A stretch of DNA of 63,564 bases, counting the filler. It is 7 parts of 7 records of this genome, joined end to end, with 100 filler letters (N's around TTAATTAATTAA, not from the genome) between each part and the next. Parts side by side here need not be neighbours in the genome. Positions count along the whole stretch, not along the records: positions 36,919 to 41,036 come from SRR7504441_390; 6 more parts are not named here. One strand, written 5' to 3'. The translations under genes and the position numbers were made by a program. Of the stretch, positions 1 to 63,564 are shown one piece after another (the first letter of the stretch is position 1; each line of letters starts with the position of its first letter). The notes under the pieces are model-generated. The model ran no database searches. It was not told where the DNA came from and worked only from the letters and a program-made list of their open reading frames with translations.

Positions 1-575
1 GATATTGCGCCTTGCGCTCCTCCGGCATCTACAGCTAGCCTGGTCGGTCCGGCAATCTAGGTGGACACCTCGGCCTGCACATCCTTGAGCCACTTCTCCA
101 GGTGCAGGAACGTGTCGTAGTCAGTGATATCGTACACCAGCACGATCGCCTGCGTGTCCTGGCTGGAGTAGTAGCTGCCCCCGGTTCACCCCACTGCCTG
201 CCGCCAGCCGGTCTACACTTTGGCGAGCGCCTGGAACTTTGGATCGCCGGCTGTGCACCAGTTGACATCAGCGGTCGGCAACAGGGCGGCAGGCAGTGCG
301 CACCGGTATCGTAAAACTGGACATTGAGCGTCTTGCCGTCGCGCTGGATGTCAACGCTCCGCAGGTCGAACCCCACAGTGGTGGTCTGGCCCGGCTGGTC
401 TGGCCCGGCGGTGCGGTGTGACCTGGTTGTTCGAGAAGCTCCCGCTGGTGAACTGCTGGATGATCGAGCTCTTGCCCACCCCACTGTCGCCCACCACGAT
501 CACCTGCAGCAGCGGCTCACGCTGAGCATCCGCCGGCTGGACGTTGAAGGTGATCACTGACGGCAGCTCCTCCAT
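1..575 (-). CDS. Divergent Rab-family small GTPase (multi-exon; runs off the left edge of the window)
   Basis: Removing short GT-AG introns gives VIVVGDSGVGKSS (P-loop), TTTVGFD (G2), FYDTAGD (G3) and AIVLVYDITD..TF..LEKWLKDV. Confidence 0.85.
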
Positions 576-687
576 GAGGACTCAGAGAGCGCCGGGAGCC
601 TTGGGGTCTCGAGTCAGCTGCTATCCGAAGGCGTGGCAACAGCGTACTGGCCACTGCAGCTGCCGTTGTCACTGGCGGCGCGCTGGT

Positions 688-2440
688 ATGACGTCTGCGC
701 TGGAGCTGTTCAGCTCACTCTCGATACGCAGCTCGCTGTTCGCCCAGACGCCCCAGATCGTCCTGATCTCGGACCGGCTGCACACGATGCAGCTGCCCAC
801 GGCCGACGGTAAGAACGAAGTCTCGGGGCTGGCGCACTCGCTCAAAGCTGCGTACGGTGAGCATTTCATGGTGTGGAACCTGAGCGAGAAGAGCTACGAC
901 TACGATCTGTTCGACAACCAGGTGCTCGAGTTCAAATTCCCCGGGCATCCCTGCCCTCCGCTGCACATTCTGATACAGCTGATCAAATCAGTCCGGTCGT
1001 GGCTGACCGCCGATGCCACCAATATTGCCATCGTGCACTGCGCCACCGGGCACGTCCGCACGGCCACCGTCGTGGCCTGCTACATGGCGTTCACTGGACT
1101 TTGCCCAGATGTGCACACCGCCCTGGCGCACTACTACAAGGTCCTCGGGATAGCACCGGCCACGGTCACCCTCCCCTCCCAGCTCCGGTGCCACTGCCCG
1201 CACCAGCTGGGGCGCATCTGGGGGCAGATACGTGGACTACTTTGCGCAGGTGATGGCAGGGCTGGACCCCAAAGACAGGCCGGTCCAGCTGCAGTGCATC
1301 GTTGTGAACGACCTGCCCAAAGCCAGTGAGCTGCCTCCTGTGATCCAGATCTTCCAGCAGGGCACGCTCATATTCTCATCAGTCAAGACGGCCCCAGAGC
1401 CGTTAGGAGACGGCAGCTTCTCCTTCCCTGTCAACTACTCGATGACCGGAGACGTGCTCATCCGGTGCAGGCAGCCGGGACAGGTCGACCCAAAGGGCAA
1501 GCGCGCAGTGCACTCGCTCTTCCGAATCAACCTGCACACCGCGTTTGTGGACTCCGAGCTGATGCGGCTGACCAAGTCTGAGCTGGACGGCCCGCACAAG
1601 CAGCCGAGCTGGCCCGATTCGATGTTTGTTGACCTCGTGTTTGCCCTCGACCAATCCAGCACCAGCCCGCCCGGCCCAGCCAGCACAGCCACCTCAGTGT
1701 GGCAAATCGCGCAGCGTCAGCAAGCTGGCATGAAGAATGCTGAGGTGCGAGCGCGGTGGCTGGGTGAGAGCGTGTGGCTCGCAGGACCTGCTGCGCGAGT
1801 ACGAGCCTTATGAGCCGTACAAGTCAGGACGGAACTCGATCGCGAGCGAGGATGGGATCGAAAACGAGATCGCATCGGCCACGCTGGACGGGGAAGGCAA
1901 CGGTCGGTGGCTGGCATAGCCTGAGCCTGTGCTGCAGGGATCTCGAACGAAGAGTTGATGGAGATGGAGGGCGACGTGGCTGGGCAAGACGCTGGCAGCA
2001 GACGTGCCAATGCATCCTGCTGGAAGCGAGTGGAGGAACCCACGGCGCCGGCGACCCAGAGCGCGGCTGGGAGCTCCGAGGCAGAATCTCGGCCCAGCGA
2101 TCCGCCGGTGGAGGCAACGAGCCCTGCTAGTGACTCTCAGCAGGAGGGAGAGCCTGCTCAGGCAGCTGACGGGGTTAAGGGAGCACAGGCCTGCACGGAG
2201 GCTGAGGCGTCGTTATTAGAGGCTGAGATAACAGCGCAGTCGCAGTCGCCTGGGGATTTAGAGGCTGAGATCTCAGCTGCGCTCGTTAGTGGTGATGGTG
2301 GTGAACTAGATATTGATGGCGAGCTGGGCTTGCTAGAGGGCGAACTAGCGGATGTGCTGGCGGATGGCGAGCAGCTCAGTTTAGATGACGACGATGAGTG
2401 GATGAAAGAGCTCGAGGCGGAGCTGGACCAAAGTGCGTGA
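688..2440 (+). CDS. PTEN/tensin-like phosphatase + C2 domain protein with acidic C-terminal tail (3 introns)
   Basis: VWNLSEKSYD, FPGHPCPPL, IVHCATGHVRT (CX5R), PSQLRYVDYF after splicing, and C2-tensin GDVLIRC..LFRINLHTAFV. Confidence 0.85.
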
Positions 2441-2657
2441 TAAAAAATATAATGAATAAAGATACCAACACACGATTTAAGCCCTTAAGAAGAAAGCATG
2501 GAAACTAGCGACCGCATGCATACTCGTATAATACTCGTATACCCTGCTCCTCAGGCTCATCAAGACCAGCTCAAGGCCTGAGTGAGATCAACGTTCTCGT
2601 TGCCGCAGACTCGTGCCGCAGTGTGCCGTGCCAGGTGTCCGCTCGGATTGATGGTCA

Positions 2658-5600
2658 ATGATGGAGCTTGAGGTTAACCCGGTGCGCGAGGGCGAGGACC
2701 GGCGACCCTCGCCACCGCGGCGGCCGGCGGAAGTGGAAGTGGAGCTAGAGGGGCAGGGAACGCACGGCTCGGGCAGTCGGGGCAAAGGATGGAACGCACC
2801 CTCCCCGCATACGACCCCGACCCTTGAGCCCCAGCCGGGCAGGCACGACTCCAAGAGCAGCTGGAACGCGCTCACGCCCGACGGGCCGCGCTCGCCGGTG
2901 GACATGTACACCCCGCCACCGCCGCCGGCCGCCGAGCAGAGCGGGGTCTGGCCGGCAGGGGCGTTGCAGCGGCAGACGAGTGGGGTCTGGCCGAGGGGTC
3001 CGGTTCAGAGTGGTGGCGCGAGCGGGGGAGGGTCTGGGCCACGCCCTGGGGAAGTGCTGTTGGTGGACAAACCTTCCGGGTCGTTTAGTCTGCGGGAGCA
3101 GCTGGCGATGATGATGGAGAAGACGATGGCCGGTCGGGTGGTGAGCCTGGTTAGCACGATTCTATCCATCCTTGCGGTGGTGCTGTATGTTGTCGCGTCC
3201 TACTTTGAAGAGTCTGAAGAAGGCGAGGACGAGGCGCCCGAGTGGCTCCAGATGATCCAGCTCGCGTTTGACGTCTTTTTCCTGCTCGACTATTTGTTCT
3301 TCCTCTTCATCGCCGACGACAGGCTGGCACATGCACTCCGGCCAGCCACCATAGCTGACCTACTCTCCGTACTTCCGATCCTCAGGTTTGTGGTCGACAA
3401 CGCATCATTTGATGCGTTTACCATATTCAGATTCTTTCGGTGTGTAAGGATAATAAGGTTGCACCGAGTAACGGAGTTTGGGGCCATCTCCGAGCTCAGC
3501 CAGATGCACCGGCAGCTGCTGACGCTGGCCTTTACTACGCTGTGCTTCCTTTTCGTCTCAGCTGGGCTGATCCATGCAACTGATGTGCTGATGGGTGGCG
3601 GTCAGTATTACGGGATTCCTGCAGGAGACTTGATTCAGTTTCACGAAGCTTTCTACCTACTGGTGGTCACGATAACTACAGTTGGCTATGGAGATTTGTC
3701 TCCTTCAGAGGACTTCAGCCGGAGCTTGATGGCTTGTATCATTCTGGCTGGCATCGCTATTCTGCCCAGGCAGGTGTCAAGGCTGCATGACACTCTGAGG
3801 GGTTATAGCAAGTATTTCACTACCTTCCGGCCGCACAATGCTACATGGAAGCACTGTGTGCTAGTTGGACCGCCGACACAGGGCGGCATTAGTGCAATGA
3901 CAATCAGGAGTTTAGTCAAGGGTTTCACCTTCCAAGACCACGGCGATATCAAGATGCACGTCGTGGTGCTCTCGCTTTTTGAACCCAATCAAGACACGCT
4001 GCAGCTACTGGAGAATCCCAAGTACAAGACTCACCTGAGCTATGTGAAGGGCCATGTGATGGATTCGGATGGGCTTGACCGGTGCCGGGCTGCAGAAGCT
4101 CAAGCGTTCTTTGTATGTGTGAACAAGTATGATAATGTCAGGCTTCAGCACGAGGAGGACACTGAGGCGATCATGTCCACATTGGCGATCAAGCGCTTCA
4201 AGTCAAAGATGAAAGTGATTGTGGAGCTCAATTCTGAGGATAGTAAAAACCTGCTTTCTGCGTACCATCTGCTAAATGTAGACATCATATGTATTGAGGA
4301 GCTGAGGAATGGGCTGCTGGCGCACTCCTGCGCCTACCCAGGAATTTCAACGATGCTAATGAATTTTGTCCAGACGCATAATACGACAGTCGACAGCCAG
4401 GATCCGTTATGGCTGCAACAATATCTATGGGGAGCCTCACAGCAACTGTACGAAGTCGACATCTCGTGCTGCAAGGGTCTCGGGTTCTGCATGGCTGTGC
4501 ATCTACTCATGACCCATTTCAAGCTGATGCTGATCACTGTGCAAGAGAAGAGCACGTCGCAGGTGTGGCGAAACCCCGGCAACCTGTATATCATTGCTGA
4601 GGGTGATACTGGATTTGTACTGTCGCATACTCGGTTGGACCTGAAGGCGCTCTCCAGGGCGGTACTGCAGGCAGCGCGTGGATTTGAAGAGGAGTGTGAG
4701 CAGCTGAGATCACAAGTGGCTCGCATGCGGTCGCGGTCGATGGCGAGGGTTCTAACGGATTCGATCCTGGAAGAGTTTAGTCCCAAGAATAAACCCAAAA
4801 CGCCCCAGAGCAAGCCGATCGGTGACACCAATCTGCCAGTGCAGAGACAGCGAGTTGAGCTGAGTGGTCACATTGTGGTTCTTGGTTCGATTGTGGGCTC
4901 GCAATCGTTTATCGAACCGCTGAGGGTTAAGCAATCACGGTCTGAGGACATCACTAAGCTTCGGCCAATTGTGATTGTCAGCCCTGAAAGCAATGAAGAA
5001 GAGATCCGTCTCGCTCTGGCTCCATTCTCAAGCGTTTTCCACATCACAGGCTCGTCTCTTGATCTCCAAGCCCTGGAGAACGCGTCGGTCAAGACAGCTG
5101 AGCGGGTGGTCATTCTGCGAGACTCGTCGCTGTCACAGCGGTGGGGCTTGAATCAGCACACTGAGGTCTTGCGTGAACACCAGATGCAGTACATTGATGC
5201 CGAGAATGTACTCTGCTATCGACAGATCCTGGACACGTGTGCCCACAGGCAGGACCTTCCTATAATCGAGCTCATCCATATGCCCAACATGCGCTTCCTC
5301 TCGATGAGCGCACTGAAGTGCCCACACAATTTTGCCTACTATCGCTGGCCGCTATATGCTGCCGGGCAAGTAGTGAGTACCACTACGTTTGACACATTAT
5401 TCACGCATGTGTTTCTGTACCCTGGCATGTTAGAAATGTTCTCAACACTGGCACACAAGAGCCGCATACCTCAGTCGAGACAATTTCAGGTTCATGATTC
5501 CGGATTTCTGTGCACCCTAGTTCCAAGCTCGTTCTATGAGGTGCAGTTTGGTGCTTTCTTCGACTACTGTCTAGATGAGCATGAAGCCATTTGCCTCGGA

Positions 5601-5984
5601 CTATATAGGTACAATCTAGATGAGCCATGCAATCCGTACGTGTTCACAAACCCGAGCAGCGATGAGAATCTGCTGGACGGCGACGCCGCCTTCTTCTTGG
5701 CGCCTCCAGGATTTAGTCTAGGGGCAGAGGAGGGAATGTCGGCCGATATCAACAGCTGCCTCCGTACGAATAAGACGATAAGAAGGAGTACTAGCGCCCC
5801 AAGCTTGACACAGGGACACGCTAGGACGACTTCTGGAAATTGGTCGAGGAGGAGGAGAGGGTCGCATTCGCAAGGACACGGCGCAGAAGTAACACCTCGA
5901 AAGGTCGACGTCGCGTACGCATCTGGACCTTCAATAACGCCGCCCACGGAGCCCATACCAGACTTTAAGCTCGATCTGGATTGA
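2658..5984 (+). CDS. Slo/BK-type K+ channel with tandem RCK domains, single exon
   Basis: 1108-aa ORF with six TM segments, S4 RFFRCVRIIRLHR, pore TITTVGYGD, and RCK motifs (HCVLVG, GHIVVLG, PLYAAGQV). Confidence 0.92.
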   Translation: MMELEVNPVREGEDRRPSPPRRPAEVEVELEGQGTHGSGSRGKGWNAPSPHTTPTLEPQPGRHDSKSSWNALTPDGPRSPVDMYTPPPPPAAEQSGVWPAGALQRQTSGVWPRGPVQSGGASGGGSGPRPGEVLLVDKPSGSFSLREQLAMMMEKTMAGRVVSLVSTILSILAVVLYVVASYFEESEEGEDEAPEWLQMIQLAFDVFFLLDYLFFLFIADDRLAHALRPATIADLLSVLPILRFVVDNASFDAFTIFRFFRCVRIIRLHRVTEFGAISELSQMHRQLLTLAFTTLCFLFVSAGLIHATDVLMGGGQYYGIPAGDLIQFHEAFYLLVVTITTVGYGDLSPSEDFSRSLMACIILAGIAILPRQVSRLHDTLRGYSKYFTTFRPHNATWKHCVLVGPPTQGGISAMTIRSLVKGFTFQDHGDIKMHVVVLSLFEPNQDTLQLLENPKYKTHLSYVKGHVMDSDGLDRCRAAEAQAFFVCVNKYDNVRLQHEEDTEAIMSTLAIKRFKSKMKVIVELNSEDSKNLLSAYHLLNVDIICIEELRNGLLAHSCAYPGISTMLMNFVQTHNTTVDSQDPLWLQQYLWGASQQLYEVDISCCKGLGFCMAVHLLMTHFKLMLITVQEKSTSQVWRNPGNLYIIAEGDTGFVLSHTRLDLKALSRAVLQAARGFEEECEQLRSQVARMRSRSMARVLTDSILEEFSPKNKPKTPQSKPIGDTNLPVQRQRVELSGHIVVLGSIVGSQSFIEPLRVKQSRSEDITKLRPIVIVSPESNEEEIRLALAPFSSVFHITGSSLDLQALENASVKTAERVVILRDSSLSQRWGLNQHTEVLREHQMQYIDAENVLCYRQILDTCAHRQDLPIIELIHMPNMRFLSMSALKCPHNFAYYRWPLYAAGQVVSTTTFDTLFTHVFLYPGMLEMFSTLAHKSRIPQSRQFQVHDSGFLCTLVPSSFYEVQFGAFFDYCLDEHEAICLGLYRYNLDEPCNPYVFTNPSSDENLLDGDAAFFLAPPGFSLGAEEGMSADINSCLRTNKTIRRSTSAPSLTQGHARTTSGNWSRRRRGSHSQGHGAEVTPRKVDVAYASGPSITPPTEPIPDFKLDLD

Positions 5985-6237
5985 CTACGACTAATCATTT
6001 TATTATTAAAAGTTGTTACTTGTACATAACTTGTACAATCACGAGAATGACTGTGCATCTCTCTTAAAGTTACGTTAATTAAAGTGGCATTCATGGCAAT
6101 AATGATTTGTATGTACACGTTGCAAATCGTGGATGAGTTGATATTGGGACCCTGGGGTAAGGCGTATGACTCATCATCCAACAGCTTGCACTTGTCTCAT
6201 GAACGTGCGAGTGCTGTCCTGTTGGTGTGTACTTTTT

Positions 6238-9200
6238 TTAACTGATTTTGAAATATAGCCAGTTGAGCTTCATATTCATGATGGCATCGGTAAGCTCGAC
6301 CATCCTCTGCTTAGCGGCCTGCTGTAGCAGTCGCTGCAATACGTCCTCACCAATCTGTTTCTCTGCAACCGCTGTCCTGTGCCACTCGTCGATTCCACGA
6401 GCCATCTCTAGGTTCATCATTCTTGCTACACACCTGCCAAATACGCTCTGCTGCTTTCTGAGGCTTCTGCGAACGAATATCCAGTGGTTTAGACCTTTCA
6501 GCTTACCCAACTTACGCAGCTTATTTGCCCATCGCTTGGCTTCTGCTCTCTCCCCCTTTCGTAGTTGGGCATTGCTACCCCAACCCGCGAACCCCTGTCT
6601 CCTCTGCACATCTCCCATGACCGTTGCCACCCTCATTGCTGTTGCCTTGTCTCGCTTCAACTGTTGCGCGGTTTCAGACCAGTGTCGCATAGCGATACCT
6701 TTTGAAGCATTCCGGATCCTGAGAGCTACCTTGCGCATTACTGCTTTATTCTCAAGAACAGGCCCTGTTGACCGTTGCCACAGCAAAAAAGCCTGAAAGA
6801 TTGCCCTATTACGCATTCGACGCACAATCTGCTCACAAACTGCTTTGTGGTGCGTCATTTCGACAGAAAGTGCGCGCCATGAGTTCCATGCAGAGGCTTT
6901 GTTCCTGTTCCGAAGTCTTGAGAGCCCGCCCTTTGCTGTTGAGGAGATCTGCTTAAAAGAATCGGTGCATTGCATAAACCATGTCCATCCAGAGTTTAAG
7001 ATGCTGTTTGAGATCTTCAGCGCAACGCCCTTCATCTGCGTGCTCTGAGAAAGCATCTTTATGTGCATTGTCCGCCAGTGACGCAGGCTTCGAGCTTGCT
7101 GCCAATGCACCATTTGTATCAGGCCATGGATCATCTTTCCCTGAGCCATGCATAGCCATTGTGCTGTGTGGATCCATGTGTTGAACGCAACATTCAGTGA
7201 CGCAAGCCCCATGCGGTGGACAGCGTCTGCCATCCTGGCATGAGCATCTCGGGCTTCGGCACAGGTCTCACGCCATGCTGTGGTGGCTTGAGCAAGAGCG
7301 AGATACAGAATTCTCATACTGCAGTGTTTGATTTTGATTAGCGTTGCTCCATTTTCTGCTGACATGAGCAACCAGGTTTCCCAGCTCTGCATCAATGAAC
7401 GCCGAGTGAGCATCATCAATCCCTCGCGTAATCGGTTCTTATCGTGCAGAATTTGAGCCACAGCCTCTTGCCACCTGGCAAGCCCACGCATTGTATCTCC
7501 CATTTGCATCCGGGAAAGTGCTGTGCTGACGCTCTGTTTTCTGCGGGCGAATACAGCTGCTTCCTCGCGCCAGACATCTAAAGCTGTTGCGATCGAAAGC
7601 CGAAGCCAACGTTTGGCCACATGAAGCGCGTGCTGCGACCCTGTTGCAATCTCGCCGTACCATTCCTTCAATGTATTCCATGCACGGCGCTGGCCCATTT
7701 TGTCACCAAGGCCAGCAGCTTGAGCCAACATGGCTTTGGATCGACGGATGAGGCGACCATCAGCTTGCCACTGGATAAAGACACGGCTTGCTAGACCGCC
7801 GGTCATCCTATAGATGCCTTTTTTCATTGCAGTCGCCATTTGGTTCAGTTCTGCTGCTGCTTCTCGCCATGAGTTGATGCATCGTAGTTTCATCCGCGAT
7901 GCTTCGTCTAAGAAGCGTACAGCCAGTGCCCCGCGACGCTTCCTTGCCGAAACAGCTGAGTGTTTCCAGCCAAGGTAGACTTTAGACAACTTATTTCCTG
8001 ACAAAATCGAAGCAGCATACTTGGCTTTGTCATTGCACGTCTTCTCAGATGATGACTGTTGAAACCAGGTGTTCATGGCTTGAAGAATGCCTTGGCACCT
8101 AAAATAATGAATTGCACGACCAGCTTCGATCTTGACGCGCTTCAAGGTCGCTGCATTCACTCGCCAACACTCCATCATCATAGCAAACTTATTTTGAGTA
8201 AATCGATTAAACAATCCCCGGCTCATACGCCCACTCCTGCCTGTCCTTGATGTCTGCGCGTGCCAGAATGTCATCCCATGGACGAGATCCCTCTTGCGCA
8301 TCGCCAGAACAGCTGTACGCATTGTTTGGGTGACGTGTCTGAACTCTGATGTGTTCGCAACCAAAGTCAGCCAAGCAGTTACAAGACCTCTTTTCGTCAT
8401 CCGAGCAGCACCGCGTTTCATCGCTGCCGCCTGCCGATGCTGCTCGCTGGAGCTGTGCCACCATGTGTTGAGGGCAGTGCCCAGATCCTTATTTTTCAAT
8501 CTACTAGCTACCATTAGCATAGCTCGACTCTGGAGGCCATCACTTTGGGTACATTGCTCCCAGAGGAGCATTGCAGCCGAAAGCTTTGAGTTGAGCAACC
8601 TGGTCAGTACAAATTGCATATTCCTCTCCTGTTCTTTGAGTTCAAGTGCATTTGTAAGCCAACCTGTCATCGCCTTGCTAAGATCTTGGTTCATAGTCCT
8701 CACAATGGTCTTACGTAAGCGCTCTTGCATTAGCCGCAACTCTCCTGCAATTTCATACCAGAGCCCAAACGCTGCCGAGACCTCCCTATTGTACATCTGC
8801 TTCACAGCACGTACAGCAGCATTCTCGGCATTGACCCCATCGCAACTCTCTGCATGCCACTGCAAGAGAGCTTCCGAGACAGATTGATGAGCCATCTTCT
8901 GCAGCGCCTTGTTCACAACTTGCTTCTGGCGGGCTAGTCTGACAGACATGCTGTGCCATAATCGGAATGCAGCTGCCTTGAGTTGCAGTTTCTGGTCCCT
9001 AAGAATCGCTAAGCATCTACGACTAGAGGCCATCTGGGACACAGAGCTTGTGCGCCACAGCGTCCAAGCTGCCATGAATTTGCCTTTGGCCATGACAGTG
9101 AGAGATTTGCTTACCAGCGATTGCTCGTGGATCTGTAGTGCGACCATCTCCCTCCACACAAGGAGAGCCATAGACAGTGAGCGGAACATCAATCTCATCA

Positions 9201-12200
9201 CAGCATTCTTCAAATGAGCCATGCGATCTGTTTGACCCCGCATGTCTTCAGCCCAAGAGTTAAGAGCAGAAACAAGCTTGCATTGTTGCAATCTCATGAC
9301 AGCATGAGATGCACGTGAGAGCTGTTCTTTCATCTGAACAGCATTCGCCAGCCATGTGTTCAGAGCGCACAGAAGCTCGTGATTGAGCTGTCGCAGTATC
9401 ACACTCCGGAGCGTCTCCTGCTCATGGATTGTTGAGGTAGCATGAGCTGTCCATGTAGACCACGCTTGTGCTAATGAGCCATTGAGCATGCGTCGGCATG
9501 CTCGGCGTGCTGCAGTCTCAGCTCGCACTGCAATAGCCACATTGCAACGATATGTAGCAAATGCAGCGGCCAAAGAAGAGTTCATGAATTGCTTTGCTAC
9601 CTTCACCAGCCGATTATCCTCCCGAGTGCAGCCGCGAGTGTCATCATGCCAAGTCCTCCATGCTGCTGACAATTTAACATTTGCAAAGTGGCGCAATGTG
9701 ACTGCAAGCTTACGGAGTGATTGCTGCTCGTCTAAGGCTTGCCCACGCCATGTGTACATTGCTTGCGCTAGACATGTATTCTGAAGACGAATCACTGCAC
9801 GGCGGCCGGCGTCCAATGCATCACGTTGCTCGCTTGTGCTGACTTTCCAGCTTTGATATGCAACATGCATCTTTCGCTTCAGCATACATAAGACTGCATG
9901 GCGAAGGCGTGAAATGTCGTTCCCTGACTGGCTACTGGCTTGATACCAAGTCTGCATGGCTCCTGATAGTGCCCGGTTGTTCATTCGAGCGAGTACTGCT
10001 CCTATCTTTCTTAATGCTTCAGCTCCTTCCCACACAGTTGTTCGCCAGTGAGTGAAGGCAGCTGCAAGCTGAACAGCTTGCATGCGCCGCAAGACATGGC
10101 TGAGCTTCGCTACCTGAGCCTTATTTGTCTTGGCAAATTCACGCCAGGTTGCACAGGCTTTGAACATTGCGTGCTTCATCATTGACAAGATTCCTCGGCG
10201 AAGTTGATCTAACTCGGCGCTGCCCTGACAGGTGGCCTCCTTCCAGGTCATGTAGCCACTGTTCAACTGTGCGCGCATCATCTTCATGAGAGCCTTGCCC
10301 ATCACAACCTGCTGTCTGACCATTACGGCTGCTGTTTCTCTCCAGGCCGCCAGGCCCATCGACTGCTGCTGTCTCATCAACTTCATGACAGCCCGCCGCA
10401 GTTTGGCCATTTCCCCTGCAGCATCGGCAACCTGCAATTCCACACTCAGAAGCCTACATAGCATGAGGCTTACCAGATCATGCCATGCTGCCATTGCTCG
10501 TGAGAGGTCGGCCCTCGTCAGTCGGACCAGTGCAAAAAGAATGGCTTCCCGCTCATTTAGCCGCTCACGGACCGTGTGACGCCATGCTGCCAGTCCAGAC
10601 GCTAGTCGCTTATTGAATAAGCTGAGCAGAGACTTTCGCATTACTGCTTGTGCTTCACGTCCCTCGAGTGCAGTCTCTCGCCATGCATTCAGCACTTGCA
10701 GCCCAGCTCTATTCATCAACAGTATTAATCCCCTGCCGACCTTGACCTCCTGCGTCATGTCGTCGGCTATTGCCTCGCGCCACCGATTCACTGCACGAGC
10801 AACTGTTCTGCGCAGCAATTTTAGTAGTGCCCCCTTTAAAACCAAATTTGATATGGTCATGAGTCGCCACACCGACAGAGCAGCCGCGGACTTTACATTA
10901 AGCATTCGTAAAATGGCGCATTTCATGGCCTTCTTGGCTGCCTTGATCTCTTGTGCAGACTCATGCCAACTTGTCAGCATCTGAAAGAGCTGCCGTTGCA
11001 TCATCCTTCGCACAGCCTGCTTCATTTTCCAGAAAGCTGCATCGGCTTCGCCTGCCAACTCCCTCCAAGTTGCCCAAGCTTGCCAGGAGATGCTGTGCAT
11101 CATTGTCCTGACTGCCTTTGATGTAGCAGCCAGAGCTCTCCGCCCCGAGCAGCTCTCAGAATACCATGCTGTAAAGCTCTTGGCGAGCTGGCACCGCATG
11201 AACTTCATCCCTGCCTTATGCATCGAACCAAGCTCGTTTGTAGCTAGTTGCGTGTCCTCATACCATATGGAGAGAGCTACTGCGAGTTTCTGGTTTAGCC
11301 ATCGTCTGGCAGCAACAACAGTCTTGGCCTGTGCGTTGACGATGTCCGATGAGGTCTGATGCCACAGGGCCAGTGCGTTGCTCATGCTCTGCTTCATGAG
11401 CTTGATCACGGCCTTCTTCATTGTTTTGCTAGCTCGCCCCTCATTGCAGGTGACTGAATGAAGCAGGTGCCAGCCCATGGACAGGTCGCGGTTATACAGA
11501 TATTGTGCTGCAGCCTTTGCGCGCTTGAACATGGCGGCCTGAAAGTGCCATTTGACAAGCGATTGCCGTTTCTTCTTTCCTACGACATTCGAAATGCTGC
11601 GCTTCATTGTTAACCGAGCTCTCAATGCCCGGCGCTGCCGCATCTCCTTGGCGCCTACATTGCCAGAAGCATTCAGGTGTGAGTCCTCGAGTTTGGTTGG
11701 GCTGTCCAAGCCTTGAGTGTTGTAATCAAACCTAGAGCACAAGTCAGCCGCAGGCCGTGCAGCGACTGAGCACTTTGCATACAACGACTGGTCGTCCTCA
11801 TCCGCAGCTTCTGCCTTATAGGTCGAAACATCCAGCTCCTCCCACACCCATTGTTGCTGACAGCAGGCTCAGGCACGCGGCGGCAGTGGCTTCACCTTGA
11901 AAAATACGACAGAACGCCACATCCCGAAGCCAATCACCAGCTTCCACATCACCTGCACCGCAGTTGGACCCGCCAGCCTGGGGCTGTATGGACAGACAGC
12001 ATGCAGCCAGTATCGAGCAGCCAGCCCTGGAGTCTGGAGCGGGGGTGCGCACCAGGGTGCTGCTTATCAGGTCCAGCTTTCTGCGAACACGAGCTACGTT
12101 GGAGGTTGCTTTAGCCTTTTTGCGCCACCTGCCCGGCCGCTCGAGCTGCCGATCCGGGGCCGGCAGCACTTGATCAGCATTGTAGCGGCCGACATCATCC

Positions 12201-12579
12201 GCGCAGCCAGGTTCTTCTGGGTGTTTTCGACCCAGCGGTGGAAGCCGCCCACGAGCATGGTGTGGCTGCAGGCGGGCAGCTGTCAGCGCCAGACCAGGCC
12301 GACAGCGCTCACTTAAACATCCGCATTCTGGCCACCACGCGCTCGGTGGCGATCAGCTTGCGCACAAAGTCGTCCGGCACCACGCTCGGCTTCCTGCCCC
12401 GCAGCGTGACCGGCCGCCGGCCAGGCCATCGACTTATCGCTGGCGCTGCCGTCCAGGTCCGCTGGCGCTGCGGCCCTGCACAGCGGCACAGCTCAGGACA
12501 GCGCACAGGAGTTCGACAGGGCGGCAGGCAGCGGCGGGCACCGGTTGAGCTGGTGCTCGTCCACTGGATCGTGGACCAT
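6238..12579 (-). CDS. Large Sfi1-like (centrin-binding) Trp-repeat protein; short 5' exons then a 5.6-kb terminal exon; start approximate
   Basis: 1869-aa ORF with dozens of A[FW]xxW[RH] repeats about 33 aa apart. Upstream exons join through short GT-AG introns and carry the same motif (GGFHRWVEN). Confidence 0.75.
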
Positions 12580-12818
12580 CGCTGGGACGGGCCTGGTGCG
12601 CTCAAGCGCTGGTGCGCTCAGCACTGCTGTGCAGTAGGGCCTGCCACTGCCATGCGGCGGTCTCAATCTCCCCTAAGACGACTGCTGCTGGCATTGACGT
12701 TGTCGCTGTGTGCAGCCAGCAATAGCAATCCGGCATCCAAATCAGATGACCGGCAGATTTGTATTAGGTAAAACCGGTAATACGTTGTAGATCTTGCCGC
12801 CGCGCGGTTCGTGCCACA

Positions 12819-14134
12819 ATGAACCCGGCGGCAGTCGCAGAGGCGGAGCACATGGACGCAGTGCCGCAGGCGGCGGCGGAGGCCGTGCTGGTGAAGTCGG
12901 TCGAGATGCCGGCCGAGGCCAAGGAGATCCGGGGCTACGACTTCAACCAGGGCGTGGACCACCGGCGGCTGCTCGACTCGTTCCTGCAGCACGGCTTCCA
13001 GGCCTCGCACTTCGGCCAGGTGCCCCCAGCGCTGCCCGGGCTGCAGCCGGGCCACAGGCGGTGGAGGAGATCAATCGGATGCGCAGCTGGCGCCTGTCCG
13101 ATGAGCCGGTGCCTCGGGCGCGGGCGGGCTGTGACCGCCGGCAGGTGACTGCAGACACCCGGGAGGACCTGGTGGACCCGGCGGTGCGGGCGGCGACCAA
13201 GACCACGATCTTCCTCGGGTTCACCTCCAACCAGGTCTCGTGCGGCAACCGGGAGGTGCTCCGGTTCCTGGCTGAGCACAAGATGGTGGACTGCATGGTC
13301 ACCACCGGCGGGGCGGTGGAGGAGGACCTGATGAAGTGCCTGGCCCCACACTACGTGGGTGATGCGGCGGCCGCCGAGTCTGTCGGGGTGCCCGGGGCTG
13401 GGTTCTCGATGGACGGCCGGTCGCTCAGGCTCAAGGGGCTGAACCGGATCGGGAACATGATTGTGCCCAACAAGAACTATTGCCAGCTGGAGGAGTGGAT
13501 GTATCCGATCCTGGATGCCATGCTGCGCGAGCAGCAGCAGGACGGTGCGGACGGCCGGGCCGAGCCGGGCTGGAGCTCGGGGCTGCAGGCGTGCTGTGGA
13601 CGCCGCAAAAGATGATTGACAGGCTTGGCAAGGAGATTGACAACCCCGAATCAATCTGGTGCAGCCGCCCGGCCGCCAGCTGGCCGATGGGCTGCTCACA
13701 GGTACTGGTGCCACAAGAACAAGATCCCGGTGTTCTGCCCTGCGATCACCGACGGTGCTGTGGGAGACAATATCTACTTCCACAGCTACAAGAGCCCAGG
13801 GCTGGTGCTGGATATCTGTGCCGATATCCGAGGGATTAATGACATTGCGCTGAACGCCATCAAGACTGGAATGCTCATTTTGGGAGGTGGTCTGATCAAG
13901 CACCACATCTGCAACGCAAATTTGATGCGGAATGGTGCCGATTTCTCAGTTTTCATCAACACTGGGCAGGAGTTTGATGGCAGCGATGCTGGGGCTCGGC
14001 CAGACGAGGCTGTATCGTGGGGGAAGATTAAGCTCGGGTGCAATTGCGTGAAGATCTATGCAGATGCTTCATTCGTGTTTCCTTTGCTTGTTTCACAAAC
14101 CTTTGCACGCGATCACGGCACTGATTCCTGCTGA
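12819..14134 (+). CDS. DHPS: Deoxyhypusine synthase (4 clear introns plus one ambiguous 39-nt insert)
   Basis: [90 protein letters not shown]. Confidence 0.97.
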
Positions 14135-14321
14135 TTCAATGATGTACCTAGGCAGCAGTTAGTTTGTTTCGTTGTGTGCGTGTTTTTTGCTGATATAAAG
14201 CATCGTCGCATCGTGCACTCTTCCTTCCCGTGAGCCGGCCGTACGTACCAGTGTGCTGATCGCCTGATCCAACGGAATCGAACCTTCGGCTTGCGCCCTG
14301 GGGAGGGAGGTTGCCATTGAG

Positions 14322-15325
14322 ATGGCAGACGTCAAGAGCGACGACTACTACAAGGTACGCGCGGGCATGCCCCAGCCTTCACAGCTCTGGCGCTGCTGCT
14401 CAGGTCCTCGGGCTGCCGAAGGGTGCCTCTTCTGCAGATATAAAGAAGGCAGTCAGCAGGGGTGGTACGCCACTGATGCGGGGCAGGCCTATCGTAAGCT
14501 CGCAATGAAGTGGCACCCGGATAAAAACAATGGCAGTGACGATTCGAACGACGCGTTCCAAAACGTGCTCCCCCACCGGCCCAAAGCCCCTCGGTGACCG
14601 CTGTGGCTCTCAGATTTCCGAGGCGTACGAAGTGCTCTCAGACTCGACCAAGCGGGCCAACTATGACCGGTTTGGCAAGGACGGTCCGAGCGCCCCGTCC
14701 GGATTCAGTGGGGACAACGCCGACTTCCACTTTAGCACCGGGAACCACGGCTTCAGATCGGGCGGGTTCAGCTCGAGCGCCGGCGGGTTCAGCGACCCAC
14801 ACGAAGTGTTCCGGTCTGCACCCGGGCCGCTGGGCCCCTGATGGTCGGCAGGGCGTTCTTCGGAGGGCAGGACCCCTTCGCGGCCATGTTTGCGGATGAC
14901 GACTTCTTCGGCGGGAGCGGGATGAGGGGGAGCATGGGTGGCGGAATGAGGGGGAGCTCGGGCGGGATGCGGAGCAGCATGAGCATGTTCGGCAACGACG
15001 ATCCGTTCCGCGACTTCTTTGGTACTGCGCTGAGTGTCCGTTGCTGCTCTGATGGCTGGCAGGTGGGGGTGGTATGGGCAGCATGGGAGGCGGCAACATG
15101 TCCAGCTTCAGCTCATTCAGCAGCTCCTCCATGGGTGGGGCACCGGGATCGACCAGCACCAGCACAACCACTGTGATCAAGAATGGCAAGAAGGTCACCA
15201 AGAAAACAGTCACCAAGGTCTTGCCCGATGGGAGCAAGCAGACTTCCACCGAGGAGTACACCGAAGATGCCGGACCAGGGAGTGGAATGATTGGAGGCTC
15301 CAGGGCATCCCGGCTTGGGTGGTAA
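14322..15325 (+). CDS. Type II DnaJ/Hsp40 (DNAJB6-like), 5 introns including one GC-AG
   Basis: Spliced DDYYKVLGL..IKKAYRKLAMKWHPDKN..FQNISEAYEVLSD..KRANYDRFG, a G/F-rich region, and STSTSTTTVIKNGKKVTKK. Confidence 0.92.
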
Positions 15326-15660
15326 TGTGCCTTAATATATGTATGGGTCCTCTAAAGATAACGTGTACCGAATTATGCATTTTGGTAGCGGTACCGTAGC
15401 TGCAGTTCCGTAGTGCTGTTCAGTACTAGTAACCGACCAACTTATGCGAGTCATGATATGATGCGAGTACGAGTACGCAAGTACCGTACAGAGTAACACT
15501 CAATTGCAAAAATGTACGGTTGATGGTCAACATGAGTTTTTTCGTCTAATACTTGTCCTGATCGAACTAGCATAGCTGCTTATGGCAGGAGCCATCACGA
15601 ATTGCCAACCGTCTGGACATCCGTCGGTGGAATCACTCGTACGAGTACGTATGAGTTGCC

Positions 15661-16589
15661 TCAGAGTTCAGTCTCTTGGTCAGCCTCCTCCACAGGGTCC
15701 ATGCCACCAGGTTGGCTGTAATCGCCAGGAATGGTCTGGGCTTCCTCGACTGTGCGAGGTTCGGGTCGGCGGCCTTGCTGGGGCATCGGTACGTCCACCA
15801 TGCCTGGATCGAGCTGGGCCTCGGAGCAAGCCCCGATCCGGTGCACACACACCGAACTGGCGTGCACCTTGGAGACCGAGATCAGCGTCGGGTTCTGGAT
15901 CTGAGTCATCGGGGTCTCGAGCATCTTCTTGAAGGTCTTGGTCACTGTATCGTTGTTCATCGCGTACCAGCACAGCTTCTTGACACTCCCGGAGAAGTCT
16001 GGGTCCTCAGTGCTCGTGAACCCGTCACCGAACTGGCGCACTAGTCAGAGGCCGGCTGCCCGCACCAGCGCACCGTGAGCGGGTAGCTGCCCAGCAGGTT
16101 GTCGATCTGCTGGTCCGAGCACATGTACCGGAGCACGACCGACGCCCGGATCGGGGGCGACTTCTGCTCGGGGGTGAGCGGCTCGGTGTTGCCCGACTGC
16201 CGCCCGCCGGGTCAGCCGGCAGCGGCGGGGCATTCGGTGCTATCCACGAGTAGTGTGGGCGCGACGTACCTCCTTGTGCTCCTGCTCGATTCTCTTCATC
16301 TCTTGTTGCGCGATCCTGCCGCCATTCGGTCCGGGGGGCAGCCAGGCCGAGGCGCGCACATGGATCTGGTCCAGATGCCGGATACGATCATCGTCTGGCA
16401 TGCCTCGCATTTGCGCTCGTAGTTGGAAGCCCAGTTGCGCTGCTTGGATGCCTCCATCTCGGCATACACGAACCAGACGGCCACCGCGGCCACAACCACT
16501 ATGATTAGCGCATAATACTTGAGCTTCTTCGCCTGCTCCTTGCTGGCCTTTCTCTTGGACATCACGGACTTCGGATCCACCCCAACCAT
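15661..16589 (-). CDS. Membrane-anchored saposin-B/Canopy-like protein
   Basis: Basic N-terminus plus TM helix, then CEAC, YMC, KKLC and VC..IGAC cysteines in saposin-like spacing; C-terminus ETEL resembles an ER-retention signal. Confidence 0.55.
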
Positions 16590-16787
16590 GGTGGCGCTTT
16601 GCTGAGGAGCCGCGGTCGCTTCGGGGCTCGTGGCGCGTTCAGCCGACGTCGATGATAACGGTCTCGAGATAACGGATGTATTCTCCTTTAATTTCCCTCG
16701 TGAACTATTATTCGGTTCATGAGTGGAAATCTTCAACAAATACATTAATTAAACACGTATAATCCCAACAACTGAAGTTACTGCGGG

Positions 16788-18916
16788 CTAATTGTTGAGT
16801 TCAGTAATAGGTGTGTATAGCTTTTCGGTAATCTCACCAAAGAGCTCCTCTTCGTTTGCATTTCCATTGACTCGCATTACCCTCTTGCCAAAGGAGGCAT
16901 CCACACCTTCGATCTCTGAAATATACTTGTTGTAAACAGCAGTGACAACTTCAGGTTTGTCCGAGTCACGGATTGCTAGCTTCGCTTCTTCAGGAGGAGG
17001 ATTTGTTTTGAGGTCGTAGACTTTACCTACCGGTACGCTCAGTGCCCATGTCAGTGCCTATGCACTGCAATTTGTGAATGCTGCTGACCTGTTTTCTTGT
17101 CTCGACGGCGATGGATCTGGCGCTCGAGCGCTGTCTCTAGAGAGCACTCTAGCAAAATTAGTCTGTGAGCCCGCATCCCCTTTTCAACAAGTAGTCCCGC
17201 CGCCTTTGCACTGTTTGGATATCCATCCAGCAGCCACCTGCGCAGGAGAGAGGGCTCAATTATACTTTGAAATAATGAAACTTAGTAGTCATTGCACACC
17301 CATGAGAGCGACAGTCTTCTTGCTGGACTCGCATAACCACAAGCTCACAGATGTCCTCATCAGAAACCTCCTGAGTAAGACATTCAGCAATCAGTACAAG
17401 CTGTGGCTCGTGGCTCGCCTTGTCCTCTAGCATGGCATTGAAGGCTCGCTTCCCGACTTCTGTTTCCTTCAAGCTCTTCACAATGACAGGTACAGTCAAG
17501 TGCTGCAGCTGCCATAGAGACGCTCTGATCAGTAAAAGCATAAGGAGGAGTGACCTCGAAGCATTCGACTAGAGTTTCGATTTGCTTTCCCTTGCCCGAT
17601 GCTGGTGCACCCATCACTACTAGCTGAACATAGCAGACTGTCAGTGATGTTAGAACCATATAGCCCCAAACCTGCCATGGATCCGACTCGACAGCTCGGC
17701 TTGCATCGTCCAAGATTCTAGTGAAATTTCTGAAAAGCAAAATGAATTGCCACACAGAGAATGTAAAGATTACCTATTTGCATCAATAGAGTAAACAGCG
17801 GTGGTGTACTTGGATGTGACATCACTCATCTGTAATGCATCATGGGATACTGCATATGCCAAATCTGCATACCTGGGAGCGCATGACGCGTAAACGCTTC
17901 TCTAAGAACTCTTTGGTGTCAGCTTTCCTGTCAACGTACACATCACTTCCCCTCGGTGATCGACAACAAGAACAGTACAGGCACGCAACAGGAAGAAATA
18001 CGAAATGTGAGTACCGTTCGACGAGCCTTCCCGCGATATCAGCTGCAGGTGGATCGCTGACGCCATCGTGGTATACTCTCCCTGCACAGCAGAGATCGTG
18101 CTCACCCCAAAGGTGTGGCACACCGGTCTCAGGATCTACTCTTCGCTTGGTGCATACTTCAACCTATTCCAGCCAGAATCAGTGAAGCTGTCGATCGACA
18201 GAATCGATCAACATGTTCTAGACTTACCGACTTAGCATCTGTGAACTGAAGCTGGACCACAGTAGACGGTTCCAAATTTTGCTCTTCCAGGGCAGAGCAC
18301 TGCGCTAAGCTCATCGGGTACCCACTCAACACCCAGCCATTCTGCCTGCAGGCTGGCTGCTGCAGCTTTTCTATCACCTGTCCCGCCCATTGCAGTGCCC
18401 TGCAATAGCATCATACCAGCTTCGACAGCAACTCGTCAGCTACCATGCGACCGTCCTCGACAAACTGCTGTATTCGCTGCCCTACGGCAGTCTGGCTCTG
18501 GACTTGCTCACGAAGCAGGTTTGCAGCGGACACGTGCACCACCTGCAGCACGGCGGGAGTGAAAACCCAGGCCAAGCTGCGACGGGCACCCCGTATTTCT
18601 CGCTGATGCGCTCACAGAGGCCCCTCTTGTTGCACCCTGGCGGTCCGAGAACAACGAATCGCCGTTCCCGGCGTGGGATTCGACGTTCGGCGTGACCACG
18701 GTAGTGCGCCTGGATTTTCTTGACAGCCTGGGTCCGCTTCGCCTCCTCTTCTGACACCTCCTCGACCACCTCGACTGGCTGCTGCTGGGCTGAGCTGCGC
18801 CCTGCCTCCTCCTCGCGCAGCCTCTGCTCCCTGGCCAGCCGGTCGGCTTCAGCCTGTGCCCGCTGCTTGGCATCCGGATCATCGGGAGGCGCAGCTGCCG
18901 ACGCGCCGCACCCCAT
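16788..18916 (-). CDS. Tandem-domain adenylate kinase (AK8-like) with N-terminal acylation motif and IQ motif; many short introns
   Basis: MGCGAS start, IQAHYRG IQ motif, P-loops GPPGCNK and GAPASGKG, GWVLSGYP, lid RRVDPETGRVYH, and a second lid GKVYDLKTNPPP. Confidence 0.85.
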
Positions 18917-18977
18917 CCGGGTGAGCGGGATGGATTTAGAGCGAGCCGTTAGACTACCACCGGCTCCCCGGACCAGT

Positions 18978-20774
18978 ATGTCCCTGGGCAGGAGCCTACT
19001 CTGCAGTCGGAGCCTGTCTAGCGGCGCGCGAGTGCTCCGCTCTCCCCCGCGGGCGCTCCAGCTCGTGCCCGCGCGGCGCTCTCTGCAGAAGCAGCGGGGT
19101 CATGCGGCCAGCGCCCGGCCCCGCCGCTTCTGCAGCGCCGCGCGGAGCACGATGCTGATCACGCTGAGCGGGGACGACAAGCCCGGGATCACCAGCGAGT
19201 TCGCCCGGGTGCTGCACGAGGCTGGCTGCACGCTGCTGGACACCAACCAGGCCACGATCCACGGCAAGCTCTGCCTGTACTTTTTGCTCGGCACATGCGG
19301 GGGCGACGAGAAGCAAATGCTGAGCGATCTGATGCGCAAGGCCAAGGAGTTCGCCAACCTGGACGTCAAGTTCGAGATGATGGAGGACTCGGTGCTCGAC
19401 ACCCGGGGCGCCAACGAGCACGTGATCACGCTGATTGGGCGCAAGGTGTCGTTCCGGTCGATGGCAACCGTCTCGGAGCAGATCGCTGAGCACGGATTCA
19501 ACATCGTGACAATCAACCAGCTCACCGACGTCACCCCGCAGCTGCTGGCCTGGCGCGAGATGGACGAGCAGGCTCGCGGCACGCTCAACAAGCAGGACCA
19601 TGCCGGCTCGGGATTTGAAGACTTCTTTAGCAACACAGATGGGGTAGTGGACAAGAAGGAGTGGGATGCATGGGCTAAGGCGGGTAACGTCACCCCGGAA
19701 CATACAGTCAATCTCACCCGGGCGGTCGAGATACGTATCGTGGATGTGGACGGTCAGCCGAACACGGCAAAGGCACTCAAACTGCAGGACCAGCTGCTCA
19801 AGGTTGGCAGAGAGCTCACGTGCGACATTGCCATGCAGGTGCGGCTGGCACGAGCTGGGCCTGCTGAGCTCATGCCGGCTGCAGCGCGAGTCTACGATGC
19901 GGCGAGTCAAGAGGCTGGTGGTGCTGGACATGGATTCAACTCTGATTCAGCAGGAGGTACTCAACATCTGTCTGAAGATGACTGATCATACCTTGCTTTT
20001 CCACAGGTGATAGATGAGATTGCACGGGTGCACGGAGTGTACGACGAAGTTAGAGAAGCGACTGAGCGAGCCATGAGCGGGGAGGTGGATTTTGATGAGT
20101 CCCTACGAATGCGCTGTGCCCAGCTTGAAGGATGCCCTGAAGAGGTAGGGCCAATCAGGTGTTGGGTAGGGCCGATCAGGGGCATAGGTGTTGGAGCGAG
20201 TCTATGATTCAATCAAACTTACTCCCGGCGCGTTACCCTTTGTGAACGAGCTCAAGCAGCAGGGTTATCAGATTGGCGTGCTCTCGGGAGGCTTCATGCA
20301 GATCACACAACGGGTGGCCACTGACCTCGGCCTTGATTTTGCTTTTGCCAATGAGCTCGAGATTGTCGACGGCAAGCTAACCGGCAAGGTGCCGTACCAG
20401 ATGCTTGGCCTTACTCTATACCTTATCATAGCCCTTGTATTTGCTAGCTCTAACGCCTGGCTTAACAGCTGGTTGGCCCACTTGTGAATCGCGAGCGCAA
20501 GCGAGACTTGCTGCTGTCCCTGTGCCAGTCCATGCGGATCAGCGTAGAACAAACGATTGCAGTTGGCGATGGGGCAAACGACATTGAGATGTTAAAGGTT
20601 GCAGGACTTGGAATCGCGTTTAATGCTAAGCCAACAGTTCAAGATGCCAGCAAGTACACCATCAGTAACAACCGGCTAGACTCAATTCTCTACCTGCTTG
20701 GTGTGCGGGCATCAGACATGCGAGGATCTGCATCGCCAACTTCAGTGCTCAACTTCACCAACAGATACACATAA
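18978..20774 (+). CDS. serB: Phosphoserine phosphatase with tandem ACT domains and a mitochondrial-type presequence (4 introns)
   Basis: LITLSGDDKPGIT (ACT), LVVLDMDSTLIQQEVIDEIA, LSGGF, AVGDGANDIEML..AGLGIAFNAKP; R/S/L-rich N-terminus without acidic residues. Confidence 0.93.
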
Positions 20775-20872
20775 ACTTCATATAGCGCAACGTGAACGCT
20801 GGAGTACGTACCGTTCAGACGGTGCTCAGAGTTAGCTCAGAGTTTGCACAGTCATTCGGAGATACTCTAAAT

Positions 20873-20972
20873 NNNNNNNNNNNNNNNNNNNNNNNNNNNN
20901 NNNNNNNNNNNNNNNNTTAATTAATTAANNNNNNNNNNNNNNNNNNNNNNNNNNNNNNNNNNNNNNNNNNNN
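20873..20972. other. Artificial assembly spacer N44-TTAATTAATTAA-N44
   Basis: The identical 100-nt cassette with stops in all six frames recurs six times. Confidence 0.98.
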
Positions 20973-23900
20973 GTCCGCACCAGCCCAGCCTTGATCGCAT
21001 CCTGAGTCCCCTCGCTCAACACCCCTCCCATTTGGCTCTTCATCAAATCGACTCTAATCTCCACGTCGACTTCTTGGTAGACGAGCTGCTCTAATGTAGT
21101 GGTAAAAGCATCAAGCCAGAAGAGGGTATCAGACATGAGTTCGTTTTCACAAAATTGCTCGTACTGGACCCTGTCAGCTAGGATCCATCCAGAACTCACA
21201 GCAGCAAATTCTTCATCCCCGGAATGCAGAGAGCAGAGCGCACGCAAAATAGATTCCAGGTCACTTTTGGGCACCCCTTGCCCATCCATGCCTGCTATGG
21301 CAAAAAGCTGCTTCATCCTGGCTCCTCTTGTCGGCTCAGTCAGTGTGGCAATTACCAAGGCTGCCCACCACCATGGAATCTTTCCCAAGCTCTGCTCAGA
21401 TGATGAAATGGCAAAGGCCATGTCCACGAAAACCTCTCTGTGGGCCACTCCGCGCAATGCGCTCAGCATATCCTTATGGTCTAAGCTTGTTCGCCAAGTG
21501 TTATTCTGAAACAATGCCCCATAGCCGATGTCAGCCGGGCAGCTTGGCGGAGGTTTGGGAACAGCCAGCGAACTCGGAGTTGGAGCATCTTGCATGGGCA
21601 GCCCTGAACCAAGTGGTAGTCCGTTGGCACAGCACACATCCTCCAGGTAAGTGGTGTAGCTGTCCATCCAGCTAAGAGCTTCGCTGCTCCGTGGCCATGA
21701 TAGAAAGTCCTCATATGACACACTACCAGTCGCGCTCACCCCAGCATGCCGCATGAGCGAATCCATAGCATCTGGAAGAAACGGCAGGTCACCACAATGA
21801 TGCGCAGCCATGAGGCCAAGTACAACAGAGAGGTCTCCATGCATCACCCGACCATCCGCGTTCGCAAGGATTGAGAAAATTGCGTGGATCCTGAGCTGTC
21901 TCGTCCTTTGACTTAATACCATCAGTACAAGGACGACCTGGCAAAATGCTTACTTAAAGCGACTCGCTGGAATCGCACCTCACGCCAACACGCCGTATTT
22001 TGCTCATCCAGCTCGAGCATCTGGTGAAGTATCTCTATGTGCGCAGTATTTGTTTCGTCCAGCTCAAACTTGATGAGCTTGTGCAGCAGAATCTTCAGAG
22101 AATCCAAGGAGAATCGGCTGTAGGTCTCTGCACTGAATACCTGCGACTCATTTAGCAATGCTCAACTGCAAACACGACACACCTGCTTGAGCTGCTCAGC
22201 AGAGAGCTCTCGCATCCCATGCATGAGGGTAGCTCGTACTGGTGGCGGTCCTGTGTCTGAGCTCACTTTGTTGAGAAGATCAGAAGTTATAGCTGTGAGG
22301 GCGTCAAGATTGGTAAAAACAGTTCCAAACAGCCCTGTGCCCAGCTTGGGTGGTGTCTTGTTGTCATTCAGGGTGTGTTGATTGGCCTTTGTTACAGACC
22401 CCTTGGGAAAGGTGCCAGCCACTTGTTCGAGCTCATTGACCCTGCAAAATAGGCTCATTAAAATGAGAGGTTGGGCAATCTTACCTCTCGCGTATTCCTT
22501 GCCTTGTTTCAGCACTGTCTGGTTTCCCCACTGGCAATGAAGCTGTGCTGGCCCTGCATTACAAAGGAGTGAGGCTGGCGCTGAGAGTCGACAAGTAACC
22601 TGATTGCTGCAGGAGCCGAGGCAGCATCTGCATCTTGAAAGGCCTCGTTCTCTTTGAGTGTGGCCTCGAGCGGTGCTACACAGCTGACTCTGACTTTCAA
22701 GGCGCCAATCTGAGTTGCGCCACTCATTATGTCACAAACAAGAGAAACAGGAAGTCCCTGTGACAAGGATTCCAAACTGAGGATAGCCCTGCCGACCAGA
22801 GGCCGCTGCATGACGCCACCAGGAGCCAAACCAGCCTCGACAAGCATGTCAAGGGGACTGCTGCGGTACAGAGTGGCGTGCAATTGCTTGGTTCCTCCGA
22901 GGACCTGCACTGTTGAGACGTGATTCCACACTGGCTCTTGAGAGATTGGAACAGGCTGTGTCCTTAAGGCGGGCCCTCCAGCCCCGTCACTCCCGATTTC
23001 TATGTAGAGCGCACCCTGCTGATGAGGTATTTGAAGGGCCTTTGCAGATTCTACTATCACCCATACCTTGGTTGCCTCTTCTTGCGAGTTAGTCCCCGAA
23101 ATTGTAGCAGGTTCTGTCGCTGAAATGGGTTCTTTTGGCTTTGTTGCACATTCAAGCGACGCTTTAGCCTCGGCAGCACAGGCATGCATTGCACGGTCGA
23201 ATAGAGACACAGCATCGGGGTTGTGTTGTGACCATTTTTCAAATGTCTCAAAGGTTGTTTGCCACGCAAATTCCCTTTCGATGTCAGGAATTGTGCCCCC
23301 TCCTGCCCAGGCCCTCAGCTCATTGAACATCTGGATCAGCTGAATGTGAGTGAGATCTGGGTCAGGTGAGGATAGCCATCCAACAACCTCCTCATCTAAC
23401 AAGCGCCATACAGTCATCCATTTTTCGACCCGAGACCCGTTGCAAGCTCCAACTAGCAAGATAGCAGCCCGCAACCGATGCACAACATCCTGGTCATCTC
23501 CTGCAACAAAGTAGCAATAAGCTCCAAACACCCTACTGGCTACCTGCTAATTTAAACCAGAGCTGATCAATGCCTTCTGCCGCGACCTTACCCTTGTCAA
23601 GCTCGGACCAAGCTTCCCTAAACTGCTCCTTGGTGATTGCTGTCAGTCTCTCTACATCTGTTGCCACTTCAGTGCCCAGCATGTTCATCAGATTGTGTGG
23701 CGGTGGGCATGTGGCTCTAAATACGCGAAGAACATCATGTGGCCGGGATGTACCAAACACTCCGCCTCCAGCCTCCAGATCACCACTGCACTGGGCCTGT
23801 TCTCCAGCCTGAGTCACATTGGCATCAGTATTGTTGGCAACGGCATGCAAACGGCTGTTGACAGTCTTGGCAAAGCCTTCAATCCAAGCCAAAAGCTCCC

Positions 23901-25315
23901 CGTGTCCTTCCCAGTCCAGTAAATTATAAAACGAGACCTGCACTGCTCCAATATCGACTAGCATCTGGTCCACGACTTTGACAGCCAGCTTTTCGTTTGA
24001 AAGGTGCGTGAACACGTCTATCAGTTCTTCTCGGTTCAGACAATCTCCGCTACTTCGGTTAAACATATCAAACACCATCTGCAGCCTCTCAATGGGGGTT
24101 CCTTTGCAGAGGACTGCCATTCCGATCAAAAACGCATTCCATGAGAGACAATTCTTGTGACCATGGTCCATAACATCGAATGCACGCTGCACAAACAGCT
24201 GTTGTGCTTTATCATCCGCATCGCCCACTGGTCCATGGCGCAGGCTGGTCCTCCATGGCGTCAAAAGCTGCAGCATTAAGTTCTGAAACCCTTCCCTCTC
24301 CAGCTTGTAATGGCCGGGCTTCAGCCGCACCCGGAAAAGCGACTCCAGATCCTCCAGCTCAGTGACATCAAACTTCTGAGACGCTAAACTTGCGCTGGTG
24401 GCTAACAGCTCGTCGCCCTTTGGCTGCATAAATTCTTGACTGCGACGCAGTGCTGCATCTGCAAGCTTTCTATTTACCACCTGCTCTTTCTCAACTAGAT
24501 CCGAAAATCGTGCCTCAAAATCTCCTGTAAATGTTTTCATCCAATCAAGCACCAGCTGATGTCCCTCCCAACGCACAAAGTCCTCGAATGTTATCTTTCC
24601 TCTGCCTTCACGGTCTGCAAATCGCCAAATCCTTTCGATCATCATATTCAGGTTCGAAGGGAGCATTTTGGTTCTATGCATTGCCTTGAAGAAGGCACCA
24701 ATTTCTGACTTGGCCACTTCCCCTTTGCCATCGTTATCCAGAAGATTGAAAGCCAACCACAGTCTCTCCTTAAGGCTGCCACGGCACAAGACTGATATGC
24801 CGAGGCACAATTCCCTGAATCCACACGTCCCACTCTGGTTTCCATCAAACACCTTGAACAGTCTAGCAAGCATGGTTGGTCGCTCACTAGCTGCGACAGG
24901 ATTTGGAGCTTTGCCCAACAACGCATCGAATATCTTTGCAAACTGTGAAGAGGTCACAGCAGAACCCCACGCTGCGCCGCAGTGGTGCTGGAACACACCC
25001 AACAAAGCATCAAGCTCCAGAGAGCTCAATCTATCTCTCCACTTGTGGACTTCTGGCAGCTCTGTAGTGTAAGTGCCGTCCGGGGCCTCGCGATATGGAA
25101 ATGGGAATGGTGCCTCGGTCGACCCTCTGAGAGTTCGGCTATCTAGGTGATCAGCAAGAGAGCCATTGACACTGACTGGGGCAGAGTCTAGTACCAGGCG
25201 CAACGTCACCGTCCCAACCTGCACAGGCGGATCCTGAGTTGATATTTGTTAACGCCAGCCAATACCTTTCGCCCACCGCGGTCTTGTAGAATGACCTCTT
25301 GCGCAATTCCTTCCG
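20973..25315 (-). CDS. Internal portion of a giant multi-EF-hand (NCS/recoverin-like) + C2 domain protein, truncated at both contig ends
   Basis: EF loops DGNQSGTCGFRE, DNDGKGEVAKSE, DREGRGKITFED; C2 motif RTQPV..EPVWN..VGRAILSL; ORFs linked by short GT-AG introns. Confidence 0.8.
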
Positions 25316-25415
25316 NNNNNNNNNNNNNNNNNNNNNNNNNNNNNNNNNNNNNNNNNNNNTTAATTAATTAANNNNNNNNNNNNNNNNNNNNNNNNNNNNN
25401 NNNNNNNNNNNNNNN
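25316..25415. other. Artificial assembly spacer
   Basis: N44-TTAATTAATTAA-N44. Confidence 0.98.
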
Positions 25416-26927
25416 CGGTATGGCCTGGGCCGGTATGGCCTGGGCTTGCACTTGCGGATTCTGGCGCCGCCCCGAAAACTGGATCAGCAGCGATGAGATC
25501 AACTTGGTGGTCTGATCCACGCGCGAGCCAGCCGGGGCTTCCCGCGCCGCCACTTGTGGCGGTGGAGCAGTCGAGTCAGGCCCAGCGGCGACCCGCCCCC
25601 TGGTGGCTTGGCTGTCCTGGAGCAGCGCCGCATAAATAGCGGCGCTTGCATCACCAAACGGCTTGCTGCGATCAGCCAACAGCTCCTTCGCCGGTGGGTA
25701 GCCGGCGAGCAGGTCGGCCCTAGTCCGAGCCTGCTTGGCCTCCGGAGCTGGGACACTCTGCTTGAGCTTGGCGGCTCCCTGCCTACCCAACTGGCCCTCG
25801 AGAAGTTGCTTGCGTTCCTGCAGCTGCTCACGCTTCAACCTCTCCTCCAGCTCACACTCCAGTGCCGCCGCAAAGCTGAGTCCAGGCGCCCGGGCCCGTG
25901 CCAGCCCAGCTAGCTTGGCCTGCTCTGTCCGAGGCCTCACACTCACAGCCGGCTCTGGCTGGGCTGGAGTCCGGACTCGCACAGGGATTGGCTCAGGCTC
26001 ATCGTCCGTGACATACTCGTACTCGTCCTCCAGATCTGCCATCTTGTCCTGGAGCGCCTGAAGTTGCCCCTCCAGTCGCTCGCGCGCCTGCTCCCCCTCG
26101 CGCAGCTGCCCACACATCTCCTCCAGCTCCCTCCGCACTCGCTTGCTCTCTGGCGAGGCCCCGCCCGCGACCGGCACAGGCGAATCGGACTCGGCCAGTC
26201 CGGCCTCGCGGATAAAAACGCAGACCGCCGCCTGCAGTTCCTCGAGCCCAAGCGCTCCGGTGCGGCCGGTGTCAAACCGCTTAAAGTTCCGGCGGCTGTT
26301 CCGGAGCAGCCAGCCGAGCATCTCAGCGTGCGGACTCTCCTCGAGCAACAGCTCTAGCTGGGCCGCGGTCAGCTGCCGGCTGCCAGTCATCTTCCGCCCA
26401 AGGCTCATGATCCCGCGGGCGACCACCGCCGGGTCGGGCCAGTCGTCGGGAGGGTGCCCGGCCTCCCCGAGCCCGAACATCTCTATGAACTGCGGCCACG
26501 GAATCATGTACTTGGGGTTGATCTCGTACTTGCACTTGAGCTCGGACATCACCGACACCGGCACCACCAGCCCGAAGACGCTCTCTTCCACCAGCCGGCT
26601 GAGCAGTTGCCCGAGCGGCGTCCCCACCACCGGGTCCGCCGGCACAGAGTCGAAGACAGCCCTCAGCCGGCGGATCTCCTGCGCGTCCCGGCCGCGGTGC
26701 ATCCGACTGCCCGCCCCGATCTGCCCCAGCTCGCCTTCCAGCCGGTCCACCACCGCCGGGACCGGCACATATTCAAAATTGGCTGCGGGCAGCGTCTGTG
26801 CCTGCTGGGCCGGGAGTGATCTGGGGTGGCGGACGGGGGAGGGCTGAAGCGCCTCGACCCGGGCCTGCACCAGCCGGGCCTGTGCGAGCAGCCGCCCGAC
26901 CGACTCCGAGCCCGCTGGCTCGAGCAT
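25416..26927 (-). CDS. 5' part of an EF-hand/coiled-coil protein, probably the N-terminus of the gene continuing at 25315
   Basis: ORF from ATG 26927 with EF-like FKRFDTGRTGALGLEEL and a coiled coil; runs into the gap within a PAQAIP repeat. Confidence 0.7.
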
Positions 26928-27178
26928 TTGGCCGTCACACGGGACCCCCCCTCAGCATGCAAGGCATTAAATTCGCCTTCGATGTTTGGGGAGGCCGTTG
27001 CTGGAAGTTGCAGCGACCTCTCCGGCTGACTGCAGAAGACTGGCGGGGCTCGTCGGGATGACAAACTGAGATGGCTTGGGGACCAGCGTGTTGTAAGTTG
27101 GACGGCTGCGCGGCCATGTGTAAGGACGGGGGGCGGCTGGGCCTGTCGTACAGCTCCCACAACCTGTGGCTCTCCCGG

Positions 27179-30100
27179 ATGCGCTGGTGGGAGGCCCGGC
27201 TGCTGCTGCTGGCCAACCTGCTCCTGTCCGGCTTCCTGGGGGCAGCCATCCTGCTCCAGGAGCACTCGGCCACCACGGTCACCCACACCCCCCAGCGCGG
27301 GCACAGCGCCCAGCCCGGGGCCTACCCAGTGAGTCCTATTGGCCAGCGCCACTGCGTGGAGGGGTCGGACCAGCGGTTGTGCGGGGCGGCAGGGGCCAGC
27401 TACACCGCCGGATGGATCAGCTTCGAGGCCGAGCTTAACTGGTACAGCAGCGACTTCCAGCTGGCGCACAACGCCCGGTGCGCGCTCGCCTGCACCAGAC
27501 CCGAGTGCTCCTCGCTGGTCGGCGAGAGTAGCCTGGGGAGCCTGTCAGGCCGCCGGTACGTCCGGAGCCTGGCGGTGCTGGTCAAGGACAGGGCTGGCCA
27601 GCAGGCCTTCACCGTCACCCAGAACATGCAGTACTTTAACGACAAACGCGTCTTCTTTGTTTGGCCGGTCTACGCAGCCAGCTCCTTCTCACTCAACCTC
27701 ACGCTGTTTGATCAAGTTGAGATGAACGACGCGCCTTACATGGACCTCGAGTGCCACTCCCTAGGCGAGAGCAACAACATGATCACGCTGATCTGCGGGT
27801 TTTGCGCGATCGGACTCTCGTTTGCGTTCTTCATATACAAAGTCGGAATACTGTTCATGCTGCGGCTCTGCCTCAGAGCTGGCTCACTCCAACACCACTC
27901 TACTGGGGTGAACAGACTGCAAAACCACGTCTCGATCGTCTTCTTCTTCAGCCTAGCTAATGGAGTGGCTGCCATGTTCGTGCCATTTGTCACCTCGTGG
28001 ACAGCGCACGTGTGCTCGACGCTAGGCTTCAATGGGTCGCTCTGGATTGCTGTGGCCTTAATTCTAAACCTTCCCACCAACTATGTGCTCCCATTCGTAG
28101 AGAAGTGGATACTCCGGCTGTTCAGTATTGTTGTGCCGTTGGTGCTCTTCCTTTTGCAGACCTATGTGCTGTTCACGTATGCGAGGTATGCCTGGGACGA
28201 CCCGACCTATGTAGCTGTGTATGAGCCCGGCTGGCACGATCTAGAGATGGGACGCTGGACTACCTACCTGATATGGGTCTGTGGCTGTAGCCGCCAGCTG
28301 GCCTGACTGCGGGCATCCAGGCACTTGTGGGCATGATTGGTTTTGCGTTGGTCCAGCGGGCATGGAATGAGGACATCGACACCACCTTGCAGGATAATCG
28401 GTCGGAGTACACCTTCCATCGGGATTGGTTCATTACGAGGAAGTTTTATTGGAAGTGAGTCGTGCGGCTACCTGCGATTTGCTGAGCGCCTGCTGCAGGG
28501 TTGCCATAGCCTTTTATTTTCAAGGAGTGCTGATTGGCATCATCAAGTCGATTATGATAGCAGATGATGCGTGGTATCCGGTGCTGATGTGGCTGACATC
28601 AGATAATGTCATGCTTCAAATAGCCCCCTCGCTGCTTCTACAGTTCTTTTGCTGGGTCATGGTCGTGGTGATGACCCCTGTGGTATCAAGCAGCAGCTTT
28701 TCAGCCAAAGCCAAGCAGACGTTCCTAGCTAATAATATCCCTGGGCAAGATCACGAGCTCTTTGCTGTGCGGTCAGTTCCTTGTCTGTTCCTGTGGGTGA
28801 TACCAGTGGCAGGATCAAAGACATACTGTACTCCTCGTTTTCGACTCACTACCCAATTTGCAATGGAGTGAATCTCTTCAGGCTGAAAGATGCGGAGAAC
28901 GATTCAGGCTACAAGGTCTTTAGGCCATCGCTGTAGCATACCCCTAAGGTTGGCAAACAGGCCCAAGTCACTGAGGATCCCAAGCAAGCGGTGCCGGTGT
29001 TCGATCCGATACTGCTGAGAGTCTGTGCACGCATGTGCACACAGATATACAGCGACTTCATCACTGATGAGCAGTACCACGAACTCATGGCAGCTGAAGC
29101 CGGCGACTTGAATCTCCGTAAGCAGTGGCATTCAGAAGGCAAACAGCGACTTCTGGACTCGAGAGATCCTTTCACTAAGATCAACTGGATTAGGGGTGCA
29201 AAGCTCGGCCACTTTGTGTCAGATGCCGAGAGAGATGGTTATCTAGGGTGGCTTGCCCCGATGTGCCTGTGCCTGAGCACTTGCCAACAGGATTATGGAG
29301 CACGAGCAGGTCTCTAGATTCGAACCTGGCTGTACCAAAAAGGTGGCAGCCTGCTGGTTCTGAATGTGTGCTTAGGGCTGCCGCAGGTGTATGCGTGCTT
29401 TCGTGGTACCCAGACCCTATCAAATGCCATTTCCGATCTAGACAGTGTCCAAGTCGAGTATCCACTCCGAGACAGATACCCTAGGGCCGCCCAGAAGCTG
29501 GTTGAGGATGGTGTGGTCAGTCGGAAGCTGCTTGTGCACAAGGGTTTCCTTGAGCTCGAAGATGCGATATTCGATAAGCTCGAGGCAGGTAAGCAAGAGG
29601 AGGAGGAAAGTATGCCAGGCAGAGGCCTGATGGGCTCCTTACTTGCTGAAGATGCCTGCGTTGTCATCTGTGGGCACAGCTTAGGAGGAGCACTAGCTGT
29701 GCTTGCTGCGCTTCGGCTAGTATTAGAGATGCTGGAAGCGGGGGAACAGGCCGAGGAACTCGCGCTTGATCTAGTCACATTCGGTCAACCCAGAGTCGGT
29801 AATACTGAATTCAGCAAACTAGTATGGCATCTGTTGCCTCGATACTGGAGGGTTGTCAATGAGGGAGACCCGGTGAGTACATGCTGCTGATGCCATGCTC
29901 AGCTTATGTTGTTTTGTAGGTGCCAGCTGTGCCTGGACTGCTCGCCTGCGATGTTGCCACTTGTACCCCGCGCTGTTACTTTGCTGGTGCTAGCTACGAG
30001 CACGCTGGGCACACGGTGACTCTGAAGCGAGGTGGACAGATTCTGGGCAGACCATCAGCAATGGAGTTGCAGTCACGCACTGACGTGAGCGCTCACTTTA

Positions 30101-30393
30101 TGAACTTGTACGAGACGAACTTAGAGCAGTATTTGACATCCCGCAGATTGTGGCTTTGGCGCAAGGCCACCTTTGTGGCCAGGCTTGTGGTAAAGCTCAA
30201 CCGTGGATGTAAAAGACTCCGCGAGTCGGCCAGCGAAAATAGAGCAAAGGATCCCACCACTTCAGATCCTAGAGTAGAGCCACACAAACGAACTTTCCAA
30301 TCGAACAAACATCTGCCACCGACCATGGGGTCAATAAAGCCTGACGAGGACGAGGATATAATGACAGTAGTGAACATGCCCATCTTGATTTAG
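27179..30393 (+). CDS. Multi-pass membrane protein fused to a class 3 lipase; start approximate
   Basis: N-terminal hydrophobic segment, several TM helices, then VYACFRGT, VHKGF, ICGHSLGG, VTFGQPRVGN, RVVNEGDP|VPAVP and YEHAG. Confidence 0.85.
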
Positions 30394-30613
30394 TTCATCG
30401 TCAGCAATTAAATTAAATTTCATTAAAACGCTGCGATTATAGATGCAATGAGAGTTATTGTAGAGCTAGCGGGACTACAGAATCGAAACTATCCAATAGA
30501 GGGACTCAATTAATATTCATTTTGTTGGTTAACTAGATGTACGAGAGAATCAAAAGTGAGCTTTTGAGCTGGCTTTGATCCGCTCGACTTTCTTAAAGAG
30601 GGTGCCGCCAGTC

Positions 30614-30649
30614 CACCCGGAGCGCACCCGGAGCGCACCCGGAGCGCAC
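30614..30649. repeat. Minisatellite (CACCCGGAGCG) x3
   Basis: Three perfect tandem 11-nt copies near the contig end. Confidence 0.9.
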
Positions 30650-30686
30650 GGGCTCGGGGCGCTTCTTTCTATTATTATTTAGTAAC

Positions 30687-30786
30687 NNNNNNNNNNNNNN
30701 NNNNNNNNNNNNNNNNNNNNNNNNNNNNNNTTAATTAATTAANNNNNNNNNNNNNNNNNNNNNNNNNNNNNNNNNNNNNNNNNNNN
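30687..30786. other. Artificial assembly spacer
   Basis: N44-TTAATTAATTAA-N44. Confidence 0.98.
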
Positions 30787-30889
30787 AGGCACCGCTTTGG
30801 GGGGCTTTGGGGGGCATCACGCGTGATAAAGGTCGTGATGAAATAAAAAAATCCCACGGGATAAGAAGAGCAACCCCGCTTTTGGCGCG

Positions 30890-31205
30890 ATGAGCCGGCC
30901 GGCCAAGTGGGTGCGGCGGCCGCGGGGGCAGGACCTGCAGACCTGGTGGCAGCAGAACCACACAGTGTCCAGCTACGCCCGCCCGCTCTCGGCCGCCCCG
31001 CGCAAGCAGCCGCCCACCATCGGCACCATCCAGCGCCCAATGACGGCGGCGGCCTCCAGGGGTCCCCGACCCGCCCAACAGAGCTCGGGGCTGCTCGCCC
31101 GGCGGCAGGAGACAGCCAACCGGGTCAAGAGCGCCCCGGCAGCCGGCCGGTCAGGCTCGGGTCTCGGGCAGACCGCGGCAATCAGCGAGGCGAAGAGCAC
31201 GGCAA
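30890..31205 (+). CDS. 5' end of an unknown GC-rich gene, interrupted by the esterase fragment
   Basis: ATG follows an A-rich leader; host-like GC-rich 5' codon usage stops abruptly near 31205. Confidence 0.45.
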
Positions 31206-31999
31206 GTGCCGCTGGTGATTGGAAGTCAAAGCGACGAGTGGACCTTCTTCGAGTGCATCGGCTATAATAATACAGCTCAGGTCATCACTGAGCTGGGGAT
31301 GCTACGCGGTTTCAATGTGGATAATGAAAGCGAAACTGAGAGCAATCAGCTGCATGCAAAGCTGGACCAGTTGCGTCAGAACTATCCTGTTTCAATTCCC
31401 CCAGTTTGTGGTCAAACTGAAAGCAGCGGTCAAGATACAGCAATTTTGACAGGTGTGTGCTCACACATAAATTGTAGTAGAGCATTGCTCCAAAACATAA
31501 ATTGTGCATGTGAGCTCACTTGCAAATATTGCTGGCAGACATGTGGATCCAGTGTCCAACCGACCAAATCAGTCGGAACCACAAGATGCCGACCTATAGG
31601 TATCTTTTCTCTTACAACGAATACCAGCTAGCAAACCAGGGCTCATTCAACCAAGGGCTTCAATCTGAGCAGGCGTATCATACTCTCGAATTGAGCTATG
31701 TCTTCTCTAATTATTCTGGTAAAGGATTCGGTGCAAAATTGGGACCAATCTTTGAGCAAAATGTCACTCAAACCGATCTCACCCTCCAAACCGCTTTTCA
31801 TGATTATTGGGTCTCTTTCGTCATCAACCAAGCCCCGCATTCCGTGTACTCCAAGTGGCCAATGGTCTCAAAGAACCAGATGCTAGAATTCTCAACTACC
31901 GGCCAGCCAACCATTCGCACCATCGACTACCGCGAAGCCGAGTGCAAAGGTATTGTTGGGATGTATGATAGTGCATTTGGAGTGCCATATGGTGCATGA
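31206..31999 (+). pseudogene. C-terminal half of a type-B carboxylesterase (nucleophile-bearing N-half missing), with an 86-nt intron at 31453-31538
   Basis: VPLVIGSQSDEW (catalytic Glu), AILT|DMWIQCPT, YRYLFSY, AYHTLELSYVF (catalytic His), DYWVSFV..P..WP; no GxSxG upstream. Confidence 0.7.
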
Positions 32000-32459
32000 T
32001 TATAAGTCTCACGCTCTGGGTTTGAAACTAATTATATTTTGACCTTACAGCTTTGTAAAACATGCCTATTAAATTAAGCACCCGGCCGATCTCCTACCGA
32101 TCTCCGGCATCACCCTGAACCCCGCTTGATCCGAGTGTCGTCGAATCATAATTGCAATAAAATAATGTACATAGGTACAACTTACATACGCGTACCTTGT
32201 CCGGCATTACGTTTCATTATTATCGGGCTAGATTCCTAAGATTCCTACTAGATTGCAAGATCAACGAAGATTTTCTAGATGTGACCGTTGAGTCGTTGAC
32301 CGCACTATCGCAAGTATGATAGTAGGCTATCGTTATCGCCGATATCAATCTACGTGTTTCGCGTCAGTCAGCAGCTGGCAAAGTAACGATTCGGGTGAGA
32401 TGTTCAGTCGGTCAGAGCTGAGCTGAGCGGTGTCCTTCTAAATCGATTGAGCTTAGTCC

Positions 32460-33416
32460 CTATGCGGCCCAACAGCCCGAAGCTTCGCGGAAGCACAGGG
32501 CCGATTCCAAGAGTTCGTCCATGGCCTGGTGCAGCTGCAGCCTGAAATGGTCGCTCGTCAGAGATCAAGCTGGTTGACTACCTTTCAGACTCACTGCTGG
32601 CCTGCTTGAGCGACTCGACGAAGACAGTTTCTACTTCCTCCATCGAGCAGTTGTCTTCATCCAGCGAAAGCACTAGGCAAGCGGCCTTTATCTGCGCTTC
32701 CATGGTCTCAGCCCTGAGCACAGTCAACCTCTGCGCCGTATTCTGCTGGACCTGTGCGCCTCCGCTGAAGCTTCGTTCCAAGCTGGTAGCTTCTGAAGGC
32801 GCACTGGATTCCCGAGCCCGGTTTCAAAGCCCTTGAAGCCTGAGCACGGGGTGATGTGCGGACTGGACCGAGCCGGATCTGACCATATCGCGCTGACTCC
32901 TCGAAACGAATGGTGTCCTCGCGCGATCGCTTTCCCCCTCGAGAAAAGCGATCGCCGGCATGCGTCAGCAAGAATTCTGGGGGCGGCGGCAGCAACACGG
33001 CGGCGGAGCCCTCATCTGGACGCAGCGCTCGCCGAACCCGACAGACTGAGCTCTGACCTGGGCTGTCGCCTAGCTCGACGCCCATTGAGTGCTCGTGGGC
33101 GCCGAGGAGGCTGTCGGTCAGCTCTCCACCGGCGGCAAAGATGAACTGGCCTGGCAGCCCGGGCCAGGATCGGTGGCAGCAAACGATGTTGGGCCGTACC
33201 CGGCTGCGCTCGGCGGACTCGGCGTTCCTGCTCTGGCGTGATCGGCGCGTAAGGCGGCTCTGCGGCGGCAGGCTGGAGAGAGAGCCTCGGCTGCGGGGGC
33301 TGGTCAGGTGCTGCGGAGTTCAGATGGGCGAGCACTCGCAGTCCGTTCTGGTTTATGCGTCGGAAATGCGACCGCCGATGATCCGGCCGCGAGCTCTTGG
33401 CGCCAACAAAGTGCAT
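32460..33416 (-). CDS. Hypothetical multi-exon protein with a possible degenerate J-like C-terminus
   Basis: Short GT-AG introns join the ORFs; C-terminus AACLVLSLDEDNCSMEEVETVF..LHQAMDELL resembles a J-domain lacking HPD. Confidence 0.45.
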
Positions 33417-33707
33417 CCCTCGGCGCGTGGTGCGCGTATCGTGAGAGCCGTTATTAGTCGGAGAAAGAGCCTTTGTGTTCGGCGCATGGTTCGGTGCTGC
33501 GGGCCCAACCGGCCGGGGGCCGCTGCACATGCGGTAATATCAAGTACCGCGGTCGAACTTGATTGTTGTGAAGTAGAACTAGATACTGATTTGTGTTTAT
33601 TCGAGACAAAGGACGAGCAGCGCGCTCCTCGGCCTCCTCCTCGCGAATGCCTATTGCAGCTATGGCTAACTGCTTGATTAGACTAACTAACTATGAACGT
33701 ATCGGCG

Positions 33708-35690
33708 TCACCTCTTGCGCTTGTTGCACGACCGGGTCTGGTCGAACTCGGCCATGGCCATGTGGGCGTTGGCGAGTGCCGGCCGGGGCTCCCAAGTGGC
33801 CTCCTCCTCGGGGAAGCCTTTCCACTTGACTAGGTACTGCTCAGTCAGCCCGATCATCCGGTAGTCGAGCAGCCGCTCCACCTCGTACTCTAGCTCGATC
33901 CGTCCGTTGAGCAGCGCGTTGGGCTGGACAGTCACGCCGCCCCCGCCATGCTCGAGCTCGCGCAGGTCCGGCGCCCCACGGGCCGGCGAGATCTCGGGCC
34001 ACTGGTGCACGCTCCGCCTGAGCAGCAGCTCGAGATTCGGGCGCAGCCGGGACGGTCGGAGCTGGATGGCCATCATGTAGGATGGTGGCGCGTCCGCTGA
34101 GAGCGTGAGCGATCTGTCGTCAGCAAAGTGCCAGTGCCGGTAGCCCAAAAGCTGCTGCTTGCCGCCGGCTTTGTACCGGGCGACCGCCCCGACCCGCTTG
34201 AACCCGTGTCGCTCGTAGAACTTAATCGAACTCGGAGTGGCCTGGAGCACACACAGGTCGTAGTCGGTAGACAGCTCCTCTATCGCCAGCTGGAGCAGCG
34301 CGCTGCCGCACCCGAGCCCGCCGAGCAGCCCTACCTCGGCTACCCGCTCCCAGACCAGCCCTGACTCGTGGTCGCCGCTGCTCTGCTGCTCGGCCAGCAG
34401 TCTAGCTAGATCATGCGTCTCATCCAGCTCACGCACCCCGACCTCGTCCAGCCTGCCAGCAGCTCACCCCAAACCCTGCCAGCAGCACACCTCTCCTCGA
34501 GCGCCCTGTCGCGCACGGTGCACAGCGCCCCGGCGTGGACCGGCCCGCGCCGTGTGAGCTGCGGGTTGAGCGCCAGCAGGTCGTTGAGTTCGACTCGCAG
34601 ACTGCTCGCGAGCTCGGCCACCGAGCACGGCCGGAGCAGCTGCACCTGCCCCCGGGTGATGGCGGCCCGGCCGGCGGGCGCCTGGTCGGTCTCGAGCTGT
34701 GCCGGCGAGCGGAGCTGGACCAGCGTACCCTCCTGCAGCCGACAGCCCGGCCGGAACTCAGGCCCGTATGCCGCCTGCCGCTGGCTCAGCTGCACAGCAG
34801 AGCATGGCACCTGGTTGAGCCCGACCACGTGCTCTATCGGCACCCCGTGCAGCTCGCTGATCTGGCGCAGCCTCAGCCGGGCCCGTGCGGGGCAGCACCT
34901 GGAGCGGCGTCTCGTCCTCACACGCCCGATGAGTCTTCGCCGGCCTGTGGTGCCGCCACGGGGCACCGGCCGGCACCGCCTCGCCCCGGGAGACTGCGGC
35001 GTTGGCCATCCTGGCTGCGGGTATCCCGGAGGCTTTGTGCGTGTTGGACCAGCGGAAGCCGAGCACCCAGGCCGTGAAAGTTGTGACCTGCCTGCCCTTG
35101 AGCAGCCGGCCGGCGGACTGTATCACCGTCACGAACCCCTGCAGCTGCCCGGAGTGCTGCGCCCGCACCTGCCCCCGCCTGACCGGGCGCCCCCGCTGGG
35201 CCGCGCCTGATAGCCCCAGAGCGGATCGTCTATGTCCACTCGGTCCGCAAGGTAGGCCAGGGCCAGCGGGGCCGGCACCTGCCACGCCCAGTCAGCCTCC
35301 CGCCCGCCGGGGGGGCTGCCGTCTCCAGCCGCAGCCGGGCCGCATGCCGCCGGCCGGCCTCCTCGCACAAGGCGGTCATCTCGCCCAGACAGCGGACCCA
35401 ATCTGCCCGGTGCGCCGGCCGGACGATCACGCTCCCCTGCCCCCAGCTGTGACGGAGACCGACTGCAGCGGCACCTCGAGCCCCAGCCGGCATCGGGGCA
35501 CCTGGGCCATCCGGTACCGGGCCTGGCCGCTGGCTGGGCTCTTGGCGGCGGTGCGTGTGTACGCCGACTGCTTTCCGATCACCTTTAGCACCAGCGTGTT
35601 GCCCTCGCGCCGTTTCACCTCGAACTTGGCGTCCCGCGGGATCCGGACCGCCCGCGGCGACCGCCCGGGCGACCGAGGCGGCAGATCCAT
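33708..35690 (-). CDS. GNAT acetyltransferase with inserted LysM-like repeats and a C-terminal chromodomain
   Basis: GLLGGLGCGSALL and VLQATPSSIKFYERHGF (GNAT); ETPLQISELHGVPIEHVVGLN and SVAELASSLRVELNDLLALNPQL (LysM-like); YEVERLLD..YLVKWKGFPEEEATWEP (chromo); terminal KRKR. Confidence 0.8.
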
Positions 35691-35807
35691 CCCTCTTTCC
35701 CGCCCTGAACCCGGCTGGGAGGCTTCAAACAGCTCTGCCCATTCAAGCCGCGAAACCGTTGGAGCCAAACGGAAACGGCCAGCCACCCGACAGGCAGCAG
35801 CTCGGAG

Positions 35808-36818
35808 ATGCAGCGGCAGGCGGGGGAGGCGGGGCCGGCGGAGGCGCAGCTGGAGGCGCTGTGCAGGGTTTGCGGCGGGCTGACCGGGCGGCAGGGCTAC
35901 CTCGGGGCCACGCGCGACGTGAACAGCTTCGTGAAGCTCGATAGGATCGGGGAGGGCACCTACGGCACTGTCTGTACGCCGGCCCAGCCAGCCAAGGCTC
36001 AGCCCGGGCGGCAGTCAAGGCCCGGGACAAGGCCACCGGCCAGATCGTGGCGCTCAAAAAGGTCAAAATGGACAGGGAGCGCGATGGGTTTCCGATGACT
36101 GCCCTGCGCGAGCTCAAGGTGAACCGCCGGCGGGCGGCAGGGAGCGGGGGCAGCTGCTGCGGCGGGTGTCGCACCCGAGCATCGTGCGGCTGCTGGAGGT
36201 GGCAGTGGGCCAGAAGCTGCACAGCATGTTCTTCATCTTCGAGTACTGCGAGCACGACCTGGCGCTGCTGGTGGACAACCGGGAGCGGCCGTTCTCCGAG
36301 TCCGAGGCGCCTGCCCGATTAGGAAGGTGTGACGGGCCACAGGTCAAGTGCATCATGGTCCAGCTGCTCCAGGCGGTGAGCTACCTGCACCGGAACTGGA
36401 TAGTGCACCGGTCCCGCCCCGGATAGTGCTCGCCTGACCTCAAGATCCGCCAGGGACCTCAAGCTCTCCAACCTGCTGTTCAACAACAACGGCCAACTCA
36501 AGCTGTGCGACTTTGGACTGGCGCGCGAGTACTCGGAGCCGGCCGGTCAGTACACTAGCCGGGTGATTACGCTATGGTGCCTGCCGCCGATCGCAGCTGC
36601 CAGCTCTGGGCAGGTACCGGCCGCCCGAGCTGCTGCTGGGGGCCAGCCAGTATGGCGTGGCGGTAGACAATTGGTGCTGGCCGGCTGCTGTGCGCGGGAG
36701 CCCGGGCAGGGGGGTCGGGTGCATCCTGGGGGAGTTGATCCAAAACCAGCCGCTCCTCCCGGGCAAGACCGAGCAGCAGCAGCTAGAACTCATCTGCAGG
36801 GTCCCCCCCCCCCCCCTC
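35808..36818 (+). CDS. CDK10: Cyclin-dependent kinase, CDK10/CDK11 family (3' end lost in gap; at least 6 introns)
   Basis: [60 protein letters not shown]. Confidence 0.9.
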
Positions 36819-36918
36819 NNNNNNNNNNNNNNNNNNNNNNNNNNNNNNNNNNNNNNNNNNNNTTAATTAATTAANNNNNNNNNNNNNNNNNNNNNNNNNN
36901 NNNNNNNNNNNNNNNNNN
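36819..36918. other. Artificial assembly spacer
   Basis: N44-TTAATTAATTAA-N44. Confidence 0.98.
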
Positions 36919-37147
36919 AACTTGCCCTCAGGAATGCCCCAGTCATTGGGTTTTTTAAGTCATAGGATAGTTTAAGTTGCGGTTAAGTTGCGGTACTCAA
37001 AAACGTCAAAATAATTAATTGATTACATGTGTACATGTAATGATTGTACAGTAATCATCGTACAAACCACAGACTGAAATTAATCATGATAATATTGTGC
37101 AACACAAAGATTATTGCAACAATTAACCTACAACTTTAATTCGAGCT

Positions 37148-38470
37148 CTATCTCGCGGTGTACCTTGATGAGCTGCTATTCGTTGCTACCACAGCAAGCT
37201 CATTGTTAATCGCCATGAGCTTCTGCTCCAATCGGATAGCAAGCATCTCCTCGAGCATGGCCTGACCGGCCATCACCATCACAAATGAAACATGACCATG
37301 CAGTATAGGTGAGCACACCTTGGCTGATTGCAAGTCGGGCTGGTCCGAGGTTGCTGGAAGCTCCTGCAGCTGTCAGTCAGCCGGGTCGGTTGGGTCCTAG
37401 GGCCAGGCTCGGGCACCGTGAGGGACGGATCGCTCAGCCTTTCACTGTTCCAGCTGCGCCGCATGGCCAGCCATGCCTGGGCCGGCTCAGCCGTGCGACC
37501 GGGCAGCAAGCCTGCTGGTCTGGCTCGACTGGCGACTTTGGTCCGCGCGCCACTAGTTCGCCTGCCGACAGAGTGATCCAGGATGCCGCCGATGCTCACG
37601 GTGCCGCCGGGCAACTTTCGGGTTAGGGTTAGGTTAGGGTTAGGCTCACGCTGCCGCCGGGCAACTTTGTCCTGCTCTGCAACACATTCGAGTGCGGCTG
37701 CCATCAGCTCGGCACTCTGCCCAGCCCGGCTGCCCCGGCTCAACTCGGCTCACGCGGTGCGGGCACCGCTGGTTGGGTTCGGTCGGCTCGCTAACGCGCT
37801 GGTTTGCTGCCTCGTACCTGCTCTTGGGTCAGTCGGCTCAGATGGCTGGCGTACGCAAGCAGCTGCCTCTCCATCTGGGCTACAGACCCGCTTGCCTGCT
37901 GCAGCTGCGCCCGGCTGGTCCCTGGCGGCACCGGCCGGACCTCTCTCTCGAGCTGCTCGGCTTCGTGCTCGATCCGCTGCTTGAGTTGTTCCAGAGAGCT
38001 GCGCTCGGTCAGTCAGCCGGCCTGCCGCTGGCCACCGGGAAGCGGCCGACCCGGCCGCCCGCGCCTCTGCGAGCACCACCTGCCCGCCCGGCTAGCTGTG
38101 CCGCCTCCCCAGTACGGCGCCTCCGGCCGCCGGACCGGCTCGCCGTGCGGCAGCTGTCTGCTCCCGGCTCGGGCCAGGCTGGCCGACGGCGCGCACCCCT
38201 TTGGGGAGAGAGGGGAGGACTTGGCGGCCACAGCTTGCCGCAGCACCTCGAGGATCTCGATCTGGGCCGCCTGAGCCTACCCTAACCCTAACCCTAGGAT
38301 CCGGGCCGCCTGCTCGGCCAGCGCCGCCTGTCCGAGCGAGCTGGCGTGCTCCAGCCGCTGCCCGCCCGCTCAGCCGTCGGCCCGGGCACCCAGCGCACAG
38401 CCTCGAGCTCGGCGACTTCGCCCGCCAGTGCGCGAGCCTCCTGGGAGAACTGGCGCTCCGCCGCGCTCAT
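37148..38470 (-). CDS. Intron-rich hypothetical coiled-coil protein (hosts the telomeric-repeat introns)
   Basis: Spliced model MSAAERQFSQEARALAGEVAELEA|RLEHASSLGQAALAEQ|AAQIEILEVLRQ ... DKVARRQ|RELVARG..|AWLAMRR..|LQELP..|AMLEEMLAIRLEQKL; middle exons less certain. Confidence 0.7.
37619..37643 (+). repeat. Interstitial telomeric repeat (TTAGGG)n flanked by 25-nt direct repeats
   Basis: cgggttagggttaggttagggttag lies between gctcacg(g/c)tgccgccgggcaacttt copies at 37594-37618 and 37644-37668. Confidence 0.92.
38274..38297 (-). repeat. Interstitial telomeric repeat (TTAGGG)n flanked by 15-nt direct repeats
   Basis: Plus-strand agcctaccctaaccctaaccctag lies between gatc(t/c)gggccgcctg copies at 38259-38273 and 38298-38312. 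Confidence 0.92.
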
Positions 38471-38538
38471 CGAGCCCGCATGACAGCCGGTGGCGCTCAG
38501 CGCGGGTGGTGCTTGACAGCTTCACACAGAACAAAAAG

Positions 38539-39327
38539 ATGCTGTCCGGGCACCACTCTGGGACTCCGGGGGGACTCGGGCTGTCGAGCATCACCCCGAG
38601 GACCAAGCAGTGCGGGCTGCAGGGGCCGGCCGATGAGCCCGGGCGGCAGGACTGCGGACGCGGACATCCAGGGCTGGGTCCGCCAGCTGGAGGCCGAGGC
38701 GGCCGAGCGGGTCTCCGAGCTCAGCCAGCCCCTACAGCGCGAGCTGGTCAGCCCGGCCGAGTGGGAGCACGCCAGCCAGTCGTACCGGCGGCTCGACCTG
38801 ACCGGCCGGGGCTCGGTCCCGGCCCAGAGGGTTGTCCAGGCGCTTGGGCGGCCTGTGGGTTCGGGGCCGGTGAGCGAGGCTGATTGGCACCGGTGGGTGC
38901 TCGAGCAGAAGCAGCGGCTGAGCGGTGGGCCGGGGCCGCTCGGTGGCCGAGACCGGACAGGCCCCCGGTTCGGCGAGCTGCTGCACCGGATTAGGGCGGC
39001 GGTGGACCAGTGGGCGGCCGACGGTGGGCCGGGCAGGGCCAACCGGCGCTGATAGACAGGCTTGCAGGCCAAGCGCGAGGCTATAGTGTGAGGACGGCCA
39101 GGGCTGTGGTGCTCAGGGCGGCCAAGGCGCTGCCGGGCCAGCTTGAATCCAATCCGCACTGCTCAGCCAGGCAAGCCGCGGCCGAGTGGACTGACGGACT
39201 CGTTAGGTTTGCGACCGACTTCCTTTGCCCGCGGCTGGCCCACATGATCGACAAGCTCCCCCGGGCGCACAATCTAGACCACCTCACTCCTGCACGCCGC
39301 CAAGTTAAAACCCGAAAGTGGTGGTAA
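38539..39327 (+). CDS. Hypothetical protein with a degenerate EF-hand; 3' end uncertain
   Basis: ATG follows an A-rich leader; a GT-AG intron joins to SYRRLDLTGRGSV..VSEADW (EF-hand-like). Confidence 0.45.
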
Positions 39328-39578
39328 TCCGGTTTTCATATTCACCGACCCTCCCATCGCGTTCTCATGACAGTACGCGTAAACGATCAGCACCTAACCA
39401 GCACCGGAATGCAGCCGATCGTTCGTCGATGCCATGTGTTGGCTCGGTCGGATCTACAACCCACGAGCTGCACCATCTACCGCCGTATCTGTTCACGCCC
39501 AGGCGACTGACACGGCAATCGCATCGCGCATGCTGACAATCTGTGCAGACGAGCACACAGACGCGGCGCTGAGAAATC

Positions 39579-41036
39579 ATGGCCAGTAGTGCTGTGCCGA
39601 AGGCAGCCCTAGCGAGGGGCATGTCCTCGCTGGTTGGCGTGAAGGGCCCAGGGGGTCGATCGTCGGTGAGCGGGATCCAGGCTGCGGTTTTTGGGGCCTC
39701 GGGCTTCCTGGGCAACTACGTGGTCAACGCTCTCGGTATGCCCGAGCCGACGGGGCGCACCGACCGCCGGGCGCAGGCCGCGGAGGATCGCAGGTGGTTT
39801 GCGCTCACCGGGGAGAGCCAGACGACGCGCGGCACCTCAAGGTGATCCGGGCCCCGCCGCTGGCTGAGCGGGCGGTGCTCAGGTGATGGGCGACCTCGGG
39901 CAGGTGCACATCCTGCCCTACCACCTCAAGGACGAGGCGTCGGTCCGCAGAGTCACCGAGGCGCCCGCCGACCTTCTGCCGCCGGCCGAGCTCTGGGGGT
40001 GGACAGGGCTGCAACGTAGTGATCAACCTGGTCGGGGCCCCGTGGGAGACTCGAAACTTCAGCTTCCAGGACGCGCATGTCGACGGCGCCGCCCTGATTG
40101 CCCAGTGACGCCCTTAGAGCCGCCCGCGACCGACCGATGCGGCGCAGGGCGGCGGCGGACGCCGGGGCGGATCGACTGATTCACGTGTCGCATCTGGCTC
40201 AGGCGCTGCCCTGGCGCGTGTCGCGTGTCAGTCTGACTGCGGCACCAGGGCTCAAACCCAGACTCTGGGTTTGCGACATCTAAAGCGGAGGGCGAGGCCA
40301 AGGTGAAGCAGATCTTCCCCGAGGCCACGATCCTCCGTCCAGCCACTTTGTTTGGCGAGGGCGATAGATTCTTCTCCAGGCACAGCTTGCGGCCGGCAGC
40401 TGCTGACTGGGCTTCAGTGCCGCGGCGCTGGGCAAGCTGCTGCCACTGTTTCCGCTGGTGGAGGGTGGCACCACCAAGCGATCCCCAGTCTGGGTGAACG
40501 ACGTGGCCTCGGTACGCCTCGTGCCGCTCTGTGCCTGAGCCTGGTATTCAGGCCGTCCTCAACTGCTTGCACGACCCGGACACAGCCGGCAACACATTCG
40601 AGCTGCAGGGCCCGCAGGCCTTCACCTTGGAACAGGTGCCGCCCGAGCGCCGGGCTGGCTCTGAGTGCTGCAGCTTTACACCCAGCTTTTCGATCAGATC
40701 AATGTCTCCACCACATTCGTGCACATGCCGCTACAGGCACTTGCACCTTGCCTGCGTCGGCTGAGCTGTGCGGCCCCAGATCGCCAAGCTGAACGCGACA
40801 GTCTTCGAGAACGCGCCCATCCTCGGCCGGTCGGCTGTGCTGGTCAAGGTTTGGTCCGGGCGCGGGCAAGCTGAGTTTGGGACAGGACGACGTGCTGCTG
40901 GCGGCTGTGGACGAACTAGGCTCGGACGGGGCGCTCGGGTTTTCTGAGCTCGGGATCGAGCCAGAGTCCCTAGACATTGTGCTCGGAAAGGTCTGCCTGC
41001 TGACCGCCGGGCGAGGATTGATGTGCTGCTGTGCAG
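39579..41036 (+). CDS. NDUFA9: NADH:ubiquinone oxidoreductase 39-kDa subunit (11 introns, 4 GC-AG; 3' end lost in gap)
   Basis: [97 protein letters not shown]. Confidence 0.95.
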
Positions 41037-41136
41037 NNNNNNNNNNNNNNNNNNNNNNNNNNNNNNNNNNNNNNNNNNNNTTAATTAATTAANNNNNNNN
41101 NNNNNNNNNNNNNNNNNNNNNNNNNNNNNNNNNNNN
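41037..41136. other. Artificial assembly spacer
   Basis: N44-TTAATTAATTAA-N44. Confidence 0.98.
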
Positions 41137-41843
41137 GAGCCCACCGGCTGAGTGCTTGCTTGCCCGCCCGGGAGCCGAGCCCTGCAGATCACGGAGCCTC
41201 CGAGCTGCTCAATCGCGCCCACGCAGTCCGTGGCCGACTCCACTTGGTGGAACTCGACCGTCGGCAGCCCGAGCGCCCGCAGGTGCTGCTTCTGGAGCAG
41301 CCGGTCTTGCAGCAGCCGATACTGGTGGGGCGGCGGCAGGAGCCGCCCTGTGAGCGAGGCAGCCTCCAGCGCGTGCCCCGGGACCCGATCGTCTTCAACA
41401 GTGACCACCGCCGAACTGGTGCCCGCGTTCACGTACGGGTGCAGCCGCTCGGCGTGCTGGAGCTCCCCCTGGACGAACCCGGCGCAGACGGCGGCCGCGG
41501 GGCATGTGGAGTCTGGGTCAAGGACAATCGACCGGATCCCTAGCCGGCGCCCGGCCGCACAGAGCAGCGACGAGGTGAAGCCGCCCCCGAGGAGCACCAG
41601 CTGGCGCTCGGCCGACAGGCTGGCCGGCGGGGTGGGTGGCTTGGCGGCCGGGAGCGGCGGCTTGGGCACCACCGTCCGCGGGGACTCTAGCTGCGAGCGG
41701 AGCGACGGCACGTCGGCCCGGCGGGGCAAGCTCGCCTCGCGGATCGGCCGCTCGGAGCGCGGCGGGAGGAGGTCAGCCTTGTTGTTGGCCTGCTGCCCGA
41801 CCGGCCTTGGCAGCTCACCCCTCGGAGTGGTCGGTGCAACCAT
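41137..41843 (-). CDS. PurK/Ade2-like ATP-grasp protein with a Pro-rich N-extension (truncated by gap)
   Basis: LLGGG..AGRRLGI..LDPDSTCPAAAV, VVTVE, QDRLLQKQHLRALGLPTVEF. Confidence 0.75.
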
Positions 41844-41937
41844 TTTGTGTTGAAAATGAAAAATGATAAAGTCGGTTGGGACTGTCAGTTAGGCTAGGCA
41901 CCGCGTCCGTCCAGCCGCCAAGTACACACGTCGCAAA

Positions 41938-42766
41938 ATGTCGATGGGTGCACCGCCTCCTGCCTCTCCTCCATCCGTGAGCCCCCGCCCGAGCGGCCCG
42001 GCCAGCGCGGGGCCAGCAAGCCGCCCCCTTAGGGAAAGAGAACCCGGGTGGAGGAGAGAACCCGCCCGCCTCCAAGGTCCCAGGGTCGTTCAAGTACTCG
42101 TGCCACGAGCGGCTCGAGTTCCTCAAGAAGGACGACATCCTCGCCCGGGCGCCCCATCCGCGTCGCTCGACCTGACCCGCTGACGCAGGCCGAGTTCGAG
42201 GACTTCGCCCCTTGCTGCTCGCTGTGCACATGCTGCGTAAGCGACGAGATGCGCGCGCGGACCTACATGGTGCTGTACGAGGACAGGTTCCAGTCGAACG
42301 TGACCTGCCCGGCCTGCTGCTGCTGCACCACCTGGTGCTGCGACAAGCCCGGATGCTACTTTGACAAAATTACCGTGATTCCGTTCGACAAGGCTCCCAT
42401 GTCCAGCTTGCCCTTCTTTCTGTGCTGCCGTCAGTGGACCCCCGATGCGATGGTCACCTGCTCCCTCTGCGGCCCGCCGGTCCAAGCCGCGCTCTGTGCG
42501 AGATTCAGTCTGGCGGTCAGGTCATCTGGTCCGGAAACGAGAAGTGCTGCTGCTGCATCGGCTGCGGCTGGCTCTATGGCCAGCAACTTTTCGCTAGCCC
42601 ATGCAACTGCTGTGGCATGTGGGGTGGCGCCTGCTGCCAGTGGGGCTTCGGCGCCCCGTGCTACACTTGCTGCTGCCCCGGGCACATTGGATTCCCGATG
42701 TGTGGCATCAAGAACATCGACACTTTCCTCGCAGCCTTCAAGTCTCATTATGAAGCATTCGCGTAA
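41938..42766 (+). CDS. Cysteine-rich protein of unknown function (3 introns)
   Basis: Spliced ORF with CC/CCCC clusters, RARTYMVLYEDRFQSN, ending FLAAFKSHYEAFA*. Confidence 0.7.
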
Positions 42767-43278
42767 GCCCGGCATCCCGTCTCGAACCGAGCCTGTTAAT
42801 GTTGCAGGGGCCGGCACGCCGAATGCCAGGAGACGAGCTCCTTGTTTGCCTTCGACAACGAGGTTCTTGCTTGAGCGCTAGCGTACTGTCTCGTAGCTAT
42901 ACTGAGTACCAGTAGAATGGTAGTAGGAGTGGACAATCGATATCTTAGTAGTGGACAATCTTAAAGTAAAATGGTAGTAGTAGCGATCAAATACACACAT
43001 ACTCCCCCGAGGTTCACTTGTCGTACAACCAAATACGTACGTACGTACCAGTAGGGACTACATGTACGTAGGGACCTAGGTAGAGCTCTTTAGAGATAGC
43101 TAGACGATGGGCTAATCGCAAATCCGGCAGCAGTGCAGCCTTGTCAATGTCACGGTCGTCACGGTCATAAGCCTTGTTATTATATAGTATTGCATATTGC
43201 TGGGAGAAGCCTTGGAAGCCTCCTCCGTTCACCCTCACAGCGGCCGCTGTCGGTTAAAACGTTGAGGAGATCTCGAGG

Positions 43279-44127
43279 ATGGGCGCTGACTGTCAGGGCC
43301 AGTCCATGATGCGCCAGGAGGAGGCGATGCGGATCGCGGGGATCGAGGCGATGCAGATCGACTTCGCGGCTGCCGGCAGCGAGCCGGCGATTGAACCGCA
43401 GCCCCGAGCCATCGGAGGCGGCGGGATCTCGCCGGCGCAAGCCGAGGTTGACCAACGAACAGCCGCGCAGCGCCCGGCTCGCCCGCCGCCTCTGATGGCT
43501 CAGAGCGCTGCCCCGGAGGCCGACCTGCCCGGGGAGCCGGCGGGACTGTTTGGGGTTCCGTTGGAGCTGGCAGCCGCCCGATCGGACCGGCACGGACTCG
43601 TTCCGTCGCCCATCCGCAAGGGCTGCGCTTACCTGATTGAGCAGCGGCTGCTGGGCACGGAGGGGCTCACCCGCAGGCCGGGCAGCAAGCGTGTCGTTAA
43701 GCAGTTGATCGAGGGGTTCAACCAGGACCCTGCAGGGTTTGACTTCCCACCGGGGACCGACGCCCTTGACGTTGCCTCCACGATGATCCAGTACATCCTC
43801 GCCCTAGTCCGACCCGAGGGCGGCACCGACTACCTATGGGGCACCGACGCGAAAGCCTACGCGCCCAAGGCGATAAGGGCTGGCAGCCGGGATCCGGCGG
43901 TCTGGACCGAGCGAATCAGCGCTCTGGTGCACGCGCTGCCGCCTGTGAAGCTTGCGACGCTCAAAACGCTGGTGCATTTCCAGCACGAGGCATCCAAGCC
44001 CGAGTGGGCGGCTACCAACAGGATGAGACCCGAACTCTTTGCGCGATGGAATTTCGCAATTTTATGGGCCCAGACGATTATGATCGAGCACTATGAGAAC
44101 ATATTTCACGACATCCGCACCGAGTAG
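43279..44127 (+). CDS. RhoGAP-domain protein, single exon
   Basis: LFGVPLE, VPSPIRKGCAYL, EGLTRRPGS (Arg finger), DVAS, LVHALPP..TLKTLVHF, NRM. Confidence 0.85.
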   Translation: MGADCQGQSMMRQEEAMRIAGIEAMQIDFAAAGSEPAIEPQPRAIGGGGISPAQAEVDQRTAAQRPARPPPLMAQSAAPEADLPGEPAGLFGVPLELAAARSDRHGLVPSPIRKGCAYLIEQRLLGTEGLTRRPGSKRVVKQLIEGFNQDPAGFDFPPGTDALDVASTMIQYILALVRPEGGTDYLWGTDAKAYAPKAIRAGSRDPAVWTERISALVHALPPVKLATLKTLVHFQHEASKPEWAATNRMRPELFARWNFAILWAQTIMIEHYENIFHDIRTE

Positions 44128-44703
44128 CTGCCGCGCGCCTAGCCCCGTTCGCAAACGATACGCAGCTTGGTTTTGGCGAGTGCGCTACGTGCGGGTGCTG
44201 AGCGCATAAATACATCTTAAATACATGTCGCTGCCTCCGCTCAACCTAGCTCCGCAGATAAAGTTCTCCGCCGACTGCGACTCATGCCATGACTATACAA
44301 TGACCCATGCCGCGGCCGCGACCTTCAATGAATTGCGTCGCGTTGTCCCGTAGCATGCCCAATGCGGATCGAGTTCGTGCGAGAGTAGTACTATAGTGCG
44401 AGAGCATCCTGAGAGCATCATCATCACACCCATCACACCCGACCAGTTGCAGGTGCGTTGTGTGCCCGGGGTAGCCATCTGGAAGAGTTCACACTAGCTG
44501 TACATCTAGTTTTCTGTAGATCTGCATGTACTTGCTCTGCTTTATATCATCCCAGCGATCCCAGCCTAATCATGAAAGTCCGTGCCGTCTACGGTTGTCA
44601 GGTCCTAAAAAAAGTCGTTAGACGTTGACCCCGCGTCTCTCGAGGACCTGGACGGTCTCGCCAAGGGGCGGTGTACTAACCTCGTCCAAGAGGCGCCCCC
44701 GCA

Positions 44704-44981
44704 TGCTCCAGATGCCCCACCAAATGACCCCGTCGGAGGAGCTGGCCCGCGTGACCGAGGCGATCGGCCGCCAGTCGGAGATCAGGTCGGAGCTCGAGGC
44801 CGAAATCGCCGAGATCGAGTGGGAAGGTTACCGCTGGGGCGACCACTCGCCCGGCTCCACCAGCCGGCCGTGGTTCGGCGGCCGGGAGCGGGCGGCTCGG
44901 TCGGAGCTGAGCGCCTGCCGCTCGGAGATCGACCGGCTAGACTCGGCCCGCAGCCGGCTGATGGAGGTGAGCCGGCTATAG
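44704..44981 (+). CDS. Small hypothetical coiled-coil protein
   Basis: GC-rich island in AT-rich intergenic DNA; strongly GC3-biased ORF with two predicted helices. Confidence 0.4.
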
Positions 44982-45304
44982 AGAGAGAGGGCGTCCGCTG
45001 GGGCGCATTGTACAATAGCAACCATAGTGCCAAGCCGCAGCTAGCGAGTTAGAGCACCGCTGCATAGACGTTCCAGGCTGCGGATGCGCGATAGAAGTAC
45101 GATAGAGACGTGATACACGTACGAGTAGATGCGCGATAGATGCGCGATAGATGCGCGAAATAGGAATACGTACCAATATAGTACTTGTATAAAGAGTACG
45201 CAACACGTGTTCACTTGAGCCGGTGGGCTAGGAGTTGTACCATATGATCGGAGCCAGCTCTACACGTTATTAACACGTGTACGTTATACGAGTACGTAGG
45301 GACC

Positions 45305-46402
45305 CTAGGCAGCTCTAGCTAAGTACTCGTACTGTAGACGATGGGCCCATTTAGCTGGATCCCATGCAGCCTTGAGTTCGCTTGGTTTCGAATCGTCCAT
45401 GCGTGCCTCATACGCCAAAGCCACGTGAGAAGCACAAACGCTTGTGCCGTCCCGAGTGAACTCAAATACACCAATCGCGTATCTAGCCCGTGGCCAATTG
45501 CCTAGATCGCCGCCAGTCTTCAAATTTCCGGGCGCAGCGGTTAGTTGAGGGGAGTCTGGATTGTTGTACTCCGGCCAGATCAGCCAAACATGACCGGCGT
45601 ATGTGTGTTCGCATTCGGCCCATTGCTCTCCTGGCAGAATGGTGTGGCCATACTGTATACAATCCCCATCCGAGTCGATCCAGAAAACCAGAAATGGTTC
45701 CTCGGTGTCGTTCAGAATGCACACATCACGCACTTTCGTCCATTCACCACTCTTGGACGAATCGGCGTCGGGACCGCAGCTTAGCCATCCATCCTGCACT
45801 GGCAGCGCGAGCTCTAGCAGCGTGTCCCCGGTCTGCAGCCCGTTCTCCCGCACTGTTGCCCCCAGCTTGACCCGGCGGGGCCCGACCTGCCACAACCCGG
45901 TTGCCCGGAGGTCCAGAGTGCGCAGCAGGCAGTCAGCCACGCGCTCCTGCGGCCAAACGTCCACCCAGATCAAACGGTCGCCAGGCTTCGCCGGGCTGGG
46001 CACGGCATCCGGCACCGGCCGGTCCTGAGATAGGGAGGCGTGGACCTGGATGGCGGCGTCCGGATCCCATCTGGCCTCGATTGTGGCCCCATCCATCACG
46101 CCGTGCTGGCTCAAGCTGTGCTCGTTGGGCAGCTCCACCCCGGAGAAGCTCAGCGAGAGCGCACAAGGGGGTGGCACCAACCCCCAGTCGGCCGGCGGGG
46201 ACTCGTACAGCCTGACCTTTAGCTGGGCCACCGGCTCGGACGGCCACGCCTGACGCTCGGCCCGCTGGTTGCCGGGCGAGAGCAGCAGCACTGGGATGCT
46301 GGGCTCACCGTCGGGTGGCACCGCCTTAGCGGCAGGGCTCAGCCCGTATGGGTTGTCCGGGGGCAGCGGCTCGGCCATCGATTTGGTCGGGCCACACCCC
46401 AT
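45305..46402 (-). CDS. Acylated protein with ubiquitin-like domain(s) and a VHL beta-domain
   Basis: MGCG start; VAQLKVRL..LSFSGVELPNEHSLSQHGVMDGATI (Ubl); a second weaker Ubl; NDTEEPFLVFWIDSDG..YGHTILPG..HTYAGHVWL (VHL-beta). Confidence 0.8.
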   Translation of the reverse strand: MGCGPTKSMAEPLPPDNPYGLSPAAKAVPPDGEPSIPVLLLSPGNQRAERQAWPSEPVAQLKVRLYESPPADWGLVPPPCALSLSFSGVELPNEHSLSQHGVMDGATIEARWDPDAAIQVHASLSQDRPVPDAVPSPAKPGDRLIWVDVWPQERVADCLLRTLDLRATGLWQVGPRRVKLGATVRENGLQTGDTLLELALPVQDGWLSCGPDADSSKSGEWTKVRDVCILNDTEEPFLVFWIDSDGDCIQYGHTILPGEQWAECEHTYAGHVWLIWPEYNNPDSPQLTAAPGNLKTGGDLGNWPRARYAIGVFEFTRDGTSVCASHVALAYEARMDDSKPSELKAAWDPAKWAHRLQYEYLARAA

Positions 46403-46513
46403 TTAGCTGACGTCTTATACCCTGGGCGCCCCTGGGCGTCCGGCCACCAGTGTAGGAACCACGGGGCTGCGGTGCCAGCTTTGAGGATTCGGTTGAGTAT
46501 TTTCTGGCAAGCG

Positions 46514-49500
46514 ATGGCGGCGAGGCCAGTGTTTTGGGTGGCACTCGTCGGCGGCCTGGCGGCCTGGGTGGCCGGGACCGACGAGAGCTCGCCGGTGCTA
46601 CTGATGCCCAGGCTGCCCGGGCCGGACCTCCCTGCCTCGGGGCTCGGCGACCCGGCCCCTGTCGCGCCGGACAACCACGACCAGTGCCGATCGTTGCTCT
46701 CGCTCTGGCGGGCGAGCCACCCGGACTTCCGGCAGTACCAGCACGCCAAGGCCGCGCTCGAGAAGACCAGTCAGCTCGTGAGCGGCTCGCCGGACCCGGC
46801 CAAGGGGTTCGGCCGGCTGGAAGTCCTCTATCGGGGGGTTCGTGGGGTGGCCGCCCGGTGGAAGGACTCGCCGGCGGGCCAAGTGTACGCCAAGGCGTCC
46901 GACGAGTGCGATGACGGCGGCGAGGTGCGCTTCGACGTGTTCAAGCCCCCGGCGCGCGACCAGGTCGCCGTGCAGGCCGCGGCCAAGAGGGCCAAGTGCG
47001 ACGGTATGGCCTCCGACCTCCGAGCCAAACTGGACCGGGTTCTGGTGCTGGTGCGCGAGGGGGTCCGGCAAGCCCAGGACGACCGCAAGGCGGCCTCCGA
47101 CGCGCTCACTGGGCTTCGGGCCGAGTGGCGGGCCACGAGGACCTCGCTGCTCCGATCGCGCTCCATCGACAGGCTCGAGCGGAAGGTGGGCAAGCTCAGG
47201 CGGCAAGCCGACGAGCTGGAGGCCGACGGGGACGGGAAGAGTCGGCAGCTGGCCGGGTTCGTCCGGGAGGAGCTCGAGTGGCGCCAGAGGGAGGTGGATG
47301 AGAACAAACTCGAGCTGGCCAGCCTGCGCCAAGTAGAACAGGCGAGCCAGCGCAGGAGGGAGCTTGCCGAGACCGACGTGGATCGACGGGCAGCGCTCAA
47401 CACGAGCGTGCTGACGGCGACGCGCCAGGCGGCCGGCAAGTTGCGGGTGCTCGAGCGGATGGCGGCGAACAAGGGCGGAATGAACCAGATGGAGCGGGCG
47501 CAAGCTGCCGAGCTGTTGGAACAAGTCCAGGCCACCCGACTGGAGACCTGGCGCAGCTTCAAGACGCGCGAGGCCAAGCGGCTCCGGGTGGACGCGCAAG
47601 CGAGGATTGGTGAGCTGGAGAGGAACGCAGAGGACACGGCAACCCTGGCTGCGCGCCGATCGGCTGCGGCAGAGGTCCTCGAGGGCTCCCAACAGGCGCT
47701 CCGAGCGCAGCTGAGCACGCTGGTGGCGGGGACCGAGCGGCAGGCGGTGGCGGCCCGTCTGGCTAAGCTGAGCACGCGGGTGAGTCGCTGGGCCGGGGCT
47801 GGCGGCTGAGTCAGGCGGCAGGTACTGCACGCTCATCGTGCGACAAAGCAAGCACTCGGCTGGCAGCTTCAGATGCAGCAGCAGCTGCAGCAGGCTAGGG
47901 AACAACTGGCCGAGCACACCGAGGAGAAGCTGGATTCGGCTGCCAGGCTGCCCGCAGTGCTGTCTGGACTCGAATCACTGGAGTCCGACCTGAAGCAAAA
48001 CGTCAGCCGTTACGGCGTGCTCGACAGCCAAAGGGCGCTCGAGGCGCTCGACCAAAGCAAGAAGCGGTTGAAGCGGCAGATGCGGCAGCGGGCCAGCATC
48101 GATCTCAGCCAACAGGTCTCGGAGGCTGTCGACGGTGTGCGGGAGCAGGCCCCTGAGCTGGCCGAGCTTGTGGCCGGACTAGAGGCCAAGTTGGGCCGGT
48201 TCGTGTGCGGCGAGCCCACCTACAACGAGTTGCTTGAGTCTGTGGCTGACGCTGGCCAGAGGATTGAGCCGCTGCTCGCCAACTTGCACTCAGCGCTGCT
48301 CACAAGAGAGACAAGCGCCCTCACAGCCGCCCGTGCCACCATCGCAGCCCAACGTCAGCGAGCCGCTGCCCGGACCAAAGCGACCGAGAGCGCCCGGGAG
48401 CAGCACAGGCTGGAGGCGGCGTACAGCAGCAGCACAGGCCAGGCCAGAGCAAGGAAGATCCGACGGCTCAACTTGGCCCGGAGGAGCGCTGTGAGTGCAA
48501 AGCTAGAGCTGGGCAGGGCGGAGGCCGCAGTGGTGGCCACTGAGGCGGCCGAGCACAGCGGGGCGCTCTGGCGGCAAGTCCGGAGTAAGTGCCAGATCCC
48601 GGAACACCTGGGTGCGTGGAATGCTTGCTGCAGCAGCATGGCAGACGTGTGGCAGTGGCGGCTCCCAGGGTTTAGCGCAGTGGCGAACGCCGAGGCGCTG
48701 GTCAATGCGGCGCAAGGCGAGGCGGATCAGGAGGCCACTGAGGTGCTTACCCAGCGGCTGGACAAGATACGTGCGGGCTGGGAGGCCTCGGGCGCAGGCA
48801 ATGCACTCGCACAGGTCACGGCAGAGTGCACCCGCCCGCGGCAGGAAGAGCACGAAGCCCACCAGAACGCCAAACGGCGAGTGGCCGATGCCAAGCTGCA
48901 GCTTAGAGACGCCAAGGCAGCAGAAGAGGCAGCGCAGCAAGACTATGACGCTGCGTTGAAAGCTCTGAGTGCTGATCGTCAGTCGCTGAGAGATGTGGAG
49001 GCGGAGACTGGAGTGCTCTTCGCGACGGAATCGCCTACCCAAGCTCCGACTAGCTCTGCTAACGCTTCACTGGGCAACCAGACCACTGCTTCTGCTGATG
49101 TCAACACAACAAGCGCTACAGTTATTGACGCCACTCTAGGAGAAACGGAGAGGCAACGCCCAGCGGTAGTGATACAGTGGGGGCACATGGTGCAAGCTGC
49201 CAAGCAGCGAGCAAAGGCGGCCCACGGGGCTCTTGACACAGCCCAGTACAAGCGGCGAGTGGCTCAAGAGGAGACTTTGACGGCCATGTCATTTCTCCGC
49301 GCGGCCCGCAAAGCTACAGAGTGGCTCAAACATGCAGACAACGCCAAGTTCGCCCTGGAGCAGGTCAAGGGAACCACGTTGGACCCACGAAAGAGGACAT
49401 TGATTGGAGAGCAGTTGGAGGAACTCAAGGAGCAACAGTTTGTGGTGGAGGAATCTCGGACCAATGCAGACCTGGGGCACACTGGCTCGAGCAACGGCTT

Positions 49501-52465
49501 GTCCCGGAGTGGGCTGATCAGCCACTACGTTGCCGAGTTCCAGGCAGAGCAGACTGCCACACACATCCGCAATATGATCAATGATCTGACTGAAGCAAAG
49601 GCCAAGGCGGATACAGCCTTCCCAATGGACAGCGATCAGGTCGACAACATGCTGCAGCAGCTGCGGCTGGACCTCCAAAGCGTGCAAGAGAACAAGTTTG
49701 AGACACAAGCGGTCCTTGGCGAAAAGGTAAGAGCAGCCAAAGAGAGCGGAATGGCAAGTATGTCCAACAAGCAATTGCTGCTGACTACTCAGAAGCTTTT
49801 GGAGCAGCGGGCTAAGGCGATGCGGGACCTGATCAAGGGCACGAGCAACGCGACCAATGCAACCGGGCTCACACTGACTGCACGCATGCCTTGGCTTGAC
49901 GACAGTACAGCAAGCGTAGAAGAACGAGCTCGCGCGACTGAACGGCTTGCCAAGATCGACGATGAGCTGTTCCGAATTGCGAATCTGCAACGCACGCTCG
50001 CTCCAGCCGCAACCAAGATCATGGAAACACGGCAAGCCCTCTTTGAGCGACTTGATCAGCCAGCCACGAACACCATAAATGGTGCTACCAACAACACTGC
50101 AAACGATACAGCAGGTGTTCTTTCGACAGGTTCCAACCTTGGCGAGGCAATCGGTGCTAAGCAAGCTGGTCCACTCCATCGCCAAGTGAGCAATGCAGCA
50201 TCCATGGCCACCGCAGTGCTCAGCAGGCTGCAGCAAGAACTGCCACGGCTACAGAAGGCATTTGATAATGCCAAGACACACTTCCAGAAGAATCGTGCGG
50301 GGAAAGACCTGCAGGAGCTCAGAACTAAGATTCAAGAGATGGAGGCAAAGACTACAGCCATCGAAAGCCACAGGCAAGTGCTCGAAACTGCCGATAAGGA
50401 AGACACTGTAGTGAGAAAAGGGCTTGCCCTTAAAAAGGAGCTGACTCACTTGAAGCAGCAGCTGACAATCAGTGCCATGTTCATGGCTGGTAGGAGCAAG
50501 GCAAGCGACACAGGAACTTTGGGAGTGTTGAACGCCTCCGGTGTTAGCCTCAGGCTGAACTCTTTGGCGCGAGCGCAGGCAAACCAAAGGTCTCGTGATG
50601 CCAAGCTGACAGCAGCAAGGATGAATACACTTCTTGTCGCTGTGCAGCACTCTTTAGCCACAATGCCTCTGATTCCCAAAATGCGAGTGGCTGCACAGGG
50701 CACTCTACGGCGAACCACCGTCAAGTGCAAGGTGCTGCGTGCCAGGATCGCCAAGCTGAAATCACAGAAGCAACCTGAAGCTGGCTCAGCTGTTGCCAAG
50801 GCACTGGAGCAGAAGCTGTCAAGATGGCATCGTCAGCTCGTGAAGCAGGAGGAGCTAAAGCAGGCAGCTAAAGATGCGATTGAGAGCAACGAGCGCGCAC
50901 TGCAGGAGCATGCGCGGGTGCAGCGAGACGACGGGAGCGGCTGTGCCAAGCTGGAGGATGAGGGGTTGCGCAACCAATGCAAGTCACTCCAAAAGCAGGC
51001 AGAGACTCAGTGCCACGCAGTACACCACGACGCATTCAAGGACTGCTGCTCCAGCCTGGTGTTGGGCTGGGAGTGGGGCAGGTCCAAATATCAGGCCTAT
51101 CAGGCTATGATGCTCCAGACGGACCCAGAACCCTACTGGGCCAATCCGCGCTCTGTGGACGAGGACCGGGCCAACGTCATCAGGATGAACAACCAGCGCG
51201 ACCAGGAGAACCGGATCAAACTGCGCTGGCTCAACTCTGAGGAGCGAAAGGTGAGCCAGGCGGCGCTGGCACATTGTGAAACTCGAGCAACGAAGGACAC
51301 CGACAAGCTTGAAGCGCTTGAGAAGGCTGCAGTGGATGTGCACACACTAGCCGATCAGGACGAGCCGCTCTCCGAGCTTGTCGAAAACGCTGTCCCTACG
51401 GGGACAGCCGATGGCTCGGTGAACTTTGCCGCAGAGACTCAGGCCCAACTGCACCAACAGATAGATCAGTCGACAGAGGCACTCGATAGCGAGTTGGACG
51501 AGATCGCCCAGCAGCGCCGCGACAAGCTCGACCAGGAGGCTGCAGATGCCGCGTTTAACGAGACTAAACGGTTGCTTGAGGACGTTAACGAAATGAGCCG
51601 TCAAGGCTTCCCTGAGGAGTTCACCAATCTGGGCGCCAAGGAGATAGCCACGGATGACCCGAAAGAGCTGCTCCGACAGCGCAAGGCGGCATTTATACGA
51701 CAAAAGCGGGCGATGGTACTGGCACGCGAGATGAAACTTGCAAAGCAGAGCGAGGTGGAGACTGACGCGGTATGCGGCTGGTCGAGTCAAATGATTAAGA
51801 TTGGGTGCTCGCAGGTGGCCAAGAAATTGTTCACTATGAAGCAAGAGCCCCCTCCCGAGAAGCCACCACAAGAATCCACTCCGCCCGACTATGTGCCACA
51901 CGAGACCCAGCTGGCCTACCTGGAAGCCAAGCTGCACCGGTCATATGCTGCATTCCTCGAGCAGACGCGCAATGCTGCGCTCCAGCTCGAACGACTGGAC
52001 AAGGTGTGCCCTGGCTTTAGGGCTGCGCTGACCTGTTGCAACCAGGCGGCGAAAAGGCGGGTGGCCAAGATCCAAGGTGTCAGGGCTAAGCTGCAGCGCG
52101 AGTATGGCGTGCTGGAGAGGCTCAGTGAAGCTAGGCTCTCCGCCGTGAAGGTGAAAGCACTCGAGTTGACAGATCCGCTGCTGGCAATGCTGCACCACGT
52201 TGAGCAAGCAGAGGATGAAGCTGAGGCAACTGCCGAATCCCAGACCGAAGCACGGGAAAAGCTGAACACGCGGGTAAAGCGCAGTCAAGAGATGGTCGAA
52301 TTGGCAACTGGTGACCCGCCTGCGTTTGACGAGGCTGCTAAGCAAGCTGCGGTGCGCAACAAGAAACTTGCTGAAGTGATGAACAAGCTGAACCAAGCGG
52401 CCAACGGAGTGGTCACTGCCAACACCAAGGACGCTTTCAAGCGAGCTACTGATAGGATGGGTTGA
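46514..52465 (+). CDS. Very large secreted coiled-coil glycoprotein (about 1970 aa; one intron at 47780-47821)
   Basis: Signal peptide MAARPVFWVALVGGLAAWVAG; a 42-nt GT-AG intron joins two ORFs; heptad-rich sequence with NxS/T clusters. Confidence 0.8.
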
Positions 52466-52661
52466 TCACAACCATGTGATTACAGTAAATAGACTATAAA
52501 AGGATTTTTATACTAACTATGCGAAGTGATGCGTCTGGAATTAATCATCAATACAGTACATATACGGGTAGGGTAGTGTACTAGAATTGCGTTGTTAAAT
52601 TAAGTGGGCTGTGTGCTGTGTGCTGAAGGGTTGGGAGCAGCATCTGGATGATGACCATCCT

Positions 52662-52761
52662 NNNNNNNNNNNNNNNNNNNNNNNNNNNNNNNNNNNNNNN
52701 NNNNNTTAATTAATTAANNNNNNNNNNNNNNNNNNNNNNNNNNNNNNNNNNNNNNNNNNNN
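52662..52761. other. Artificial assembly spacer
   Basis: N44-TTAATTAATTAA-N44. Confidence 0.98.
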
Positions 52762-52945
52762 AAAAATATTACTTTTACGATATTTGGGTGCTAGGCTTAT
52801 GCTCCGACTGCGATTGAGGATTTCATTGAAAATCTACCGAGCAGGTTATGGAGACAAAACAATACTAAGCATACACTCAACTGAAGGTTGAAAGTCTCGA
52901 AACAACGATCATCGTAGATCTCATCTGTCACGGTTCGGTGCGGAG

Positions 52946-53557
52946 CTATTCGAACGACTCCTGCTGCTCTGGGCTGTCCTGGTCCTCGGTCATGTCTTGG
53001 TACAGCTGCTCGTTCATATCGTCAAAGTCCTCTTTCCAGATCTCGTAATCCTCCTGCCCCGGCCCAGCTCAGCCGATCCCCGGGGCAGCCGACCTCATCG
53101 GTCATGCTGTAGCTCGCGTCCTTGTGCACAAAGTTGAAGTCGCTCACCCCGAGCTCCTTGAGCGTCTGCGAGTCCAGCCCCATGACCTACCCCCAGCTCC
53201 GGCCCCCGCCCCCTGCCGCCAGCGCACATGCGGGGTCTGAGGCTGGAAGTCCCTCGCAAAGTAGATGGGCTTGGCCACGTGGTTGTAGCAGAGCTTGCCG
53301 ATCACCGCCCGCAGCTCCGAGACCTGCGCGTCCTCGTCCACCCCGATCACGCACCTCTGGGTCACGACGTTGTTGCTGGGATCGCCCTTGCCGCCCGGTG
53401 AGCCACCGGCGGGCTGGACTGGAACCTGGTTCTCGGTGTACACGGGGTCCTTGCCGTCGATGGTGCGGTCGCCTTGCTCAAAGAACAGCATCAGCTGACG
53501 CGCCTCCACCGCCACCCCACACAGCAGCACCAGCAGCGCTCCCCTTAGTACCGCCAT
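52946..53557 (-). CDS. Small secreted protein with a possible ubiquitin-like fold and acidic tail
   Basis: Signal peptide; IGVDEDAQVSELRAVI..DSQTLKELGV after splicing; acidic C-terminus ending ESFE*. Confidence 0.6.
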
Positions 53558-53668
53558 CGTCCTGACGATGGATGATGACGCTGTCCCAACGACTGAGCGT
53601 GAGGTGCCTGGAGGTGCCTGGATTCATCTTTTGGATGGCGAGAGCTGGGGAGTGACTCTTCTCGGCCG

Positions 53669-55081
53669 ATGACCCCGGCGGTGGGTTGGCCGGGCTGGGC
53701 TGCGGCGATCATGGAGGGGCAGGGCCATCAGGAGATGCTCCAGGCCGAGATGGCCCGCCGGGCCGCCTCCGCAGACCGCGCCCGGCGGCCACCTGTACTG
53801 GATGGATCCCCGGGGAGCCGGGCGGGCACCCCGCCGGGCGGGCGGCCCAGGCAGCGCAGCCCCGGGTCGAGGCGGCCTGCGGTGGCTGGCGCGGGCACGC
53901 CCAAGAGGGACAGGCTGCGGCAGGCCAGGAGGCAGGCCACCGCAGCCAGCCAGCGCCAGGTCGGCAGCAGGCCGGCCGGCGCCGAGCCGCAGCGCTATCA
54001 GCACAGGGTGGCCGAAATCAGCCAGGCGCTGCATGATGAACTCTCCTCGCTGCTCGCCAGCCCGGTGCCCTCGCCGCTGGCCGTGAGCGGCACGGTGGCG
54101 AGCAACAGTACCGAGCCGGCGCTGACTGTTGCGGACCTCGGGGCTGAGCCTGGAGAGAAAGAGACCAGTGGCCCACGGATAGCTGGGTCAGCGCCACCGT
54201 CGGTTGGCTGGGCGGGGAGTCCTGCGGAGGCCGGGGGCACTGCAGAAGTTGGGCTAAACCCATCAACACAGTCGAGTGCACTGTCTGAGGAGATTGATGG
54301 GTTGTTGGCTCGAACACAGGGGAAACTCTCTATGATACAAGCGCAAATAGAGATGAGTGCACTGGCAAGCGATATTGTAAGCGAGCAGGCTGACATGCTC
54401 GCATCTGATGCTGCACAAGCGGTCGACCCACAAGAAGCGCAGCAGAAAAGGCAGCTCGCCGAGGCCGCACTGGCTTTCAAGCAGCAGCTCGAATCGGGTG
54501 GAGTGCAAATCGCGGGTGATTTACTGCGGCAGCTAATGGAGGGTGATTGTGCACTTGCTTGGAACATGTTGCAGAGCCTTCGTGCTGATGCAGACCAGAC
54601 CATAAGCGGAGGAGAGGCTGAGAGCTCACAACAGCTCATCCAGGTGAATAGGAGCATCCAGCCTATGGCACATCTCAGGTCGGAGGACTTAGCCTCATTG
54701 TTCTGGAACGAGTCGGCTCTTCGGTGGGCGCTATTCCAGCTAAACGCGCACCTGGAAGCCAGAAGGGGACGCGCAGCCACGGATGAAGACATTAGTAGAG
54801 CAAAGATGTTGGCAAAGCGTGCTGCCATTAGTAAGGGGGGTGCAAGGACTTTGAAAGTCGTTCCAGACGAGGAGCGCGGGGGAAGGGGGGTAGCACATGA
54901 TCAAGCTGGAGTGCAAGCTGTGGCGCATTCTCCCACTCATGTGCATGCTAAAGAGCCAGGAGAGGCAGCCAGGCAAAATGCAGCTGAGACGAGCACTACA
55001 AAAGTGCGACAAGTGGAGCTCGCGCTTCCTTCAAGCGAAGCGTGCGCGAGCGGCTTCAGAGTTATTTACATTAGTAATTAA
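53669..55081 (+). CDS. Hypothetical protein (ends approximate)
   Basis: 470-aa ORF with host-like GC gradient and coiled-coil segments. Confidence 0.6.
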   Translation: MTPAVGWPGWAAAIMEGQGHQEMLQAEMARRAASADRARRPPVLDGSPGSRAGTPPGGRPRQRSPGSRRPAVAGAGTPKRDRLRQARRQATAASQRQVGSRPAGAEPQRYQHRVAEISQALHDELSSLLASPVPSPLAVSGTVASNSTEPALTVADLGAEPGEKETSGPRIAGSAPPSVGWAGSPAEAGGTAEVGLNPSTQSSALSEEIDGLLARTQGKLSMIQAQIEMSALASDIVSEQADMLASDAAQAVDPQEAQQKRQLAEAALAFKQQLESGGVQIAGDLLRQLMEGDCALAWNMLQSLRADADQTISGGEAESSQQLIQVNRSIQPMAHLRSEDLASLFWNESALRWALFQLNAHLEARRGRAATDEDISRAKMLAKRAAISKGGARTLKVVPDEERGGRGVAHDQAGVQAVAHSPTHVHAKEPGEAARQNAAETSTTKVRQVELALPSSEACASGFRVIYISN

Positions 55082-55448
55082 TGGGCACTAAATTTTGCAA
55101 CGAGCACGTAACAAGTCGTCACGCGGCCGCAGGCCGCGCCGTCAGGCGTCAGCCCGCGAGCCCGGACTCACGTCCACGGTGACCATGAGGCTCCGTTTTT
55201 GGCCGAGTCGCACCATGTGCTACATGTATGCATATGTGCTACATGTATGCATGTATAGGTCTACACTATGGAGGTTCCACTGATCCGAATGGGCCCGAAA
55301 GGCCAAAAGTCTCCTAGCCGGACCCGATCAGGCATGCCAAGTCGACGTCGCGGCCAAATCTGATCTGCGATCGCCTGAAATTTTCCGGCGGTTGGGCCAA
55401 CGCGTGCAGCTCAGGCACGCCTCGACCTGAGGGCAGGCGGCTCGAGGC

Positions 55449-56261
55449 ATGGACACCACCTGCTCACCGATCGACAAGCCGGTCAACACGTACGGCATCC
55501 TCCTCGGCGCCGTCCTCGCCACCGCGACCTTCCTCCTGCCCTTCCCGCAGGTGGTGAAGCTGCTTAGGCAGAGAAGCAGCGCCGGCCTGTCGCCGTACAC
55601 CATAGCGCTGACGGTGCTCTTCGCGGGTGCGCAGGTCGGTGCAACCGTCGGCCTCAAGTGGCGCCAGCTGCAGGAGTGCGCGCACGGTCCCGCGTGCATC
55701 AAGGACCTTCTCGACCTGCTCCAGCAGCTCGCGTCGTGGGTGACGTGGACCGCGACCGCCCTGATATGCGTGAGCCTGCCGCCGAACAATGCCAAACACC
55801 CGGTCGTTTGCACGGCGCTGAGCTGCGCCTGCACGCTTGCGCTCACCACCGCCATAGCCGTCGTCTCCGACCGGGCTCCTTGCGGCCCGGCGGCGCTAGC
55901 CTTTGCGCAAGCTCTGGGCTGGGTCGCGGCGGCGGCGGCGGTTTGTCAGTTTGGTCCGCAACTCTACGAGACTTGGCGGCACGGGAGCGCGGGCTCACTC
56001 TCCTATGTCACTTACTTGATCCAGGCCGTCGGCAGCGCCGCGGTGGTCGTCAACAATGCGTTCTTCAACCACGACACGTGGCCGGTCTGGCTGCCGCTCT
56101 CGGTGGCGACCGCGATGCAGTCCGGCGTGCTTGTGCTCACAATCTACCTCAAGCGTCACCCGAGGGAGGCACCGCCAAGCGCAATCAATGAGGGGTTGCT
56201 CAAGAGTCCCGTCGCGAGCGCCGGGTCCGACGCCGCTGAGCTCGGAGACGGTCAGGCGTAA
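55449..56261 (+). CDS. PQ-loop repeat membrane transporter, single exon
   Basis: Two PQ motifs (FPQVVKLLRQRSSAGLS; GPQLYETWRHGSAGSLS) and seven hydrophobic segments. Confidence 0.9.
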   Translation: MDTTCSPIDKPVNTYGILLGAVLATATFLLPFPQVVKLLRQRSSAGLSPYTIALTVLFAGAQVGATVGLKWRQLQECAHGPACIKDLLDLLQQLASWVTWTATALICVSLPPNNAKHPVVCTALSCACTLALTTAIAVVSDRAPCGPAALAFAQALGWVAAAAAVCQFGPQLYETWRHGSAGSLSYVTYLIQAVGSAAVVVNNAFFNHDTWPVWLPLSVATAMQSGVLVLTIYLKRHPREAPPSAINEGLLKSPVASAGSDAAELGDGQA

Positions 56262-56462
56262 CGAGCAGGGGTGTAACCTTACACAATCATACAATGTCAT
56301 GTAACCTACACATAACCTTACACAAACGAATCATCTTAATGTCCCGCATCAAATTGCGTGGTTTGTTCATAGATTCATTCCAAAAATTAGCTACCAAGTA
56401 GATTGGATCGATTATTAATTTAATACTTCCATGACATCGCATACATGTGCACAAGGTTCCCG

Positions 56463-59175
56463 CTATAACCAGCTGTTGGCGGTAGTTTCGAGCTCCGAGA
56501 TTGCTTTCTTGAGCTTTTTACATTTACAGTTCTCAAACTTGGTTCCAAGTTCTTGTGACAACATGCTGCATTCCACAGCAAGCTCGCGCAGGGACACATC
56601 ACTGGTAGCCTTTTCGGCAGACTCTAGAAGGGAACTGATCACCTGCACAGCGGCACATGTCAGACTGCAGCAACAGTGACAGCTGAGCACTAGGATTAGA
56701 AGGCACCAGGGCTTCGACAGGGTGCTTCCCGCGATCCAGACAGCCCAACACCTCTGTCAGCACACCAACCAACAGCCTCCCGCTGGCAGCTGACGTCGTT
56801 GCGTCTGGACGGCACGTCTTCTTGCAGAGCTCTGGTTTAGCTTCAGCGTGCTTACCAAGACCCACCACCAGCGATATTACTGTATCTTCGACGACGCTGC
56901 TCTTGGCACACCTCACAGGCTTCTCCTCACTAGAAGATGGCACGCACTCGACTTCAGAGGCGATCTCGTCTTCAGCCTGCCCCCATGCAGCAAGGTGCTG
57001 CTGCCACGCCCTCGGTTGATGTCGTGCATTCGCAACCCCAACCACTGCTGCTTTCTCGACACTCTTCGCACTCGCTGGAGGCCTCTGAGGACTAGCTTTG
57101 GCCACCACGGATGCCGAAACGTCAGGTGAAACAGTCGAGACCGGCTGCTTCTCGACCGATGCAATAGTTGCTCCGACTGCGACTGGAGGATCCTTATCAT
57201 GCACCAGAGCAAACAGCGTTTGCAACTTGTTTGCCTTGGCTTCGGCAGCTGCGAGCTTATCCTGCATGCTCTTCAGGGTCGCATCTGCCTCTTGTTGTGC
57301 CTTGTCCTTCTCGGCTTGAAGAGTTGCCAGCTCTTGCCTTTGAGCTTTCACAGCTGTGAGCCTCTCCTCCAGAGTGCTCGCAGCAGCCTCTGCCTGTTTG
57401 ATGGGACTTCTCAACGCGGCCTTCGCGCTGCCGCTGAGACCAAGGGGTCTGTTAGACTTTTGAGGAGAGGATGCGCCGACTTCCTTCTGCTCGAGCCGAT
57501 TGGCTTGCCTCAGTGGCAAACCGGCCTTGCGCTGCCCTACATGCTGCGCATTCTCTTTGCCGACAAACGAAACTCTCGGCTGTGTTTGCTTAGCCAAGGC
57601 CTCTCGGCTGCGCGACCCCGCTGACGCTTTGCTATTCGCATCGCACGCTTGCAAACTAGCTAACTTGTGTGGCGAGAGCTTAGCTTCGCAGGCGCTGTCG
57701 ACAGCAATCCTCAGAGCTCCGACCATTGGACTGTCGACAGCATGAGCTCCAGAGCCGGACGAGTAGACCGGCGATTTCTGCCTACCTGCAGCTCGGCGCG
57801 CGGGCGTTGGCGGGTTGTGATCTCGCTTGGCCGTGGGCTGAGCGCCTGTCGGGGCATCGTGCTTCCTCCTCGAGCACCTAGGATTCCTCCTGCTGGTCGC
57901 ACGGGCGATGAATTTGCCGCGAGCCTCCTTCTCCTGCTTCATCAGGGCTACCGCACTCTCTGCGGCAGCCAGCCTCTCCAGCGTGCGGCTGCTGTGGCAG
58001 TCGGCACGACTTGCCTCGTCTGAGGAGCCTGCCATACTTCTCTCGAGCGCCATTGCCAGTCTCCACGCTGCAAGCACCCGTCCAGTCTCTACGCTCAGGC
58101 AGCGCGCGGTTGCCATCCGCAGCAGCTTGGCTGCCATCCGTTGGTGCACTTTGCGAGCCGCCTGCCGCGCCCTGCACATCTCATTGTTGAGCTGGGGCAT
58201 GAACGAGGCATCAGCACCGGCCACAAGCCGCTCGAGATCACGCTTGTTGCGCTCTATGCCGTCGAGCTCGAACCGCTCCTGCAGCAGCATCGCCTGGGCC
58301 GCCACCGACACTGCCACGCCCGCAGCTAGCAGCACGCGCGCATCCGCGAGGTTCCTTCTCCAGCCCATTAGACTCGACAGCACCAGCATCCAACCCCTCT
58401 GCTTGATCCAGCAGCTCACAAACCGGAGCCCAGTCACTCGGTGTGCCTCGCTCTCCGCCCTGCAGGCCAGCTCGAGCTCGAGCTCATGCAGCGCGTCCGA
58501 GGCCTCCTGTACCAGTTCCACCGCTGCACTCTCCTTCGCCGGCTCTGCGACACTCGAGGAGACTCGCGCAGGACTGGCTGTCGACAGCGTCCGCGCGTGC
58601 GGCACAGCCTTCTCGTGCGGCTCCTCCGGCTGGCTGCTCGGGCCGATGAAGCTCTTGAACGGGTCGAAGCTCTCCGGCTCTGGGCGGCCGGCTCCGGCAC
58701 CGGCCGTCCCTGCGGCACGCTGCAGCGCGGCCTCGGCGGCCTTCCGCCGGTGCCGCTCCTGCGCGGCCCGCTCACAGGCCTTGGCAGCCTCCTCTGACGC
58801 TCTCTGCACCGCCTGCTCGAGGGCCCGTCTGCCGATCTCCTCCCGAGAGGCCGCCTTCTCGGCCGCCCGGCTGCGGGACGCCTGCTCTGCGGCACGGGCA
58901 TCCTGCTCGGCCACCCAGCGCACCGCCTGCTCGGCCGCCCACCGCGGGTCATCGTAGACCCTGCTGGCCGCCGGCTGGACCGGGCGAGGCGCCGGCTGGA
59001 CCGGGCGTGGCGCCGGCTGCGGGGTGAGCTGGCGGACCCTGGCCTCGAGCCAATCCTCCTCCTCCGCGGGCGGGCGGCTGTACGACAGCCCGGCGGAGCT
59101 GCCCAGCAGCTCGCTGACCCGCCGCTCCAGCCAGACCGCGTCCTCCGGCCCGGAGCAGCCCAGCCCCGTGCTCAT
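56463..59175 (-). CDS. Hypothetical low-complexity/coiled-coil protein (one intron near the 3' end)
   Basis: Long ORF with duplicated WLExRV motif and PAPRPVQ repeats; GT-AG intron leads to the terminal exon ..ANSWL*. Confidence 0.7.
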
Positions 59176-59228
59176 CCCGGCGTGCAAATGTGGTTCAATT
59201 TGTTTTTCTTGAAAATGGTCCAGTGAGG

Positions 59229-62200
59229 ATGCAGGCGTACCTCCATGGGTTGGGTTCCGCCATGCCCGGGTTCGTCGGGCCGCGGCTGATCGACAGACGC
59301 AGCATATCACCCGGCAGCCCGTCGCGATCGGTCAGCCCGATCCGCCGGACTGTGCTCAGCCCAGCCGACCCGCTCTACCGAGTGCCCGTGCTCGCCCGAG
59401 CCCCCAACCCGCACCTGCGGCCCCACGGGTTCGGTCCGGCGGTGCATGGCTCGCCAGCGGCGCGAGGGTCGCCGCTCAAGCTGGGGGCGCCCGGCGGGGC
59501 TGTTGGGCAGAGCGAGATATTGTCGTGCTCGGACGTGCTGGATGAGCTGGACGAGATCACCATGCGCTCGCCCGACATCCGACGGTCCGGCCTGGCGGGC
59601 GGGGCTCGGGGAGCGGCGGGGCAGCGAGCTGGCGCATGTTGCGGCGATGCACGAGCACAATCCGGTTGTGAAGAAGGGGACCGGCCAGCTGCGGCAGGTG
59701 CGCGAGAGCGTCACTGTGTGGAAGCAGAGCCTTGCGGCGCTGGTGAGCCGTTGCTGGTCGGGCCTGAGCTGCGAGGGCAGGGCGCCAAGAACCAGCAGCT
59801 GGAACAGAGGGTGCAACAGCAGGATGCTGAGGCGGGCGCCATGCGGGAGCAGCTCCAGGTCGAATCTCATTCGGGATGGGCAGCTCACGGCTGAGACAGG
59901 TGATGGACAGCGGGATCGAGGCGCTGCATACGGAGCTGGAGCAGGCCAGGGCAGCGGCGCAGGCCAAGGAGCAGGCCGAGGCCGGGCTGCAGTCGGCGGT
60001 CGACAGACTGAGGGCAGAGAATGCAGAGCTGCGAGGCTCGATGGAGGTGAAGCAGACCGACCTTCAGGCGCTCGACGAGAAGCTGAGGGCGATGGACCAG
60101 GGGGTGCAGACACTTAACACGCACCTCAAGAAGAAAAGCGGCGAGCTCGAAGAGTTGACTCTGATGCTTGAGTCCAGGGACAGCAGCATGCTCGAGCTGA
60201 GCCGTCAGATGGAAGCTCTGCACTCTGACCGTGAGCGTCTTGCAAGCGAGCAGAAGAAAACTGAGGCCGAGATGGCTGGGCTGTGCGAGCGATTAGAGGC
60301 GGCCGAGCTCCGTTCCGGTTCAGTGCAGGTGGAGCTGGATGCCAAGGACTCGGCATTGATCGACTTGGCGGAGGCGTTGAAGGAGAGAGAGGCGAGCAAT
60401 GCGAAGCTCGAAGAAGCTGTGCAGAAGCTCCTCGCCGAGAGCGCGGCTGGTGGCGAGGAGTCGGCTCGGGCCCGGCAGCAGCTTGAGGATACGAATCAAG
60501 CTGCTCAGCTGGTGGTAGCAGAGCTGAACGAGGAGCTGAGCAGCAAAGGCGAACTGATCCAGAGACAGGAGGAGACGATTGCTCAGCTCAAAGAGGAAGG
60601 GGAACGGCACAAACAGGAGAGAGAGAAGCTCGAGGCGGAGCACAGTGCACAGTGCGCCACGCTACAGGCCGAGCTGGACCAGCTGAGGCAGAAGCAGGAG
60701 CAGGCCGCTCAACAAGCCTCAGAGCTGGATGCTCACGACAAGGCCAAGGACGCGGCTGTGGCGGAGCTATCAGGGTCACTCAAGGAAAAGGAGGAGGCGA
60801 TCGAAGCGCTGAATGCTACAGTGCAGAAACTTAAGGTTGAGGCTGTGCAGCTTCAGGGAAGAATCGAGCTCAAGGAGTCGGAGATGATGAATCTAGAACG
60901 CAAGCTCTCTATAATGGACGACGGGATCGAGGGAATGAACGTGGAGCTGCAAGAGCGGAATACGCTACTGCAGGATGCGTCTCGGAATTCAAAGGAGAAA
61001 GAGGACAAGATTGTGGAGCTCAACACCAGATTACAGGAAATGACTGCAGAGAGTGTCAAGTTGTCAGGAACGGTAAAAGTTAAGGATGGCGAAATCGAAA
61101 CGCTACGGCAGAAGCTCGACTCGCACGATGAAGGCACCGACGCAATCAAAGCTGAGCTGAAAAAGAAGGACATCTTGCTGAAAGCAAGCGAGGAAGCAGT
61201 TCGACACTACAAGGCGGAGAATGCAGCTCAAGCAAGCGAGGTAGATGCACTGCAGGATCAGGTCATGGTGATGGACCAGGGGATAGAAGCTCTCAACAGC
61301 GACATGAAGAAGACTGACTCGACCGTCCAGGGACTGTGCGGCACTCTTGAAAAGAAGGACAACAACATCTCCTCCTTGAACTCATCGGTTCAAGCTCTGA
61401 GGACAACAATGGAAGTGAAGGAAAGCGAGCTAGAGATTGTCCGTGAGCAGCTTCGCGAAATGGAGGAATCTGTCGAGGCGCTCAATCTTCTTCTTCGCGA
61501 CAAGGGGGCGTCGAGAATGGGGAACGCAAGCATCACTGCAGAGCTCGGCTCGTCAGTGAAACGCGTCATTGCCGAGAAAAATGAGCTGATTGATATCGTG
61601 GAAGCCAGGGACTCGGAGGTGGAAATTCTCCAGGAGCAGCTGCAGGTGATGGACGAGGGCATCGAGGCAATCAACTCAGACTTGCTATCAAGCATGGGTG
61701 CTTGCGAAGATCTGGCTGATAAGCTGCATAAAAAGGAGAGAGAGCTAGACTCCAAGGACAATGAGATACGCCATTTGAAGCAACAGGCAATGTTGATGAA
61801 TGAAGGCAGCACTGTTCTCAATGGCGATGCACAACAGAGGGCCTCGGCCATGCAAGACATACAAGTATCTGGCTCGCTCAAGCAGAAGGAAGGTAGCTTG
61901 GCTGAGCTCAGTGAATCAGTGCAGCAACTCCAGGCGGATAAAGCCGTGCTCGAAGGGACTGTTGGTGCCAGGGAGGCCGAGTTGAAAACCATACAGCAGC
62001 AGCTCAAGACCATGGACCACGGGATGGAAGCCCTGAAAGCTAAGGAAGACAGTATATCTCAGCTCAAAGCATCCGTTGATAAGCTAACAGCTGAGAATGC
62101 CAAGATGTCCGAGGCTGATTGCGAGCTTGAGAAATTACGAGCCGAGCTGCGGATCGTGCAAGAGCGCGAGGCCAGCATGCTGGAGCGCGTCCAGCAGGAG

Positions 62201-62851
62201 ATGAACAACCTTACTCAAGAAATGACCACACAGCATGAGGAGAAAGAATTGCTCCTGGGCCAGCTCAAAACTAACAAGAGTGGCGAAGATGAGACCACCA
62301 AGGCGCTTGAAGATACACAAGAAAAGTTGAGCGCAGTGCAGGGAGCGCACAACATGATGCACGCTCGGGTGCTCCAGCTCGAGGAAGAATTGCTCCGGGT
62401 CAAGGGTACGGTAAGTGATAGGCCCCCTTCCTCAAACCGACCGCTAATCGACTACGAGAAAAAGGTGCAGTCAATGGACGAGAAGCTGCAGAGTGCGAGG
62501 AAACACGAGTTAGACTCGAAGAGTGCCGAGCTGAAGAGCCTGCACGATATTTCGATGCTCAAGGATCAGTTACGCAAGAGCGAGGAGGCGCGCCTGGAGC
62601 TCCTTCGACGGAATCAACCTCATCAGGAGCCCGATCCCTGCATTCGGGCAAGATTCGGATCGGCATCACCCGCAGTCACGCTGAGGTCCGCTTCACCTTT
62701 CAGATCTGCCTCGGGCCAAGAGAATAGAGCCTTTAGTAGATCTGCAGGTTTAGGTGTGGACTCAGGAATACCAGGAAGCGCAGGCCGTGGTTTCTTGCAG
62801 CGCTTATGTGAGCGAGGGGTACAGCGTGCGAGTGAGTACAGAAAGACCTGA
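59229..62851 (+). CDS. Long coiled-coil protein with internal repeats; short 5' introns, start approximate
   Basis: 991-aa terminal ORF of heptads with a recurring QLxVMDxGIEALN motif. Confidence 0.8.
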
Positions 62852-63254
62852 AACCCTACAGCGTCTCGAGTCCATCTTGTATTAATCTTGTACTTATAAA
62901 TATTAAAATAAGGCATGGCTGCATTACGTACAATCACAACTCGTACAGGCCTACAGGGCTACCAGGACATTGTCAATTGCTCTGATTAATTAACTAGTAC
63001 AAGTACATAGATCATGCATATGATTCCCTGGATTCTCATCGACGAGCTCCCAGCAGTATCCCAGGGATAGCCTCCGAGCCCTGGCTCCTCCCGATACGAG
63101 TACATAATTATAATTATCCGATACAAGTACTGCGTTCAAATGTATTGCTATATATAGTTGTTAATTATAATTATATTTATATAAGTCTTAGTACAGTCTA
63201 GGGTGTCAATCTGGTGTCAATTGCACGGGTTATCGGCTAGTGCTAGCAACCTAT

Positions 63255-63564
63255 TTAGCAACCTATTGCGCGCCTCTTGACAAGTTTGTGATGCGGACAC
63301 AACTTTTGAAGATTTTTTATAGCGCTACAGGCACGCACCGAGTCAATTCCAAGACACGGAGGGGTGGGCTAGGGTGGGCACCTTGCATGCGTTGGATCTA
63401 GACCAAGAACTTTTTCAAGGTCGCCTCGTTGCTGCTTATGTAGATCAAGCCGCCCAGACACCACTGCTCGTTGAAAGTAGTAGTCAGCCACCTAAGACCT
63501 CTTATTATCGAGTTCTGTGGAGATTGAACACCTTCGGGTTTAAGGAAATTGCCTTTGAAAAGAA
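63255..63564 (-). CDS. 3' end of a TPR-repeat protein (not in ORF track; 2 introns; continues beyond window)
   Basis: Spliced FSKAISLNPK|VADYYFQRA..DLEKVLGLDPTHA|SAIKNLQKL..GC*. Confidence 0.75.

Follow-up and report, generated by a model that had tools for sequence, protein, structure and literature searches.

A short telomere-type filler between two copies of a duplicated target, a real insertion of the kind known from mammalian break repair, is present on the minus strand of a marine metagenome contig at positions 38259-38312. Judged from its sequence, the insertion appears to interrupt the coding part of a gene that is small, lineage-specific and coiled-coil-like, and we lean towards the view that it serves there as a newborn intron of the GC-AG type. 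The same gene holds a second, similarly built insert at 37595-37668, giving two telomere-type fillers, each held between copies of a duplicated target of 15 or 24 nt.

The sequence derives from an uncultured marine eukaryote, as all public runs with which the region has words in common are samples of marine communities. Among the 23 such runs listed, which comprise community RNA or DNA, 19 hold a part of the region and the best share is 0.13. The window, by which we mean the whole stretch of DNA analysed, is 63,564 nt long and consists of seven contigs joined by six identical spacers (44 N, TTAATTAATTAA, 44 N) at 20873-20972, 25316-25415, 30687-30786, 36819-36918, 41037-41136 and 52662-52761. 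Genes that flank a spacer therefore need not be neighbours. The candidate intron lies on a contig of 4,118 nt (36919-41036). Other parts of the window show a mixed architecture and composition, with uninterrupted frames of 1,000-1,900 codons and about 50% G+C (2652-5984 (+), 6238-11868 (-), 47810-52465 (+) and 59831-62851 (+)) sharing contigs with genes of 65-70% G+C that are full of tiny introns. At 46223-52465 (+), two long open frames lie in the same frame with one stop between them at 47807-47809, and a predicted 42-nt GT-AG unit (47780-47821) would remove this stop, giving one protein of some 2,070 residues. A deoxyhypusine synthase was confirmed by an Atlas look-up, and a protein search had its top matches, at 89-93% identity, among unnamed proteins from marine catalogues and metagenomes.

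The candidate insert is made up of a duplicated exon segment and a degenerate telomere repeat. Read on the minus strand, the upstream copy of a 15-nt direct repeat (38298-38312) is followed by a 24-nt degenerate G-strand telomere-type tract (38274-38297) and by the downstream copy of the repeat (38259-38273). The two copies are identical at 14 of 15 positions (93%), the sole mismatch being G versus A at 38302/38263. From 38297 to 38274 the tract reads C, TAGGG, TTAGGG, TTAGGG, TAGG, CT, and TRF reports three copies of period 6 at 100% for 38279-38296. A CAG/GC junction (the slash marks the splice site) lies inside the upstream copy with its donor G at 38309, while the downstream copy supplies an acceptor CAG (38273-38271) and its remainder forms the start of predicted exon 3. 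The putative 39-nt GC-AG intron (38271-38309) would hence comprise 12 nt of the first repeat copy, the 24-nt tract and CAG, with CAG/GC at the donor side and CAG/G at the acceptor side. Excision of 38271-38309 leaves a single copy of the 15-mer and an open frame; in the unspliced unit, a TAG at 38279-38277 is in frame with the flanking codons. The initial annotation had described this repeat-filler-repeat anatomy, the origin of the AG/GC donor in the first copy and of the CAG acceptor in the second, and the dependence of the reading frame on removal of the 39 nt, and each of these points was borne out in the sequence.

Chance is excluded as the origin of the telomere-type tracts and their flanking repeats. 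With at most one mismatch allowed, the 12-mer (TTAGGG)2 has five matches in the 63.5-kb window, all within the two arrays, against 0.08 expected, and five matches were reached by none of 100 shuffles. Direct repeats of at least 14 nt with at most one mismatch and a spacing of 30-70 nt occur 14 times in the window compared with 0-2 times per block shuffle (n = 5 shuffles). The others are mostly repeats of coding or tandem type, and non-coding filler between the repeat copies is found at only the two telomere-type sites among the 14. One of the other repeats, a 17-nt repeat at 47709/47766, was considered as a similar intron and rejected as a coding repeat, and the window holds no further introns of the repeat-filler-repeat type. 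The donor and acceptor contexts of the candidate share 15 of 24 positions in register compared with 5-11 of 24 for 12 other introns (10 RNA-confirmed and 2 predicted), and the flanking repeat is therefore specific to the candidate unit. Growth of a microsatellite within an older intron was ruled out because the unit is made entirely of duplication and filler.

The second insert indicates that the insertion process recurs, as it is of the same build. It lies 650 bp from the first and in the opposite orientation, on the plus strand, where a repeat search identified the upstream (37595-37618) and downstream (37645-37668) copies of a 24-nt direct repeat that are identical at 23 of 24 positions. 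Between them is a 26-nt insert (37619-37644) consisting of a C and a degenerate G-strand telomere-type tract, recognised by sequence and by TRF. The resulting unit measures 50 nt, and AG/GY is absent from its repeat on the strand of the gene. Relative to the gene model, this insert is situated at or past the stop codon and is probably in the 3' untranslated part. An RNA contig of run X4, from an independent study, runs through it (37500-37770) with 5 letters fewer than the window and retains it unspliced. The presence of the second insert in this RNA contig shows that repeat-filler-repeat structures are real and that they are not removed when splice sites are lacking. The 5-letter shortfall suggests that tract length may vary between populations. 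The X4 contig ends 2 nt from the predicted acceptor of a 49-nt intron (37769-37817). An exact 24-mer adjoining the second site has no matches in JGI metagenome contigs. It is barely credible that the candidate is an assembly artefact produced by chimeric joining within a short contig of the metagenome. The contig on which it lies does measure 4,118 nt and belongs to a fragmented assembly, and the site is outside the cover of the four mapped runs, but a 15-nt duplication with one mismatch around a short tract is not expected of such an artefact, and an RNA contig from a different study runs through the sister structure at 37595-37668.

The candidate fits the local splicing rules because ten real introns in a neighbouring gene are 37-46 nt long and four of the ten have AG/GC donors. 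This intron-dense gene (39563-40991, plus strand) was used as the local splicing standard. RNA or DNA contigs of runs X1, X2, X4 and X6 were mapped on the contig 36919-41036, with 37885-39540 outside their cover, and introns of the neighbouring gene were defined as segments skipped by RNA contigs of X1, X2 and X4 (two studies), their ends being re-registered within the ambiguity that read mapping reports. The ten RNA-supported introns comprise six of the GT-AG and four of the GC-AG type, with AG preceding all four GC donors and CAG as the acceptor in nine of the ten, and joining the exons gives one open frame. With 39 nt, the candidate lies inside this size range, in agreement with its earlier description as being of the intron size typical of the genome, and its donor and acceptor classes (AG/GC and CAG) both occur among the confirmed local introns. 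By reading, a C-Y-G-A-S motif is found 11-18 nt upstream of the acceptor in all ten confirmed introns and also in three other predicted introns of the candidate's gene. The candidate itself possesses only GTTAG at the branch-like position, contributed by the telomere unit and with its A at -13.

The neighbouring gene is extreme in its intron density, with ten introns in 1.43 kb and exons of 55-173 nt. One of its exons gives a sub-threshold match to a Rossmann-type Pfam family, and by eye we take its protein to be like the 39-kDa subunit of complex I. In the confirmed 41-nt intron at 39842-39882 (+), the same 7 nt (AGGTGAT) lie across the donor and acceptor junctions, leaving 7 ambiguous letters in mapping, and this repeat may be a trace of an older duplication-born intron.

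The candidate would separate exons 2 and 3 of a small coiled-coil-like gene according to our gene model. Predicted exon 1 (38399-38470, minus strand as for all features of this gene) starts with the ATG at 38470 and is followed by a predicted 41-nt GT-AG intron (38358-38398) carrying the local branch-like motif, by predicted exon 2 (38310-38357) and, beyond the candidate, by predicted exon 3 (38221-38270). A predicted 222-nt GT-AG intron (37999-38220) would join exon 3 (phase 2) in frame to predicted exon 4 (37818-37998), which has 60 codons, is coiled-coil-like and precedes the predicted 49-nt intron. Coding potential was scored with a position-specific base model trained on the neighbouring gene. 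Exon 1 (38470-38399) scores +7.5 in the proposed frame and -16.6 and -9.5 in the other two, exon 2 (38357-38310) +4.3 compared with -8.1 and -8.2, and exon 3, over the 51 nt 38270-38220, +9.7 compared with -13.0 and -10.0, all in the proposed frame first. These scores are within the range of the true exons of the neighbouring gene. The 41-nt intron unit and the 39-nt candidate are flat or negative, and the proposed frame shows positive periodicity to either side of the candidate. The signal ends around 38220, being lost past 38219, and is back at 37998, with exon 4 scoring +6.7 in frame over 37999-37835.

Searches for relatives of this gene covered proteins, protein families and metagenome contigs. 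The exon-4 reading frame yielded 235 word-sharing candidates among longer proteins, none scored, and no matches in 1.84 billion representatives. Pfam returned no family at threshold for exon 4 or the candidate's gene, and a search for related loci in JGI metagenome contigs gave 595 pattern matches, of which 0 were confirmed. As the gene is without relatives in these searches, its coding status is argued from periodicity and open frames. These null results could also mean that the minus strand is non-coding, representing untranslated RNA or the reverse of an opposite-strand gene, and that the insert is a neutral interstitial telomeric sequence; in GC-rich DNA, long open frames indeed arise on either strand. 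We consider this improbable given that periodicity is positive in one sense frame over three consecutive short exons and exon 4 while antisense frames score lower, that the model starts at an ATG and that a 41-nt GT-AG unit with an exact local intron motif connects the frames. This 14-nt motif is found at 38362-38375 (-) and is the same as in the RNA-confirmed intron at 39862-39875 (+). When up to two mismatches are allowed, the window contains 11 occurrences where 1.77 are expected, and the motif, which lies near the 3' ends of these two introns, could represent either an extended branch-site consensus or a sign of kinship among the tiny introns. Just upstream of the gene's ATG, on the opposite strand, a protein-like open frame at 38681-39052 (+) has a coding periodicity of +8.5 and no Pfam family; it may be a divergently transcribed gene.

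A real insertion that stays unspliced is a possible, if somewhat unlikely, explanation of the candidate. It would then represent a truncating (null) allele, a dispensable orphan gene that has recently become a pseudogene, or a single haplotype picked up in assembling the metagenome, and the duplicated CAGGC would have given rise to the intron-like ends as a by-product. By a rough estimate, about one in seven random 15-mers of like composition holds AGGY. The putative splice junction is outside the cover of the RNA or DNA contigs of X1, X2, X4 and X6, the homologue searches give no sign of selection on the gene, and the canonical branch-like motif is absent from the unit. In addition, a crude dynamic-programming gene model, which was weak and set an arbitrary penalty on introns, let the frame stop at the in-frame TAG and did not splice the candidate. 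Against this, the size, donor class and acceptor of the unit match the ten confirmed introns, open frames and coding periodicity are kept in exons 3 and 4 beyond the TAG at 38279-38277, and the 3' part of the locus is transcribed as evidenced by the RNA contig.

Break repair with telomere-type extension of a DNA end would account for the anatomy of the candidate. A break with a 15-nt stagger would have occurred in the coding region and then been repaired, with one 3' end gaining about four TTAGGG-type units added by telomerase or by another reverse transcriptase copying a telomere-repeat template. Fill-in of the overhangs and end joining would leave a 15-mer on each side of the filler. Because the duplicated 15-mer happens to contain CAG/GC, a donor and an acceptor would flank the repair product, yielding a 39-nt unit that starts with AG/GC and ends with CAG/G. 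This unit would most likely be removed as a newborn GC-AG intron, restoring the original mRNA. The second site could have followed the same route through an independent staggered break, 3' end extension, fill-in and joining.

The two inserts also share features that plain telomerase fill-in does not predict. At both, a single C separates the upstream repeat copy from the tract, and over the 11 bases that follow the tract the two sites agree at 9 (P ~5e-4 relative to random pairs from the same contig, in one post hoc comparison). Both inserts fall within a single gene of 1.5 kb, the remaining 62 kb of the window being free of them, which suggests a local hotspot or linked events. The inserts together form a 32-nt inverted repeat with 81% identity (37624-37655 and 38265-38296) that extends past the tracts into the flanks. 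The shared junction bases could be the result of telomerase template read-through, of the kind of endonuclease or microhomology preference that accompanies target-primed reverse transcription, or of patchy gene conversion between the two inverted tracts.

These features raise the question of whether the filler came from telomerase acting at a random break. It could instead have been placed by target-primed reverse transcription, with a retroelement enzyme acting on telomere-repeat RNA, or represent a tiny mobile unit or captured telomeric DNA. We regard such an origin as unlikely, though worth serious consideration; the anatomy and the possible intron would stand under it, and an endonuclease preference or microhomology would account for the shared C and post-tract bases. 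Long, variable-length target duplications are typical of target-primed reverse transcription by LINE-type elements, and those observed here are both long and variable in length (15 and 24 nt). The clustering of both inserts in a single gene points in the same direction. Conversely, the tracts of the two inserts differ in unit number and in defects, so that neither is a copy of the other or of a common element. Terminal inverted repeats and poly(A) are absent, the window holds no further family members, and the shared flank could also be explained by short gene conversion between the inverted tracts. Rfam finds no family in the window and hence no telomerase RNA there.

Similar insertions are known from mammals as a product of double-strand-break repair. 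Short interstitial telomeric sequences were inserted in this way in primates and rodents, and target duplication is listed for 6 of 130 rodent and 4 of 25 primate loci in Table 1 of that study, the available part of which implicates telomerase through in-register microhomology and gives telomeric fragment capture as an alternative (Nergadze et al., 2007; PMC2246262). The inserts described here resemble these loci in having few, degenerate TTAGGG-type units that would have been acquired in one step at a break, in the target duplication, present in a minority of the mammalian cases, and in the proposed role of telomerase. The mammalian loci were defined by comparison with empty orthologous sites according to the same text, whereas here the empty site is deduced by collapsing the duplication; no insert-free or related locus was found in JGI metagenome contigs. 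In-register microhomology is given there for about 75% of loci, compared with 2 nt (TT, then C) at the second site and none at the first. Target duplication is present at both inserts here, with 14 of 15 and 23 of 24 positions identical, and the accessible portion of the mammalian study contains no reports of such loci as introns.

Intron gain through break repair is an accepted proposal with few clean cases. A review describes intron gain in break repair with filler and flanking direct repeats, counts five unambiguous events and names mitochondrial DNA as filler, its main text making no mention of telomeres (PMC3443670). The candidate shares with these cases a proposed staggered break, a filler, direct repeats at the intron ends and putative splice sites that would leave the mRNA unchanged, but differs in that its filler is recognisable as a telomere repeat and in that the whole candidate intron consists of repeat and filler. 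It likewise resembles the tandem duplication of AGGT-containing exon segments (PMC3443670), in which a duplicated AG/GY provides donor and acceptor and allows exact removal. A pure tandem-duplication intron was ruled out, however, as foreign filler makes up 24 of the 39 nt.

Introners represent the closest transposon-based parallel. They are transposon-derived introns that obtain splice sites from target-site duplications and are common in marine protists, and in a Florenciella family both splice sites are taken from the insertion site, as described in the part of the study available (Gozashti et al., 2022; PMC9860276). The target duplication of the candidate would provide its splice sites in the same manner. 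According to that text, introners are multi-copy, have duplications of 3-9 bp and often possess terminal inverted repeats. In contrast, the two fillers in the window are non-identical simple repeats that lack inverted termini and are flanked by duplications of 15 and 24 nt. Two inserts of differing unit number in 63.5 kb do not constitute a multi-copy family, and neither inverted termini nor a short duplication of fixed length is seen. No account of an intron derived from the insertion of telomere repeats came up in a search of the full-text literature.

The origin of new spliceosomal introns is a long-standing question, and break repair with filler is one of the proposed routes. The initial annotation went further in speaking of an intron-generating system, a description that goes beyond a single candidate intron and a second insert that is no intron. 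Recurrent telomere-repeat healing of broken genes as a transposon-free source of introns in this intron-dense marine protist lineage is a speculative extension that we think improbable. It is equally doubtful, as part of the same idea, that the spliceosome in this lineage takes almost any unit of about 40 nt with AG/GY...AG ends, and there is only a slim chance that the process contributed to its extreme gene architecture, in which each 100 nt of coding sequence carries about one 40-nt intron. All nucleotides in the candidate can be assigned, 15 nt to the target duplication and 24 nt to a filler with a recognisable source. If splicing is confirmed, the candidate would be an unusually clean case of an intron caught at birth that links telomerase-type break healing to intron gain, and the order of repeat, telomere filler and repeat would provide a search pattern for any genome.

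Follow-up and report, generated by a model that had tools for sequence, protein, structure and literature searches.

The telomere-like tract at positions 37619–37643 of the window (the whole stretch of DNA that was analysed, 63,564 nucleotides long), together with the 25-nt duplication that brackets it, is a genuine break-repair scar with a non-random structure and natural polymorphism. The window consists of seven contigs joined by N44-TTAATTAATTAA-N44 linkers, and both this insert and a second one, of opposite orientation (38259–38312, minus strand), lie within a single 4118-nt contig (36919–41036). The two inserts are probably linked and not independent of each other. Overall, we favour, with moderate confidence, the reading that the scar sits in a non-coding and not demonstrably spliced stretch of its host gene and that the two inserts are linked twins.

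Read along the minus strand, the site is made up of AAAGTTGCCCGGCGGCAGCGTGAGC, CTAACCCTAACCTAACCCTAACCCG, AAAGTTGCCCGGCGGCACCGTGAGC and ATCGGCGGCATCCTGGATCACTCTGTCGGCAG (ATCGG...GGCAG), in that order. A repeat search placed the 25-nt direct repeat at 37594–37618 and 37644–37668, with 96% identity (24/25), a spacing of 50 and the 25-nt telomere-like tract between the copies, and no other short-range direct repeat in the 4118-nt contig is as long. Copy B (37594–37618) is GCTCACGGTGCCGCCGGGCAACTTT on the plus strand, ending in ...GGCACC|GTGAGC on the minus strand, and copy A (37644–37668) differs from it at one position only (37651 compared with 37601). The filler has its G-strand on the plus strand and consists of a C followed by GGGTTA, GGGTTA, GGTTA, GGGTTA and a G, one unit being 5 nt long and not 6. 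Along the G-strand, the plus strand reads ...CAACTTT|C|GGGTTAGGGTTAGGTTAGGGTTAG|GCTCACGCTGCC..., and the bases added at this one spot number 50: approximately four telomere-type repeats and a second copy of the adjoining 25 bases. Inspection of the junctions by eye revealed ...AACTTT, a C and then GGGTTAGGG at the 5′ side, out of register with the repeats, and one G common to TTAG and GCTCAC at the far side. The sister insert, ∼630 nt upstream in the gene, has a 15-nt duplication (38259–38273 and 38298–38312, 14/15 identical, spacing 39), which is the second longest short-range direct repeat of the contig, and a 24-nt filler (38274–38297) that reads C, TAGGGTTAGGGTTAGGGTAG and GCT on the minus strand. 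Along its G-strand, here the minus strand, the arrangement is ...CCGGATC|C|TAGGGTTAGGGTTAGGGTAG|GCT|CAGGCGGCC....

To gauge how readily such repeats arise, we measured the longest repeat with ≤1 mismatch within 200 nt in 300 composition-preserving shuffles of the contig. The mean was 13.1 and the maximum 16, so that 25 nt was reached in 0 of the 300, and 15 nt, the length of the sister duplication, in 26 of them. Across the 63.5 kb of the window, telomere-like repeats stand in tandem at these two inserts only, and each has flanking duplications. Because single TTAGGG/CCCTAA hexamers number 13 in the window, compared with 25.7 ± 5.2 in shuffles, there is no background enrichment of the hexamer. 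We assume that TTAGGG is the organism's own telomere repeat; the window holds no chromosome end or terminal array. A search of the window against Rfam returned no families.

The insert is not an artefact of assembly because an independent contig from an oligo-dT RNA run, X4 (266 letters, depth 2), lies on 37500–37770 and spans both copies of the duplication. This contig differs from the window by two letters (37718 and 37728) and five gap letters, and has no joint. Neither differing letter falls within the repeats, and the X4 strain therefore has the same G/C difference between the two copies. In X4, 5 letters are missing within the masked stretch 37615–37659 (reported as one dropped gap row); the simplest inference is that the odd TTAGG unit was lost, and a length variant of this sort is as expected of a non-coding, microsatellite-like interstitial telomeric sequence (ITS). 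X4 is the sole further allele observed, and it carries the insert. Searches for empty or variant alleles by exact DNA pattern returned 0 loci in metagenome_contigs, genome_contigs and viral_contigs and, with no empty allele found, it is from the duplication alone that the tract is called an insertion. All sequencing runs in which parts of the contig occur come from marine or seawater libraries, and their shares are small (≤0.15). Contigs of four runs were aligned to the window; none covers 37771–39562, and the aligned parts therefore leave out the first exons and the last coding exon as well as the sister insert. One contig of a DNA run ends at 37610, inside copy B. Overall, these results bear out the first-pass annotation in describing a telomere-type insert, opposite in orientation to the first and bracketed by a 25-nt duplication with GTGAGC, and they answer its two reservations: reads that fail to span both copies are not the case here, since the independent RNA-run contig spans both, and neither is an untranscribed locus, given the oligo-dT RNA contig on 37500–37770, with DNA carry-over possible.

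The flanking duplications look like transposon footprints, and we therefore considered whether the inserts could be a small mobile element with target-site duplications (of the introner or MITE type) or, alternatively, an assembly chimera. Both are very improbable. The duplications differ in length (25 compared with 15 nt), the filler is made solely of telomere-type units with no terminal inverted repeats within the unit, and the window contains no further copy. For the insert at 37619–37643, a chimera is excluded by the independent spanning contig.

Comparison of the two inserts revealed that they form an inverted repeat that continues past the telomeric part (26 nt at 88% or 32 nt at 81% identity, 609–623 nt apart). 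The 12 nt immediately 3′ of the G-tract (37644–37655, plus strand), GCTCACGCTGCC, which we propose as a priming homeology, match GCTCAGGCGGCC of the sister (38276–38265, minus strand) at 10 of 12 positions. Among random 12-mer pairs of the contig this identity has P = 3.6e-4, a value that is to be relaxed several-fold because the shared flank was spotted after the fact. Both tracts are preceded by an extra C and end in ...TAG. The GCT that adjoins the tract lies within both copies of the duplication at 37619–37643 and outside the 15-nt duplication at the twin; because it is native at the former and extra filler at the latter, we slightly favour 37619–37643 as the primary insert. A third, older copy of the duplicated unit was sought near 37750 and rejected, the best local scores being 21–24 compared with 20.6 ± 2.3 in shuffles.

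The first-pass annotation had taken the two inserts for independent events by the same mechanism and the process for a frequent and orientation-independent one. Such a history would comprise two independent telomerase healings of separate staggered breaks, with TAG plus GCT either a chance likeness or the product of telomerase stopping at, and reading a little beyond, the end of its template, and we regard it as unlikely. TAG is the usual end of the telomerase repeat cycle, and both tracts end in it. Separate duplications of differing length (25 and 15 nt) are also what two healings would leave, and bases copied from the telomerase RNA adjoin ITSs in rodents, as reported in PMC2246262. However, the flank identity goes past GCT (CA-GC-GCC) to the 10 of 12 positions given above, and the sole two tracts of the 63.5 kb sit 630 nt apart and inverted. 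No third tract occurs in the other 59 kb, and the earlier view of an independent and frequent event is probably wrong.

In place of two healings, we consider it most likely that, while a break was being repaired, fold-back synthesis used one insert as the template for the other. Two features expected of such synthesis are present, namely an inverted copy of the tract on the same strand and an inverted microhomology adjoining the copied stretch. Aligned by hand, a plus-strand 3′ end ...GGCCGCCTG (38265–38273) pairs at 7 of 9 positions with CACGCTGCC (37648–37656) on the same strand, and extension from GGCCGCCTG gives AGC followed by CTAACCC..., matching the observed sequence. The reverse direction, with a primer ...GCGTGAGC on GCTCAGGC (also by hand), fits the polarity as well. 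The loop would be ∼610 nt long, compared with 41 nt in the yeast system.

We propose that the feature is the scar of a double-strand break repair and not a functional element. The 3′ overhang of a staggered break would have been extended by telomerase or by copying of a telomere-like template, after which fill-in of both overhangs and ligation of the ends would have left the target-site duplication. At the second site, following resection, a 3′ end could have folded back onto the homeologous 9–12-mer of its own strand, copied the neighbouring tract in inverted form, unwound and been joined to the captured other end. Only one of the two inserts would then be a primary telomeric addition, and at least one of the two tracts must be such an addition with a target-site duplication. 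The insert may have been tolerated because it fell in a presumably non-coding place, a transcribed but low-coding part of the gene, where it could persist as intron or as retained or untranslated sequence.

There are precedents for this proposal in known systems. Short ITSs inserted at the repair of breaks are known in mammals, where a minority class with a target-site duplication has been attributed to staggered breaks (6 of 130 loci in rodents, 4 of 25 in primates and 3 of 66 in horse), and where VNTR-type polymorphism between individuals occurs (Nergadze et al. 2007, PMC2246262; Santagostino et al. 2020, PMC7215372; the polymorphism from PMC7215372). In these reports, none of the human ITSs is placed in an exon, and an effect on splicing is left open by the authors. 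Consistent with the mammalian loci as described there, the scar has near-exact telomeric hexamers at a non-terminal site, a direct duplication, length polymorphism and occurrence in either orientation. Unlike them, it is found in a marine protist with introns of ∼40 nt, lies inside a gene at or within a sequence that resembles a splice signal, has a duplication as long as the tract (25 nt) and has an inverted twin with a shared flank; further, the extra C at its 5′ junction stands against in-register bases at 75–80% of mammalian ITS loci (PMC2246262).

In yeast, fold-back inverted insertions are primed on a 10-bp imperfect inverted microhomology, and completed by end-joining capture, in a Pol delta plus NHEJ system for which resection of a few hundred nt is mentioned (PMC11724301). 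SD-MMEJ and the "templated extension in cis" of Pol theta are related processes (PMC2943611, PMC5728401 and PMC4912351). The pair of inserts resembles these systems in the inverted same-strand copy of ∼24 nt, in the 9–12-nt imperfect microhomology adjoining the copied stretch and in the proposed capture of the other end, and differs from them in a loop of ∼610 nt in place of tens of nt, in a copied stretch that is telomere-like and in two one-base or five-base slips between copy and template. Intron gain has an established model in which filler is captured at a staggered break and direct repeats come to span the splice sites (Farlow et al. 2011, PMC3020277). The present locus shares with that model the filler and target duplication within a gene, and a sister unit of local intron size (39 nt), and departs from it in the telomeric filler and in that the duplication at 37594–37668 holds a donor-like site only. 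A literature search of limited scope returned no work that joins telomeric-repeat insertion with intron gain.

The host gene (37148–38470, minus strand, ATG at 38470) is an orphan, coiled-coil-like set of ORFs whose first intron (38358–38398, 41 nt) has GT-AG ends and the branch motif CTGAG. Three stretches have clearly positive codon log-odds, namely 38470–38206, 38012–37818 and 37261–37148, the last of which closes with a stop and is followed by an AT-rich tail. At 37817–37262, where the insert lies, the coding signal is weak on both strands; the GC content of this stretch is like that of exons and introns and unlike that of the AT-rich 3′ end. Searches for homologues of three pieces of the gene returned none by word-indexed comparison (208 candidates in the set of 115–2000 aa, 0 at E ≤ 0.001), none among proteins of 27–88 aa and 40–130 aa, 0 hits in a HMMER pass over 1.84 billion representatives and 0 Pfam families, blanks that are not proof that the gene stands alone. 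Because no homologue or family was found, its exons could not be fixed by homology. Three structures keep the frame: small exons with an 88-nt intron, a single 556-nt intron (37817–37262) or a stop at 37793–37791 with a long 3′ UTR after it. Once GC donors are admitted, splice candidates scoring ≥9.5 are so frequent (dozens within 700 nt) that splice signals alone cannot settle the structure. A free dynamic-programming gene model proposed 16 introns and was dropped as an over-fit.

We compared the splice candidates at the insert with introns of the organism that can be trusted. RNA contigs of two runs skip ten stretches of 37–46 nt in the neighbouring plus-strand gene (39563–40991); after sliding, six of these are GT-AG and four are GC-AG, and the spliced frame is open. 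One exon of this gene matches, below threshold, a family of Rossmann-type sugar-nucleotide enzymes, and by our reading the spliced product of the gene resembles NDUFA9. Six further introns of 35–43 nt (five GT, one GC) were obtained from the reading frame of a protein-kinase gene, one exon of which matches Pfam PF00069. All 16 trusted introns are 35–46 nt long and have a CAG 3′ end. Branch motifs 9–20 nt before that end are CTGA[GC] in 8 of the 16 and nnGA[GCT] in 14, and CTAAC occurs in none. Their leave-one-out scores (donor plus acceptor plus branch) are 10.6–17.8, with donors at 3.8–9.0 and acceptors at 5.7–9.6. Because the X4 contig on the neighbouring gene is spliced at both introns that it covers, the X4 run holds mature mRNA of this organism. 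These introns are unlike those of Pelagomonas, whose lengths peak at ∼210 bp according to a preprint (10.1101/2021.10.25.465678).

The 38-nt stretch at 37562–37599 (minus strand, GTGAGC...GGCAG) had been taken for an existing intron in the first-pass annotation. Its acceptor is strong, its donor lies in a weak context and CTGA[GC] is absent, and its score of 10.2 is at the bottom edge of the trusted range; seven antisense decoys in the same 1.2 kb reach the same score, and a GC-AG alternative with the 37562 acceptor outscores it. The acceptor itself, at 9.2, comes close to the highest trusted value (9.6), and a real intron ending at 37562 is quite possible. We reproduced the arithmetic of the two in-frame outcomes that had been put forward for the insert (88 = 35 + 15 + 38, with LARRH added). 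As for splicing at the locus, the sole RNA contig over the site is unspliced, retaining the upstream sequence as well as the 88 nt and the 38 nt. A contig can demonstrate that a form is present but not that one is absent, and an RNA library may contain DNA; an unspliced form exists, and a spliced form may exist alongside it.

The first outcome is an 88-nt intron (37562–37649, minus strand) that runs from the donor of copy A to the old acceptor. Here, insertion immediately downstream of the donor of a genuine 38-nt intron would have given rise to a second copy of that donor, and use of the upstream donor would leave the mRNA unchanged. The frame survives removal of the 88 nt, whereas splicing from the proximal donor only would meet a stop after 40 codons; the 37562 acceptor is a strong one; and the weak codon signals shift from frame 1 (37716–37650) to frame 2 (37561–37513), as this intron needs and as would happen by chance 1 time in 3. 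Inside such an intron, the 5-letter variant of X4 would be harmless, and the GC content of 37262–37817 also suits sequence that is exon or intron. On the other hand, all 88 nt are retained in the only RNA contig, the upstream donor agc|GTGAGC scores −2.5 against 3.8–9.0 for trusted donors, the total is 6.7 before any length penalty against 10.6–17.8, and the length is approximately twice that of all 16 trusted introns. Further, the AG (37718/37717) that would serve as acceptor for the upstream exon, opening with SAELMAAALE..., is GG in X4 because of a T to C difference (plus strand) at 37718. Judged by the boundaries, branch and length of the organism's introns, the 88-nt unit falls outside the trusted set, and we consider this reading fairly unlikely.

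The second outcome, a new 35-nt intron (37615–37649, minus strand, GTGAGC..CTAAC..AAAG) followed by a 15-nt micro-exon (37600–37614) and then the old 38-nt intron, fares much worse and is highly improbable. It is in frame, both of its introns are within or at the edge of the local size range of 35–46 nt, and its CTAAC, 9–15 nt before AAG, resembles the local CTGAC branch motif. However, its 3′ end is AAG|t, whereas CAG is found in 16 of 16 trusted introns, its acceptor scores −0.4 compared with 5.7–9.6 and its signals are poor, with a total of −0.4 compared with 10.6–17.8, again outside the trusted set. CTAAC is absent from all 16 trusted introns, the X4 allele would shorten the intron to 30 nt, and the RNA contig is unspliced.

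Judged from its sequence, the sister insert is the better candidate for an intron born by repair. It creates a candidate 39-nt GC-AG intron (38271–38309, minus strand, cag|GCGGCC...GCTCAG|g), whose two ends, cag|GC and CAG|g, both come from the duplication. The candidate lies within a strongly coding exon, has UUAG 13 nt before its end and has a signal score of 7.9. Left in, it gives ...AARILGLGLG* with an in-frame TAG; removed, it gives ...AEQAAQIEILEV.... Because introns here are ∼40 nt long and GC-AG introns are common, a break patch of three or four telomere repeats plus a short duplication already matches an intron in size and shape. If both tracts were present in one transcript, they could pair (−63.2 kcal/mol, compared with −33.7 ± 4.8 for shuffles). 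It is conceivable, although we think it improbable, that 38271–38309 is a newborn intron, that the insert at 37619–37643 re-modelled a neighbouring one and that the locus records the birth of an intron seeded by telomerase and its spread by fold-back.

The shared non-telomeric flank makes the pair a probable fold-back insertion from a natural population, a class that has so far come mainly from induced-break assays, and neighbouring ITSs cannot safely be counted as independent telomerase events. The origin of spliceosomal introns has long been an open question, and among the leading models is one in which staggered breaks are repaired with captured filler. The locus offers a concrete and young-looking case in a marine protist with tiny introns, with a recognisable filler, an intact duplication and a natural length variant, and its sister insert puts a stop in a clearly coding exon unless it is spliced. 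If the birth of an intron did take place here, the duplication would provide cag|GC or GTGAGC and CAG|g, the telomere repeat, whichever way it is oriented, would provide the branch-like UUAG or CUAAC, and pairing of the two tracts in the pre-mRNA could affect splicing.

Comparison was made with 16 trusted introns on the plus strand (39579-40991 and 35919-36800), 10 of which are verified by RNA contigs. These introns are very short (35-46 nt), carry CTGA[GC] as a branch-like motif and without exception end in CAG at the 3' side; five of the 16 have GC-AG ends, and in every such case AG precedes the GC donor. In the RNA-verified intron at 39842-39882, a 7-nt direct repeat, AGGTGAT, spans both boundaries, compared with boundary repeats of 0-4 nt in the remaining 15. 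Within the region 36411-36470, the 9-mer GACCTCAAG lies in a kinase-gene intron and recurs 19 nt further on, at the beginning of the following exon, a small duplication that spans the 3' splice site.

Seven contigs of 4.1-20.9 kb make up the window, joined by N44-TTAATTAATTAA-N44 linkers at 20873-20972 and five further places, so that features on separate contigs have no physical linkage. A run of 14 C residues is present at a contig end (36803-36816). Elsewhere, an uninterrupted 251-aa ORF on the minus strand (33708-34463) matches a chromo domain (E = 4.5e-13) and, weakly, GNAT acetyltransferases.

In the contig from X4, an oligo-dT RNA library, a natural variant turns the candidate acceptor AG (37718/37717, minus strand) of the gene carrying the 25-nt duplication into GG, and there is no reading frame in which the X4 differences at 37718 and 37728 are both synonymous. 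The other telomere-like insert of this region forms a 39-nt GC-AG unit on the minus strand (38271-38309; cag/GCGGCC...GCTCAG/g) within a strongly coding exon. Retention of the unit introduces an in-frame TAG, and its removal restores the pre-insertion reading; judged from sequence, 38271-38309 is a candidate newborn intron. Further, 37610-37668 and 38255-38312 are complementary in a minus-strand transcript, with a predicted duplex energy of -63.2 kcal/mol versus -33.7 +/- 4.8 for shuffles. On this folding prediction, the two insert regions could form a long-range RNA duplex, looping out ∼600 nt.
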